DNA of 63,319 bases, the filler included, from Folioceros fuciformis (taxonomy: Eukaryota), in NCBI GenBank assembly GCA_049999805.1. It is 15 parts of 15 records of this genome, joined end to end, with 100 filler letters (N's around TTAATTAATTAA, not from the genome) between each part and the next. Parts side by side here need not be neighbours in the genome. Positions count along the whole stretch, not along the records: positions 2,393 to 9,143 come from JBNGIO010002292.1; 14 more parts are not named here. One strand, 5' to 3'. The position numbers and the translations under genes were made by a program. The first letter of the stretch is position 1; the number at the start of each line of letters is the position of its first letter. The notes under the pieces are model-generated. The model was not told the origin of the DNA and made no database searches. It saw nothing but the letters and a program-made list of their open reading frames with translations. This document shows, piece by piece, positions 1 through 63,319 of this stretch.

Positions 1-89
1 AAATAAGTTGAAAAAGAAAACCAAACCATACCACTATTAACCCTTTTCCAACCAAAACAAACTACTACCCCAAACTTTGGAGGTTCACA
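1..89 (-). mobile_element. Start of the 3' LTR (TGTGAACCTCC...) of a Ty3/gypsy-type element (LTR-A end)
   Basis: The minus strand reads a polypurine tract GAGAAGGGAGGCA and then TGTGAACCTCCAAAGTTTGGGGTAG. The same terminus recurs at 644, 2472, 13165, 17630 and 20221. Confidence 0.8.
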
Positions 90-105
90 TGCCTCCCTTC
101 TCAAC
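90..105 (-). other. Polypurine tract of the gypsy element
   Basis: Purine run GTTGAGAAGGGAGGCA lies between the integrase stop and the LTR TG. Confidence 0.7.
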
Positions 106-141
106 TGTTTGCGTCCTCGCAAGCAACTAACCCTCTCAGGG

Positions 142-391
142 CTAATAGTACTTCTTGACTTGCCAACCATTGACCCTAGTTGGCAACAAATCACCATCCA
201 ATACCCTCAACTGGACAGACCCATTCTCAAACACTTCCTCCACCTTGTAAGGACCCATCCACCTAAGCCTCAGCTTACCTGGGAAATCCATGTACCTATT
301 GTCATACAGTAGCACCAGATCGCCTTGTACGATGGTCTCCTTCTTCCTCAACCTACCATCGTGGCGGGTTTTCCTTTGCTCTTGTATCCTA
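142..391 (-). pseudogene. Ty3/gypsy integrase C-terminal fragment (GPY/F motif, non-chromovirus type)
   Basis: Translation GDLVLLYDNR...PGKLRLRWMGPYKVEEVFENGSVQL...RVNGWQVKKYY. Confidence 0.85.
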
Positions 392-396
392 TGTCA

Positions 397-644
397 CCCA
401 ACCCTATGGCCTGGTACCGAACCTAAACCTTCCCAGGTCTAGGACCAAACCTATACCCACTCTTATAACCAAACCAACTATTTCCTGGTCAATTAACCTA
501 ATTAGCACAAAGGAAAAATAGGAAAAATGACCAGAAAATCAAGGAAAACTAGGGAAAATAAGTTGAAAAAGAAAACCAAACCATACCACTATTAACTCTT
601 TTTCAACCAAAACAAACTACTACCCCAAACTTTGGAGGTTCACA
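397..644 (-). mobile_element. First ~250 bp of a second LTR-A copy (5' LTR of an internally deleted element)
   Basis: Near-identical to 1-89 and collinear with 20221-20443. It diverges from the 20221 copy after CCATAGGGTTGGG and joins integrase sequence. Confidence 0.7.
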
Positions 645-2292
645 CAAATGCTCCCGCACACAGATCCACATCAGTCCTTGACCTCGTTCATGCGGATATC
701 TCAGGCAGATTACAAGTGCCATCACTGGGTGGTGCCGAGTATTACCTCACCTCACGGATGATTATAACCGTTATACTTGGACTTACCCTATGAAATATAA
801 ACAAGAGACATTTACCTTCTTTAAGGATTGGTTATTGGTTGCTCAGAGGCAAACCGGCAGATTGCTCAAGCTGTTCAGATCTGACAATGGAGGAGAGTTC
901 GTTAACAATGCCTTCACCCAGTTCTTGAACGAGCAAGGTATCATCCATCAGCTTATCGTTCCTTACACTCAACAGCAAAACAGAGTTGCTGAAAGGAAGA
1001 ACCAAACCTTGATGGGGATGACTCGTTTAATGTTGCTGTGGTCTGGCTTGCCATCACCTTACTGGGCCGAAGCCGTGGTTACGGCTACATACATTTGGAA
1101 TCGTCTGCTCACATATTCTGTTCCGGATAAAACTCCATATGAAGTGTTCTGGGAACGCAAGCCCACCATCTTGCATCTCAGGATCTTTGGATCACGTGCC
1201 TTTGCTTACATACCTGCTAAAAAACGACGTAAGTTAGATAATAGGTCACAGGACCTTATCTTCGTCGGCTATAGCGAGGTAACCAAGGCATATAAATTGA
1301 TTGATCCAGGCAGCTTACAACCTGTAATATTGCTAGAAGTGTTACATTTGTGGAGACTTTGTATCCTTCAGTCCTTGGTGAAGATGATAGACCAGTGGAC
1401 TCTGCAGACCTTACTCACCTTCTCTACACAGAAGATCATGTTGATTATCCAGACGTGCAGACCAGACTGATCTAGAGCTCCCAGCTCAATCCTACTTCCC
1501 CCCTAATCAGCCTGTACAACTTGAACAGGTTGATGAATTTGTTGAATCCGCAGCCCATGCACCTGCACATGATCCAGATCAAGAGGTAGTTAATGAAAAT
1601 GATTCTGAAGTGGATTCTAACACGAATGATGAAGATTTTCATCATGACTTTGTAGAGATAGATGAAATGGAGCCTATAGACCTATCAGCTCCTGATCTTC
1701 CACCTCAGTTTGCCATTCCTTACCCACCTCGACGATCAGATTGTCATCGTCCACCTCCTTCACAATGGACAGAGCCTCCCTACTCATCTGTGGACTTTCG
1801 TCATTTAGTGGGAGCCTACCAGCCATGTTCACATGCTGCCTCATCTTCTCCTATCCCTCCTGAGCCTATCACCCTTACAAAAGCATTTATAGGCCTTGAT
1901 AAGCAGAAATGGAAAGCAGCAGTGGATGATGAATATAAAAGCCTCATGGACAATGGCACCTGGAAGCTCGTACCTCGTCCCAAAGGTCGACGTCCAATTA
2001 CCTGCAAATGGGTATTTAAGCATAAGTTGAATGCAGAGGGAGAAATTGCAAGATACAAGGCACGACTTTGTGCCCGAGGTTTCACCCAAGTACTTGGTCT
2101 CGATTTTCAGGAGACTTTCTCGCCAGTGGTACGTTCACAATCCATTCGCCTTATGCTTGCCCTCGCTGCTGAACACGATCTTGAGCTTGAGCAGATGGAC
2201 GTTAAGACCGCCTTTCTCCATGGTGTTCTTGAGGAAGAGTTGTACATGGAGCAGCCCGAGGGCTATGAAGACCCTGCACATCTAGACTGGGT
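645..2292 (+). mobile_element. Degenerate Ty1/copia pol (integrase to RT N-terminal half)
   Basis: Motifs VLDLVHAD, RSDNGGEF, PYTQQQNRVAERKN, GTWKLVPRP, YKARLCARGFTQ and QMDVKTAFLHG. Frameshifts are present. Confidence 0.95.
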
Positions 2293-2392
2293 NNNNNNNN
2301 NNNNNNNNNNNNNNNNNNNNNNNNNNNNNNNNNNNNTTAATTAATTAANNNNNNNNNNNNNNNNNNNNNNNNNNNNNNNNNNNNNNNNNNNN
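2293..2392. other. Artificial contig spacer N44-TTAATTAATTAA-N44 (first of 14)
   Basis: The identical 100-nt all-frame-stop linker also starts at 9144, 11182, 12716, 14337, 17493, 19287, 20849, 24709, 26510, 27990, 34452, 37197 and 59157. Confidence 0.98.
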
Positions 2393-2472
2393 GAAAAAGA
2401 AAACCAAACCATACCACTATTAACCCTTTTTCAACCAAAACAAACTACTACCCCAAACTTTGGAGGTTCACA
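2393..2472 (-). mobile_element. LTR-A terminus abutting copia RNase H
   Basis: Junction ...CCCCAAACTTTGGAGGTTCACA|ATAGCACTGG. Confidence 0.85.
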
Positions 2473-2708
2473 ATAGCACTGGAGCCCTATCACTCGCAGA
2501 AAATCCTGTCTTTGATGCGAGAACTAAACATATTGAAGTGCATCATCACTTCATTTGTGGAGCTGTATCCTCAGGCCAAATACATTTGGAGTACATCCCT
2601 ACAAACGCAAACGCGGCATATGTGTTAACAAAAGCTCTACCTAAAGGTAAACATCATCAGCTTAAAGAAGCTTTAGAAGTCCTGGACTCCTCTTACCTTT
2701 CCAAGTAA
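2473..2708 (+). mobile_element. Ty1/copia RNase H C-terminus
   Basis: Translation NSTGALSLAENPVFDARTKHIEVHHHFI...EYIPTNANAAYVLTKAL. Confidence 0.95.
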
Positions 2709-2763
2709 AGAGAAAGGTAGATCATGATTGTCACTGTCATTAAGTGTATTTCATGTTCTAGAC

Positions 2764-3893
2764 CTAGAAGGCCATAGACACAGAATCACCGTCAGAGTTT
2801 GAGCTACTACTATTAGGCATACCAAAGAACACACAGTGAGTATCTCCATTCGTTTTTCCCTTCTGCAACTCTACGTAGTTGGGGTCAAAATTGTGTCCAG
2901 TTGGTTCCTCTCTTGTGCCGTTGTCCTTTGAAGCATAGTCCATGTCAGTCTCCTCATGCATCCTCTGTCGAAACTTTGTGAGGAGTTGATGACACTACAG
3001 CCAGGAAGTTAGTCCAGATAGCATCCTCAAACCACAGCAACAGTGTGCATAAAATTAGAGGCAAGCTAGACAGACTTACTGTAGAAAGAAATAAAGTTCC
3101 CGTTCTCTCCACCCCATTTGAACCAGTCTTCCCTCACCATTTCTATTCTTGTAACGGTGCAAACATAAGCTTCAGGAGTAAGAGGGTTGTTGATACCGTC
3201 TCCATTAGTCACCAGTCTCACAGTCTTGCTCCTTTGTCCCCTAGGTAGAGTATAGGGTCTTGGGTTGTGTAGGATTGGCAAGACAACATACTCATCTTCG
3301 ATCTGCGGAGGAAGCTTCACTGCATTAAGAGGACCCACATGTGAGAAGCAGTTGTGATCAGTGGGAGCATGCACTGGAGCAGCGGGAGCACGAGATGGGG
3401 CGTTTGAACTTACAGCTAAAACATCGGTAGCCTGAAGCTGTCTTCAAAGAGTAGAAATCTCGTGAGTGAGAAGAGCTTTGCGCTTCTCCATCTGTTGGAT
3501 TTTCTTCATCCAGTACGCGTCGGTGTGTGTGGCCTCGTGCTTATCTCGTCTCAGCCTTTTTTGGAGCATGGTTGCGGCGAAGGCGGAGAGGCGCAACATC
3601 GTGACAGTCGCATGTGGGAGCTTGCGCAGGAGCACCTTCTTCAATAGGTGCTGGTGTTGAAGCAATAACGCAAGCCGCCACCATAGCGGCAGCAGTAGAA
3701 GCAGGATCTTTAGACTTCTTTGCAGAAGGCGGATTGAGCTTTGAGCTGGAATCTAGTGTCGCAGTTGGTTGACTCGAAGACCTTGGCGCAGCTCCAGATT
3801 GAACCATCTTGTCGGAAACTTGGAACATGTAACAGGAGCTGGCGTCTTGTGTTTCTGAGCAGAGAATTTAAGCAAGAGATTTGATGACGACAT
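2764..3893 (-). pseudogene. Degenerate antisense ORF between copia pol and the 3' LTR (unknown product)
   Basis: A chain of minus-strand ORFs (3541-3828, 3444-3665, 3066-3374, 2764-2961) can be joined through frameshifts and stops. It has an S/A/P-rich N-terminus and a coiled-coil-like segment. Confidence 0.45.
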
Positions 3894-4008
3894 GCGCGAG
3901 TGGGAGCTGAAGTACCTATTTGGAGTTCCTCGTGTTCGTGCTGCGCTGGTGAACGTTCAGACTAAGTTCAGTAAAGAAATTTCGATAAAATACCTAAGCA
4001 CTTCACAA

Positions 4009-4305
4009 TGAGCGGGAGTGTTGATTAATTAATATACATTGCTATGCTTAGGGCTAGCACCTTAGGTTGTTAGGTCATTTGGCGGTTACAACTGCCAGTA
4101 CTACTTTGACATATATGTAAGGATTAGAACATACTATATACTATTCTTCCTAGACATTGTGTGTGTAGATCACGTTTAATATATGAACACAATTGAAGAA
4201 GGAACAATGTCCAAAGTAGTTATGAAAACTGAATCTAAAACGTATGTTCAAGTCTATGTAACTTAAGTAATATTATATACGCATTATTCAAACGTGCCCT
4301 AATCA
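4009..4305 (+). mobile_element. Copia polypurine tract plus 3' LTR (TGTTGATTAA...CCCTAATCA)
   Basis: TGAGCGGGAG|TGTTG is a typical copia PPT/LTR junction, followed by ~290 AT-rich bp. The right end is approximate. Confidence 0.6.
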
Positions 4306-4884
4306 GGGCTCTAATAGCCATAACCTCAACAAGCTCAATGCACGCACGATCTGACTTTCCTTTAAGACCCAATGCACAAAATTTGTGACTTTCATCAAAA
4401 TACAACTTCCTAGCAGCCCGTGGTAGTCCCTTCTACGAACAACCCCCAAACCAAGTTGATTGTCCTCCACATCCACAAGCTGCAATCAACCTCACTCCAT
4501 GTCCACACATGGTCTCCCAAATTAACATTCCTTCACTTGCAATATAGGCACATCGATGTCAATGCATGATGCAAATGGTGTGCATTTGGCAAATAGTTCG
4601 TGCACTGCAAGCCACAACGGTAGGCCCTATCCCTCAAATCTTCTAGCTCCTGCACAAACCATTCTCAAGTTAGGATGTCGACCACAAACATTTGACTCAG
4701 CTCCCTCTCCCACTGCTTAAGACTTACCCCGGTCAGCAAGTGAACTGTGCACAATGCTAGCTCCTTTGGTGCATTGTTCCTTGCAAATTGAGGTCCCGGA
4801 ATCATAAACTCACTAGTAGTGTCGTTGTCAACACCATAGGGTGGAGGCCCTTCCAAACCTACTTAGGTGTTCTACTTCCTGGAA

Positions 4885-4956
4885 GGCCTTAGCTTGGAAT
4901 GTGGCCTCAGTTGGAATGTGGCCTCAGCTGGAATATGGCCTTAGTTGGAACGTGGC
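4885..4956. repeat. 17-bp tandem repeat x4 (GTGGCCTCAGTTGGAAT)
   Basis: Read directly from the sequence. Confidence 0.85.
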
Positions 4957-4971
4957 TGTCTACAAACACCA

Positions 4972-5129
4972 TTCTCCTCACCTTGTGCAAGTTACCGACA
5001 CAAACAAAGTTTTCCTCACCTTGTGCAAGTTACCGACACAAACAAAGTTTCCCTCACCTTGTGCAAGTTACCGGCACAAACAAAGTTTTCCTCACCTTGT
5101 GCAAGTTACTGGCACAATTAAAGTTTTCC
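4972..5129. repeat. 38-bp tandem repeat x4 (TTTTCCTCACCTTGTGCAAGTTACCGACACAAACAAAG)
   Basis: Read directly from the sequence. It duplicates the NLHKVR-coding segment of the transposase. Confidence 0.9.
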
Positions 5130-5320
5130 GACTCATCCCTCATTCTCAACATGAAGACAGCATGGAGTGAGTGCACATGCCAAGGATTCGTTGTATCTAG
5201 CTCATTGCTTGCTTGCAAATCCATCATATATCCCTTGTACAAGCAGGTCCATTTCTCTTTCAATGACCTCCAAAAGTGATCAATTCTATGCAACAACCCC
5301 AACTCACAGTATGTGATGGT

Positions 5321-5625
5321 TGTCGCAATGCATCTCTCATCTCCCATCCATGCCATTGCCATCCCTCTCACCAGGCTGCTGCAATGCATCTCTCAATCTC
5401 CCATTCATGCCATTGCCATCCCTCTCACCTGGCTGTCGCAATGCATCTCTCATCTTCCATTCATGTCATTAGCATCCCTCTCACATGGCTGTGGCAATGC
5501 ATCTCTCATCTCCCATCCATGCCATTGCCATCCCTCTCACCTGGCTGTCGCAATGCATCTCTCATCTCCCGTCCACGCCATTGCCATCCCTCTCACCTGG
5601 CTGTCGCAATGTATCTCTCATCTCT
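5321..5625. repeat. 56-bp tandem repeat x~5.4
   Basis: Unit TGTCGCAATGCATCTCTCATCTCCCATCCATGCCATTGCCATCCCTCTCACCTGGC. Confidence 0.9.
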
Positions 5626-7183
5626 AGATGGCCCTCTAATGAAGTTACTACCATTCTCCCGCGGTCTAGCCCTCACAAAGTGTGCCTCCACTTGGTTGTG
5701 CTCCGTTGCAAAGTCTGAGCGGATGCACTCTGGGTGACTAAACTTTTGCACTACCTCCAAGTATGCACTGTAGATCATCTCCGCCCTCTTGTTGTTGGCT
5801 AGCAAGGCCCACGTTACAAAGTGCATGGCACCATCTATTTCTCCGTGGACCTACGTATAGAGCATATATAGCTTGTCATATGCTGCATCCATTGCCCACA
5901 GTTACTTCTCCTCCACCATGAGAAATTCATGAATTTCCACACAATTAGTACCATCAATTGCACTCACAATCCATGTGCCACATAAACATGGGCGTCCTAT
6001 TCGTATATTACACTCTTCGCATCCTCAGTCTTGCGCGCATTTCCATTGCCTCCGATTGCAAAGCCCATAGTGCATCAGCGATTTTCCATCTTGGAATGAT
6101 GTACCCTGCGTCCACAATGTAGCCTTCACCAGCCCTACCCCCAGGTCACACCATGACTGGTGATGGCAACGTGCTGCACTATGAGCGCCGCAACTGCCTC
6201 TACTGTCAATTGCTGCCCAGCATAAGCACTTGTCCACCCTTGACAAGCGCCCAGCCACCTCCTCAATGTCCTAGCCGTGCAGCCAAGCTCGTCAGCTAAC
6301 CCGTTAAGAGTCCGTCCCGATCGCCTTGTCTCCAATGCCAACTCTTCCAAAACTTCCAACGGCATCGGGCAACCCCGATGTCGTTGTGGCCGCCCTCCCC
6401 CCCCTTTGCGACAGGATGTGCTCCACTGGATGCAATGGTGGAGTCCTCCCCTCCTATCGGCTTCCACATTTTCCGACCCCGACTACTCCGTTGTACCTGT
6501 CGTATGCGCTTTGCCTCGCCTACTGTCCACAATGCCCTATCACTGTGGCAATGTCAGCCCCTCATGGTTGCACTGGAGCCAATCTTCTCCCCAATCACCT
6601 CCCCCTGGCATCTAACGTTCAGCGCCTACGCGGGCAACTTGCTTTCAGTGCCCGCTCACTTCCCTTTCTCATGGAGTGTCCCTTTTCTTCGAGTTGCCTT
6701 CCACTTCAACTGCCGGGGATTCGCTGTAAGTGGTGGCCTACGGACTAGGGGCATGGGGCTATTCGCAATCATCAATCCCGTCCCCGTATTGGTCTCCGCC
6801 CAGCAGAAAGTCTCATTTTCATTGCAATTTCGGGCATATATTCTACAAACACATAGTCCGCACCAATTGTGCTATTGAGCATCGGGTCTACGAAGGAGCA
6901 TGGGGCCATTGAAGCCACTGGGGCCCCATCGAAGCCATAGGCCTCCTCGGCTCTGCAATGTTTAAGCAGCACCATACTGCATTCACGATCTTCCTCGTAT
7001 TCATGTTACGTATAAGGGTTTGCAAAAAAACCAAGTCTATTGCTAACATAGCCACTAGCAACCTCTCACACTTCTCGCACAAAACCAAAAAAACGTTCCC
7101 AATAGCCTCCGGCCAACCCCAAGTACTTTCAGAAGACAACCACTAACGTGAATTTGCCTCATCCTCACCGTAACCACCAAAGG

Positions 7184-9022
7184 CTATGGCATCCCGTAGA
7201 CAGCGTTGTGTGCGATGGCACTCTCCAAGCGCTCTAGCATGGCTGCAACTGATGCATATCGAGGAAGCAACAATGTCCCAGTGCAAGTTCGAGCTGTAGG
7301 TAGTTAGCCCTCCGCCAAGAGGGGCACCTCACACACAGTCATCAGACCACCGTCCCCGAAGAAAACCCGATCCGTGATGAATGTGTACAATTTTGCCCTC
7401 AATGCATACGGTAGATTTCTAACTGTTGCTGTGAACATGTCTCGCATGTCCAGTGAGCAGGCTTGGAATGTTGTTGCCCTCAAGAACTCCTCTGCCCTAC
7501 AAACCTGAGATGCACAAAAGAACAAGTTGACCACCTCAACGGGCATGGTATCCACAATGGGCAATCGGATTCGAGCTTCCAGGCTATCGACGATGTGCCT
7601 GAAGCCCTCACCCACCATCCCTCCAACTGGTTGGCAACTCCGGAACAGAAGCTCCTCAGTCAGTTTCTCCTTCAAATACATCAACATCGACACGGAAGTG
7701 TGGCCCTGGCTGGAACCTAGCAAAGTGCTTGAAGAATGCAGGGTTCGCTGCAGTCACTAGAGCAACTGCTTCCTTTATGGTTGCATCTTGTTGGTCTGTT
7801 GCCGCTCGAGCGGACTTCTTAAGCAAAGACAAGACAGCCATCAGCTCCGGGTAGAAGACCTTCATATTTACCTTGAAAGCTTTCTTCAAGTAGGTGGTGC
7901 CGGGTTGGTCATGCCATGCCTTATGCACACCAAACTTCTGGCTCCCCAAGGCATGTGCAAGCGTGCCTGTTGTCATCGGCTTCGACACCTCCACACCATT
8001 TGTCAATACAAGAAACACAAGAAACCTGAAAAACTGTGCCTGCACAGCATGGCACACGCATCACATGCATTGCCTCAAACACATGCCCCACACCCCTCAG
8101 CCGTTTGTGGTTTGGTGCATACCACCATTTCGCTGAGGGCGGAAGCAGGCTTTCCTTTCTTCACGTGGCACACAGTCCTACACGAGTTATGGCCGTCCCT
8201 GGAGTCAAACACACAGTTCATGAGAATCGGGTTCTGCCAGAATTGCCGCCATGCTTCGCTGATGCACCTCCGCGTTGGCCCACAGGCGTCCACCGTTTCT
8301 GCCTCTAGCAACGCTCCTCCTCCGTGCCTGGTCATGTATTGGACCTTGAACTCAGGGAACACTCCCATGCGCTCGACGTGCCCCCTGAAATGCTCGAAAA
8401 GTGCGCTGCACTCCATGCCTGCCTCTACCTGCTTTGCAAGTACACTGGATGTGATTAGCATGGCAACCATCTGTACGCATCTAGAATCACTATTCACATG
8501 TAGCTTACCCGCAGAATAGTTGTGCGCATCGTACGCCTCCTGCGCCGCCTGCAAGTTCATTTCATCGAAGTCCACAACACGATCATGTTGGCGGGGCGGT
8601 GGCCAGTCCCGCAATTGCAGCCAATCCCGGTGGCTGGCTTGTAAGCGAAGCAACTCATCCTCCTCAACTGTGTGCTGTAGGTTGCTCTCAGCCCACACCT
8701 TGCACAAGGCTTCCAGTTCAACAACTCCCAGGTCCATACTAGGATCAATGTCTTCCAACATTTGTATGACAAAGGCTGCTGGTGATGTTCGTTGTGCAAT
8801 GAAGCATTCTATGGCTGAGACTTCAAACATGTCAAAGCCAGGGATTGACACAATTTCTCGCACCAACAACTTCCCATCTCCGTCCGCCACACCAGTTGCT
8901 TTCTTTAAGATTTGGTCAAGCCGGGTGAGGACAGCTGCGTGCTCCTCATTCCCATCCGCCCGGGCCTCTCGTACGCGCGCTTCATCGACCATCTGGTAGA
9001 AGACTTTAGGGCCGAAAGCCAA
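7184..9022 (-). pseudogene. Divergent HECT-domain E3 ubiquitin ligase, degenerate; N-terminus uncertain
   Basis: N-lobe-like FKVQY...EAETVDACGPTRRCISEAWRQFWQNP. C-lobe FTATVRNLPYALRAKLYTFIT...G*LPTARTCTGTLLLPRYASVAAMLERLESAIAHNAVYGMP*, resembling the HECT consensus LPTAHTCFNxLxLPxY. Probable intron at ~8040-8095, one frameshift at ~7660-7700 and one internal stop at 7304. Confidence 0.75.
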
Positions 9023-9126
9023 GAAAGAGACTAGTCCAGGTCATGTGCCTTAAAGGGCCGAAAGCCAAGAGAGAGACTAGTCTAGGTCATGTGTCCTAGA
9101 GGGCCGAAAGCCAAGAGAGGGGCTAG
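9008..9126. repeat. 46-bp tandem repeat x2.6
   Basis: Unit AGGGCCGAAAGCCAAGAGAGAGACTAGTCTAGGTCATGTGTCCTAG, starting at 9008, 9054 and 9100. Confidence 0.85.
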
Positions 9127-9243
9127 CCTTGCAAATATCGATCNNNNNNNNNNNNNNNNNNNNNNNNNNNNNNNNNNNNNNNNNNNNTTAATTAATTAAN
9201 NNNNNNNNNNNNNNNNNNNNNNNNNNNNNNNNNNNNNNNNNNN

Positions 9244-11104
9244 GAGAAAGGGACAACATTGTCGAGAGGAGAGGCACTGCTCACAGCGTGATCAGGTTCG
9301 CGAGCAATGAAATGTCCGAGGGGAATGGGACCGGTGAGGCCCTTGCCCGTCAAATTCCTGTAAGCACAGACCGGGCATGAAGCAGGCGGCGTCATGAATT
9401 ACACCAGCCTGTCCTGCAAAGGACCCTTTCAGACACTCGCTTGGCTGCAGAAGAGAAGTGTTGGGGCAACATACAGTACGGTCGCACGGTCCCCCGTGCA
9501 ATTGAGCTCGTCCCTCGGTATGGGAAAGCAAAGATCCCCGACGCATAGCGGGAATCGGATTGCACGATTGATTCCGGCGAGCGCAACCGCTGGAAAGTGG
9601 CGACACGGCGGTGGCCATCAGTGAGTTGATGGAAAGCAGGCAGAGCGGCGGAAACGATGAGAAACACACGTTATGAGAATAGCAGCTCACCATCGTCTAC
9701 ATCAGTTCCAGCAGCCACTGGTATGACGAAGTAGGATTCAAAGGTATTGATCATAGGGTCTTTAGAGGACAAGGGGTCCTTGGTCAAGTAGAAGAAGAGA
9801 CTGGGATCGTCGCTAGCCGGAAGCCCGAAGTCAACGGTCCCGAACTGGAAGACTTGGAAGGGCTCGCCAGATCCCATCGAGGCCAAATCCAGAGTGAAGT
9901 ACTCGCCGTTAGCTGGCTGCCGTAGGAAGTTCGACCGCACCTGCATCACCCGACTGCATAGTCCCAGGCGCACACGCAAGCCCAATGAGCAAGGGGCCAT
10001 TAATTGCTAGGCCAGCAGCAGTATCCCATAGGAAGCTCCGGGTCCGACGTACCTCTCTCCTGCTGCCAAAACTTCGAGCTCGGCGAAGGTCTTGCTCAGG
10101 TAGAAGGTGAAGATAGTGAGAGGAGTGCGCAGCGATACGGTGTACGACATCGTGTCCGGGGAAGTGATGCCGGTCTGCATCACCAAGTTAGGGAAAAAGT
10201 CCCGCTGCTGGGAGACGTCGTAGACCATGGTCTGATTCGGGTACAGCGGTGCCGCCAAAGGAGTCAATGGGCTCCCTGTAGGCAAAGCGAAGGCTGGCCA
10301 GAGGCGGTCGTCAACGTCTTGCGGGTATCTGCGCGGCCAAGCAGAGCAGCAAGCAACGTAAGGCCCGCTCCCGCAGGGCGGCAACGTTGAGCAGGCTCCC
10401 GAGCCGCAGAGCAAAGCCCGCGGAACGACACGGCCAACCTCAGCACGGAGCCTGTCGGGGCCCCGAAGTCCCGCCTCATCACGAGGGCCAGGAGGTGGGC
10501 AGCCGGCTCAGCGAAACGTCGCAGGTACGAGGGGGAATAGGGCACCGCCCTCAGCTCCAAGGAGTTGATGAAGGGAGTGTCGGTGTCCACGGTGCGAATG
10601 AGGCACACGCTCACCAGGGCTTGGTCGTCACCACGAAGGCCTCCAAGGACTTGGGAATGCCGGACTCGTTCACCGTGTCGATATGTATGGCCTCCCAAAA
10701 CGTCGCGTCGATCGCCAGCTGCACACACCAACACCCCCGTCGTGGAATCTGCACCCCACTCCTTCAATTCCCCCGAACCACATTCACAAGCCCTCACTTA
10801 CCCGAAACGACAGCGTCCCAGACACTGGCGACGGGATGAAGTTCCCAAACAAGAACCAGGCGCGGATAAGGTACTGCGTATCGTTCACCACCGGCACGGT
10901 GTAGCAGTTCTTCCGGGGCGCGGAATCCGGGGGGAAGTATTTCATCGTGAGCAGATCGGCTGTGGCGTTCACCCCGGGGGCCACATTTCCGATGAGCCCG
11001 GTGGAGATGTAGTTATCGGGCTCAAACAGGAGCCCGGTGTCCGGGTTAGTGTAGGCCGCGGCACCAGGCACGGAGCCGCAGTCCACATTGATGAATCCTG
11101 TCAC
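9244..11104 (-). pseudogene. Malectin-like domain LRR receptor-like kinase (LRR-I type) ectodomain, partial, with one apparent frameshift
   Basis: GFINVDCG, KYFP...RKNCYTVPV...YLIRAWFLFGN, VSVCLIRT..TPFINSLELR, RYPQDVDDRLW, PMINTFESY, then the LRR NLTGKGLTGPIP. GT-AG introns are present. Confidence 0.85.
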
Positions 11105-11281
11105 ACCAAAACCGCCATGAGTCCGAGACCGATAGCGCCAGAGGCTGGCACACTATCCGCAGGCCCTGAGCTCCGCACCTGNNNNNNNNNNNNNNNNNNN
11201 NNNNNNNNNNNNNNNNNNNNNNNNNTTAATTAATTAANNNNNNNNNNNNNNNNNNNNNNNNNNNNNNNNNNNNNNNNNNNN

Positions 11282-11963
11282 GTCTCCTGGTACTTCGTCT
11301 GACAGGCTCCTCAGGTACAAAGACCTCCATATGTTGAGGGATTTCAGATTCTGCTGACTGTGCTAACCCGTCATCGACTTTTTGTTCATTAGAAGCATCA
11401 TCATCATTGTTGGCCATACCCATGTCATGTGAGACTCGACTGGACTCATCATCATCAGGGAAGTAGCTAGTTTCCTCGACTTGATCATCTAGTGGAGTTT
11501 GATGACTAATGGCAGGCTGATGTGATGTAACAGAGGGTCTAGACTGCACATGGTAACAGAGGGTCCTGCACATGGGGTGCAGGAACCTGAGCTAGAGTCT
11601 GACTCAAAGTAGACATCTCAATGGCTTGGTCTTCTATCTCTATGTCCTCTGAATGACTGCTTGAAGCCTGTGTGCTCAAAGGAGCTAATTGAGGAGGTTC
11701 TAGCAATGCATGTTCATTGAAAAGAACACTTCTAGAATGCGTTGTTGTTCTAGTATCAGGATCATAGAGCTTGTAGCCTTTTATACCTTCATTGTAGCCC
11801 ACGAAAACATATTTGCGTGCTTTATAATCCAGCTTCACCCGCTGGTCCTCAGCCAAATGTGCATAGGCAGGAGCACCGAAAATACGTAGGTGATTAATTC
11901 GTGGCTTGTGTGATGTCCACCGCTCATATGGGGTGGCACCTAGAAAAGCTTTGGTTGGCAGGC
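11282..11963 (-). mobile_element. Copia integrase C-terminal region and linker
   Basis: LPTKAFLGATPYERW...HLRIFGAPAY...KLDYKARKYVFVGYNEGIKGYKLYDP. Confidence 0.9.
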
Positions 11964-12715
11964 TGTGGAGGCAAAACCCCGGGCACTGATTGCCAACGGG
12001 TTCCACCTTTAGTGGCCACACTTATCCCACTGTCGTTGAGACATTGGGTTTCGTTCCCACGAAGGAGCGATGGGGTTCCTTGCTGCTGTGGATGGAGGGT
12101 CGGACTTGATCGACTCGATGATGGATTCGAGGGCTCCCCTCCAGCTCTGATCAGGCGTAGAACAGGCCTCGCTGTCTAGCGGTCAGCTGCACCTCTCTCG
12201 GTGCCCACAAACTCACTCCAGTCACTACAACGACTCTAACCTCTCATATCTACGACTTCCCTTACACACTTCACTCACTCTCTCACCCCAGCACCAACAC
12301 CAGCAACTAACAATGACACCACTACCTTCTACACTTCCCTACTAACTCCTCCTACCCGGCAAGAGTCACTAGACTAACCCCAAAGAAAAGAAAGAAGGGA
12401 ACACACTCCCCTCTTGGATATCTCCCCCCTACAACCTTACCAGACACCATGAGACATGGCCGGCCTATAGCACTTGTCCAAGCAAGGAACAAGAGTGGAC
12501 AGGTTGAGAGAAAGACACATCCTTTACAATCAAGAGCTAGGGGGAAGCCCCTATACCCTGATCATTACACCTTGTGATCCTACCAGACACTATACAACCG
12601 GCAACAAGCTGCCCGCGATCCTACCAGACACTGTACAACCGCCAACACGCTGCCTACGATCCTACCAAACACTGTACAGCCGGCAACACACGGCTTGCGA
12701 TCCTACCAGACGTTG
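11964..12715 (-). mobile_element. LTR-B terminus (...GGGGTTTTGCCTCCACA on minus) with internal 41-bp repeats
   Basis: Near-identical to 27001-27989 and 36265-37196, with a sharp TG boundary. Confidence 0.85.
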
Positions 12716-12815
12716 NNNNNNNNNNNNNNNNNNNNNNNNNNNNNNNNNNNNNNNNNNNNTTAATTAATTAANNNNNNNNNNNNNNNNNNNNNNNNNNNNN
12801 NNNNNNNNNNNNNNN

Positions 12816-13165
12816 CGCAAGAAGCTTCCTACAGATTAGCTTAAGCTAATCTAAACTAATGATACTTAACTAGATACTAATCTTAGACTAAACACATTAG
12901 CCTAAGCACATTGGGCTTTAATAACCCTACACCCGGTACCGGACCCAAACTTTCCCAGGTCTGGGACCAAACCTATACCCACTCTCATAACCAAACCAAC
13001 TATTTCCTGGTCAATTAACCTAATTAGCACAAAGAAAAATAGAAAAAATAACCAGAAAATCAAAGAAAATTAGGGAAAATAAATAGAAAAAGAAAACCAA
13101 ACCATACCACCATTAACCCTTTTTCAACCAAAACAAACTACTACCCTAAACTTTGGAGGTTCACA
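12816..13165 (-). mobile_element. LTR-A terminus (variant)
   Basis: Ends ...CTTTGGAGGTTCACA at 13165 and is collinear with 430-644. Confidence 0.85.
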
Positions 13166-14336
13166 CGGAGGCGGGCTGTGAGGGCCTGAGCGGTCTGGCC
13201 GACTGGTTGGGGCTGTGAGGGCCTGAGCGGTCTGGCCGACTGGTTGGACTGCCGGCAGCATGCAGGAGAAGGCGGCTATGTGGCCAAATCTAGGAGGGCA
13301 AACCACCATTGCAAGGCGGCCTGGAGGGTGGTCGGACCAGCAGCGGCCCGGTGGTGCAACTAGCCGGGCTGGCCGGCTGGTTGCATTGGCGGCAGGGGCC
13401 TGGCCGTCGGGTCCGGCTGCCTTGCGGCCAGATCCAGCCAGCCAGTAGACCGGCCGGCTGATCCAGGACGAGCCAGATAAGGTTGGACGGCCAGGTAGCA
13501 GCCAGGCGGGTCAGTGGCTGGCAGTCCTGTCTAGTTGAGGGCAGGCACGCAGTGCTGCAAGCGGTAGACCCAACCAGGCAACAAGATGGCATTCATGAGC
13601 TCTCAGTGGAGGGTTCATGGCAGCCCGGTGGCGGCGTTGCATCCAGGCCGGGGAGCGGTGCTGGATCCAAGGCGACTGGGGCTGGACCCGGAAGCTAGGC
13701 ACCATCTTGGCTGCAGGAGCCCAAGCAGCCAGGTAGGCTAGCCTGGCCTCTAGGCGGGTGAATCTAGCGGGCAGCTAGGCCGAGCGGGCTGGCCGCCTGG
13801 CTCGATCTGAAGGCCGGAGATCGGCTAGCGGCCTCTGGCCAGTCGGCCTAGGCAAGCGGGTGGTCAGATACAAGTTGGGCTGACCAGCAGGCGAGCCCAG
13901 GCATGCGTAGTCAGGTTGGTAGAGGGGGCCTACCAGATCCGGCCGGTTTCCCAGCCGGATCTAGCTAGCCAACAGGCTCGGCAGGTGGTTGGCCAGCGGG
14001 CTTAGGTGGCCCCTGGCTGGATCAGGTGCTGGCGGCGACGCGGCGTCCAGACTTGGGAGTGGGCAGGCGAATTCAGTAGGCAGCTAGCCGGCCAGGCTGG
14101 TTGCCTGGCTGAATCCGGAGGCCTGCTGGCAGCCTCTGACCAGTCGATCTGGGCAGAAGGAGGTCGGCGGAGCTAAGCCAAGGCCAGGGGCAGGCCAGGA
14201 AGGCTGGTCAAGGTTGGCTGGCTGGCCGGATTTGGACCAGCAGCTGAGGCAGGCCGTGGGGCGGCTAGCGGCTGGCTGGGGGAAATCCAAGCCAAGCCCG
14301 GCCGCTGTGGACCAGGCAGGCGGATCCAGTCGGATC
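13166..14336. repeat. GC-rich GGCTGG/CCGGCC low-complexity repeat, probably retroelement non-coding sequence
   Basis: Dense short motifs and a 37-bp duplication at ~13177-13247. Composition resembles the reverse complement of 34552-36000. Confidence 0.5.
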
Positions 14337-14436
14337 NNNNNNNNNNNNNNNNNNNNNNNNNNNNNNNNNNNNNNNNNNNNTTAATTAATTAANNNNNNNN
14401 NNNNNNNNNNNNNNNNNNNNNNNNNNNNNNNNNNNN

Positions 14437-14655
14437 ACATGGTGGAGAAAAATGGATTAGGGTTTTATCAACATTATGGAGCAAAAATGGGTTTAGGGTT
14501 TAGTGCCATGGCAGAGCTGAATAGGTTTAGGGTTTAGTTACACGATGGAGAAAAGTGGGTTTAGCGTATTATAAACATTGTGGAGCAAAATGGGTCTAAG
14601 GTTGAGCGGCTTAGAGTGCAGCATATGGAGGGCATTATAGGGTTATGGGTTACAA
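14437..14655 (+). repeat. Degenerate ~30-40-bp satellite containing plant telomere-like GGGTTTA motifs
   Basis: ATGGAGCAAAAATGGGTTTAGGGTTTAG-like units, about 6 copies. Confidence 0.6.
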
Positions 14656-14668
14656 TGAGGAGTACAAT

Positions 14669-14927
14669 TGTTTGGTTTTGATCAATTTACAAGACTTTCT
14701 ACATGCCTCTATCACATGGTGCGTGACACCCAGCCTTTTGCTAGGCAAAGCAGCCAACGCATTGTACAAAACAATAATGAATAAAGAATCAATAATTACA
14801 AAGGAAAGGTTGTGTCTTATATATCACTCTAAGTGACCTTTGGATAATTAACCTAAACTATACTAACCATGACGCTGGTTACAAATACATAATCCTAACG
14901 AGGGTTATTTCTAACACACCCCCTTAA
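14669..14927 (-). mobile_element. Copia PPT and 3' LTR (TGTTAG...CCAAACA, ~248 bp)
   Basis: Minus strand TTAAGGGGGTG|TGTTAGAAAT at 14916. The distal end is inferred. Confidence 0.65.
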
Positions 14928-15032
14928 CCACGGCACTGGTTAGGTGATAGACATTTAGCACGGAGTGAGGACGGTCGATTAGGTAGAGCAGCAAAGCTTC
15001 ATCCGGCCGAACCATCTTGGTGTTGTCTGTTG

Positions 15033-17492
15033 CTAGGGCTGGATGGTTATGTAGTCCACCAGACCCAGGGCTTCAGCATGGAAGTTATGCTTCAGCATGG
15101 GTAGACTTTTAGTGAGCACATCCGTAGTATTCAGCTCGATGGGGACGTGCTCAATGCTAACCACCTTCCTCTCCACTGAGTGTCGAACAAAGCGGTGATG
15201 TATCTCGATGTGCTTGGTCCGAGCGTGGAAGCGCGGATTCCCCACCAAGGCAATAGTGGACATATTGTCACAGTAAACCACAGTAGGGTCCTTCTGCACA
15301 AAGTTCAAACCACCAAGGAAAGAGCGTTCCCACTCAGCCTCCTTAGCTGCATCTGTAAGGGCCTTGTATTCTGTCTCGGTTGAGGACAATGCTACTGAAA
15401 CTTGTTTCTTGGAGCTCCAGTTAACAGCTGCACATGACAAGAGGAAACAATAGGCAGAGAGACTGCGGCGGTGATCGGGATCGGTGGCCCAATCTGCGTC
15501 GCAGAAACCCTGAAGACTGACAGCTTCATCTGTTCCAGCTCGGAAGCAGAGTCCATATGTGGAGGTACCCTTGAGGTAACGCAATATTCTTTTAACGGCT
15601 ACCCAGTGCACCTGACCAGGATCCTTAAGAAATTGTGAGATAGCAGAGACTGAATGCTGAATATCGGGTCGGGTCCAGCAACTAATGTAGTTGAGGCACC
15701 CAACAGCATGCCGATAAGGCACAAGGCGCATAAGCTCACGGTCTGCGTCATCCTGAGGGCTCTGCCTAGAGGTAAGCTTCAAACCAACACTACCAGGTGT
15801 ACTCATTGGTTTGGCATCCTGTAGGTTAAAACGTCGAAGAGTCTCACCAATATATTTTGTTTGATGAAGGATAAGGGTGCGGTGAGCCCTGTCGCGGATA
15901 AGCTGCATGCCGAGGACAAAGGTTCGAGCTCCGATGTCCTTCATATCATAGCGCTTATGCAGCATCCCTTTCACCCAGTCCAACAGCTCCCTGTTGTTAG
16001 AGGCTAGGATAGCGTCGTCGACATAGAGGGCTAATATAACCATGTGACCACCCTTGTTGTAGATGTACACGTTAGTATCAGCCGGATTTTGGATGAACCC
16101 AATGGACTTCAAGTACTTGTCGATACACTTATACCATTCTCGGGCACTTTGCTTCAAACCGTAAATTGTTTTCTTCAACTTACATACCCAGGTGGGATGT
16201 GCAGGATCCACGAAACCCTCAGGCTATTCCATATAGATATCCTCCTCAAGGTCTCCGTACAGAAAAGCTGTAGACACATCCATCCAGAGTAAATCTGAGT
16301 TAGCTGGACTTGAAACGGTGATAGGAGATCGGACTGAAGCTGGCGACGGTGACAACTGTGAACGAGGCTGTGACCCAAGCTGTTGAGGCTGCGCAGTGGG
16401 TGGTGATCGAGTGCCGGGCTGCTGAGATGTAGCTCCAGGGTGCACAAATCCACCCCCTGAACGGCCAGCAGGCATAGGAGAGGCATGAGGCAGTTCATAA
16501 AAGACATCCTGGGGATACTCAGCACGGGAATCAGATGCATCGGTGTCCAGAGAGGCAGACGACACAGGCAGAGAGGGGAACTCAAAAGCAAGCCCATTGA
16601 AGGAAGGGGCAGGAGAGTGAAGTTCCCTAAAGTTGACGCTGCGGGCAAAAACCAGGCTCCTTGATGTCGGGTCGTAAAGCTTGTAAGCTTTGGATTCCTC
16701 CCCATAGCCAACAAAGACAAGGGGTCGTGCTTTATCATCCAGTTTCTTACGTTGTTCAGGATGGATAAGAGCATAGGCTGGGGAGCCAAAAACTCGAAGG
16801 TGAAGGAGACTGGGCTTGCGCTGCCACATCGCTTCAAAAGGTGTGCGATCAGGCAAAGCTGAGGCAAGCAACCTGTTGAGAATATATGTAGCAGTCACGA
16901 CAGCCTCGACCCAATACGCCTTGCTCAAACCAGACCATGTTAGCATACTCCTAGTCATATTAAGAAGAGTTTGATTCCTACGCTCACCAACCCCGTTTTG
17001 TTGCTGGGTGTAAGGAATACTAAACTGACGAGTAATCCCCTGTGCTGCCAAGTACTCATTGAAGGCAGAATTAACAAATCAGTCCCGTTGTCGGACCTGA
17101 GGTAGCGGAGAAGGCAGCCTGTTTGACGCTGGATCATAACCAGCCACTCCTGGAAGAACTGAAAAGTGTCGGACTTGCGTTTCATTGGGTAAGTCCAAGA
17201 GTATCTGCTATAAGTGTCAGCAATTGTCAAGTAGTAGAGAGAGCCACCCAGAGAGGCAACATGGATCTTCCCACAAATGTCAGCATGGACAAGTTCTAAA
17301 ATATTGGAAGTTCTATGTGCAGGCGTCGAAGGAAAAGGCAACTCCTTCTACTTAGATACAATGCAGGCTGTACAACTAGGTAACTCTCGAAAGCACTTGG
17401 GAGAGGTTCCCGATAACAATTAAGCTTAGACATCCGAACTAACTTGTCCTGGTTGGCATGACCTAGACGTGCATGCCAAAGTTGGGCAAGTG
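15033..17492 (-). mobile_element. Copia pol (GAG-pre-integrase, integrase, partial RT, RNase H), degenerate
   Basis: LWHARLGH, ELVHADICG, RSDNG, ALYVDD, GFCDADWA, ARTKHIEI. One stop in ME*PEG and an internal RT deletion. Confidence 0.95.
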
Positions 17493-17592
17493 NNNNNNNN
17501 NNNNNNNNNNNNNNNNNNNNNNNNNNNNNNNNNNNNTTAATTAATTAANNNNNNNNNNNNNNNNNNNNNNNNNNNNNNNNNNNNNNNNNNNN

Positions 17593-17630
17593 CCAAAACA
17601 AACTCCTACCCCAAACTTTGGAGGTTCACA
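17593..17630 (-). mobile_element. LTR-A terminus
   Basis: Junction ...TTTGGAGGTTCACA|CTTGCC into copia RT. Confidence 0.85.
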
Positions 17631-19286
17631 CTTGCCAATGTTTGCGACCAGGGTTAGAGAGGAAACGGGAAACAAAACCAGCGGCCTGGGAAATGTCTGG
17701 ACGGGTCCATCCAGCCAGGTAAAGGAGACTGCCTACGGCTTCTCTATAGGGAATAGTAGACATGTCCTCTTTTTCTGATTCAGTCCTTGGGCAATCCTCC
17801 AAAGAGAGTTTTTCTCCAGCTGATACAAGTGTTGAAACAGGGGTAAGATCAACTAGGTTAAACTTGGTTAACAATTGACGGATGAAGTGGGACTGATGTA
17901 TTATAACACTGTCTGCTGCAGGATCAAAGAGAAACTGGATCCCTAAGGCAAATTTAAGGGGTCCCACATTAGTCATGTCCCATTCTTGGGATAAGGCTTG
18001 CTTGATTTCTTGTAGGATCTACTCATCACTAGTGAAAAGGAAGTTATCATCAACGTAAAGTGCTATAATGCATATCTGATTCTTCCTCTTCAAAACATAT
18101 ACGCTACTGTCAGCGTCAAGAGGTTCGAAATCCAAAACCTTCAACTTTTCATCTGCCCGTGCATTCCAAATACGTGCAGATTGTTTTAGTCCATAGAGAG
18201 ACTTTAACAGCTCACATACTTTGTCTTTGTCAATGATGTACCCTTCAGGTTGGTGCATGAAAATAATCTCGTCCAAAGGCCCGTTCAAAAAGGCCGTCTT
18301 GACATCCATTTGATGGACCAAAAACTTATTGGCCACTGCATAGCAGAGTAATATTCTCATTGAGGTAGGTTTTACGACGGGACTGAACGTTTCGTTATAG
18401 TCCAGCCCTTGAATCTGGGTATAGCCCCTTGCGACTAATCGGGCTTTATAGCAAGCCACTGATCCATCCGGGTTCAATTTCAATTTAAATACCCACTTAG
18501 AGGTAATTGCTTTCCTTCCGGGTGGTAGGTCCACTAATTTCCATGTTCCATTTGATATCAAACTGTTGTATTCAGAATCAATTGCTTTTTGCCACTCAGT
18601 CTTTTGGGGGCCTGAAATGCTTCACGGTATGTAGCAGGTGTGTCAGGTGGTTCCATGATTGTGGAGGCAACAGAACTGGCGAAAACTGCAAGACTTGAAC
18701 GTGGTGCATTGGTGGGTTGATTCTCATGGGACCTAGAGACAAGGGTATCACCAGGTTGATAGGGTGGATTGAGCCATTCAGGTGGAGGGCGATGTATGCG
18801 GGCTGACCTTCTCAAAGGTATGGTGTCTTGCACTAAATCTAAATCAGCGATCGGGTCTAGAGGTTCTGCTGGTTCGACAAATTCAGGTTCAGGTTCAGGT
18901 TCATCTAAAATGTCTAGATCTTAATCGTCTAGAATAGGAATTGGGGCTGGTGCTAGAGGTGCTACATGTTGACCTGCGGGGGCTGGTGCAGCTACTAGGG
19001 GAGGTTGAATAGCTGCTTGATTATGCACTGCTACATCAGGCTGTACAGCATCTAGAAGGATGTCTGGAATGAAAGTAACAGTGTCAATATGTTCTGTATC
19101 ATCTGCAGCTGAATTTGTTGGTGTGTGTCCAAAAGCTGATGGTTTAGACAAGGGCATATGACTTGAAACAGACTGAAGATGACGTGCAAGGATGAAGCTT
19201 TCATTAAATTTGACACTGCGAGCCAAAGTTAACTGCCTAGTGTAGGGATTGTATAATTTGTATCCCTTTGACTGTTCTGAATATCC
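17631..19286 (-). mobile_element. Copia pol fragment (integrase end, linker, RT), degenerate
   Basis: GTWKLVDLPPG, YKARLVARGY, QMDVKTAFLNG, ALYVDDN, YREAVGSL. Confidence 0.95.
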
Positions 19287-19386
19287 NNNNNNNNNNNNNN
19301 NNNNNNNNNNNNNNNNNNNNNNNNNNNNNNTTAATTAATTAANNNNNNNNNNNNNNNNNNNNNNNNNNNNNNNNNNNNNNNNNNNN

Positions 19387-20220
19387 AAGTTCCACTCATT
19401 TATGCTTTCTCAAGGCTACAAACGTAGTGATGAAGATCATTGTCTCTATATGATGCAAGCTAAGGATGGAAGCTTGCTCATTTTGGTCCTCTATGTAGAT
19501 GATATGCTAATTGTTGGGAATAGTAGTGATGAGATTTCAGCGTTGGAGTCAAAGTTGAATGCTCGCTTTGACATGATAGACTTGGGAGAGGCCAGCCATA
19601 TTCTTAGTATGCGTATTCATCGAGACAGACATAAGCATTTGCTTTACTTGTCTCAGACTGAATACATTAACAAGATGCTTCAACATTTCAATATGGAGAA
19701 GGGGAAGGTATTGAGTACTTCGTTGCCTCCATATGTGAAACTTTCGCAAGGATTGCCCAAGCTCTGTGGATGACAAAACTGAAATGGAGAAGTTTCCATA
19801 CTCATCAGCTGTAGGGAATTTGATGTATGCAATGATTGCTACACGTCCTAACATTGCTTTTGCAGTGGGAGTGGTTAGCAAGTTTATGTCAAACCCTAGA
19901 AGGAAGCATTGGGAGGTAGTGAAAGGAGTTATGAGGTACTTGAATGGTACAAAAGCTTTGTGCATATGTTTTGGTAGAGAAGATGCATCTGTCGTGGGAT
20001 ATACGGATGCTGATTATGCAGGGGATATGGACAAAAGGAGGTTCACATGAGGTTATGTCTTCATGTGCACTAGAGGGGCAGTCTCATGGCGATCTCGTTT
20101 GCAATCGTGCATAACGCTATCTACAACAGAGGCCGACTATGTTGTAACGACTAAGGCTTGCAAGGAAGCCATGTGGCTTGCTTTAGTGGGAGACTTGGGG
20201 ATCAAGGTTGAGCTGCCAGT
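19387..20220 (+). mobile_element. Copia RT/RNase H fragment of a different family, degenerate
   Basis: LVLYVDDMLI, PYSSAVGNLMYAM, GYTDADYAGDMDKRR, LSTTEADY. Confidence 0.95.
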
Positions 20221-20848
20221 TGTGAACCTCCAAAGTTTGGGGTAGTAGTTTGTTTTGGTTGAAAAAGGGTTAAAAGTGGTATGGTTTGATTTTCTTTTTC
20301 TACTTACTTTCCCTAATTTTCCTTGATTTTCTGGTCATTTTTCCTATTTTTCTTTGTACTAATTAGGTTAATTGACGAGGAAATAGTTGGTTTGGTCCCA
20401 GACCTGGGAAGGTTTAGGTTCGGTACCAGGCCATAGGGTTGGGAAAGTTTGAGTCTAGGTCTGGTGATTAGTTTAATATTAATTAAAGATATATAATATC
20501 AAATGATTAAATAATAAAATAAGGGTTTGAACATAGGAACGGGTATCTGGGTATGTCAGTGTCAGGGGTCAGGGTCTGACGATAGGCTGGCTGATTGCTT
20601 GGCTGGCATGAACGGCCATGGAGGCCTTGCCCTAGCTAGAGCTAGAGGCAGGGGTTGCGGTCGTCCCCATCCCTTTTCCCCCTTTCTCCCTTCCTCCTCC
20701 ATTCCCTTCTTGCCCTCTCTTCTTCTTCTTCCCCTTCCCTCTCATCTCCCTTTCCGTCTTTTTGTGCCTCTTCTTCTTTGGATCTAGATTGCAGGCAGGA
20801 CGAGGGATCGACGGGTGATGGGAGCGAATGTGTGCAGGAGAGGAGGCT
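20221..20848 (+). mobile_element. LTR-A 5' portion
   Basis: TGTGAACCTCCAAAGTTTGGGG starts at 20221. Confidence 0.85.
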
Positions 20849-21100
20849 NNNNNNNNNNNNNNNNNNNNNNNNNNNNNNNNNNNNNNNNNNNNTTAATTAA
20901 TTAANNNNNNNNNNNNNNNNNNNNNNNNNNNNNNNNNNNNNNNNNNNNAACAACCTCAACGGAAACAAGTGTTGGAAACTTTTGCTGAGAATGAGCGCAC
21001 GAACAGACTGAAACGATTTGTTGGTTTGGAGGAAGTTGTGTGTAAGAAGAAAAAGACGGTGAGGTCGAACATAGGCAGTTGATAAAGAGTGGATTGATGC

Positions 21101-21276
21101 ATTTTTGTATGGGGCTTTTGGTTTTAGAAGCTTACCAATCCACTTTTGTAGGGGGCTTCCGGTTTTAGAAGCTGACCAATCCACTTTTGTAGGGGGCTTT
21201 TGGTTTTAGAAACTAACCAATCCACTTTTGTAGGGGGCTTTTGGTTTTAGAAACTAACCAATCCATTTTTGTAGGG
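21101..21276. repeat. 41-bp tandem repeat x~4.3
   Basis: Unit TTTTGTAGGGGGCTTTTGGTTTTAGAAACTAACCAATCCAC. Confidence 0.9.
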
Positions 21277-22863
21277 TGAGAGAAGATAGCAGATAGCACT
21301 TAGTTTTATCGGGTCAATTATGCTTTTTGTCTTAGAGGTCAGGTCAATTATGCTTTTTGTGTTAGAAGTCAGAATCCACTCTTCTGGTTTTAGAAGGTGA
21401 GAATTTGGCACTGCCGTCGAAGAGCCTTATGGGATGTTGACGAAGAGGTCCAAATGTAGGTTCTGAGCAAAGTGTGCAGTTGTGACAGAGCCAACTGGAA
21501 CTCGTCCCGCTGTGCCATGCTCTCCACTGTGGCTCGATGCCTTATGCACGCAGTAGAGAAATAAAAACAAGGTGCTACAAAGGAGCATCACTGTCATGAA
21601 AAGGCTACACACATGCTACATACTTTGAGGAAAGTAATGAACAGCATGTGGTTTGAAAGAAAATCATCACACGCTGTCGGAGCGAGTGGAGTTCAGAAAG
21701 TATTTGGCTAGCGTCCCAGTGCGCCTCCAGAAACCCCATGCCCAGAATTTTGTGCCCATCCTTGATTGCGTGCCAAAGTTCCTGTTCCAAGGCCCCTACA
21801 AAAATAGCAGACAGAAGTTTACTGTCATGAGTGACTGCACCGCTTACACCAGTATCAGAGGCAGCAAAAAATTACGCAGCTGCTTGCAAGACACATGCCA
21901 AGAGCCCAAGCTGCTGTTTTCCTGCGACAAAACTGGTTGCCGCCCAGTGCCATCATGTTGTGTTCCAAGTTCTTCTCCAGCAGGCTCAGCTCCGCAGCCA
22001 CTTGACAGCTCTGGCTTTTGGGAGCCCACAAGTCGTGCCCCAGCAAAACCACCTTGAGCAGGACCTGGGCTGCAACCATTGCGAGTTCTGCCATCCTGAT
22101 AGAAATCCCAGCACAGCCCTGATGCCACCAAATAGATCTTGAGTTTACTAATCCTCGCAACCCCAAACTCAGTCTCAACCAATAGACCCACCCTCCTGTT
22201 GGACAGGAAAACCGCCAGGAAGCCAGCCGACTCCATATGCACCGGGCAGCAGATTAGGCGTCTTGTCGCATCTGCACCGCTTCTTTTTTATATCGGTTCA
22301 CCCGCGATGAGAAGTGCATTTGAAACCTGGACTTCAAACCCACGGGTTTGGAATCCTTCCATCCCGGGTATGGAAAGCCGGGTACAGTGAACGGGTGCAA
22401 AAACCCGACGGGAACCAGAAACTGATGTTGCTGCTATGTCGTGTATGTCGATATGTCGATATGAAGCCACGGGTACATCGGGTTGCGCATCCGCACGGGT
22501 CTGCTGACCGTATTTGCCTTAATGGCCATCGGGGGTATCGATGGAAAAGCCGATTTCCCGATGTTGGACATCTAGTAGTACTCCAGTTGTTTGATGGGAA
22601 CATGTCGTCTACCGTTGTACATACTGTAAAGGGACGAACGAGGACCACACGCGGCACCGAGGTGCAAAACAGCTCCGACAAGTGCCATTGTCAGTCGCTG
22701 GGGGACTTCAATTATTCTTGGCGGGCTGTGCAGTCTTAGGGTGCATCGCGTAGAGGCGCAGTGAATACACCGTTGTAGGCGGCTTGATCTTCACATGCAT
22801 TTGCTCTTGGAGCATCCCTCGCTCGCAACTGCACTCGAAGCATCCTACGGTCGGGACCGGGAG

Positions 22864-24360
22864 ATGGAGCTGCTGGCGAGCGAGCTGTGGACGCTAGTGC
22901 TGCTTGCAGCTTTGGGACTCCTTGTAACCGTGGCAGCTGCCCCACTACAGGCTGATTTCTGGAACTGCAATCCCAGGCCGGTGTGGGGTAATCCCCAGAC
23001 GGCCATTCTCCAGCCCAACTGCTGCACGCTGGAGGCGCTGATGCGCAAGCCCGAGCCGATGTACAAGACGTGGCAGCAGTACTTAGAACAGAGTGGTCTT
23101 CGGGATCGGCCGATGCGAGTGCGTCCAGCTGCGCATCTCATCGCAGACAACGAAACCTACCTGCAGCAGCTGGATCTGGCGTTCAGGCTGCACAAGGCGC
23201 TTCCAGACGCCGATCCGAGGTCCCAGATTTCGCAAATGAACTTCCACTGCGTTTATGGCTCTCCTAACGTGTCGAGCCAGGCTGGTTACGAGCAGTTGAG
23301 CTACGTCACGCACAACAATTGGTACTTCTTCCCGTTCCACCGCTGGTAAGCTCTAATGGAGCAGGACCACCTGGACCTGGTTTGCGTTTTTAGCTCAAGT
23401 GATGGCATTGCTCCTGCCATTGCTATTGCACCCGGTGCTGCAGATTCCATCTCACCCTGGCACTTCGGCCTCGGCTGAAAAATAGGTTCACCTTCTTCTT
23501 CGAGAGGATACTGGCCAAGTTGGTGGGTGATGAATCCTTTGTTCTACCTTTCTGGAACTGGGACAATCAGAGCGCCGACTCCAACCATCTTCCCAACACT
23601 GTCCCCCACTACTACCGCAATCCTGACAAGTACCCAGGTCTGTATCACAAGTATCGCGACCCGCGCCACCGACCTGAAGAAGAGCCTGCCGTCATCAACC
23701 TCCTTCCCCGATCTGTCGAATCAGGGTTTTCTCCCACGACACCGCAGGAGGTGGCTCGGGCTCGTGCACTGAACAAGGCGCAACTGCGAAGCTTGATCGT
23801 GGACGCGACCGCCAACGGTAGCGGATCCGGAGATTTCCTCGGGTACCCGCTGCGATTGGGCGACGACCTTCCCAATGACACCGGGAGACTCAAATTCGAG
23901 GGTCAGCCGCACATGGCTGTGCATCTGTGGGTGGGAGACCCGGCTTATGGGTTTGCGGACATGGGGCTGGTGTATCATTCCGTTCGTGACCCAATTTTCT
24001 TTCCCCACCATGCCAATGTTGACAGGATGTGGAACGTCTGGATGGTAGGAATGTTAACGTTGCAAGAGATGGAAGCATGGACCCTCCCATGCTAGACAGT
24101 CTGACTAACTGGTGTTGTGCATTGTTCAGGGACTCGAGGGCAGGCGCAACTATGATGACCCCGACTTCCTGGACGCTGCCTTCTACTTCTACGACGAGAA
24201 TGCGGAGATTGTGAAGGTCACTGTTGCCGAGAGTCTCGATTCTGACCTCCTGAGATACACCTTCCAAGATGTGGAGAACGAATGGGTGACCTACGATGCA
24301 TCAACCGATTCAGCCCTTTTCGTTGACCACCCATTTCCAGCACATTCCCAAGCCTTATGA
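22864..24360 (+). CDS. PPO: Polyphenol oxidase (type-3 copper protein) with signal peptide; 3 exons (22864-23345, 23486-24044, 24130-24360)
   Basis: CuA site FHCVY...THNNWYFFPFHRW, LPFWNWD, CuB site PHMAVH...DMG...DPIFFPHHANVDRMW, and DWL-type DPDFLDAAFYFYDEN. The GT-AG introns are in phase. Confidence 0.92.
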
Positions 24361-24369
24361 CTGATAGTA

Positions 24370-24708
24370 AATGTGACCTCCCTAAATGTTATACCTTTAT
24401 AAATTTATAAATATTAGAGGTTTGGGTACTCTCTAATTACCTTCCTAAATGTTATACCTCTATACCTCTATAAATCTATAAATATTAGAGATTTGGATAC
24501 TTCTATAAATATTAGAGGTTTGGGTATTCCCTAATTGGGGAGTAAAGTTAAATATTATTTTTTATAAATATTATATATCTCTTATTTTATGAAAATAGGT
24601 ACTCTCAATCAATATAATCCAATTCTATCAATATTATTTTTAATTATATATTATATATTATATAATATGTTTTAAATAACATGGATAATATAGATATCTA
24701 ACTTACTT
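24370..24708. repeat. Very AT-rich repeat with internal duplications
   Basis: TAAATGTTATACC x2 and TAAATATTAGAG x3. The composition shifts abruptly after the PPO stop. Confidence 0.55.
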
Positions 24709-25227
24709 NNNNNNNNNNNNNNNNNNNNNNNNNNNNNNNNNNNNNNNNNNNNTTAATTAATTAANNNNNNNNNNNNNNNNNNNNNNNNNNNNNNNNNNNN
24801 NNNNNNNNCTCCTGGCCTTCGCGCGTCACCCCTTGCTGCTCTTCCTCTCGCTCTTCTGCCCCTCCGTTGGTCCGGCAGATCCTCCCAGAGGATCTCCACA
24901 TCACTGCTGCTACTGCTGGACCTGGCTGGTGGCGCAGGTGGGTCTTGCCGATGTGGTCTACCACTCCTCCTCCTTCTCTGGTTGCTGAGGACAGCCACAG
25001 GCCCCCGTTCTACCCAGCGCTGGGCCTCCTCTTCCGTCAATTCCTCCAGAACTGCCTCCGCATAGCAGTGGGGCAGTCCTGTCACCCACCATCTGTAGTG
25101 GTAGAGTCCCAGGCGCGTCCTCAATTGCAGGCCGTAGCCCCGCGTCCCTCCTGTGCCCATACGTACATACAGAAACAGCTTTAGAACCCTGGCCCCTTCT
25201 ACATACAGGCCTAGCACATAGGAGGCC

Positions 25228-25790
25228 TGTGGTGGAAAGAATCCGGGGACACCCAGGGGCTTCCCTCTAGCGGCCACACCTATCCCGCTGTCGTGTAGTC
25301 TAGCAGGTTTCGTTCCCTCGAAGGAGGGCCTGTCCTAGTTGTGTGTGTGTGACTCTATTTGTACCTTTCTTCTACCACGACCCTCGCGAACCTGAATACA
25401 CCTCCTGTCTGCCAAACATGCCTCTGCTGTCGGCAACTCACTCCAGTAGGACACCCACGAGTGTGCGTGCGAAACACGGCACCTCACACCCAGGCATCTG
25501 GGCCGTCACGATCCCCACCAAGCTACCAGACGCTGCAGACGACGCAGCCGGCAGGAGCGCACTTGTTGGAACACGAACAAGTGTGCTCAGGCTTGGTAAG
25601 AAACGAAGACCAACCACTTTATCTCTTGAGCCCTATGACTCTTATAGAATTCCTGGCTACTGTCGGTTGGGGTGGTTGATCGGGTAGGCAGCCATTGATG
25701 GTCCCTCACCTGCTACAGCGCTTAAGCGCATTAAACAGTGTCTTTAAACGCTTAAACCACCCCTCCTACCACGTCTATCCTAACTACCCA
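25228..25790 (-). mobile_element. LTR-B-related terminus (diverged subfamily)
   Basis: TGTGGTGG...GGCCACACCTATCCCGCTGTCGT...GTTTCGTTCCCTCGAAGGAG parallels the LTR-B copies. The distal extent is uncertain. Confidence 0.55.
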
Positions 25791-25805
25791 ACTCTATTGG
25801 GGATG

Positions 25806-26264
25806 CTTCGGTGGTTCGAATGGGCAGGTCAGAATGGCAATCTTTGCATCCTCTAGCCTACCACCAACTTTTCCTTCAACCTTAATCAAGTCAAGGTTGA
25901 CATCACGTCTCTCCAAATCCGCCACAGCAAGCACAACTTTCACTGCAATTTCCGCCAGCATCCGTTTGCACCTACCCACTATCTTGGAAGATAGCGTCGT
26001 CAGGCACATCTGAATGAGAGGCTCAACATTATCTGCACTGAAGTTAGACTTGTGCACGATGTGATTCAAGTGCTCAGTGGCGACCTTAGACGCTATCTCA
26101 TACCCCTCAGCGATCCCAATGGGGCGGATGCCCCGATCTAGTAGCTCTTCCGCCTGCTCCAAGAGTGTATCTGCTGTGACTACAACCCCAGTTGTGTCGT
26201 CACCAATCTCAAAATCCTGATCTTTCAAAAGCTTGACCATCAGCTTCCCAATTTGATTCTCAAC
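25806..26264 (-). pseudogene. CCT5: Intronless fragment of chaperonin CCT5 (TCP-1 epsilon)
   Basis: [10 protein letters not shown]...[14 protein letters not shown]...[15 protein letters not shown]...TTLSSKIV...[38 protein letters not shown]. Confidence 0.9.
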
Positions 26265-26609
26265 CTTCCTCTGCTCCTTCTGCCGCTCAAGCTCCAGGCT
26301 GCGCTCGCCCCCGAGCCGTCTCCACCTCCCGTTGCCTCTCCTGGTACAGGTTCCGCAGCTGCTCCTCCCCGCCCAAGCTCTCAGCAACAGCGGCGCGTCC
26401 CCCGTCCCTGTCCGATCGCCCAACGTTTCTCCCCATCCGCTGTTGATCCACCAGCCAGGCCAGTTGGTCCAACTCGCCGGCCTCCTATACCACCGACCTG
26501 CTTCGCCCANNNNNNNNNNNNNNNNNNNNNNNNNNNNNNNNNNNNNNNNNNNNTTAATTAATTAANNNNNNNNNNNNNNNNNNNNNNNNNNNNNNNNNNN
26601 NNNNNNNNN

Positions 26610-27000
26610 CCGCTTCACAGCTGCCCAATGCACACGTCCAGGCTTCTCCATGAACTGAGATAAAGCACTAACTGCGTATGAGATGTCTGGCCTGGTTCAA
26701 TTAGAAATGAAGATTAGGCAGCCTACTGCATGCCTGTAAGGTACGTTCTTCATATCAGCAATCTCATCAGCAGATGTGGCACATTGGTCCACAGTTAACT
26801 TGACTCCCACAGAGCCTGGTGTCGAAACTGGACGTGCTTGATCAAGTTGAAACCTCTTCAAAATCTCAGCCAGGTATTTCTTTTGATGAATCACGATCTG
26901 ACCTGTGTCTCTGTGACGTAGAACCTGAACACCTAGGCAAAATTTTAACTCTCCCACATCCTTCATCTCAAACTCAGTGCTAAGGAGATTTTTAACGGTG
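26610..27000 (-). mobile_element. Copia RT fragment
   Basis: EFEMKDVGELKFCLGVQV...HQKKY...VPYRHAVGCL. Confidence 0.9.
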
Positions 27001-27989
27001 TGTGGAGGCAAAACCCCGGGCACTGATTGCCAATGGGTTCCACCTTTAGTGGCCACACTTATCCCACTGTCGTTGAGACATTGGGTTTCGTTCCCACGAA
27101 GGAGCGATGGGGTTCCTTGCTGCTGTGGATGGAGGGTCGGACTTGATCAACTCGATGATGGATTCGAGGGCTCCCCTCCAGCTTCGATCAGGCGTAGGAC
27201 AGGCCTCACTGTCCGGCGGTCAGCTGCACCTCTCTCGATGCCCACAAACTCACTCCAGTCACTACAACGACCCTAACCTCTTAGATCTGTGACTTCCCTC
27301 ACTCTCTCACTCCAGCACCAACACCAGCAACTAACAATGACACCACTACCTTCTATACTTCCCTACTGACTCCTCCTACCCGGCAAGAGTCACTAGACTA
27401 ACCCCAAAGAAAAGAAAGAAGGGAACACACTCCCCTCTTGGATATCTCCTCCCCACAACCTTACCAGACGCCATGAAACATGGCCGGCCTACAGCACTTG
27501 TCCAAACAGGGAACAAGAGCGGACAGGTCGAGAGAAAGACACATCCTTTACAATCAAGAGCTAGGGGCAAGCCCCTACACCCTGGTCGTTACACCTTGTG
27601 ATCCTACCAGACACTATACAACCGGCAACACGCTGCCCGCGATCCTACCAGACACTGTACAGCCGGCAACACGCTGCCTGCGATCCTACCAGACACTGTA
27701 CAGCCAGCAACACACGGCTTGCGATCCTACCAGACGTTGCACAGCCGGCAACACACTGCAGGTCTTAAACCAAGCAGGGACGGACCACTAGAGCTCATGA
27801 AGAGAGGACCTCCAAGAGCTCACAAAGTGACAGACTGACTCCCAAAGTGAATGACTCCCTCCTCCTACAGGCTCACCTGATCTTATAGGAGCCTCTCTCT
27901 CTCTCTGACTTCACCTCTCTCTAACTTGAGAAATATTATTTTAATAGGACCACTAGCCTAGCCGGCTGTCACCAGCCACTTATTTAGAC
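27001..27989 (-). mobile_element. LTR-B 3' portion with 41-bp repeats (27600-27760) and a TATA-like CTATAAG (27882-27888, minus)
   Basis: Near-identity to the 11964 and 36265 copies. Confidence 0.85.
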
Positions 27990-28089
27990 NNNNNNNNNNN
28001 NNNNNNNNNNNNNNNNNNNNNNNNNNNNNNNNNTTAATTAATTAANNNNNNNNNNNNNNNNNNNNNNNNNNNNNNNNNNNNNNNNNNNN

Positions 28090-28574
28090 CCGCACTCCAG
28101 CAGGAGCTCCATCACCTCCTCCGCCGACGCAAGGCTCAACCTTGGAGCAGAAGACGCGGCCGCCGCCGTAGCAGCTGCAGATTCCTCCATCCCTCGAGGA
28201 GGGCTCAGCAAGGACGAAATCCATTCCTCCACCTCCGAGCTCTGAACCGGGGCTGTGGGCATCGCTGTGGTAGCCAGGTCTAGCCGGGAGGCCACTCCAC
28301 CGATCATGTCCGCCAGCTCGTTGTGTATCACCTGGTACGCAAGGAGGTCTGTCACCATGAAATTGCTGGCCAGTCCTTCATCGGCGAGCAGGTCCGAGAG
28401 GTACGCCAAGGTTGGGTTCGGGGTGACCGCGGTGCGCCAACTCCGATCCGAGGAGGTCGGGCTTGGGGTCGGGGAGGGGGATGCGGAGGAGGATATCTGC
28501 GACCGGGCACCTCTCTGGGCCTGCGCCAGAGCCACCTGCAGCTTCGCCGTGAGCGAAAGTTGCTGGCCTGCCAT
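28090..28574 (-). CDS. GRAS transcription factor (LISCL/SCL14-like) N-terminus, truncated by the contig end
   Basis: PTLAYLSDLLADE...LLAYQVIHNELADMIG resembles the LISCL N-terminal motif. It ends VMELLLEC, the start of the LHRI subdomain. Confidence 0.65.
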
Positions 28575-29542
28575 GAACCGTTCGGCGGGCAGGGCAGCTG
28601 AGGAGGTGCGAGGAACTTCTGCTAGGGACGTTAGCGGTCTCTCTCGTGGGAGCGGCAAATGTGAATGCCGCACCAGGGGTCCACCGGGCGGCCTCCGTGT
28701 GTACTGTACGCTCGCTTGCAAACCGGCAGGACTGCACTGGCCAGGCGAAATTGTGACGGATGGGAGGCTGGAGGCTGTCGACGGAGACAGGATAAGCGAC
28801 TTCAAGAGGAATCGAGCTGTCTGATAAGGGCATGTGCCATGGGCTCCACCATATCCACAGTGCAGTACCATGCAGAGGCAGGGCCTCTGTTGCCTCGCTG
28901 TTGCTGACGACATGGACGTCCAACCCCCGCCTACCAACCTCTTTATGTACTTCGTGTGAGGCAGCACCCCACACCCTGAGCATCGTCTCCGACGCAGGAA
29001 AAACAAAAGGTCCTCGAGATGCGGAAATAATAAATCTGGTGGCGGTGGAGAGACATCATTTTCTCCTTCCACACGGGCAACGCTGGCTACAGGCTCCGGA
29101 TCAAAGCATCTACTTCGCCATCACTCTGATGATACTTGATGGCCGGGAATGTGGCTGGACTGGCCGGCGGGCCTAGAAACAAGGGAGTGGACCCTTTCTC
29201 AGAAGTGGGAATGGCGTTTTGACTAAGACAGCCATTGAGGTAAACGTATCAAAACAAGCGACTGAACGGGACTTCAGATGATCAAATCAACTTTCGGATG
29301 CCCCAAAGTTACTGGCAGTTTGATGAAAGCCTTGTCGGGAGGGGGCACGCAAGAAGCATACTCCTTGAGCAGCCGAGAACTCAGCCTTCAGAAGCGGACC
29401 TGGAAGATTCCACTCATGCTACGTATCATGCAAGCAGCTTCTGATACTGTCAACCTCGTTGAGCAACTGGCAATCATGTTCCCGAACAGCCTGAGCCCAC
29501 AGGCTTGAGGAAGCTGGAATCCGACAAAACTTTAAAGGGTGC

Positions 29543-31615
29543 CTACGCAACCTTTGGGATCACGTTCTCTGGTGGAGGCTGAGAAACTGTCACGGCACGG
29601 AGCAGCTCCAGGGAGAAGAGCAAGCCCAGGTAATGGGAGAGGATGGCGTTGCCCGAGGCCTGCAAGACGGTCCCAAATGACAGGGTGGGAGAATGATTGT
29701 ATGAAAAGAACAGTGAGGTGAATGGAGATGGGAAGAGGGCATACCTGGACGAGGAAGACATCCAGAGCGAGGACGGGACTGTGTCCTGCAGTAGGCCCCT
29801 GCAGGTAGGGTGATGCAGAGGAGGTCAGGGCCTTGGCTACCAGGGCACCCACGGTTGCTTGCAGTCCGAGGATGGTGGACCCCAGTCCCAGGATGTTGAT
29901 CACCAGTCCGTTTCTCAAGTTCTTGATCACTTCGGCACGGGCAGGTGCCTGCGGGATTCCGTACAGCACAAGGAAGCTCTACTGTGAAAACTTATGCACC
30001 CTCAGGCATGGAACAGGTAGCGGAAATGAAGGGATGCAGATGCCCGGGAGATCAGAGGGCCATGGGCAGCTTTTGATGAATCCAAGAAGAAAAATTCATT
30101 AGAGGATTCTGGCAAGGAGCAAGGGAGGACTGAATTGCAGCAAGAAGCCAGGTCAGATTGGAATGCAGCAAGGAGTATGGGAAGATTGCAATACAGCAAG
30201 GAGCTGGAGAAGTTTGAACTGTGGCAACGAGCGAGGGAAGGTTGAAATGCGGCAAGGAGAAAGGGAGGATTGAAGTGCAGCAAGGAGCAAGGGAAGGTTG
30301 AAATGCAGGAAGGAGCAAGGGAAGGTCGAAATGCAGGAAGGAGCAAGGGAAGGTTGCCATGCAGCAAGGAGCAAGCGAAGATTGAAATGCAGCAAGGAGC
30401 AAGGGAAGACAGAGATGCGGCAAGGAGCCCGGGAAGACAGAAATGCAGCAAGGAGCAAGGAAAGGGTGTAACGCAGCAAGGAGTAAGGGAAGATTGAAAT
30501 GCAGCAAGGAGCAAGGGAAGATTGAAATGCAGCAAGGAGCAAGGGAAGATTGAAATGCAGCAAGGAGAAAGGAAATGGTGAAATGCAGCAAGGAGCAAGG
30601 GAATGGTGAAATGCAGCAAGGAACACGGGAAGGTTGAGATGCGGCAAGGAGCAAGGGAAGATTGAAATGCAGCAAGGGGCAAGGGAAGGTTAAAATGCAG
30701 CAACGGGCAAGGGAAGGTTAAAATGCAGCAAGGAGCAAGGGAAGATTGAAATGCAGCAAGTAACAGGGAAAGATTGAAAAGCATCTTCAGATGATACCTT
30801 CGTGGGATCAGCGATGCTGGACTGGAGCTTCTGAGCCAGCCGGATGTAGCCGAAAGACCAGAAGACGGACAGAAAAGCGGCAACAATTCCAGCGGTTGTC
30901 AGATACAGGCTGACAGGCGCGGTAGCAGAGCCGGTTATGACGAGAGAGAAAGCAAGGATCACTGCCGAAACCACGGTGCAGATGAGCTGCGTCCAGAAAC
31001 CCCAGCTCCCCAGTCGCTTGAAGTAGCTAGCAGTGCGCTCCAGCCGCTTGGCAACCTGCATGCACCCCACCACCTCCTTCTTCACAGACTGCCCACACAC
31101 ACCCATACGCATGCGGCGAAACCCCGACCCCGGAGAAGGTGTCGTCTATCATCCGTGCCCACCATCATCCGAAGGACACACCAATGCCGAATCCTTCCAG
31201 ACCACCAACATTCCCGCAATTGTACATGGATGTCAGCCAGCAATCTACAGCACGGAACAAAACCAACCTGGGCTCGCTTCTGGGCTTCAGCAGGATCATC
31301 CACAGCAGCGGACGCGTATCCCGAGGTCTCATTGGAGACGCCGGCCCGAACCAGCACTTTGCGGCCCCGGCGAAGCATGGACAGATGCGGGAGGCACTTG
31401 GCCACCAGCGCCCAGGAGGGCGGGCCGGACAGGGCCCCAAGAGAGGACAGCTTCACGCTCCGGTTGTGGGCGATGGCGAGGCCGCCGCCTTTGTGGGCTC
31501 CAACCGGCCGCGCGCGGAATGTTGCATTTGCAGAGCAGGAGGAGGAGGCGAGGCAGGGCGCTGGTGGGATGCAGCTGGCCCGCTGACGCAGCGACGGTCG
31601 ATGCAGGCCCTGCAT
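29543..31615 (-). CDS. TIC21: Chloroplast inner-envelope protein TIC21/CIA5/PIC1 (DUF3611), 4 exons
   Basis: Transit-peptide-like exon 1, then VAKRLERTASYFKRLGSWGFWTQL...FWSFGYIRL, GLQATVGALVAKALT...PVLALDVFLVQ|ASGNAILSHYLGL. Confidence 0.93.
30110..30780. repeat. Intronic 28-bp minisatellite x~24 (GCAGCAAGGAGCAAGGGAAGATTGAAAT)
   Basis: Read directly from the sequence. It lies within TIC21 intron 2. Confidence 0.95.
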
Positions 31616-31969
31616 TCTGCTCTACGGGGCAGCACGGGGCCGCCTCGAGCAGCTGGAGGAAAGGACGAGCTCGATCACGACACCCTCATTGCCCAACAAG
31701 AAGGCTTGGGACGTAGTCCGAGTGGCAACAAGGCCCCACGACACCTGACTGTCGAGATGGGACTCATTTCACATTCGCGCTCGCACCAGGTCCAGAAACA
31801 TCCTGCAGCGGCTTCGGCTGTGGCTGTGCCTAGACGTGTGGTGCTCGAACTGATTTGAATACGGACTCATTTCGGAACGGGTAGCTGATCAATCCCTTCG
31901 CATTATATCCAGAGACTCAGATTACAGCATCAAGACCATGAGTTGAAAGAGGGAAGGGAGAGGAAACGT

Positions 31970-34033
31970 TCATCTGCGTTTGTATATGCATGCCTTGAGC
32001 TCTGGCCACTTCGCCGCCTTGGGATGCTTTCGAGGTTTCCTAGCCTGCAGGGATCAGCACATGCCATGCGGGTTACCTGATTTGCACCAGAAGGTTTATG
32101 TTTCTCTCATCACAACTTATCAAGGCGAGGGTCAGCTTGCCTGCTTCTTGAAGTGCAGTAGAAGAAACATCTTGTTGGACATGTCCTGCAAGAAAGGAAG
32201 TGGACGAGATCATGGGGTTGCTGCTTTCAAAGAATCCTGGGCTGGCACCAACGAGGGATGGACTCCAGTTCCCACCTGAGATTCGGCAGCAAATCCCAGT
32301 GACTTCACTGCGTGGCAAAAGGCCCCGAGATTTGCCCCACCGTTGTTCTCATCGAACCGGCTTTTCACCTCAGCTATCAACAGCCAGCCACTGCAGACAA
32401 ATGAAATTTGGCTCAAGAAAGAGCTTCTGCACAAGAGGCATGACGTTGTGTGCAAATCTGACGACAGGACTTGCAGACAGAGAAGAACGTACCTGGGCTT
32501 GACCACCCGCTGAGCTTCGTTGAGGTAGCTCGGATAATCCGTTCCCATCAGAGAAAGACAGAATACAGCAACATCCACGGACGAGGTCTGCAGTGGTGTC
32601 TGCAGAAAGAAAGAGGGCGGATGTCAAAACCATGACACCGGTCAGCTGGAGCTCAGATCTTCGAAACTTAGGTGAGTAGAGAGCGCTATTACATGAGCCA
32701 TGTTGCATGCAATTATTGATGGATTGGTCGCTACGAGGTCCAGAGAGAAGACTTTGTTCTTCACCATCATCGCCAACCTTCCATCACCTATTATGATGCC
32801 AACCACCCAGCATCATTCAAGAAGGCTATACCAGGAGATTCCAAAGCAGAGTGTCCCAACGGACTGGAACTGCATAGACATACCACAGCCGAAGTCAGCA
32901 ACTGTCAGACCAGAGCCTTTAGTGCGCAGCCAATCAGCGATCACATCTACAGGACGCCTGGGCCACCGAGACATCTGTTCTTGGTAACCTGCATGGTACT
33001 GCAAGTCCACAAACATGACTTTCGCACCCCTACTCACAATTATTAACCACATTCCACTCTCAAGCCCTCCTGCATCTCAATACGAGGAGAGGACGCAAAC
33101 TCACGACGTCGAACGATGATGGATCCTTCCGGAAGAGGGCAAATGCATCTTCACCCCTGCATCACGTAGAACATCCATTAGATTCCCACACAGCAACCGC
33201 CACAAAGAGCTCATTGGTCCGCATTACCAAGTATCAAAAGCACATTTACTTGCAAGTGTAAAGAGTCTCATTGAGCATGCGAAATTGTCCACCCCATAGC
33301 CTTGCTTGGATCTGCACATCCGCCGTGCCAGTCAGAATCAGCACGCCACCTTAACCCCTAAACCCTTCCACCTCCAAAACCTAATTATCAGCAAGAGAGC
33401 AACCTTTTGCAAGAAGCTGGAGGGTTTCACAGCCCCAGTTGGCTGAGAAGGCTGATCTTCTCCATCAAAACATCTTTCTGCATCCTCTACTGCCGGTTCG
33501 GCGACATCCTCGTCAGCATCTACTCCAAGTCGGGCTTTCTTCTTCGGAGGCTTTCCCGGTCCATCATCAACAAATCTTCCATCAGCCTGCTTCTCCTTCC
33601 CGCCCTGGACCGCACCTTGCTGACCCTGCATCGCCATTCTCTTCTCCCTCCGCTGCTTCCTCTTGGCATTTTTCCTAGCTCTCCTCTCCAATTCATCCGG
33701 CGCAGCCACACCTCCACCCCCTTTGCCCTTACTTGAAGGTACACGCTCGACATTCTCCTGCTTGAACCTGGCAGAGACCTTCCTTGCGAATTCCAATGAT
33801 CCTCGCAAGGCCTGAACAGGACTGGAGGCCTCTGTTTTCTTGCGCTTTCGGTTCTTCCTCTTGGAGGCTTCTGTCACCAGCAGCCTTTCCTCAACCGACT
33901 TCTTCCTCCTCGAAGTCGGCGGGTCCGCCTTGACAACAACTCCCACGTCTTTCAGACTGGTCCAAGAGGCAGAGGGCAATCCGGAATCGTCTTCGAAGCT
34001 AGGCACGGGCAGCAACACATCCATCAGACCCAT
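31970..34033 (-). CDS. RRP8: Ribosomal RNA-processing protein 8 (25S rRNA m1A methyltransferase)
   Basis: K/R-rich N-terminus, GGQFRMLNETLYT, YHAGYQEQMSRWP, VADFGC, DVAVFCLSLMGTD, IAEVKSRF and WPELKACIYKRR*. Confidence 0.93.
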
Positions 34034-34551
34034 CTCCACCTTTGGAGGAAATGAGACTTGTGCTCATGACGTGCAATCAGTTGACCAAGATTTCGCTTCA
34101 GGTTAAACGAAACCCTATTATTTCAGTGTCTATTTTTCAATACTTCGTTTATGCTTGCACTACCCTAGGTGTGTGTAGGTATAGCCATAGCCATACCTAC
34201 AGCTACAGCTACAGCCCAGAGTCTGATACAATCGTAACTAAGAATCTTGATCTCACACTAAAATAATGAAGAAAACTTTAGAGGTAACTGACTAGCTGGG
34301 AGTGAACATGTGTCCCCGTTTATTGACCGGTATGTTGAGGGGTTGAGGGCGACGTCACGACGCGCGCTGGAAATATGACACAAGAAGTGTACAGGTCGAA
34401 GAAGAGGGAATCGGACGTAGGTACAGTACACAGGTGCGACATGGGAGGGGGNNNNNNNNNNNNNNNNNNNNNNNNNNNNNNNNNNNNNNNNNNNNTTAAT
34501 TAATTAANNNNNNNNNNNNNNNNNNNNNNNNNNNNNNNNNNNNNNNNNNNN

Positions 34552-36264
34552 ACCCTAGACTACTCTTCGATACTTCTTTAATCGGTCGAGCTGTTGGCGG
34601 GCCTGGATCGCCTGACTCCAGCTGCCTGCCATCCCGTTAGACCAGCCCAAATCTAACTTTGCCGTTTTGCCACCCCGCTTGAACCCTACCAATCTGGTCA
34701 GGCGCCCTACTACTGCTGGCTGCTGGCTAGGTTCCTCAACAGCCCGCCAGCCTCCAATCGGCCCTCAGCTGGCCGGCCTACTTCCACCCGCATGGCCGGT
34801 CTTCTGCTGGTTGGATTCAGCCGGAACCCTAGCCCGGACCCGACCCCGTGCTCAGCCTGGCCTGAACCCTGACTCACCACCGTCCGACTTCCTCCGGTCA
34901 CGACTAGCCCAGCCTAAAGCATTGGCCAGCCTGCCCCGCTTCAGCCAGGTTGCCGACGGGCTAGGGTCCAGCCAGTCGGCTTGGCTACCCGATTCTACCC
35001 TGACCAGCCACAAGCAGCTGGGCCGCTGCTGGCCTCTGGTTCCGGCCCGCTAGCCCATTGAATCCTCCAGCCACCGGCCTCGCCAGCCAATGCCGACTGT
35101 CTACCTGCAGGGTCACCTGTCATCAGCCGGCACGCTAGCTGCCTGATGCCTGCTTGCAGCCCGATCAACCCCCTGTGCCACTTCGGTCATGGGGCAGCCA
35201 GCCCGCTAGCTAGCCACAGTCCAGCCAGCCAGCCAGACTGCTAGACCCCCGTGGCTCGCCTGGTTTGGTGCCGGATCGCCTGCCTGGACTCCAGCCGACC
35301 CGCCTCTAGCCTGCCATCCATCCAAATTCGTCCCAGGCAGCCGCCAGGCGGCTGCCTGACTGCTTGCTGACAGCCCGGGTCTGTCTGCCACCGTTCCACC
35401 AGCCGACCCGGCTAGCCCGAACAGCCGGCCCGACCCAATCTTGGCTGCTAGCAGGCTAGGCGAGTGCCTGGCAGAGACAGCCAGCGAGGTTGCTATGCCC
35501 AGCTCCGACCAGTCACCCTCTTTGTGATCTTGGTCGGCCAACAATGGCTGTCCGGGCCCCGACGCCCTGCCGACTTGGGTCCAGCGCCACCCCTGCCCGA
35601 CACAGCCTGCTTCAACCGGGCAGGATGCCGTGTCCAGCCGAGACCCGCCAAGCCGTCTGGCTCCCAGCCCTCGGTCTGCGCAACCGCCGCCTGGATGCCA
35701 GTCCACCAACGAACTGCCCGACCAACCTGTCTGCACCCAGCTGTTGCTCCCAACCGTTCCCAGCTGGCTGGCTCTGCATGCATGGTCGACCAACCTCGCG
35801 CCACCCTGACTCTGACTGCATCCCGCCGGCCAGGCCTGTCCTCAGCCCAGGTCAAGTCAGCCGATCAGTGTGGCTAGCCAAACAGCCGGTCCATTCCTGA
35901 TCCGGCTACCCTCCAGCCTACTTACCCTGAGTCGACGCTCCCCCTGGCCTGGCCATCTAACTGGCTAGCCTTTCCCGAATCTGATGCTCCCACAACCTTA
36001 GGCCCTCCCTGCGTGACCGCTTGCTCTCAAACCCTTGGCCCCAGCACCTCTATCCCCGTCTCCCGCTTCCATCAACATCAGCTAGAGAGAGCCCCGGCTC
36101 TTCCACCAGCATCTCCCAGAGGGAACCCCGGCTCACCTCCCATGACCCGTTCTAGGGTTCCTGTTCCTCTGTTACCTTATCCTAAGGAACTGGAGCCCGT
36201 GTCTATCTACCACACACCCTCCTAGGCCCTATCGACTCACCGTTAATCTAGCTACTAATCTAAC
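34552..36264. repeat. GC-rich CCAGCC/CCGGC low-complexity repeat, probably retroelement non-coding sequence
   Basis: Motif-dense with no credible protein. It is interrupted by LTR-B at 36265. Confidence 0.5.
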
Positions 36265-37196
36265 TGTGGAGGCAAAACCCCGGGCACTGATTGCCAACGG
36301 GTTCCACCTTTAGTGGCCACACTTATCCCACTGTCGTTGAGACATTGGGTTTCGTTCCCACGAAGGAGCGATGGCGTTCATTGTTGTTGTGGATGGAGGG
36401 TCGGACTTGATCGACTCGATGATGGATTCGAGGGCTCCCCTCCAGCTCTGATCAGGCGTAGGACAGGCCTCGCTGTCCAGCGGTCAGCTGCACCTCTCTC
36501 GGTGCCCACAAACTCACTCTTGTCACTACAACGACCCTAACCTCTCAGATCTGCGACTTCCCTCACTCACTTCACTCACTCTTTCACTGCAGCACCAACA
36601 CCAGCAACTACCAGCAACCAGCAACGACACCACTACCTTCTACACTTCCCTGCTGACTCCTCGTACCCGGCAAGAGTCACTAGACTAACCCCAAACAAAA
36701 GGAAGAAGGGAACACACTCCCCTCGTGGATATCTCCTCCTCACAACCTTACCAGAGATGCCATGAGACATGGCTGGCCTACAGCACTTGTCCAAGCAAGG
36801 AACAAGAGTGGACAGGTCGAGAGAAAGACACCTCCATTACAATCAAGAGCTAGGGGCAAGCCCCTTCACCCTGGTCATTACACCTTGTGATCCTACCAGA
36901 CACTATACAACCGGCAACACGCTGCCCACGATCCTACCAGACACTGTACAGCCGACAACACGCTACCTGCGATCCTACCAGACACTGTACAGCCGGCAAC
37001 ACATGGCTTGCGATCCTACCAGACGTTGCACAGCCGGCAACACACTGCAGGTCCTAAACCAAGCAGGGACAAACCACAAGAGCTCATGAAGAGAGGACCT
37101 CCAAGAGCTCACGAAGAGATAGATTGACTCCCAAAGTGAATGACTCCCTCCTCCTACAGGCTCACCTGATCTTATAGGAGCCTCTCTCTCTCTGAC
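36265..37196 (-). mobile_element. LTR-B 3' portion
   Basis: TGTGGAGGCAAAACCCCGGG starts at 36265 and the copy is near-identical to the 27001 copy. Confidence 0.85.
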
Positions 37197-37612
37197 NNNN
37201 NNNNNNNNNNNNNNNNNNNNNNNNNNNNNNNNNNNNNNNNTTAATTAATTAANNNNNNNNNNNNNNNNNNNNNNNNNNNNNNNNNNNNNNNNNNNNTTTG
37301 CTCTGACGAGGGTGAATTGGCAAAAGGAGCAGAGTACTCTGGTCTGCTCCTCACGTCTCATGTGCTCCATGATGATACGACAAGGTCTGTCCACCAGCTC
37401 AACTCAGCTGGCCGACGTCCTTCCTCGCCGGTTTCCCGCCCAAAAACGACCAAGCCCACTTTAGCTACGCTTGATTTTTGTACGCGAGGTGTTGTAGAGA
37501 ATTCTATATAAGTAAGCCTTCCACATAAATTCCTAGGTCGCTTCGCTTGAAGGCCAGTACAACGGTTGCTTGGCAGAACGAAAATCTTCGGTGGCGGACA
37601 ACTGGAGAAGCT

Positions 37613-40600
37613 ATGGCCGAGGAGGAAGAGTTGGAAGATGTCTTCTTCGCTGGTTCGAGGAGCGCGGAGGAGCTGCTGGGAAACCTAGTCCGCATGTTGA
37701 GATCTGTTACAGTGGACGCCAAAGACGTGAATTGCGTCATGGCAGGCCTGCATTTAGTAGCATCTCTTCTGCACGGCTCGTCTGGACCTCCTCCGTACGG
37801 TAATTCGGATGAGCATGCCTGAGAGATGGTTACAGGTTATGGAGTTGTAGCGCCGGGTGCTTATGCTTTGGTAGTTGCTGTTTGTCTGCAGACTGGCCTG
37901 AGGATGGTACGATACGTGCCATCGAGGAGGTATTCGAATAACTTAGACTGCCCATATCGCTCTTTTTTTTTTTCGTTTGTTAATACCTTTGGGCCAGCAT
38001 CTGAATCCGCTGATCTTCCAGCTTACTGCTGAGTGTCGGGGGCTACCTCTGTCAACGAACCATGAGGAGGAGGTGGAAGCAGCTTTGTGGATGTTGTTCT
38101 GTCGCAGTGGATTGTTTTCCGGGCTAGCCAATGTGTTGTTGGAGCGTTGAGTATTTCTCCTTATCCTCTTAGGTTTTGTGTTACTGTCAGTTCCTGTTAC
38201 CTGGTGCTGAGTGCTATTTGGTGTGATGACTTGTGTAGAGGTGGCTCCCGACTGGCTGGCATGTTTTCCAACTGCAGCACGGGATGTGTACTTCGATGCC
38301 TTCTTCGTCAAGGCCCGCCCAGTGGACTCTTTGCTCGCTCTGGTTCCCATGCTCAGACCAGAGACTTTAATGCAGCAATCAGGGGATTCCAAGGCTGCAT
38401 CTTGGCAAGCTCAACGGTTAGTATTGATTCTTGGATTAGTTTTACGATCTCTGGTTTTCCTCAGCTAGTGTCTGTGGATCCTTTCCTAACGTAGAAACTT
38501 GCGTCTGGTTTCCAGCTTGCTAGTGTTAATCCTCGTCAGGAGTTTGGGTGTTAAAGCCATTGCAATGTCCTTTGTAGACATCACCAAGCAGCAAATTGAG
38601 AGTGCAGCTCATACTCGTGTGGAGTCCAGGATGAACGCTTTTGATTTACAACTGTTACGGAAAGTGGCACAAGTAGTGGCATCCATTCCTGACAGAGTGG
38701 AAGTGAGTGCTCCAGCAGAGCTGCGCTCTCCGTATCCTCCACTGCTCTTATTGTTTGGCCAGACTATGTAGAAGAAAAACCAAAGAAGGGTGTGGTCTTC
38801 CCTTCACTAGTCAGATTGTACTTCACTATCGTGACATCACAGCTGCTAACAGCAGCAGAGGAACGATGGGTGGTCATCTCAGGAAGCCTGAAAGGATCTG
38901 ATCCTGTCTTCAGCTTCATTGCCGAGACACTAGCCCGCCTTTGTAGACGTGGACATGCAGGTAACAGCGGTTTCTCTGCGCTTTGTTACCATTTGAATGC
39001 CAGTTGTATTCTGTTCTCGAGCAAATTGTAAATAAGTCAGAAATAGGTGAATACAACCGCAGCATCTATTTCGGCATTGATGTTACTGGTGGGCCAGATG
39101 TTGTTGCTTCGCAGATGATTCCTCGGTTGCTTCAGTCTGTCCAAGACACAGAAATGTTTAGTAAGACTGAATATGTACCACATGCAGTGACAAGTTGCCA
39201 AGTTAATGTACCATACACTCCCTGGCAATTGGTTGCTGATGCTTTTAGAGATTCGCACGCAATGGAAAGATGGGCAGACGTGCTTCTGAGGGAGATGGAA
39301 GCTGCAGACATCTCCAATGTCCAGGCCCGTTCTATACTACGGAGTCTGTTTGGCGACCTCCATCAGCCAACGTACAGGTGCAATTTCGTGGATGGAGTAT
39401 CTAAAGCCTTGTTCTGAGAAAGCACTCCTGCTGTATTTTTGATATACTGTGATTGCTGCGTAACTTTGGTTATTTCAGCAATATACTGTTGGAGACGTTT
39501 TTGCTGTCAAGAGTATTTCCAGTTCGTTGCTTAAAATGGCTCCTGGATTATGGTGTTTTGGGGAATGAGCAAGGAGCCGAAAGGGATTTAAATATGTTAG
39601 CAGTTAAGCGCATCGCAGAGACATGGTCTCCGGTGCGTTTTATACAATCTGCTCCACTACATCACCAGGCCTGTATCCTTGAAGTTCAGTTTCTCTGTGC
39701 TTGTCTGATTACGAATTGTTGTGTTGCTTTCTTTGGGCTTCCACACACTTTGGTTGGTATTGTACGTTTAACTCTTCACAGATGTGACTGCTTCGCTTGG
39801 ATTTTGCTTGCAAGCAATGAGTAGGAAGCAGTTAAACAGCACGGAAAACTTGCAAAAGTTTGTTTTCAATGGAATTACGAGTAAGACATGTGACGTGCGT
39901 TAGCCAGCATTTGAGGGATTGTGTTTCTGTTTGACAATCGTGACGTGTCTCTGATGGGGATCATTACTATGTCTCATGTAGTTCTTCTGAGATTGTGTTG
40001 ATTGTGTCATAGACAGGTTGCACAGTCCCATTGCAGAGATACAAGACATGGCAGCTCGGGTGGCATTTGCTGTATCAATAGTTGCGACTCCTGAAAACCC
40101 CTTGTGGCTTAATGAGCGTGACAAGGAGACAAAAAGGAATCTTCTTGATTGGGATAGCCTCATGCCATATACTAGCAGAGGAAACACAAAAGGTTCATCT
40201 GAGTCATTGGTCGCAGCACCAGATCTCAGTGCTGGAGCGGTGCAAGTGGGGAATGATGTGAAGGAACAGAGTGCAAGCCCGGGAGAACAGAATGAAAAAT
40301 CATCAAAACCAGGGCGTAAGAAACAGCAGATTGAGGATGATCCAGATGCAGTTGTGAACTATCTGGACGACAGCTGTTACAATGGGCTAGATGAGGCTGA
40401 AGGAAGTGGCGATTCTGATTGTGAGTCTGACAGTGAGTTTCAGCCGTATGACATGGTGGATGACTCTGGGGATTTGGATAGAGGGAAATTCCCCGTACAT
40501 CTTGCGGAATGCGCCACTGATCTAAGGAAAGGAGATAATCCGGATGCGGTGAGTTGTTTGTTGAAAGATAAACCCGGCGTCCTCCATGTCAAAAGTTGTA

Positions 40601-42109
40601 AGTAATTACGGAATTGTAATGTCGAATTTGCTGACTTTTTGCAGGTGGAGAAAGCCCTGCACGTTTTGGATAAGCTTATCAGAGCAAAGCCAGATGAGTT
40701 GGAAACTATCGCGCAAGATCTGGCGCAGGCTTTGGTCCATGTTCGATGTAGCGATGTTGCCGTGGAAGGTGAGGAAGAATCTGCGGAGATAAGAAGGCAC
40801 GATGCTCTGGTAAGTTTGCTTGTTTGCTCTCCACTGAAGACAGTCGAAGTGCTTGTGAGGGAGCTGTACTCGGCCGAGGTTGATATAAGCCAGCGCCTCT
40901 TGATTCTTGGTGTGATGTCAGGTACGTGTCACCAGTCACGATGGCTCCTTCGCATGCATTCAATAGTACGACAGTTCGTAGACTATGCTTAAGTGAAAGA
41001 TATTCGTGTTATGTTCACCACGTGTTATGATTTCCTCGCGGCTGCAGATGCTCCGCGAGAGCTTGCTGGCACCACTCAGAGGTCCGGTCGTCCAGTTATT
41101 GAAGAAATTCCAGGATCAAATCAATTATCCTGGTATGGGCCAGGGAGTAGCAAAGGTCCGTCGGGTTCGGGCCCTTGGATGGATGTTTCACATGGCACAC
41201 GCACTTTATTAAGCTGGGGTCCGGTGTATGAACGAGATATACCGTTGAGGGTCGGAGATAGGATACTAGGTGTGACCCGAAGGTGGGGTAATCGCTCTAT
41301 GCAGCTTCGCAAGGAGAGGATGAGGGATCCTCCTGCTGCCGCACGTGCAGGACATGGATTTGCACATTTAGCTGCAGCGTTCATGTTACCTATAATGAGG
41401 AGGTATGATCAGAAGAGCCATGGAGTGGACTTCGTGAACAGGGACTTCATCGTTCTAGCACAAATGTTGTCCATGTTAGGCACCTGCATGGAATGCATAG
41501 CGTTGCAACCCGAAGCTCCCCCACTCGGGGGACATCTCCTGGACCTCTTAAGCTCAAGGTGCGTTATTACGAAGTCATTCCTTCGAATGTAGAAATCTAT
41601 CTCAGGAGACTGCCTCTTCATGAATGTTTCTGTCTTGCCTTACGAATGTTTGATTTGGGTTGGAGTTTCCAGAAGTGTCGCCAACCACGCCGAACCGTTC
41701 GTCAGGCGGGCTGCTGTTTACGCGGCATCCCGGGTGCTATTTGCACTGCATCCCGCCGACATTGGGGCTGCACTAAGAGGAGGAAATGCCGCTCTTGCAA
41801 ATGGGCTAGAATGGATTCGAGAATGGGCCATGCGGATTGCAGAAGATGACCCCGACGCAGAATGTAACGCGGTAAGTACAGGACCCTCATCCTTCCATTG
41901 TGGGTAGCTTGGACTACCGGGCTAATAACCAAGCTCAACGGATTGTGCAGATGGCGTGGCACTGCCTCAAGCTGCATAGCGAGATGGCCCTGGAGGTGTC
42001 TAGGCGACTGGAGTCTGTTGAGACCTTGCCTGCCCCGCAGCCAATGTTGAGAGTTCCAAGTCCTCTCCAGACAGCTATTCAAAGGCCGTTGAGTCTACGC
42101 TCTCTCTGA
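37613..42109 (+). CDS. TEL2: Telomere length regulation protein TEL2 homolog (TTT co-chaperone), multi-exon
   Basis: SDSEFQPYDMVDD...PVHLAECATDLRK...VEKALHVLDKLIRAKPDEL...VHVRCSDVAVEGEEESAE...LYSAEVDISQRLLIL, plus GVTRRWG and HAEPFVRRA. Confidence 0.9.
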
Positions 42110-42893
42110 TAATCTCGTGTTACACCTTCTTACTGTAGTCCAAGTTTTGTTCTTTTAATTGTATTAATTGGAAGATACTAAGAAACCCCTCGACCCCAGC
42201 ATGAGGAGGGAAAAAAGCTATATGGAGAGGGGGGATTAGCCTTCATACATGCCAGCTGCCTCATGGGATTAGGGGGTGATGATTGCCCTCCATATTACTA
42301 TTACTGGATTTTCTGGATCTTGTTGTGTTGTTCAAGTTGCTGGACATGCAAGGGTAGCCCACATAAAGTGTTGTCCAGCGTTGTAGTGCTTTAGTATGCT
42401 CTTTATCATGAAGACTGTATACATCGGAAAAACCTTCATTATCTAGATGATATCATAAACAACGTCATATGTGATAATAGGCCAAGGCTAAGAAAATCTT
42501 ATCACAATAGCAAAAGATGGCAAAAAATGATATTATTCAAAACACCTACATGCAAGACTACAGTAGTAAAAGCCAAGACTTATCCCTTTGTCGACCTATT
42601 TCCAAACTTAACTAAACTCCCATAACAATGAAGTGATAGTTTTAGAGAATAAAAGGAACTTGCAAAGCTATCAAGATAAATTACTTCTAAGCTTAAGGTG
42701 AACTCCAAGACAGCAGCAGAGCAAAGACGATGTGGGTGCGTACTTTAGTCCAAAATGATAACCTTACCCACGTCCTCCAGGAAGAGACACAAAGTTTTAT
42801 GTACCTCATACAGACAATGAAAAATCTGCCTGGATGCCAATGCCGCGCACAAAGGCTTTCATGGCAACCGCTGAGGGTCAAAGTTGTTGCAAT

Positions 42894-45800
42894 TTATGAT
42901 TCGAGGGCGTTATTCAAAGCTTCCGTCACAAGCAACCGAGTAGCAAGATGGCTGACCTTTACGTGGGTCTCATTGGCGCTTATTTCAATCCTTCCTTCGT
43001 ATGGTGCAACTATGTCTACAACACTAGTCTTCACAATTGCCCGTTCTCCCGACACGTTACCCATGCCCCCAAGCCTAACTTCATCCTTCATGTAGATGCA
43101 GACCAAACCTCTCTCCTTAAGTCCTGCCAGAAGCTTCTCCAAATTGAGCTTACCCCACCGAAGACGGGGCTTGTGGGGTCGAGTCAAGCTTGGATAATCC
43201 AGAGACCAATGCCCATCCCTGCAGCTTAACTCTCCACAGATGTATGTACCGGATGGCTTTCCAAGTTTCAGCTCCTCCAGCTGCATTTTGGCAGCTACCT
43301 CCGAAGACAGGTCGGCAGTAATATGCTTCTGGACGTTAGACAGGTAGATTGGCCTCCCTGTTTCGCAGTACTGGAGAAATTTCAAGTTAAATGACGTTGC
43401 CACTATCCCATCCAGATTTTCTCGTACTGTGCTTGGAAGCTACACATGATCATCCCCGGAACAGCATAAGTGGTAGAGTTGGTCAAGCGTTACAATTATT
43501 TCTAGCTGCACCTCCTGCCCACAAGAGTAAGATGGCTATGACTTACCAGCACTGAGTGGGGCTGCACCAATTTTATCACACACGCAACCTCCTGTGGACT
43601 GCCAGAAGAAAGGACCCCACGTGTCAGTATACTTGTCATGGTTTCTCACACTACAGACGAAGGACAGAAAGACAACTGATGGACTAAGAGCGTACCGCAA
43701 CCTCGAAGGCACTGGGAAATGCAAAGATCTCATAGCCATTGGTAAAAATGGAGCCAAGGCAAGCTCCACTGATAGATTAGACTGCATCCATAAGGCCCCA
43801 ACATTAGCCGTGAAGAAAGGAAGAGAGTGGTAGTTGTAGTGTCAAGACCCACCAGACTCAAGTCAGGAAACAGCTTGGCTGCGAACCTCCAGGGTAATGA
43901 GCAAATTTAGAGGATTCTGACGCCAATGTTCAAGCAAATAAACAGCTGGGCCCATTCTCATATTCCAGTGTGATGCGAATACTATGCAGGGTTCCTGCCA
44001 GCACCGTCTGCAAAATCACAGACAGTTAGCTTTCAAAAACTTGAGCATTAAAATGCAAGAACATACTTAGCATTGCAGAAAGTAAACAGGCTGTGGCAGC
44101 AAGGGTTCTTACTGAAGCTCAGGTGAGCTCAAACTGGGAAAATGACGAAGCCTTTTATCCTGGAGAAGATCAATGTGACGAAACAGAGCTTCTCCCGCAT
44201 ACAACTGCGTCAATGGTTTGGGAGGAGAGGTAAGTGTACGTGCTGATCAGCTTCTAAGCGAATCAAAATGCGAACCTGTGACTCAACCTCAACAAACATG
44301 ACATCTGAGAAGGAAAGCTGAATTTGAATCGACCTTCTCTTGCCGCGAAGAACTTAACCATTCTGGTATGGTGTTCACATAAGCCAAAAACTCCTCAGCA
44401 GCTGGTGATATATAGAACATGGGCACTGTTCTGCATCCCAAAATAGCCCATAAATAAGAGAGATTGAGGTGCATCATGTAAACGGTGGTGAGAGGCCTGG
44501 CAACCTTTCATAAAATAACAACAATAAACTTGCAGTTGTAACAAGCTGCTTTCATCAGATGGGGCGTAAGGACACTCACACTGCTCCTGCAGACAGAGAA
44601 GACGAAATCTCTTCAATCAGCTCCATGAAGAAGCCAGAAGGCCAAACTGGAATAAGAACACAACCCCCTGAGGTTGTGGCATCTAGAACCGCCTTGCAAA
44701 TTGCAGTTAAATTCAACTTCCATTCCACTGTTAGAATCTGCTGGGCGGTGGTATAACTGTTGGAGCTCCCCTGCCTAGAAAACTTGGGTGGAGGCACTGG
44801 TGGTGACTCGCTCTCACTTGAGCGGGATTTCTGTGTCAGCACCCTTGCATTGGAGACGTTACGCAAGGAAGGGGTTCGAGAACTACTTGACCTCTTGGCC
44901 GGTGGTGGCTTGGTTCGTGAATCCCCTCCTAAGACAGTTCCAGCCTTAATCTCAGAAGGAACACCATCTACACTCTCGGAGCATGCCTCCCCATCAACCT
45001 TGACAAGAGACGAACTGGGATCTATGTCTACGGGTTCTACTTCTCCAAACAGCAGGAAATGGCTGCCTGAAAGAGCTGCAGCATTGAAGATGCTAGAATG
45101 GTTATCACAAAACAAAGATCCTGAAATGTAAGCAAGTCTTGCATTCGCTCCCGTGATGATCCAGTTTGCAGTCCCGACTCCTTGGCCAGAGCTCACAGGC
45201 TGGATCTGCAGGAACCCATCTATGCTAGCAACCTCTCCATATCGGAGACGGTGCACCACCTTCATGCAAGTCCTCAGATCTCCTGCACTGCTCAAGACGA
45301 AGACAACAATATAAAAATTGGTCACATCCTTCTGCTGGAGAAAAAAATCTTGTTCTAAGAACAACACAACAACGCTCACACCACCAGTCTGCACAATCGT
45401 ATACACCAGCAACACAGAGTAGTCAACGTACATACACAAACTGAGAGGCAAGACTGACCTGTAAATTGGGTGCCAGTTGCACTTATGCCAAGGCTTGGCA
45501 CCAACAACCAAATCCTTTAGTCTTGGCATCATGCTTAGCTCCAGCCAGCGTGGACGCTTCCTGGAGTCTGATGTTCCGAATTGTGCAGTGTAGTCCACAT
45601 GCAATGCAATAATTTCCTCCATCATAAGTTGGCCAAGCTTGGCTACGGCATCCGTAGCATACACCTGAAAAAACAGGAAGCATCAGGTAAGAGCGGCAAC
45701 ACCGTTCGGACACGAAAAGTACAAAAAACAGAAACAACACCAACAGGAGCATCGACGAATGAAAGACAGTTTGCAGTCGGTATACCTTGCCACAAAATCC

Positions 45801-46217
45801 AAGCTTCTGCATCAGATAAGGTAAGCCAAGCATGGCCTTGGGATTCGAAATCAGCACTGCGTCGATGGAGGACCAATCCAGGGTCCCAAGGTCTGCCAGC
45901 TTGTACCATGGCTCCTGCTCAACAAGTACCTTGCTGTGAACCTCCTTGAAAGGATAGGGCAAACCCCCCTCTTTCGACGACCATGACGAGCTGTCCAACA
46001 CCTTCTGCTTCTTGCTGACATGATGAGCGTCGGGGTCTGGAAGGGCAGAGGGGCCATCCGCGCCTCGCTCGCCAGTCAGAGCAGGTAGAAACAGCAAGGA
46101 AGCATTTAGATCGAGAGGGCACTCGAGGAGTATCCGACTGTTGCAAACATCAAGCACATGACACGAGAGACCAGCCGACGCCTGCTCGCCGACGCTTGTG
46201 ACGGAACAGGAGAACAT
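42894..46217 (-). CDS. INTS9: Integrator complex subunit 9 (inactive metallo-beta-lactamase/beta-CASP), multi-exon; start codon uncertain
   Basis: RILLECPLDL, IDAVLISNPKAMLGLPYL, YATDAVAKLGQLMMEE, SSGQGVGTANWII, GGCVLIP and AEEFLAYVNTIPEWLS. Confidence 0.9.
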
Positions 46218-46420
46218 AATGTTCCGCCCTTTACGCGCTATACCAACTGTTCATCAACGGCATCCCCAGCTCCTAGTCTTCGTTGAGTCTTCCTCTTCTG
46301 GAGGAGCTCAAATACCAGGCGCAGGATATGAGCCTGTACAGGAAAGAAGCAACACAAGTTGAACCAGCAAGTACATGATATAGCGTCTGCTCCAGCTAGT
46401 AACGCATCCCGTAGTTCAGC

Positions 46421-49400
46421 ATGTTGGCACAACCCAGTGTCTTGGCCTGGGACGCCACAATCTCAAGGGAAGGTCAGGATGTGCACCGGCAAGCGTTGAG
46501 GAAACACGAGGAGCTGCAGACGAGAGGGGGCAAGCCCAGCAAGCAGATCCTGCTCAGCGTGCTGAAAGCATGTGGGAGCCTTGTGGATCTGGAGTATGGC
46601 AGAAAAATCCATGCCGACATGGTGGCACACAACTGGGTATCGGATGTGTTTTTGGGAACAGCTCTGGTTGGGATGTACGCAAGATGTGGGAGCATGGTGG
46701 ATGCGGAAAGATTTTTCCACGGGCTGGCCCAGCCCAGTGTGGTTCTCTGGAATGCCATGATCTCGGGCTACGTTCAGCAGGATCAATGTGACAAGGCCTT
46801 GCAACTGTACAGGAAAATGGTGCAGGGAGGCGTAAAGCCAGACAACCGCACGTTTGTTAGTGTGCTGAAAGCTTCTAATGGTCTAGCAGGGAGGGAGCGA
46901 TCTGCATCCAGGAAGACTGGTTGGCTGCACCAAGTGAAGGAGGTTCAGTCTGAGGTGGTTGCGAATGGGTATCAGATGGACCTGTTTGTTGGGAATAGTC
47001 TGGTGTCAGCGTACCTGAGCTGTGGGAGCACACGGGATGCAGAGCGCGTGTTTGACAGAATGGGCCGACGCGATGTAGTGACATGGACAGCCATGATCGC
47101 AGGATTTGCTCAGGAAGGAGACGGTGAGAAGGCCTTGGACTTCTATGCAAGGATGCAGGAAGATGGAATTGTGCCTAACGACCGGACGTTTGTAAGTGTT
47201 CTCAAGGCTTGTGGCAGTTTGGCCGGTAAGGGTGAGCGGCAATGGTATCTTGAGAAGGCGAAGGACATACATGCTGAGGTCTTGGGACGAGGATTGCAAG
47301 GTGATGTCTTTGTGGGAGCCAGTCTAGTGAGCATGTACGTCAAGCTGGGAAGCATGGTGGATGCACAGGATGTCTTCGACATGCTGCCCCAGCGGAATGT
47401 GGTGGCTTGGAATGCAATGCTATCAGGGTATGCCCAGCATGAGCAGGGGGATGAGGCTTTTCAGCTGTATGACCTCATGCAAGCACAAGGGCTGAGGCCA
47501 AACGACCGCACGTTTGTCAGCATGCTCAAGGTGTGCGGGGGCTTAGCGGTTGGGGAAGAGACTACACTGGTGGATGGGGAGTTGCTCAAGCTGGAGTCTC
47601 TGCAGAGGGGACTTAAGGTGCATGCTGAACTGGTCTCAGGACAACATCAGTCTGACCTGTTTGTGGGTGCAACTATTGTTGACATGTATGTGAAGTGCGG
47701 TTCAGTAGTCCATGCCGAGCTGGTTTTCCACACCTTGCCAACGCACGATGTAGTGTCGTGGACAGCAATGATCACAGGATACGCCCAGCAAGCACATCCT
47801 GGAGGACGCGCCCTAGAACTGTATGACAAAATGCAAGCACAAGGAATGAAGCCGGATAAGCGGACCTTTGTGAGTGTCCTCAAATCTTGTGGCAGTCTAG
47901 CAGCCTTGGAGCGACCTGTTCTTCTTGATGGCCAACGGATCAAAGCAAGATGCCTGCACCAGGGCAAGAAGATACACGCAGATGTGGTGGCACTTGGCTT
48001 GGAGTCAGAAACATTTGTTGGAGCTGCACTGATTGACATGTACGCAAACTGCGGGAGCCTGCTGGATGCACGGCATGTGTTTGACAGCTTGCCATCGAGG
48101 GATGTCGTGTCCTGGAATACGTTGATTGTTGGATATGCCCAGCAGCAGCAAGGTGAGAAGGCTCTGCAACTATACAAGCAAATGTTCTCGTCAGGCATCA
48201 AGCCAGATGCGTGGACCTTCGTGAGCGTGCTCAAAGCATGGAGCAGCACGGCAGCCACAGAAGACGCGTCGCATCATGCAAGTGGGTATGAGCAACACGA
48301 GAGCCTGCGCAAGGTGCAGGACATACATGAGGACATTGTTAGAGCTGGGTATGGGTCAGACTTGTTCGTTGCCAACACTCTCATCAATCTGTACGCAAAT
48401 CATGGGAGCATGATAGATGCGTGCCGGGTATTCGACCTGCTCCCCGTTCGGGATGAGGTGTCATGGACAACATTGATAGCAGGATACGCTGCTCTAGAGG
48501 GCAGTGAGGAAGCCATGCTAGTGTACCAGGCGATGCGAAAGCAGGGTATCTCACCAAATAAGGCTACCTTTCTCAGCATCCTTAGAGCTTGCAGCAACAG
48601 GGGTTGCTTGAATATGTGCTCTCAGATCCATTCCGAGATCGTTGAGGCCGGAATCCAGTCTGACGCACAAGTAGCAACCACTCTAATTCATGCCTATGGT
48701 AAATGTGGAAGCATGGTGGATGCTAGGAATGTGTTCAACACCATGGCACGACATGACGTGTTTTCGTGGAGTGCGCTAATTGCAGGATATGCCCGACAAG
48801 GTGAAGGTGAAAAGAGTCTGGAGTGCTTCGAGGAAATGCAACTGGCAGGCATACCGCCAGACGGTGTGACATACTTGTCCGTCCTTGTGGCATGCAGCCA
48901 TTCAGGCTTGGTGAAGGAAGGTTTGGAGTGTTTTGAGGCCATGGGGAGGGACCATAGCTTGACAGTAACGCAGGACCACTACGTAGCCTTGGTTGACATC
49001 CTTGGACGCGCTGGTATGTTTACCGAAGTGGAGACTGCACTGACAGGGATGACTGTGGAGCCCAATCTGGCGCTGTGGCTGTGCTTGCTTGGAGCATGCC
49101 GAAAGCATAGCAATGTGGATCTCGGTAGAAAAGCCTTCGAGCGTGCTGTAGCTCTGGATCCAGGAAACAGTGCCCCGTATTTAGTAATGTCCAACATATT
49201 TGCAGATGCTAACATGATGGAAGATGCACGAAAGATCCTGAAACTAGGGAGGACTGCTGTCGCGAACAAGAAGCAGCCTGGCTTGAGCTGGGTTGAGCAT
49301 AATCAGACACTGCACTCGTTTCTGGTGGGAGATAAAAGCCACCCAGCTCACTCGCAAGTGATTGAAAAGGTAAAAGCCCTTCACTCAGAGATCAATCAGG

Positions 49401-49426
49401 AGCAAGAGAGAGTGTCAGCGACTTGA
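46421..49426 (+). CDS. PLS-class pentatricopeptide repeat protein with long-L (LL) motifs, ending E1-E2-E+ (no full DYW)
   Basis: 1001-aa uninterrupted ORF of P-L-S triplets. It ends KKQPGLSWVE...HSFLVGDKSHP with no HxE/CxxC. Confidence 0.95.
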   Translation: MLAQPSVLAWDATISREGQDVHRQALRKHEELQTRGGKPSKQILLSVLKACGSLVDLEYGRKIHADMVAHNWVSDVFLGTALVGMYARCGSMVDAERFFHGLAQPSVVLWNAMISGYVQQDQCDKALQLYRKMVQGGVKPDNRTFVSVLKASNGLAGRERSASRKTGWLHQVKEVQSEVVANGYQMDLFVGNSLVSAYLSCGSTRDAERVFDRMGRRDVVTWTAMIAGFAQEGDGEKALDFYARMQEDGIVPNDRTFVSVLKACGSLAGKGERQWYLEKAKDIHAEVLGRGLQGDVFVGASLVSMYVKLGSMVDAQDVFDMLPQRNVVAWNAMLSGYAQHEQGDEAFQLYDLMQAQGLRPNDRTFVSMLKVCGGLAVGEETTLVDGELLKLESLQRGLKVHAELVSGQHQSDLFVGATIVDMYVKCGSVVHAELVFHTLPTHDVVSWTAMITGYAQQAHPGGRALELYDKMQAQGMKPDKRTFVSVLKSCGSLAALERPVLLDGQRIKARCLHQGKKIHADVVALGLESETFVGAALIDMYANCGSLLDARHVFDSLPSRDVVSWNTLIVGYAQQQQGEKALQLYKQMFSSGIKPDAWTFVSVLKAWSSTAATEDASHHASGYEQHESLRKVQDIHEDIVRAGYGSDLFVANTLINLYANHGSMIDACRVFDLLPVRDEVSWTTLIAGYAALEGSEEAMLVYQAMRKQGISPNKATFLSILRACSNRGCLNMCSQIHSEIVEAGIQSDAQVATTLIHAYGKCGSMVDARNVFNTMARHDVFSWSALIAGYARQGEGEKSLECFEEMQLAGIPPDGVTYLSVLVACSHSGLVKEGLECFEAMGRDHSLTVTQDHYVALVDILGRAGMFTEVETALTGMTVEPNLALWLCLLGACRKHSNVDLGRKAFERAVALDPGNSAPYLVMSNIFADANMMEDARKILKLGRTAVANKKQPGLSWVEHNQTLHSFLVGDKSHPAHSQVIEKVKALHSEINQEQERVSAT

Positions 49427-50404
49427 ATTGCTCCAGGAATTTACCGCGTATCAGCAGCTGCACATCCCCACCCTCTCCTCGTTCATTAAGATCGACAAGT
49501 ACAGAACTCCAAGGACGTACGGCAACAGGCTGAGCAGCAAGGCAATATTGGACGTCAAACGACAACCTGGGATCCCATCCTGACGAAGGGGTCTGAACAA
49601 GGCCACAGAGAATCCTATGCCCTCGTTATCACGTTGGATACGAAGCCCCTTTCAGATAAACAGTTCAGAGTCCTTGATCTCAGGCTGCTCAGCACCTCAA
49701 GTCGGGTCGTGGAGGACCAGATTGCAGCAAGTCTTCAGTTTCCCTCCTTGAATTCAAATTGCCCTCAGATAGGCGGCAGTCGAACTTGTACAGCCTAAGT
49801 TGTTGCCCGGTACGGAGCGTAAGGCACGATACGGAGTCGGCAGCGTCATATGTGAGGTCATCGTCAACGCCGGCGGCTGCCCAGATCTAGCCAGCAGGGG
49901 AACATGGAGTGTGGCCGGCTTCACCGTCCATTCACTGTGCCTCTGGTAACCTTTCATATTACACGACAACTTGGTGTTCATGTCTCCAACCGGGTGCTCT
50001 GCAGACTTCACTCCACGTCAATCTCGCCTGCCCTGCTATGTCCGAGGAGACGGTGAAGCTCTTGGAAATTCACCTTACACTACCCCTTACTCTGGTCACC
50101 AAAGTTCCTGCCTCTTGACAACAAGGCCGACAGGTCTGACCGAAGGGTGCAACTTTCGTGTATACAATGGCTGGTCTGTCCCATAACGATCGCTTGGATT
50201 AAAAATGGCTCGACAAAGACTCTGTGCAAGCAAAGTTATGAGTATCTTTCGCCATTGTGGGAAGTGAAACCTCTCAAACTCCGATACTCGTTGAGGTCCT
50301 AACAGATGAAACTCTAGCAGACGTAATTTTCTTGCAGAAGAAGCTCAAGCAATTGTACACCCTATATATAGATCACCTCAGATGCGATTCCTTTCACATG
50401 CAGC

Positions 50405-51398
50405 TCAGGCAGGTGTGCTTGTTGCTGGCTCCCGAGGTCTCCAGACGCCTTGACGGTACTTTTCCGTGTAGCGCAAAATCAGCTTTCTCTGTGAACAGTT
50501 AAAGGGGCTTACTTCAGCAAATCCTGCTCACCAAAGAGAATCCTGCTCACCAAAGAGAACTCTGCTCACGCTAACAACCGCGACGACTAACTATCCAAGA
50601 AAAACAGCCAGACACCAATTTTTGAGGAGTCAGAATGAACGCAGCAGTATTTTCTTCACCAGAATCTCAGCCCAAGTGTTGAAAAAAAAGTGCTCATCAC
50701 TCTCCTCAGAGTAAGACTCGGGAACAAACTCGGGGTACGAAAGCGAGGGCCTAGACTAGAACTAAAGGGGCGCACACAGTCTGTTTACAAGCGTCTCCGA
50801 GACGCCTACAAGATGGACAAGCGTGCCCCTCGGTCGCAAAACAGACACAACAAGGCGGAGACTATTGAAGCAATGAACGAGCTCAGACCGGAGAGGAGTC
50901 AGAAAGAACGCAGCATGATTTGTCATCATGAGAAAACATTTCAGTCCAAGTGTTGGAAACATGTGTATCATCATTCTCCTCTCCAGTGAGGCTGACACCG
51001 CAGAAAACGCAAGTTTCATCTACACGGCGACATTTTCAATCACGGAGTTGGCAGCGCTCACCTGTTTGCAAGGAACGCTTATCTTCTTCAGAATCCCCGA
51101 TCTCATGAGCAACAGCTCTTTCATCCCGCCGACCTCTTTCTCAATCTTGTCCGCATGTGCCTCCACGCCCCTTCCTACGGCACTCAGAAAGTCTCGCAGC
51201 CCAATTTCTGCAGCCACAGCCAGTCAGCGCCTTCAACGCGGGCAGAACTTCTTGCACAGACAAACGTCATCACACGACACGCTCAAGACCAGCAGCCGGG
51301 ACTTCAGCAGCACGAGCTCTACCCCTCGATGCAGATAAAACTCTCATTCGGGATTCCCAATGTTGCAGGAGGCGCAGCCCAGACGCGCGGACAGCCAT
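50405..51398 (-). CDS. IGR-motif protein (mitochondrial small ribosomal subunit mS41/Fyv4-like), 3 exons
   Basis: Presequence-like MAVRASGLRLL, then EIGLRDFLSAVGRGVEAHADKIE...LKKISVPCKQ|RKLILRYTEKYRQGVWRPR. Confidence 0.85.
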
Positions 51399-51588
51399 GA
51401 CCAACAGAAGTATGTGCCCACGGTCCAGTTTATGTAGCGCTGGCGGACCTGGGACGCAGTAGGGCAAATGGATTCAAGTTCGGCCGCCGAATTCATAGAG
51501 AAATCAATAACATTTTGAGTTATTCGACCATGTCCTGAGCAGTGAAGGTTGTACACAGGACGGCGCTGTTGATGAGTACATACCTCGG

Positions 51589-54500
51589 ATGGCTTCGGAC
51601 AGTGGGCAGTCACCTGCTGCAGAGGCGGCAAGACAACTCGGAGAGTCGGTTGTGGAAGTTCCCGGCAGCTTGCCGCATGATGGGGATAACTCCTGCGGAG
51701 AGGGAGGAAACGAGTCATTCTCGGGTGCTTCAGTAGCTCCAGAATCTCAATTTAGCTCAGAGCGGCTTGACGAAGCTTGTCTGCAACGTTTCCTAGACTG
51801 GATGCAGGTAATGTTTCTGCAATGTTTGTTTCTCCTCAGGGGAAGGGACGTACAGCTTTTCCCGTCTTGAACGTGGATGGCTGATGTCATTATAGGCCTA
51901 CTAACTCTTCGAAGTTCCTGATGCTCTACACCGTTTGATGGTTTTGGAAGGTAAATGGAGGACAGTTTATCAATTGTCATATAAAGTATTGCAGAGAGGA
52001 ACAGCATCAGAGCTATGGCATGTTTGCCTCCTCCCAGGGTGCTGAAGGTTTGCTGGCTTGCTCTTTTCTGGTAGTCTTGGGGTATTCTGTGAGCATTTTT
52101 CTAATCTGTGAATTTGTTGCAGGCATCCATCTGGTGACACCGTTGCACTTGGCAATTTCACCTGTCACAATCCTGAAAGACCCTTTACTGGGAGAGGAGT
52201 ACATGAAACTGTTTGAAAATGGAGACGTTGATGATAGGTTGTTGATTATGCTTTTTTTGATCGTGGAAAGAGCGAGAGGGAATTCGTCCTTCTGGGCACC
52301 GTATCCTCTAATCCAGGATTCAGCTGCCTGTCTCTTGAATGGTGGAAGTGTTGGTAGCTGCCTGTCTCTAAGGTTGATGGTGGTGATACTCCCTTAAGCT
52401 TTATCACAGCTATCTTGACATACTTCCAGTTAAATTTGGTAATCCCGTTTTCTACTCTCCGGAAGAATTACTCGAGTTGAGAGGAACTGCTCTGTTTTCA
52501 GCCACAGAAGCACAGGTCAGTCTCGGTGTCGGTAAGACCATCACAGCGCTGAGGACATTGGGCTATGACGAGCTAGTGTCGTCTGATGCTGCTTTCAATT
52601 GGCAGGTGAAGTCTCTCAGGAGGGTGTTCGATGACAGGGTTACACCTTTAGCTGCAAGGTTTTTCTCATTGGCAGGCTTATCTGACAGGTGCTGCAAACC
52701 TCTCCCCTTGCAGTCGGCCGCAACATTTTGCCTTACTTAAGGCTCTCATGCCCGGCTGTTCTTTCTGAGGTTTCTGTAGTGGACAGTCAGTCTAAGGAAA
52801 AGCGTGATTGTGCATTGTTGTGAGCACTATGGTCACGGCTCGTCGCTAAGTCTTGATGGTTCGTCACTCTTTCAGGGCCGTTGCGTACGAAGATTTTGTC
52901 TGGTAAGCTTTGGATACTAGTCCTCTTGATGCAACTTCCATGATTTGTCAAGGGTTTGTGAAAACCACGGATAGCAGCTTATTCTTGGGTCAATTTTTCT
53001 CGACATGACTAGACTGTTTGAAGCTAATCTTGCATGTGCTTTAAATGTTGACTGACAGGGCGAATTGCGCCTTCTGGACACGGGCCCTGAGTATTCCTTG
53101 CCCACACCGCTACGTCTTTCCGACGGGACCACGAGCGCAGAGTACACAGGCACTTGCTTCAGGTTCCTTAGATGATAACCCAGCAAGTTCTTTAAATGAT
53201 GACCCAGCAAGTGAAGCAATGGAAGGAGGTCTGCCCAATGGAGATATGCCCGATAGCAGAAAAATTCATGCGCAACACGTTGCACGGAAGGAGACGACTG
53301 CATCGGATGCGAAACATGTTCCACCCAAAGAGACGGCTGAATCGAATGGCACTGAACTCGTAGTTCCTGTTGAGGGGCTTGTTCCAGGCATCGATTTCTG
53401 TAATCATGGTAGGGGCATCATAACATTATGGGTTGTATGCTCCGTTATGGACATCCTGGCTTTTGCTTAGGATTTCCACCACCATCCTGTCAACCACGCA
53501 GATGTCAGGGCCACTACATTGTGGGAAGTTGACAACAGTGAGGGGACTAGCACAAATGTTCCTTGGTCCATGTTCCTGATCACATGTACGTACTCTCTAA
53601 GCCATGTGTGAGATTTGCAATATCAGTTTGCCCTTAAGCCATGTCCCAGTTGTTTTCTTGGGCAAGACGATGGTTCTTACCACTTCAGCCGCTTACTTCT
53701 GCTTTATATGCAGTACCAGGTTACAATCATGATCCGAACAAGGAGATTCGTATCAAGTATGGGAACAAAGGGAACGAGGTATCTTTGCAGGGGACAATGG
53801 ACGAATCCCTGGGCATGTCTCTCATTGGGATGCTGCTATGGTGGTTACCCTGCAATACTCTCTTTCCCCGGTTCTCTCAATGACTCTCAAATTGTTGTTA
53901 TCAGGAGCTGCTGTTTCTATATGGCTTTGTCTTGGACGACAATCCGGATGACTTCATCATGGTTAGTAGATGTAACCTGAGGAATGAGACTCCTGGTTGA
54001 GAACAAAGTGACTGGTTTGCAAGGATGTACATCCTAGGCGGACCGAAACCTACGTGCTCTGTCTCGTTTTAAACAAAATTTACGTCCTCTTGCTTTTTGG
54101 ATTTGCAGGTGCATTTTCCCAGAAGGTTGCTGGAGCAGTCACCTTGTGCCGAGGAAAAGCTCCGGTTTCTCGCCGCACAGGTTCTCATTTGTCACACATA
54201 ATTTGTTTGCTGACCTTTACAGTTCGGGATTTTCCTGGCACTTGCATTGCCCATCTCCAGGACACTGTCCGGGGAGTTACATTAAACCTGACGTGCCGAA
54301 GCCTGAACAAAACGTGCTCTTTCTTCCATTCAGGGTCTTGAGCTACGTTGGTTGCTAAGTGTATCATTGTTGAAGGTAGGCTTCCTGAGAAAATCTCAGA
54401 ATGGAGACCGTAGCTCCGTGCCTGATGTGGAGCCAGAATCTACAACAGCTTCCAGTGGCTACAGTTGGAGTGGGAACCGGAAGCGGCCTCGACATACGTA

Positions 54501-55218
54501 TCAGACGTTTCCTGAACCTGTTCTTGCTGCGTTGCGCACCCTTGCCATGACTGAAGCTCAATATCTCGAAACAATGGCGTTGCTTGATCAGGTACCACAA
54601 AATTTTCAGTGTTCGCTGTGTATCTGCCCCATTTTTGGGGTTGTGACATGGTTTGGGTTCCAAACTGAAGTCCTGTGGTTTGCGTGATACACTTTCACAG
54701 CTGACTGATTCCGGTCGTGTTAGACAACCCACGAAGGAGGACATATCTGCAGCTGTGTGGGAGGTTTGTGGAGATGCAGGGGCTTACAAGCTTCTGATAG
54801 ATTTGTTAATATCTTTGTAAGATCATTTCCATCTGCATTCATCGGTTGTCGTGCAACCTATCCAGAGGATAACGTAGTTTCACTCATCCTCTTTGTTTTG
54901 CCTTGCAGAAAGTTTGGATTGGATGAAGGCACTGGCACTCGCCAAATGGATTCTGCGCTACTGGAGAGAGACCGTGTTGCGCGGCTAAGGCTAAGGTTAA
55001 TTGTCCTGCACTGCTCTAACTGCCCCTTCCCACCTTGGTGGCAACTAACATGTTGTCTATGTCTTAACAGCACTCGTACGCTGGAGCCAATGACGTTGGA
55101 GAGTGATTTGTTGTCAACCAACAAACGCTCATGTATCATATATAGGATGGGTCAGAAAGAGTTGGCAGAGTTGTTCCTAGCAGCAGCAGAAGAGGCGTTT
55201 GACCTTTCTGAGGAGTGA
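51589..55218 (+). CDS. SET-domain protein (Rubisco LSMT/SETD3-like class), multi-exon
   Basis: LQRFLDWMQ, VERARGNSSFWAPYLDILP, WANCAFWTRALSIP, GLVPGIDFCNH and EIRIKYGNKGNEELLFLYGFV. Confidence 0.9.
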
Positions 55219-55360
55219 GCATTTTCAATTACTGAGCGGCCAGCTCCCTAATATTTTAAAAATCAATTACACGCGGAAGACATCACGTACAACAAATCTA
55301 AGGTCTCTCTTCCATTGGGTACATTCGAACAGAAACAAGGGAATCCAAAGCTTCAAAGAT

Positions 55361-58300
55361 TCAGACTCCGAGGTTTTGAACCCGATTCCTCACCAATCGC
55401 AACCTATTGTCGAGCTCCTGCAGCCGGGCTTGTAGGGTGGTGACGCGCTCAGATTCAAGCTGGGCAGCATGTCGGTAAGGAGTCACCACCTGGCTCACAT
55501 CTGCCCGGACCCTCCTGATAGCCTCCTCCAGATCTGTTTGCATAGCAGCATCCAACTGGCGGGCTAAAGAATCTGCAACCCGAGTTACTTTCTTCTTCAC
55601 GTCAGCTCGCCGAAGAGGCAGGTTCAAAATTCCAACCAATCTGCACAGCACGTGATGAGTTGAGTGATCTCGACTCAAAGACGGAACTTCATTCAATCCA
55701 GCCTCTGTTGTGTCTGAAATGCAACCAATTTGAACTCCAGCTTACCCTCCTGCAGAGCACACCCCCAAGGCAATGAGATCTTCCAACGTTGTTGGTAGTA
55801 TAGTCGTCAGAACAGATGCCGACAAGCCTGCGGCGCCGAGTCCACCCACGGTACCCAACACCTGCAGACATGTTCCGCTGTCAGAGGGATTGCAGTCGTG
55901 CTCCAAGTAACACCAGACAGACTCAGTTCTTGTTGCTCACCACTTCCCGCATTTCTTGCTCTAACAAGATGAGGGCGGCCTTGGTGTCGAACTCTTTCAG
56001 CACTTCCATGCTCTTGTTGGGTTCCACGAGAGCCGTCTTGTCGGCAGATTCCAACAACTCCTGTGGTTCTGTCGCATCAGCAGCGGGTAGCAAGTCGGGC
56101 CACCGGCTTATCAGGACTTGAATATAGTTTTTGAGTTGACGCTCATTGTTTGCCTCTAACCATGTAGCATGCTCCTCCAGAGAGACCTGGCGTGTCCAAA
56201 TCCATGCCAGGCTCAACTGCGTGCCATGGAGCAACACAGAATTCATCACAGACAAAGCACCAGGCCAGCAACACGTACCTTTGCATCTGCGTAAGCCGAA
56301 CTCAGAACCTTCCGTTCAAACTCCGCGGCAACAGGCAAAGACTGCGTCCGATCTGATGCAACAATGTACTTGGCGACCACCTCAACATTAGACAGCCGGA
56401 GGACATCCTCGACGAATCTGTCAGCTCGGTCCTTTGCAGCTTGTACCTGCAAGCTAACTGACAAGTATGAGCCGGGGCATGAGTGTGAAGGCAAATCCTG
56501 TGCTTGGCAACACAGGGTAAGGCAGGACACGAGGGGTGCATACCAAGCTAGTGGTGCGCTGACGTTGCAGGATAGCAGTGCTCTGAAGAGCCTCCTCGTA
56601 TCGCTGCACCTGATCTTCCACTTTGTTCAAAGTTTGCAGATCTGCCTCTGCTTTCGTCTTCTCCGATGTGAGATGTCTCTCGCAGGCAGCAAGCAGAGCC
56701 AGGCCGATGCCCAAGGGCGTGTCAAGTTTCAGCCTGATCCTCTCGGCCCCAGCGTCAGTAGAACCGCCCATGAACCCAAGAATGAACTTCTCAAGATCGT
56801 CGAAGCCACTGAGCTTCCAGTCTTGGTCTTCGAACAGGACTGATTCATCGATCACCCCGTCGTTGGAGGCATCCTGCTTCGCTTTGATGGCTCGCCGTGC
56901 AGAGACAGGGTACACGAAGGCCTGCTCGATGTTGAGAAAGCGTTGGGCATTTTCTGCCACGAACTTTTTCACTTCCTCCAGCTGAAAGCCGCAGAAGTGC
57001 AGTCAGGTGGTTTGTTTGGGCCAAGGCCGGGCGCAGAGTCTCCGTGCAGAGCACAGGACTCGGCTACTGAATAGGGGGAGAAGGCAAACACGCCAATGCT
57101 TACCTCCTGGGGCACTTTGAAGACATCGGACTTGTTCAAGATGAAGATCACCTTCTTCCCCCATTGCCGGATGTATCTCAAGAAGGACACCTGAGCAGGA
57201 GCGGAACAGGGAGCGGAGGAATGACAGGTGAGAATAATATCCCAGGAGGTATTAAGAACCCATGGCGTCAACGTAATGAGCAGCCGACCTGACCTCACTT
57301 TCAGTGAAAGGCCTGTCCGCTGAGAGAACGAAGAGAACCAGATCTGCGCGTGGCACGAACTCTTCGGTGAGACGTTGTTGGCGCTGCAGTATGACATTGG
57401 TGCCAGGCGTGTCCACGAGATTCATCTGCTCTGTTTCGTATGTGGTTAGGATTGACTTTGGAAACAGACACACTATACCAGACATCTGAAGGACTGCTGT
57501 AGCCCAACCCATACATAATCCTGACCTGCTTTAGTAGAGGGGCGGGAAGGAACTGCATGAAATGGCCATCAGGATGACGCTCCGACCTCTCCTTTGCCTC
57601 CTCGGAATCTCCACAGTGCCGGAGCAATGTGATCTCGTTTGTGGTGGGCAGCACCCCTTCCCTTAAAAACTTCTTCCCCAGCAGCGCGTTGATGACAGAA
57701 GACTTCCCAGAGTTGAACTCTCCCTGTCATTGGCAAGGACGATAAGGGTGTGTGTCATGGCAACGGTGAAGCAAGCAACCTTCCTGCAGACCCAGCGATG
57801 AAGCAACCAACACTCACCACGACAACAAGAAGGAAGAGCTCATCCAGCTGGGCCAGAGCATCCACCAACAGAGACACCTCCTCCATCTCCGGTGCAGCGT
57901 CTCGAACGAAGTCGATCATAGCAGTGAGAAGCTCCCGTTCTTCCTCCACGATCTGGTCCGCCAAGCGATCCAGGGACTCTTGCAGCGGAGAGCCTCTTCC
58001 TCCAGCCCTCCCTCCCCTCTCGTCGTCAGAGCCATAAACCTCACACTCAAATTCGTCAGAAGAGCATAGAATCCTCTGCTGGATGGCCGAAGCAACATCC
58101 AGTTGCAAACGGGAAACATATGCCCCCACATCTCCCTTCTCCCGGGCATCCGCCAGGTCGAGCACCAGCCCATTCCCGCCGGCCAAGAGATACTCCAACC
58201 CCTCAGACGCATCCAAAAATACCGGGATGCTCACTCCGTCACTCACAGCCCTTACTAAGTCCTGCGACTCCGCAGCCGGAGCATCAGGCTGCAGAATGAG

Positions 58301-59156
58301 CAAATCAGCCCCCTCATCCGCCGTGGCCGAGACAGCCGAGGATGCACTCCCCACCCGCCTGGCTACCACCGGGAGGGAAGCCGAGACGATGGTCTCCGTC
58401 AAACTGCTCTGCATCATCCTCCTAGCCACAACGGCAGGCAGGCCTGCAGCATCCATGCCCCACAGATACATGAGCCACGGCACATCGCAAAGATTGCACA
58501 TCATCCAGACCATCCATGGCACATGCAAACCATTTCATCGCATCGCACCACACTCAATGAGAGCAGAGAAACAAAATACACCTTGATCAGACAGCAACAC
58601 CCCATCAGCCCCGGCCGCAGCAGCGATGTCCACCCTCTCCGCAACCAGCAACATAGCCCTGCCCCGCAACGCAGCCTTCAAGCTCCGCGCCGCTTCGTAC
58701 AGCACGGCCCCTCCAGCACCGCCTTCTGAGCCAGCTTCCAGAACCACCATGGTGACCCCATTGGCGACCGCCGTACTCACCCATCCCACGGCCTCAGGTC
58801 CATCCACCTCTGCAACCTCCTCCGCCTTCACACGCAACACGAGCCCCGGGATCTGCACCTCCGCCCTCCTCAATCCTCCAGGAAATACCCCCTTCACCCC
58901 TGCACCTGCCTCCACATCCGCAGCAGCTGCCGCTCCAACAGTATCGCTACTACTGATCCCTACACGAAGCTTCTGCTTCTGCCTCTGCCTCTGCCTCTGC
59001 CTCTGCCTCTGCCTCTGGTTCTTCCCCTTTCCCTTCCCACAAAGCCCATCCGAACCTACCCCCCCACACCCTCCTTGCCTCCCAGCTCCCGCACCATCCT
59101 CCAAACTGCCACAACTTACCCGCCCTGCCCCCGGGCGTACGATGCGCCTCCCATCA
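55361..59156 (-). CDS. FZL: Chloroplast FZO-like dynamin GTPase FZL; N-terminus probably truncated at the contig end
   Basis: Thiamine-phosphate-synthase-like N-domain (LLVAERVDIAAAAGADGVLLSDQG), G1 GEFNSGKSSVINALLG, PTTNEIT, DTPGTN, LNKSD and C-terminal TM/coiled coil. Confidence 0.95.
58971..59016. repeat. (CTCTGC)n microsatellite encoding poly-QR in the FZL N-terminus
   Basis: Read directly from the sequence. Confidence 0.85.
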
Positions 59157-59256
59157 NNNNNNNNNNNNNNNNNNNNNNNNNNNNNNNNNNNNNNNNNNNN
59201 TTAATTAATTAANNNNNNNNNNNNNNNNNNNNNNNNNNNNNNNNNNNNNNNNNNNN

Positions 59257-61615
59257 TTGGTTTGAACTATACTTAGAGTCTTATTACCTCTATTTCGTAT
59301 AATATTAACACCAAGTGCATATGTCATTTCTCCTAGATCGGACATCTCAAATAGAGTCCTAAGCCATGCTTTAGTTTCGGCTAGGAGAGTAAGGGAGTTT
59401 GTTGCCATAAAAACATCATCAACATAAAGTAGAAGATAAAATATATCATTCCCAAATATTAGGATGTACATACAAGCATCACCTTGGCTTTGCTTAAATC
59501 CTCTCCCAATAAGTTGTACATGTATGGTTGAATTCCAATTCTTGCCTAACTGCTTAAGGCTATACAAACCTTTAATGAGTCGGCATACCCAATCTTCTTT
59601 GCCTTTGACTTTGTAACCCTCGGGTTGTCTCATGTATATTTCTTCTTGCAGGCGCCCATACAAATATGTTGTCTTAACATCCATCATGTGGAGTTCAAGA
59701 TCATGTTGGGCACATAAAGCAAATATCATTCGAAGTGTGGCAAATTTGGCTATGGGGGCATAAGTGGCCCAAGGAATGTAATCTAGACCAGGAATTTGTG
59801 TGAAGCCTCTGGCTACTAGACGTGCCTTATACCTTTCTATAGAACCATCTCCTTTTCTTTTAATTTTGAATACCCATTTGCTGGTTACTATCTTCCTACC
59901 CCTAGGTGGCTTGACCAATTCCCATGTAGAGTTATTAACTAGGGAATTATATTCAGAGTCTACAACTACCTTCCATAAGTCTTTTTCAGGAGAAGAGAAA
60001 GCTTGTTTTAAGGTAAGAGGTTCTTCTGGGTCTATAGCTGCCTTGTAGACAGCTGGAGAATAAAGTGATATAGGGGGAATAGGATCATCAAAAACAGCTA
60101 GGTATCGTAAAGGAGGTTCCTTCCAACCTGCAGGACCTGAAATAGTAAGTCGGGATCTGAGGTTGTACCTTTGTGCGGGTGCATCATCCACAAGAGCGGG
60201 ATCTACGACAGGATCTGCTGGCTCCACAATGTCATCCTCCAAAGGGTCATCAAAATCATCATCATGAGTGTCAACTGGCGCCTCTGCTGGGATGTCAACA
60301 TAAGGTTCATATGGTTGAGTTGTACCAGGTTGTGGAATAGATGCTAACTCCTCCTCCTCCTGCATAATAGGTTCAACTAAAGGAACACGAGAAGCAGGAA
60401 TGGGAAATGGAGTGAGATAATTAGTATCATCAAAATAAGAAGGGTCAATGGTCTCATCGAGAGAAGGACCAATCTGATCAGCTCCCAATGTTGGGAAAAA
60501 GAGGTAAGACTCATGAAAAGTAACACTCTGGGCGTATAAAAGTTGCTTGGTAGAAGGGTTGAATAATTTGTACCCTTTGATACCTTCGGTGTAGCCAATG
60601 AAAGTGTACTTAGCCGCTTTGCGATCCAACTTCTTACACAATGCTTTGGGAATAAAAACATATGCCGGGGATCCAAAAATTCGATGGTGGTCAATAGAAG
60701 GCTTCTTGCCAATGAATGCTTCATATGGAGTCATACCTTGAACTGCAGATGTAGGCAATCGAGTCATGAGATAGGTCACTGTGAGGAGGGCCTCTGCCCA
60801 ATAAGTCTTAGATAACTTAGCTTGTACCAATAAGCAACCTGTGATCTCTTGAAGGCATAGATTCTTATTCTCGGTTGCGCCATTTTGTTGAGGAGTGTAG
60901 ACAACTGTAAGTTGTTGAGCTATACCTTCAGCTTGACAAAACTTCTCAAATTCAATAAATGTAAACTCTCCACCATTGTCGGAACGTAAGGTCTTGAGTT
61001 TGTTATCTATAAGTTTCTCAGCCCATTTCATGTAGTCCTTGAAGAAGTGAAAGGCATCGCTTTTGTTTTTCATGATGTAGGAAAGGACAAAATGAGAGAA
61101 ATCATCTGTGAAGGTCAAAAAATATCTACTACCACTAAAGGAGGGTGTAGACAAGGGTCCACAAATGTCTGTGTGTACTATCTCTAAAGGTGACTTGGCC
61201 CTTTGTGGAGATTTATTTTTGAAAGGCTCTTGATGCCGTTTAGTGAGGACATAAGATTCGCACCAAGGTAGGTGTGCAACCTTTGCAAGACAAGGGGTTC
61301 TTTATAAAGATCCCTTAGACATTTGGATTAACTTTTGACTATTAGGATGACCAAGGCGACAATGCCAAAGCATGGTTTGAGTAGGTGTCATAGAGTTTGG
61401 AATGGCAACATTAGCAGAATGGGTGGCTCCCACTTGTACTGACAATCTATAGAGACCATCATCTAAAATGCCTGTGCAGATTGTATTGTTTCTATCACTT
61501 ATGAAAGAGAGAAGACAACTATCTGCATAAAGGATCACGTGCAGAGTGTGTTCTTGACAAAGACTCGCAGTTGATACTAGATTCTTGCACATTGAAGGAA
61601 CATGAACAAGGTTTG
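59257..61615 (-). mobile_element. Copia pol (pre-integrase, integrase, RT), relatively well preserved
   Basis: LWHCRLGHP, TLRSDNGGEF, YKARLVARGF, LLYVDD. The open frame exceeds 630 aa. Confidence 0.95.
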
Positions 61616-62199
61616 CATCTAACGGTCGTATCCCGCCAGATCGGGCTTTGGGTCATTTTCTATGTCATTTTCTGTGGCACATATCTAGAAATCATGCTAT
61701 TTGGTGTGGATTACCCCCAAATCTATGGAACAACAGTCACGATAAACTTTGTATTCATCATGTTTACCCAGAAACTAGGCAAAATTGTGGGTTACCAACA
61801 GTAAAACTTTTTGATCCTATCCAGTTCCACGGTTGGTCTGACACTACCGATTGCATGTAGACGGAATGATATTTTTTGAAATCGGAATTACTTGAAACTG
61901 TAAAATGTTAAAGCTTTTTCAATATCGCTCATTCAACCCTGGACGGAAGAAGTGCGCCGGCCTACGGGCACACTCCTACTTGTGAAGCGATGAGTAGCTG
62001 GTGAACACTGAGATCGAGTCTAGGGAAAGTGGACCACAACTATTGAAAATGAGTTAGGGTTAGGCCGGCGCACAGATAGGCCAAGGTAGCGTGGTCTCTA
62101 TGAGCACCCCCACAAGGGTGCTTATGAATAGCCAACCATAGCTCTTTGCAAACAGTGTTCATATATATGAAGTATGGTATACATGAAAGTACTTAACCG

Positions 62200-63319
62200 G
62201 TATAGTCTAAGTTTCTGCGAGTTCGTCATCGAGTTCATCTGCACGGTTTTCTTGATCCCGCCTAAGCACGTACAAGTTCTTTCTAATAAGGGTTCGAGTG
62301 CGAGCGTGCAACTATTTTTGACGAGTCAACTCAAATCCATACGCTAAAATAAAAGTGTTCGCGATGGATATTGTGTCAATATGCTTCCGAAGTCTTCTGC
62401 TTGGCCGTCACTTACGTCCTCATCTAGAACCCATGGCAGGTTCTTCATTCGGCAATATCATCTCCTCTTGATATCGGCCTTCAAATGCATCTGAACATTT
62501 CATGACCCACCAATGGACTGTGATACTATGAGTGTCATTTTCCTCTTGCATGTCCAGCACTTTGGCGATCCAAAAAGGCTTGTTGTCTACGTTTGTCTTG
62601 CATGGGACAGCAATCAAAAGCCCTCCTTCGATCTCTTATATATCTCCACTGAAGCTGTTAACATCATTCCGAACGTAAGTGTCTCTTCTATAAGGCCCCA
62701 CATACAGATCTCTTCTGGGAACTCCTCGTATCTGTGGGTTTTCCAATACCATAGCATCTGGCACGAGTAACGGGGTATTTAACAACTCTGCCTCGTTGTG
62801 ATTATACCATCGCCATGGCCAGTCAAGATCTTGCTCTACACCCGAATTTATAATTTGAACGACGGCCTCTTGCTCGGCCCAAAATGAGTCCCACCAGATG
62901 TCTTCGCCCAGACCTAAGTGCTGCCGTAATTTGAACTCCAATCTTGATCGAATCTGCGACAGATTATATCCTGGCACATCATCCGGAATAGTCTTTTGTT
63001 TCCTACTCCTCATCTGCAGATGCATGAGTGGAGCGACTTTCATATTCCTCTTCGGAACTACTTTCAGGAGTTCTATCCCTTCATCAGACGACCAGTATTG
63101 ATCAGTGGAATATTGTTTTCCTCTCATAACTATAACAGGTCCACGATCTCTGTGGCTCTCTTTCGTGTTCTTAAACTGGTGTTGAAATGATATATTATGC
63201 AACTAATTAACCGTTGCAACACTCTGATATCCTGCTTTCCCATAGGGTATAGGCCAAACAACCTTTCTGAACTCCGGCACCTCCTTCACCTCATGAACGT
63301 CTGGCATGGGGGTATACGT
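62200..63319 (-). pseudogene. C-terminal part of a degenerate gene, probably a DNA-transposon protein (DUF7869/Sola-like pattern)
   Basis: HQFK...PVIVMRGKQY...YW...GIELLKVVP, WWDSFW, KPFWIAKV...ITVHWW and ILAYGFELT. In-frame stops are present and no catalytic core is in the window. Confidence 0.4.

Follow-up and report, generated by a model that had tools for sequence, protein, structure and literature searches.

The minus strand of contig 2393–9143 raises the question of whether a land plant carries an intact, spliced IS3EU-type transposase gene "hidden from the ORF track", as the original prediction claimed. The contig is one of 15 that make up the window, that is, the whole 63,319-nucleotide stretch of Folioceros fuciformis DNA analysed here (63 kb), in which contigs are joined by 100-base artificial linkers of the form N44-TTAATTAATTAA-N44. 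Our answer is that positions 4668–6482 (minus strand) very probably, at roughly 85%, represent the pseudogenised transposase gene of a GingerRoot-type DNA transposon belonging to the IS3EU/GingerRoot superfamily and lying in land-plant nuclear DNA. The gene is dead and cannot make a transposase. The motifs listed in the prediction are all present, colinear and on the minus strand, and the motif string is spread over five ORF or sequence pieces between 4668 and 6482.

The family of the protein core was established with Pfam. The profile rva_4 (PF24764, cut-off 26 bits) matched piece 5596–5850 with an E-value of 9.7e-8 (32.4 bits) and piece 5057–5392 with an E-value of 1.7e-7 (31.6 bits), colinearly and on adjoining profile positions (26–101 and 103–169 of 194); by these scores both matches are far beyond chance level. 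The retroviral profile rve (PF00665) matched none of the five pieces at E-values up to 10, whereas the copia relic at 682–1467 of the same window matched it at 3e-9. At the same threshold no zinc-finger or chromodomain family matched, in keeping with the lack of an HHCC zinc finger and of a YPYY or GPY/F module around the core, in which it is unlike Ginger1 and gypsy integrases. Because rva_4 alone matched and rve remained unmatched even at E-values up to 10, the profiles support an integrase-core DNA transposase of the IS3EU kind and not a copia or gypsy integrase. The step from rva_4 to the name IS3EU/GingerRoot follows a by-eye reading of the alignment published in PMC10045372.

The search of 1.84 billion representative proteins with phmmer returned 61 matches at E ≤ 0.001 (best 1.4e-11), all of them with rva_4-type motifs; the highest identity was 52%, over 61 residues, while the top-scoring match reached 39%. 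When 75 relatives were compared with the DNA by tblastn, they aligned to 5901–5602 in one frame and to 5290–5090 in another, and the alignments crossed an in-frame TAG; P0002 gave an E-value of 6e-20 over 5886–5602, straight through this stop. No homologue came from a word-indexed search of longer proteins with an 85-residue core piece. The topology of the tree, which comprises 62 rows, showed a 100/99 branch between 34 rows with IS3EU motifs and 27 rows with GingerRoot motifs together with the window row. The latter group holds the Selaginella moellendorffii protein EFJ27351.1, and the window copy is placed there on a very long branch; the GingerRoot-type relatives are mostly metagenome or read-assembly proteins, and one is named as plant. 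The rva_4 matches and the tree thus bear out the predicted IS3EU-type assignment and refine it to the GingerRoot branch. According to the alignment paper of Kojima and Bao (2023, PMC10045372), GingerRoot is merged with IS3EU at 99% bootstrap.

The tree also bears on the origin of the contig. It is joined to the others via artificial linkers only and could come from a fungus, an animal or another eukaryote living with the plant: nothing links it physically to the window's PPR, copia or tyrosinase sequences, its other ORFs have no recognisable relatives, and IS3EU elements are described as common in fungi and animals in PMC12730594 and PMC10045372. Against such an origin, which we consider unlikely, the copy groups with the Selaginella protein in the GingerRoot-type clade, and the named fungal and jellyfish proteins lie on the opposite side of the 100/99 branch. 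Moreover, the contig was found at 99–100% identity in sequencing runs of two studies of one labelled organism (DNA, 2025; RNA, 2017), the correlation of its trinucleotide profile with that of the remaining window is r = 0.81, the third highest value among the 15 contigs (range 0.29–0.91), and its minisatellites are of one kind with those of other contigs. A land-plant origin of contig 2393–9143 is therefore likely, though linkage does not prove it.

Plant genes are present on other contigs of the window. One of them, a PPR ORF of 1003 residues, showed 29–46% identity among the 120 matches listed. The named organisms among these were the gymnosperms Cryptomeria, Ginkgo and Taxus, the lycophytes Diphasiastrum (up to 41%, the closest named identity among the matches listed) and Selaginella, ferns, a moss and one angiosperm, Centaurea solstitialis (29%). 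Judged by similarity, these matches show a land plant and give no finer placement.

For the pseudogenised GingerRoot-type gene, the closest known system is that of Selaginella lepidophylla, in which GingerRoot was reported in 2019 with bryophyte and lycophyte matches (Cerbin et al., PMC6839031). The prediction's novelty for a land plant is consequently not upheld. Among plants, the same paper found the superfamily in bryophytes and lycophytes only. GingerRoot elements have inverted repeats of 100–150 bp that end in TA..TA, rarely TG..CA, and a 6-bp target duplication. The core of the present copy is about 45% identical, by eye, to SL_GR-020 (Kojima and Bao, Fig. S1 and Data S3) over the first 70 core residues. 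The two have in common, in the same order, WHMDSYDKL (once spliced), HG.IDGA, NKR, HP..[IL]R.D.A.EHN, F..GPS, RI[ED]H.W and NPWH..SLH, as well as a land-plant host and an N-terminus without the HHCC motif. Unlike the S. lepidophylla elements, the copy is a broken gene alone, in which HNQ is lost, E is changed to D and three minisatellites are inserted, and neither inverted repeats of 100–150 bp nor TA..TA termini nor a 6-bp duplication were found here.

The S. moellendorffii gene SELMODRAFT_412061 (EFJ27351.1; P0024) is 40% identical to the copy over 70 residues (BLASTP, E = 1e-14), matches rva_4, has the junction HMDS-Y.KL and is not separated from the copy by the 100/99 split; unlike the copy, it is annotated as an open gene model, which ends inside the core. 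Both are on long branches, so that the likeness concerns the side of the split and not an exact relationship. With the IS3EU elements of animals and fungi (Repbase) the copy shares the rva_4 family and the architecture of a helix-turn-helix ahead of a DDE core that contains HNQRIE, but IS3EU-type relatives carry WH.DG.HKL, IDG[FY]SR, NNRA and D.G.EN, lie on the opposite side of the split and show no interruption at the places where the GingerRoot type seems to be split by introns. In fungi, according to PMC12730594, IS3EU members often contain passenger genes, TET/JBP and alpha-kinase among them. Prokaryotic IS3/IS481 and IS481EU have, according to PMC10045372, a distantly related RNase-H/integrase DDE core and likewise an N-terminal helix-turn-helix instead of HHCC; by description they differ from the copy in the absence of introns, other motif spacing, TG..CA termini and other duplication lengths.

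From the N- to the C-terminus, the gene begins with the piece at 6138–6482 (ORF list; this and all following gene pieces are on the minus strand), which contains the GRP...helix-turn-helix region and whose frame ends at the stop 6135–6137. The predicted helix-turn-helix has weak colinear profile support: hhalign placed the piece on columns 71–147 of a 12-protein family alignment with E = 8e-4. Its probability was 24%, however, and the Pfam match to HTH_23 (E = 0.003, 17.7 bits) was under the cut-off of 24.6; BLASTP of this ORF against one full-length relative gave nothing. The pre-core piece (6011–6145, ..GRAGEGYIVDAGYII..RLRMRRV) matched family columns 157–192 weakly and colinearly (hhalign, E = 0.027). 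It is in a different frame from the helix-turn-helix piece, which places a frameshift near 6145. Translation then reveals an in-frame TAA at 6008–6010, directly before YTNRTPMFMWHMD. The end of exon 1 (5968–6007, joined translation) reads ..PMFMWHMD and contains the first catalytic Asp and the first base of a split Ser codon; by eye, its motif fits the IS3EU/GingerRoot block in Fig. S1 of PMC10045372.

The joined translation continues across intron 1, a phase 1 interval of 85 nt (5883–5967, GTGAGT..GCAG), into exon 2 (5596–5882; rva_4, E = 9.7e-8), which reads YDKL..HGEIDG..NNKR..IRSDFATEH..FIRGPS and includes the second catalytic Asp. An in-frame TAG (5851–5853, translation) lies between YDKL and HGEIDG, and HNQ, which comes next after GPS in the relatives, is absent from this exon. 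The proposed intron 2 is an in-frame GT..AG interval of 311 nt (5286–5596, joined translation) that splits an Arg codon. Nearly all of it is filled by a 56-bp minisatellite of 5.5 copies with 89% matches (5317–5624; TRF, self-BLAST and repeat search), whose start falls within the last part of exon 2. The exon 3 piece (5057–5293; rva_4, E = 1.7e-7) reads (H)RIDHFWRSLKEKW..NPWH..SLH..NLHKVR, includes RIDHFW, with D at the expected catalytic Glu, and matched the relative P0005 with a BLASTP E-value of 1e-9.

Tandem repeats come next. The 38-bp tandem array of 4.1 copies at 4975–5129 (TRF, repeat search and ORF translations) repeats the codons for NLHKVR and introduces stops. Past its last unit the joined translation continues as KVRRMVFVDSHVPTKAIFQ (4910–4984), which by eye resembles NLHRVR..RPSHVPARYFQ of P0005, and a 17-bp array of 4.2 copies occupies 4885–4956 (TRF). 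The gap after NLHKVR is accordingly made up of the 38-bp array and then the 17-bp array, not of introns. The C-terminal piece with GPPPYGVD (4668–4862; ORF list and translation) lies in yet another frame and has no Pfam match; a YGVD-type motif is also seen by eye in the relatives P0023 and P0026.

Altogether, the gene carries two in-frame stops, at least two frameshifts (near 6145 and near 4862–4870) and three minisatellite expansions (56, 38 and 17 bp). The stops and frameshifts are spread across the whole gene, and no stop-free stretch on the coding strand exceeds 115 codons. The first two catalytic residues are present (D1 in WHMD, D2 in IRSD), but the catalytic triad in open frame is not intact: the third position is D, as the original prediction had noticed in RIDHFW, while all 21 representative relatives that run through the motif have E. 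The copy is thus a dead derivative and not an autonomous member of the family. The concentration of three minisatellites in 750 bp was considered as a special feature and rejected; TRF lists 17 rows across the 63-kb window, among them four arrays of 41-bp units, three of which have a common unit.

These lesions decide against the reading from which this work started, in which the gene is intact, spliced and possibly active, with its exons split over frames. In its favour, the junctions at 5883–5967 and 5286–5596 are canonical GT..AG and in frame, their positions agree with those implied by the relatives, and the 85 nt of intron 1 are close to the RNA-proven introns of the neighbouring gene (80 and 83 nt). 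That reading, however, passes over the TAA at 6008–6010 and the TAG at 5851–5853, which stand in sequence aligned with relatives and outside any plausible intron, and over the additional frame changes near 6145 and 4862–4870. The 38-bp and 17-bp arrays introduce stops into coding sequence, HNQ is missing, E is replaced by D, the terminal branch of the copy is about four times the median (2.06 against 0.55) and the sole RNA contig over intron 1 is unspliced. An intact gene is therefore very unlikely, and the claim is contradicted by the two nonsense codons in homologous coding sequence, the frameshifts and the repeat expansions.

The decayed gene nevertheless retains the footprint of its exon structure. 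The predicted intron 1 is real as a GTGAGT..GCAG interval, with coordinates one base off (5883–5967 instead of about 5968–5884). Joining its flanks restores the motif WHMD-S-YDKL, and the same nine residues, WHMDSYDKL, are found in SL_GR-020 of S. lepidophylla. Among the GingerRoot-type representatives, 17 of 18 break off just upstream of YDKL, without WHxD before it, and 15 of these 17 have A or G right before Y, as expected from read-through of an AG acceptor. Likewise, after HNQ, 9 of 11 GingerRoot-type relatives run on with V, as expected from read-through of a GT donor. In contrast, the IS3EU-type rows are contiguous at both places (18/23 and 24/24). These breaks in the relatives' ORF predictions indirectly suggest conserved ancestral introns at both proposed positions, one of phase 1 between WHxD and YDKL, within the first catalytic motif, and the other after HNQ, just before the catalytic Glu. 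For the second junction (R-intron-IDHFW), the in-frame GT..AG at 5286–5596 exists and is within 2 nt of the place implied by the relatives, but the interval is almost wholly 56-bp minisatellite.

RNA support for the predicted splicing did not materialise. The comparison with read contigs covered 5630–9000. Run X3, which comes from another study and year than runs X1 and X2, is not recorded as RNA but was taken to be so, and its contigs of the neighbouring gene are indeed spliced. Its cover of the relic is limited to 5792–6002, with a contig that matches exactly at a depth of 2.8 and retains intron 1; the lack of X3 cover elsewhere in the relic is no evidence on expression. Part of the relic is therefore weakly transcribed. 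The TAG at 5851–5853 is also present in this contig, which represents an independent sample. Over 5630–6445 the window agrees letter for letter with the DNA contigs of X1 and X2, which are possibly the same data as the assembly and hence not independent.

The low RNA signal, together with the single copy in the window, the replaced catalytic E and the lack of detected inverted repeats, would also fit a domesticated host gene that has lost catalysis and kept a role in DNA binding. We regard this as no more credible than an intact transposase: no ORF longer than 115 codons is left in the region, neither the N-terminal part nor the core is spared by stops and frameshifts, the long branch agrees with neutral decay and no orthologue-like close relatives appeared (best 52% over 61 residues). 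Least probable, to the point of being negligible, is that the relic is part of the integrase of an LTR retrotransposon or of a Ginger1/Ginger2 element, although copia relics are plentiful in the window and, according to PMC6839031, GingerRoot was named at first for its similarity to Ginger2, since rve, zinc-finger, chromodomain and reverse-transcriptase families found no match in the region at E-values up to 10 while the copia relics do match rve, SH3_retrovirus and RVT_2, the N-terminus is HTH-like and not HHCC, and rva_4-type motifs occur in 61 of 61 relatives.

Returning to the transposon relic, we looked for the rest of the element in the contig. The 6.75 kb of contig 2393–9143 yielded neither terminal inverted repeats nor TA..TA ends, and so no flanks to compare for a 6-bp target duplication, and none of its inverted pairs exceeds 22 nt (77% complementarity); the gene only, and not a whole transposon, is demonstrated because no termini were found. 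As no terminal inverted repeats were found, the copy is not mobilisable as far as this 6.75-kb contig shows. Published elements are given as 3.9–12.9 kb long, and the ends may lie outside the contig or have decayed. Self-BLAST found no second copy of the relic in the window. A diverged copy is faintly hinted at by an 806-nt DNA contig of X2, in which two matches to the region, of 21 and 24 letters, flank 236 letters that are unlike it.

Directly upstream of the relic, and likewise on the minus strand, is an expressed and spliced gene with introns of 80 and 83 nt proven by RNA joints. Its 321-residue ORF had no homologue in the word-indexed search, and neither the upstream nor the downstream ORFs gave a meaningful Pfam family at E-values up to 10 or a usable ESM Atlas match. 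Weak tblastn matches of the P0005 cluster to 8452–8216 (E 0.009–0.12) raised the question whether this gene might be another transposase that has diverged; Pfam gave no support and the idea was dropped.

Judging by its family, the live gene would have encoded a cut-and-paste DDE transposase, with a helix-turn-helix region for DNA binding at its N-terminus and a core of the RNase-H-like integrase type. It would have been expressed from at least three exons, with a phase 1 intron in WHxD-S-YDKL and another after HNQ. The present copy retains this exon–intron footprint, together with the catalytic Asp at each of the first two positions, and has decayed since: it has gained two nonsense codons, at least two frameshifts and three expanded minisatellites, has lost HNQ and has Asp in place of Glu at the third position.

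Annotators should mask the region as the decayed relic of a GingerRoot-type DNA transposon of the IS3EU/GingerRoot superfamily, and should not call a gene there. Elements of this kind are already described in early land plants, and the present case is a sound but ordinary annotation; it adds one land-plant occurrence of the superfamily and opens no new question. Only tentatively can more be proposed: two introns, ancient and conserved, may be what defines the plant-associated GingerRoot-type branch, both being absent from the IS3EU-type branch. As this relic keeps both footprints in a plant whose PPR gene lacks a close named relative, the known host range of GingerRoot could extend beyond the species of 2019, and the upstream gene could be a passenger of the old element. 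In a term search of PMC6839031, "intron" and "exon" led only to a passage on captured gene fragments, with no mention there of conserved transposase introns. The two introns could thus mark the GingerRoot and IS3EU branches apart, which is a small, checkable point.

The transposase gene is represented on the minus strand of its contig (2393-9143) by short, colinear open stretches, read from ORFs and translations between 6482 and 4668. These comprise an N-terminal piece with the GRP...LADELGCTARTLRRWL stretch (6138-6482), a pre-core piece (6011-6145), ...YTNRTPMFMWHMD (5968-6007), YDKL...VHGEIDG...NNKR...IRSDFATEH...FIRGPS (5596-5882), (H)RIDHFWRSLKEKW...NPWH..SLH...NLHKVR (5057-5293), KVRRMVFVDSHVPTKAIFQ (4910-4984) and ...GPPPYGVD... 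(4668-4862). The motif string of the original prediction is present and colinear along them. In a Pfam scan of five relic pieces (E up to 10), two matched PF24764 rva_4 ('Integrase core domain'; E = 9.7e-8 and 1.7e-7). Both matches exceed the curated cut-off, and they adjoin on the 194-position profile, at 26-101 and 103-169. One further piece matched HTH families only weakly and two matched nothing, and the retroviral/LTR integrase profile rve was matched by none of the five. The motifs together with the two adjoining rva_4 matches show that the observation is real and not due to chance. Moreover, the N-terminal pieces match the GRP-HTH region of the family weakly and colinearly, and the gene body is thus represented along its full length.

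The phmmer search against 1.84 billion representative proteins, with the exon-2 translation (in-frame TAG as X) as the query P0001, found 61 proteins at E<=0.001 (best 1.4e-11). The tblastn comparison of 75 proteins (phmmer matches and their cluster mates) with the contig placed the homologous stretches at 5901-5602 and, in a different frame, at 5290-5090. The relatives are of two motif types: the IS3EU type carries WH.DG.HKL, IDG[FY]SR, NNRA and D.G.EN, and the GingerRoot type carries Y[DE]KL, IDG[AG]SH, NK and RSD[YF]A.EH. In the Maximum Likelihood tree (62 rows, 95 columns), a branch supported by 100/99 separated 34 IS3EU-type rows from 27 GingerRoot-type rows and the row of the window. Only three relatives in the tree have organism names. 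Selaginella moellendorffii EFJ27351.1 is among the GingerRoot-type rows, and the other two, from a jellyfish and an agaric fungus, are among the IS3EU-type rows. The core of the window's copy is 40% identical to EFJ27351.1 over 70 residues (BLASTP, E=1e-14). The GingerRoot rows SL_GR-020 and SL_GR-005 of S. lepidophylla in the alignment of Kojima and Bao 2023 (PMC10045372) share their motifs with the window's copy; a count by eye across the first 70 residues of the core puts this copy at about 45% identity to SL_GR-020. The relic is a transposase gene, now decayed, that belonged to a GingerRoot-type (IS3EU/GingerRoot) DNA transposon. The IS3EU-type assignment made originally holds for the IS3EU/GingerRoot superfamily (rva_4, 61 relatives), but the relic's own branch is on the GingerRoot side of the 100/99 split.

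Decay is visible along the entire gene. An in-frame TAA (6008-6010), in the frame of the pre-core piece, immediately precedes YTNRTPMFMWHMD, and an in-frame TAG (5851-5853) lies between YDKL and HGEIDG, where alignments of the relatives pass through it (e.g., the protein P0002 over 5886-5602, E=6e-20, tblastn). The HTH and pre-core pieces are in different frames, and an intron cannot fit near 6145; the frame of GPPPYGVD also differs from that of the preceding ...AFQEVEHLSR. A 56-bp minisatellite of 5.5 copies (5317-5624) begins inside the end of exon 2 and fills 'intron 2', a 38-bp array of 4.1 copies (4975-5129) repeats the NLHKVR codons and introduces stops, and a 17-bp array (4885-4956) comes next. 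The window's copy lacks the HNQ found after G[PS]S in the relatives, and the catalytic Glu, found in all 21 representatives spanning the motif, is Asp, just as had been read from RID. The terminal branch of the window's row is 2.06 versus a median of 0.55. Because of these stops, frame changes, minisatellites, the loss of HNQ, the Glu to Asp replacement and the long branch, the transposase gene is dead despite its ancestral intron structure, and the intact spliced gene predicted earlier has to be abandoned.

The contigs of two DNA runs, X1 and X2, both of which may be the source data of the window, had no differences over 5630-6445, and a contig of X3, an RNA run of another study and year, matched 5792-6002 exactly, TAG included; the sequence is therefore reliable here. 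Intron 1 is retained in this X3 contig (211 nt, depth 2.8); at the contig level, a rare spliced form may still exist. Directly upstream of the relic, X3 contigs (depth 15-24) revealed a spliced, expressed minus-strand locus (7055-8974), in which about 8426-8505 (80 nt) and 8039-8121 (83 nt) are skipped at GT..AG joints; one short contig also skips 7503-7869 (367 nt), likewise GT..AG. Once the 80-nt intron is taken out, the 321-codon genomic ORF (8078-9040) is no longer intact; the remaining ORFs have 202 and 245 codons and differ in frame. The locus showed no Pfam families, homologues or Atlas matches. Candidate explanations are a gene of the host, a gene in decay and a passenger carried by the old element.

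No terminal inverted repeats were found in the contig (longest inverted pair 22 nt at 77%), and no second copy within the window. An 806-nt X2 DNA contig matches only 5695-5715 (21 letters) and 5960-5983 (24 letters). The two matches are separated by 236 unlike letters, and the contig runs on unmatched at either end; it may be a diverged second copy or a chance match.

The 15 contigs (1.4-21.9 kb) are joined by identical 100-base linkers, N44-TTAATTAATTAA-N44, with stops in all six frames (2293-2392, 9144-9243, 11182-11281, 12716-12815, 14337-14436, 17493-17592, 19287-19386, 20849-20948, 24709-24808, 26510-26609, 27990-28089, 34452-34551, 37197-37296 and 59157-59256), so adjacency across a linker is no evidence of physical linkage. 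All clearly plant sequences (PPR, copia relics, a tyrosinase domain, a malectin-like fragment) are on contigs other than 2393-9143. These include an uninterrupted plus-strand PPR gene with an E motif (46415-49423, 1003 codons; ORF and Pfam), 29-46% identical to relatives among 120 listed matches, whose named members are almost all gymnosperms, lycophytes, ferns and a moss, which indicates a land plant without finer placement, and copia-type relics (rve, SH3_retrovirus, RVT_2) on three contigs (682-1467, plus; 11542-12021 and 15036-18621, minus). An origin of the relic's contig from a co-sampled organism is nevertheless very improbable, given the GingerRoot-type placement, the fact that runs from two studies under one organism label contain it, its unremarkable trinucleotide profile (r=0.81 against the rest of the window; range 0.29-0.91 among the 15 contigs) and minisatellites of the same kind as elsewhere in the window. 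A 41-bp tandem unit (GATCCTACCAGACACTGTACA...) occurs three times (12576-12711, 27600-27759, 36889-37048), each time at a contig end right before a linker, and looks like a dispersed satellite where assembly stopped. The largest array, a 28-bp repeat (30112-30783; 24 copies, 83% matches), overlaps several long ORFs without Pfam matches.

Intron 1 (5883-5967, 85 nt, GTGAGT..GCAG, phase 1) joins its flanks by coordinates to ...MWHMDSYDKL..., of which the nine residues WHMDSYDKL are identical in SL_GR-020. Its size fits the organism, as the X3 contigs prove introns of 80 and 83 nt next door. Among 18 GingerRoot-type representatives with the YDKL-type motif, 17 lack WHxD and begin a few non-homologous residues upstream; A or G immediately precedes Y in 15 of these 17, as expected when a phase 1 AG acceptor is read through, and HMDS-YCKL occurs in the Selaginella gene model alone. 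WHxDG.HKL is contiguous in 18/23 of the IS3EU type. After HNQ, 9/11 GingerRoot-type representatives continue with V and unrelated residues, as expected from a GT donor read on, and 2/11 with RIE; all 24 IS3EU-type representatives are uninterrupted (R in 23, H in one). 'Intron 2' (5286-5596) has GT..AG ends, keeps the frame, interrupts an Arg codon and lies <=2 bases from this position. The predicted intron positions were thus largely right, given the WHMDSYDKL junction and the breaks in GingerRoot-type relatives at both sites, and this indirect but consistent evidence suggests that the exon-intron structure is the true ancestral one.

Repbase has listed IS3EU as a superfamily since 2013; its termini are TA..TA, its duplications are usually 6 bp long, and it forms one lineage with GingerRoot (99% bootstrap; Kojima and Bao 2023, PMC10045372). 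GingerRoot was described by Cerbin et al. 2019 (PMC6839031) from S. lepidophylla (77 intact elements, 3.9-12.9 kb long, whose inverted repeats measure 100-150 bp and whose duplication is 6 bp) and, among plants, reported from bryophytes and lycophytes only. An IS3EU-type transposase in a land plant, implied to be new, was therefore already known as GingerRoot, and the relic is a further instance of this kind. Within Cerbin et al., the terms 'intron' and 'exon' yielded only a passage on captured gene fragments. The small new point is that a pair of apparently conserved introns sets the GingerRoot branch apart from the IS3EU branch.

Follow-up and report, generated by a model that had tools for sequence, protein, structure and literature searches.

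The locus and its setting

The DNA analysed here (the window, 63,319 nucleotides) consists of 15 contigs chained by N44-TTAATTAATTAA-N44 linkers. A HECT-like gene and a decayed transposase lie on the minus strand of one of these contigs (2393-9143), and arguments from neighbourhood are valid inside 2393-9143 alone. The transposase is located about 700 bp downstream of the HECT-like gene on the same strand, and in this respect the arrangement proposed in an earlier, sequence-only reading of the DNA was confirmed. The HECT-like gene starts 150 bp from the contig end at 9143, and the region is bounded on the transposase side by the 3' end of a Ty1/copia element. The features of the contig are collected in Table 1.

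The host is a land plant, as the window also encodes a PPR protein with an E motif, a malectin-like domain, a tyrosinase and copia elements. GC3 (0.54 to 0.62) and CpG o/e (about 0.65) in the two genes are the same as in the host genes of the window, and neither measure separated either gene from host genes or copia elements there; they give no sign of a recent foreign origin of either gene. A search of the whole window against Rfam returned no matches, and an NCBIfam scan returned nothing meaningful.

The locus was compared with contigs from three sequencing runs. X1 and X2 are DNA runs, and X3 is an independent run whose RNA label is a guess. We treat X3 as RNA derived because it contains four joints with GT..AG ends on the gene strand at places where the X1 and X2 contigs are continuous. 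The identical sequence was recovered in the run of a second study. Contigs are read here as showing presence, not absence, and summed contig depths are not copy numbers; the lack of X3 contigs over 6009-6912 and over parts of the transposase is not counted as evidence.

Table 1. Features of the contig that carries the HECT-like gene and the transposase
Feature	Position	Strand	Evidence or remark
Ty1/copia pol C-terminus	2424..2705	+	BLASTP match to ORF 15033-16223, which carries RVT_2 (72 aa aligned, 42% identical, E 8e-18); several diverged DNA contigs match 2619-4200
Decayed transposase, putatively IS3EU/GingerRoot type: HTH (weak), linker, two-piece DDE core, Cys/His-rich tail	4533..6482	-	Pfam; ends at TGA 4533-4535
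Intron, 78 nt, GT-AG, in phase, 3' part of transposase	4650..4727	-	X3 joint
Tandem repeat, 17 bp x3	4894-4944	-	families D2, D6 (together with the 38-bp units)
Tandem units, 38 bp, at exon end	4962..5151	-	families D2, D6 (together with the 17-bp repeat)
Tandem units, 56 bp, between the two rva_4 pieces	5283..5619	-	family D1, self-blastn; unit begins GT and ends AG on gene strand
In-frame TAA, 9 codons upstream of WHMD	6008..6010	-	X1 and X2 contigs over 5582-6438 with 0 differences
HECT-like gene, transcribed, spliced, disabled	7184..8992	-	ATG 8990-8992 to TAG 7184-7186; X3 contigs 7055-8974
HECT C-terminal half (N-lobe end and C-lobe)	7184..7753	-	PF00632; in-frame TAA 7304-7306; Cys codon 7283-7285 of LPTARTC
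Open frames of HECT-like gene	8075-9040, 7656-8060, 7304-7753	-	ORF listing
Alternative intron, 367 nt, GT-AG	7505..7871	-	X3 joint, depth 7.3
Intron, 83 nt, GT-AG	8040..8122	-	X3 joint, 169 letters on shorter side
Intron, 80 nt, GT-AG	8429..8508	-	X3 joint, 255 letters on shorter side
Tandem repeat, 46 bp x3, directly upstream of HECT-like gene	9008..9126	.	repeat families D3, D5

A transcribed and disabled HECT-like gene

HECT ligases transfer ubiquitin from an E2 onto the Cys of an LPxxxTC motif and then to a substrate. The earlier call of a HECT-domain gene on the minus strand was upheld by Pfam analysis for the C-terminal half of the domain. When the single in-frame TAA was read as X, the stretch 7184-7753 matched PF00632 with an E value of 1.3e-10 (41.8 bits, profile positions 161-304 of 306), and the last 39 codons alone (7187-7303) matched it at 8e-8. 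Two of the three pieces submitted to this targeted test matched, and HECT was found in none of the 12 plain ORF pieces scanned with Pfam at E<=1. A PDB search with a four-sequence profile returned 77 sequences at E<=0.01, headed by HECTD3 (E 1.4e-9). The C-lobe with the catalytic Cys motif is present, LPTARTC aligning to the LPxAxTC of HECTD3 and HUWE1. The sequence-only reading gave the span of the gene as 9022-7184; here it runs from the ATG at 8990-8992 to the TAG at 7184-7186.

Comparison with canonical HECTs (HECTD3, HUWE1, HACE1, the NEDD4 family and plant UPLs) revealed that the C-lobe aligns, including LPxAxTC and the C-terminal helix, whereas the protein encoded here is short (~450-570 aa), has an undetectable N-lobe and a stop before the Cys, and scores very low. 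It also reads FITD where F-x-T-G, the usual form of the motif, stands in other HECTs. ORFs 8075-9040 and 7656-8060 are carried on the same spliced X3 transcript as the HECT part. No HECT was detected in them by Pfam, by BLASTP against P0006, by phmmer against the PDB (E<=10) or by tblastn with P0004 and P0006, and the N-lobe with its E2-binding subdomain is undetectable in the gene by these four methods. The upstream ORFs may share a motif-level likeness with the N-lobe (EAETVDACGPTRR). For the 321-aa N-terminal ORF, a word-based search yielded no homologue among 1,751 candidates, and its fold, predicted without an alignment, had a mean pLDDT of 36.6; the Atlas neighbours of plain ORF 7304-7753 included no usable match. 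Judged by these searches, statistical support is restricted to the C-terminal part of the HECT domain.

Contigs of X3 span 7055-8974 with splices and without a single difference from the window. The 83-nt intron joins frames 8075-9040 and 7656-8060 in phase. Removal of the 80-nt intron breaks the long ORF, and its retention leaves the ORF open. The frame changes between 7656-8060 and 7304-7753, and the alternative 367-nt intron bypasses this internal change in phase; an unspliced X3 contig over 7505-7871 also exists, at a depth of 18.6. The TAA lies six codons ahead of the catalytic Cys and is the same in X1, X2 and X3 contigs, and no uninterrupted frame runs through the Cys. Because of this stop and the frame breaks, the HECT-like RNA cannot yield a catalytic ligase. 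An alternative genetic code in which the two in-frame TAAs, one in each gene, are read as sense was considered and rejected, the host being a land plant and frame breaks being present too. Since long open frames remain, the gene was probably under constraint until recently. In the 46-bp array, the X1 and X2 contigs both have a joint recorded as "goes back 92".

Among 1,835,955,588 proteins, the closest relative of the HECT part reached 44.1 bits at 32% identity. Five relatives were found at E<=1e-3, all of them unnamed singletons with identities of 29-36%, and none at E<=1e-10; a plant-like HECT was not found in this set even at E 1e-3. In all five nearest relatives HECT is the sole domain. 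When longer proteins were sought with HECT profile A2, a single weak match, HECT only, was obtained among 7,999 scored candidates. Matches from tblastn with P0001-P0006 were confined to 7193-7693. With a best match of 44.1 bits and none at E<=1e-10 among the proteins searched, the gene is not UPL-like; the nesting within plant UPL1-7 that would have counted against the earlier reading is not seen, consistent with its notion that the gene does not look ordinary. The FITD motif and a ...YG tail are common to the HECT-like gene and three unnamed fragments (P0001-P0003) only. No second HECT copy was found on the other 14 contigs of the window, and each DNA run has a single contig for 7118-9067 at >=85% likeness. 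On the strength of these comparisons we regard the gene as an orphan, lineage-restricted and very divergent HECT and not as an ordinary host gene.

The transposase gene and its decay

Transposases of this kind recognise the terminal inverted repeats through an N-terminal HTH and use an integrase-like DDE core for DNA cutting and joining, with 6-bp target duplications as the outcome. Pfam placed rva_4 (PF24764) on two pieces among the 12 examined, at 5593-5850 (E 9.7e-8, profile 26-101) and at 5054-5392 (E 1.7e-7, profile 103-169). An HTH plus a DDE core had been proposed for this gene; the core was corroborated by these matches, and the HTH is weak, HTH_23 at 6135-6482 scoring 17.7 bits (E 0.003), under the Pfam cut-off of 24.6. 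The CDS extends beyond the end at ~4560 that had been suggested, to the TGA. No zinc-finger family was detected among the 12 pieces. By the usual consensus, D1 would lie in WHMD and D2 in IRSDF, with HRID at the place of the E. Atlas neighbours of the transposase piece, which we treat as leads, were rve and rva_4 clusters only, and a word-based search for longer proteins with piece 5593-5850 gave no homologue among 11.

From its taxon range, we take rva_4 to represent IS3EU/GingerRoot, and the transposase would belong to this superfamily. GingerRoot and IS3EU form one lineage (PMC10045372). The gene resembles IS3EU/GingerRoot of Selaginella lepidophylla, bryophytes, cnidarians, fish and fungi in having the same DDE core, no detected HHCC finger, a weakly matching N-terminal HTH-like region and several exons, and its host group, non-seed land plants, matches the published range (PMC10045372, PMC6839031). 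Unlike those elements, the copy at this locus is dead, TIRs and 6-bp duplications were not found on the cut contig, and its placement in the clade, by Pfam, is putative. The sequence-only reading regarded this type of transposase as unknown from land plants, a view that does not hold: GingerRoot has been described in Selaginella, bryophytes and lycophytes (PMC6839031).

Further inspection of the gene revealed a frame change near 6140 in addition to the in-frame TAA and the tandem duplications listed in Table 1. At least one spliced RNA contig (X3) is produced from it. Spliceosomal introns in both genes, as first suggested, are confirmed by GT-AG joints in X3 where the DNA runs are continuous. 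The similar decay reported for the two genes was likewise observed, and comprises TAA stops, frame breaks and tandem duplications, the last lying within the transposase and upstream of the HECT-like gene. No second transposase copy was found on the other 14 contigs of the window; both DNA runs contain an extra related contig form of part of the transposase, with joints 5242>5769 and 5811>5961.

One element or two neighbours

The reading that we favour, with somewhat better than even confidence, is that a repeat-rich region of a land-plant genome holds two dead genes side by side, best treated as neighbours. One would be a dead transposase of the IS3EU/GingerRoot type, inactivated by a TAA, a frame change and tandem duplications. 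The other, upstream on the same strand, is a lineage-restricted gene with a very divergent C-terminal HECT, transcribed and spliced yet non-catalytic. Domains, introns, breaks and transcription are demonstrated for the locus; that both genes were formerly active and are independent of each other we infer. The central inference of the sequence-only reading, that one mobile element carries both genes, receives no positive support here.

Repeats surround the HECT-like gene, with the 46-bp array upstream and copia further downstream; several extra DNA contigs match 8947-9143. The gene might lie in another, unrecognised repeat, or be a decaying young orphan, with a GingerRoot-type insertion beside it by chance. 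This would be a variant of the neighbours explanation in which the HECT gene is itself repeat-borne, and we consider it improbable, as a second HECT copy is absent from the other 14 contigs and none occurs among the contigs of the DNA runs. Marginally less probable again is a Pack-type capture, in which a GingerRoot-like element took a host HECT fragment at the DNA level. Only ~570 bp are demonstrably HECT, and PMC6839031 gives GingerRoot captures of 84-1,654 bp, introns included, with captured fragments in 22 of 77 Selaginella elements. The HECT part, however, closes a spliced transcript of 1.8 kb, a unit that has a start and a 3' end of its own, and no plant-like HECT was found at E 1e-3. 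Nor is there a parent-like second contig at >=85% on 7118-9067, whereas published captures are 79-98% identical to their parents.

GingerRoot inverted repeats end in TA..TA and measure 100-150 bp. In four tests, no inverted repeats enclosing the transposase alone or both genes were found above chance, the observed score being reached by 115, 37, 110 and 104 of 200 shuffles; the test is a weak one, with the contig cut at 9143, the Ty1/copia 3' end on the other side and window contigs only. TA..TA inverted repeats or 6-bp duplications were not found on the cut contig 2393-9143. Protein searches and scans of metagenome and viral contigs revealed no protein or locus with both HECT and transposase. 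Pattern matches for A2 and for the transposase piece numbered 123 and 92 in the metagenome scan and 91 and 3 in the viral scan, and none was confirmed.

These results bear on a further explanation, which we hold to be possible and clearly less likely than two neighbours: that the locus was a two-gene transposon of the IS3EU/GingerRoot type, in which the HECT gene was accessory, had been retained in the lineage of the element and lost its function along with the transposase. Targets modified by the ligase would then have been the transposase or host factors involved in repair or silencing. The shared strand, the 700-bp spacing, the short GT-AG introns (78-83 nt) and the light decay of similar degree in both genes form a pattern expected of cargo of the same element, and the orphan HECT stands well apart from every HECT of host type, as is often so for transposon-borne genes. 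The span 4533-8992 (4.5 kb) is within the GingerRoot range of 3.9-12.9 kb (mean, 8.9 kb; PMC6839031). On the other side, shared termini were not found on the cut contig and no locus with both domains emerged from the searches made; a second transposase-like contig form exists, whereas a second HECT contig was not seen.

Precedents for such cargo are known. In rust fungi and truffles, a TET/JBP dioxygenase and an alpha-kinase, thought to act against silencing, lie between IS3EU termini (PMC12730594). These elements are of the same superfamily and carry extra genes, but full-length copies from several species, with both TIRs, enclose their cargo, whereas here the candidate cargo is a HECT and the termini were not located. 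A link of DNA transposons to the ubiquitin/SUMO pathway is provided by Ginger1 with OTU or Ulp1, MULEs with Ulp1 and Helitrons with OTU (PMC2836005). Those domains are hydrolases, mostly fused to the transposase, in contrast to the separate ligase-type gene at this locus. In the literature searched, the published transposon-borne domains of the ubiquitin pathway are all hydrolases and no ligases, HECT is unmentioned for IS3EU or Ginger, and a transposon paired with a separate HECT-ligase gene was not found.

Tentatively, a GingerRoot/IS3EU transposon of non-seed land plants may have had its own HECT gene, this locus being its last, recently inactivated copy and the FITD fragments the cargo of related elements. 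If true, no earlier case of an E3 ligase encoded by a transposon would exist within the literature searched, as against the known Ulp1 and OTU hydrolases. A HECT carried as cargo would add a ligase to the ubiquitin-pathway enzymes carried by transposons, and would open a way to study the dealings of integrase-type DNA transposons with host repair or silencing.

As it stands, the locus provides what appears to be a land-plant transposase of the IS3EU/GingerRoot type that is no longer functional, and an orphan HECT lineage, marked by FITD and an undetectable N-lobe, for which 1.8 billion proteins contain hardly any relatives. HECT fragments of the FITD type are few and come from environmental assemblies.

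The HECT-like gene

None of the 12 ORF pieces scanned unmodified against Pfam gave a HECT match at E<=1. Past the TAA at 7304-7306, translation of the minus-strand gene reads LPTARTC...YGMP and then stops. When this TAA was read as X, the piece at 7184-7753 matched PF00632 with an E value of 1.3e-10 (profile positions 161-304 of 306), and the final 39 codons by themselves gave 8e-8. A profile of this piece and its three nearest relatives matched 77 sequences in PDB (E<=0.01), of which the best 60 are all HECT ligases, led by HECTD3 (1.4e-9), with LPxAxTC in the alignment. These Pfam and PDB matches show that the gene holds a genuine C-terminal half of a HECT domain. The sequence-only reading had called it a HECT-domain gene, which is supported for that half; the rest of the domain has no detectable match. 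Upstream, where an N-lobe was sought, there was no Pfam HECT match, no BLASTP match to P0006 (a 1,396-aa protein whose HECT domain is known from precomputed Pfam annotation), and no PDB phmmer match at E<=10. In tblastn, all six HECT proteins used matched 7193-7693 only. The predicted fold of the 321-aa ORF was uninformative (pLDDT 36.6).

Among 1,835,955,588 representative proteins, only five matched the HECT piece at E<=1e-3 and none at 1e-10, the best reaching 44.1 bits at 32% identity. The gene is therefore neither an orthologue of a plant UPL nor a recent copy of one. HECT is the sole domain in 5/5 of these relatives, which are unnamed singletons encoded on contigs 922-2,860 bp long. Like the window sequence, three of them have FITD and a tail reading ...YG. 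A 46-bp tandem repeat (three units, 9008-9126) adjoins the ATG of the gene on its upstream side; extra DNA contigs and a joint going back 92 bp suggest variable copy number or further occurrences elsewhere.

Transposase gene, splicing, and decay

The neighboring gene matched consecutive parts of the rva_4 profile (PF24764, "integrase core domain") at 5593-5850 (E 9.7e-8) and 5054-5392 (E 1.7e-7). In the Atlas, the former piece has bacterial rve clusters as neighbors, together with a cnidarian-rich eukaryotic rva_4 cluster. The proposed HTH plus rve-type DDE transposase holds for its integrase core; the HTH is only weakly indicated in 6135-6482 (E 0.003). The last exon ends, after a Cys/His-rich tail, at TGA 4533-4535 and not near 4560. 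The original observation is thus confirmed with two corrections, the extent of HECT support and this end.

Contigs of X3, from a study different from that of DNA runs X1 and X2, matched 7055-8974 with 0 differences and skipped 8040-8122, 8429-8508, 7505-7871, and 4650-4727. GT..AG ends on the minus strand were present at 4/4 of these stretches, across which the X1 and X2 contigs run uninterrupted. This shows that both genes give spliced RNA, and it bears out the claim of spliceosomal introns; the RNA label of X3 is a guess, accepted because of the splices. Another X3 contig shows 11 differences from 4452-4559, just beyond the transposase stop, and diverges on both sides; it may be the transcript of a related copy elsewhere.

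Both genes are decayed, as first described. In the HECT gene, a TAA lies 6 codons ahead of the catalytic Cys and the frame shifts between 7656-8060 and 7304-7753. The reading frame is lost when the 80-nt intron is spliced out, whereas a single frame of 428 codons runs up to the TAA when this intron stays and those of 83 and 367 nt are spliced out. The transposase has a TAA (6008-6010) 9 codons ahead of WHMD, a frame shift near 6140, and tandem arrays with units of 56, 38, and 17 bp. Judged by the family consensus, its third catalytic position appears to be D, not E. Two or three runs show the same breaks in their contigs, which rules out assembly error. Each 56-bp unit (5283-5619, minus strand) starts with GT and ends with AG on the gene strand, and in sequence the units resemble a multiplied mini-intron plus a few exon bases.

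Relationship between the two genes

Both genes lie entirely within one contig (2393-9143; 6,751 bp). We mildly favor treating them as no more than neighboring genes. That one transposon carried both is possible but distinctly less probable: the HECT gene's orphan status, its place and strand relative to the transposase, and the matching decay of the two speak for it, but neither termini, nor a second linked copy, nor any precedent was found. No inverted repeats above chance linked 4050-4700 (or 2393-4700) to 6450-7200 or 8950-9143 (observed score attained by 115, 37, 110, and 104 of 200 shuffles in four tests), a weak test because just 150 bp of contig precede the HECT start. A separate repeat scan gave ten inverted pairs, all short (14-22 nt). 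At the left, sequence after a Ty1/copia pol end, to about 4060-4130, is matched by several diverged DNA contigs and is probably a 3' LTR. A copia element may have inserted into or beside a transposon relic, so that any mobile element here could have its left end on the far side of the insertion.

Eight protein pieces were searched against the other 14 contigs, and none had a second copy there. DNA contigs matching 7118-9067 number one per run; the transposase part has an additional contig in both DNA runs (joints 5242>5769 and 5811>5961), a second related form. This is only a hint of transposase kin without HECT, contigs being evidence of presence, not absence. No locus or longer protein with both domains was found in the collections searched, which cover eukaryote genomes poorly.

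IS3EU and GingerRoot form a single lineage, whose elements have TA..TA termini and duplications of 6 bp (PMC10045372); the structure of IS3EU has been termed largely unexplored (PMC11934779). GingerRoot (3.9-12.9 kb) was described from Selaginella lepidophylla and detected in bryophytes (PMC6839031). Non-seed land plants are thus already on record as hosts of this kind of transposase, which the sequence-only reading knew from fungi and animals but not from land plants. Cargo is on record: TET/JBP and alpha-kinase genes in fungal IS3EU (PMC12730594), Ulp1/OTU hydrolase domains in Ginger1, MULEs, and Helitrons (PMC2836005), and captured gene fragments in 22/77 GingerRoot elements, with 79-98% identity to parent genes (PMC6839031). 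Capture, or another repeat, jointly takes the remaining probability. The term "HECT" is absent from these five papers and from 10.1101/2021.09.26.461848, and a literature search pairing HECT or G2E3 with transposons found nothing relevant.

Contigs and host

Rather than a single genome stretch, the window consists of 15 contigs joined by N44-TTAATTAATTAA-N44 linkers (2293-2392, 9144-9243, 11182-11281, and 11 others). Gene neighborhood across a spacer is meaningless. On the other contigs, a domain scan covering 18 ORFs found Ty1/copia pol genes, a PPR protein that bears an E motif, and domains of the malectin-like and tyrosinase families. These identify the host as a land plant. The PPR protein is of the type found in plants with organelle RNA editing.

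Coordinates of features in the window
Feature	Position	Strand	Basis or remark
Long ORFs of HECT-like gene	8075-9040, 7656-8060, 7304-7753	-	ORF calling
Ty1/copia pol C-terminus	2424-2705	+	E 8e-18 to RVT_2-bearing ORF 15033-16223, another contig
Ty1/copia integrase/RT pieces	682-2290 (+), 15033-17078 (-), 18019-18621 (-)		domain scan; separate contigs
Malectin-like domains	10007-10797	-	domain scan
Tyrosinase-domain ORF	23403-24095	+	domain scan
PLS-type PPR protein, E motif, 1,003 aa, intronless	46415-49426	+	domain scan
Copies of 80-bp A/C-rich sequence	10-89, 565-644, 13086-13165, 17593-17630, 20220-20300		

The contig bearing the two genes starts with an 80-bp A/C-rich sequence (2393-2472) that has 97-99% identical copies on four other contigs. 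Its summed depth in the DNA runs is enormous, with many different continuations from 2472/2473. The sequence is a short repeat, or the end of one, present in great abundance.
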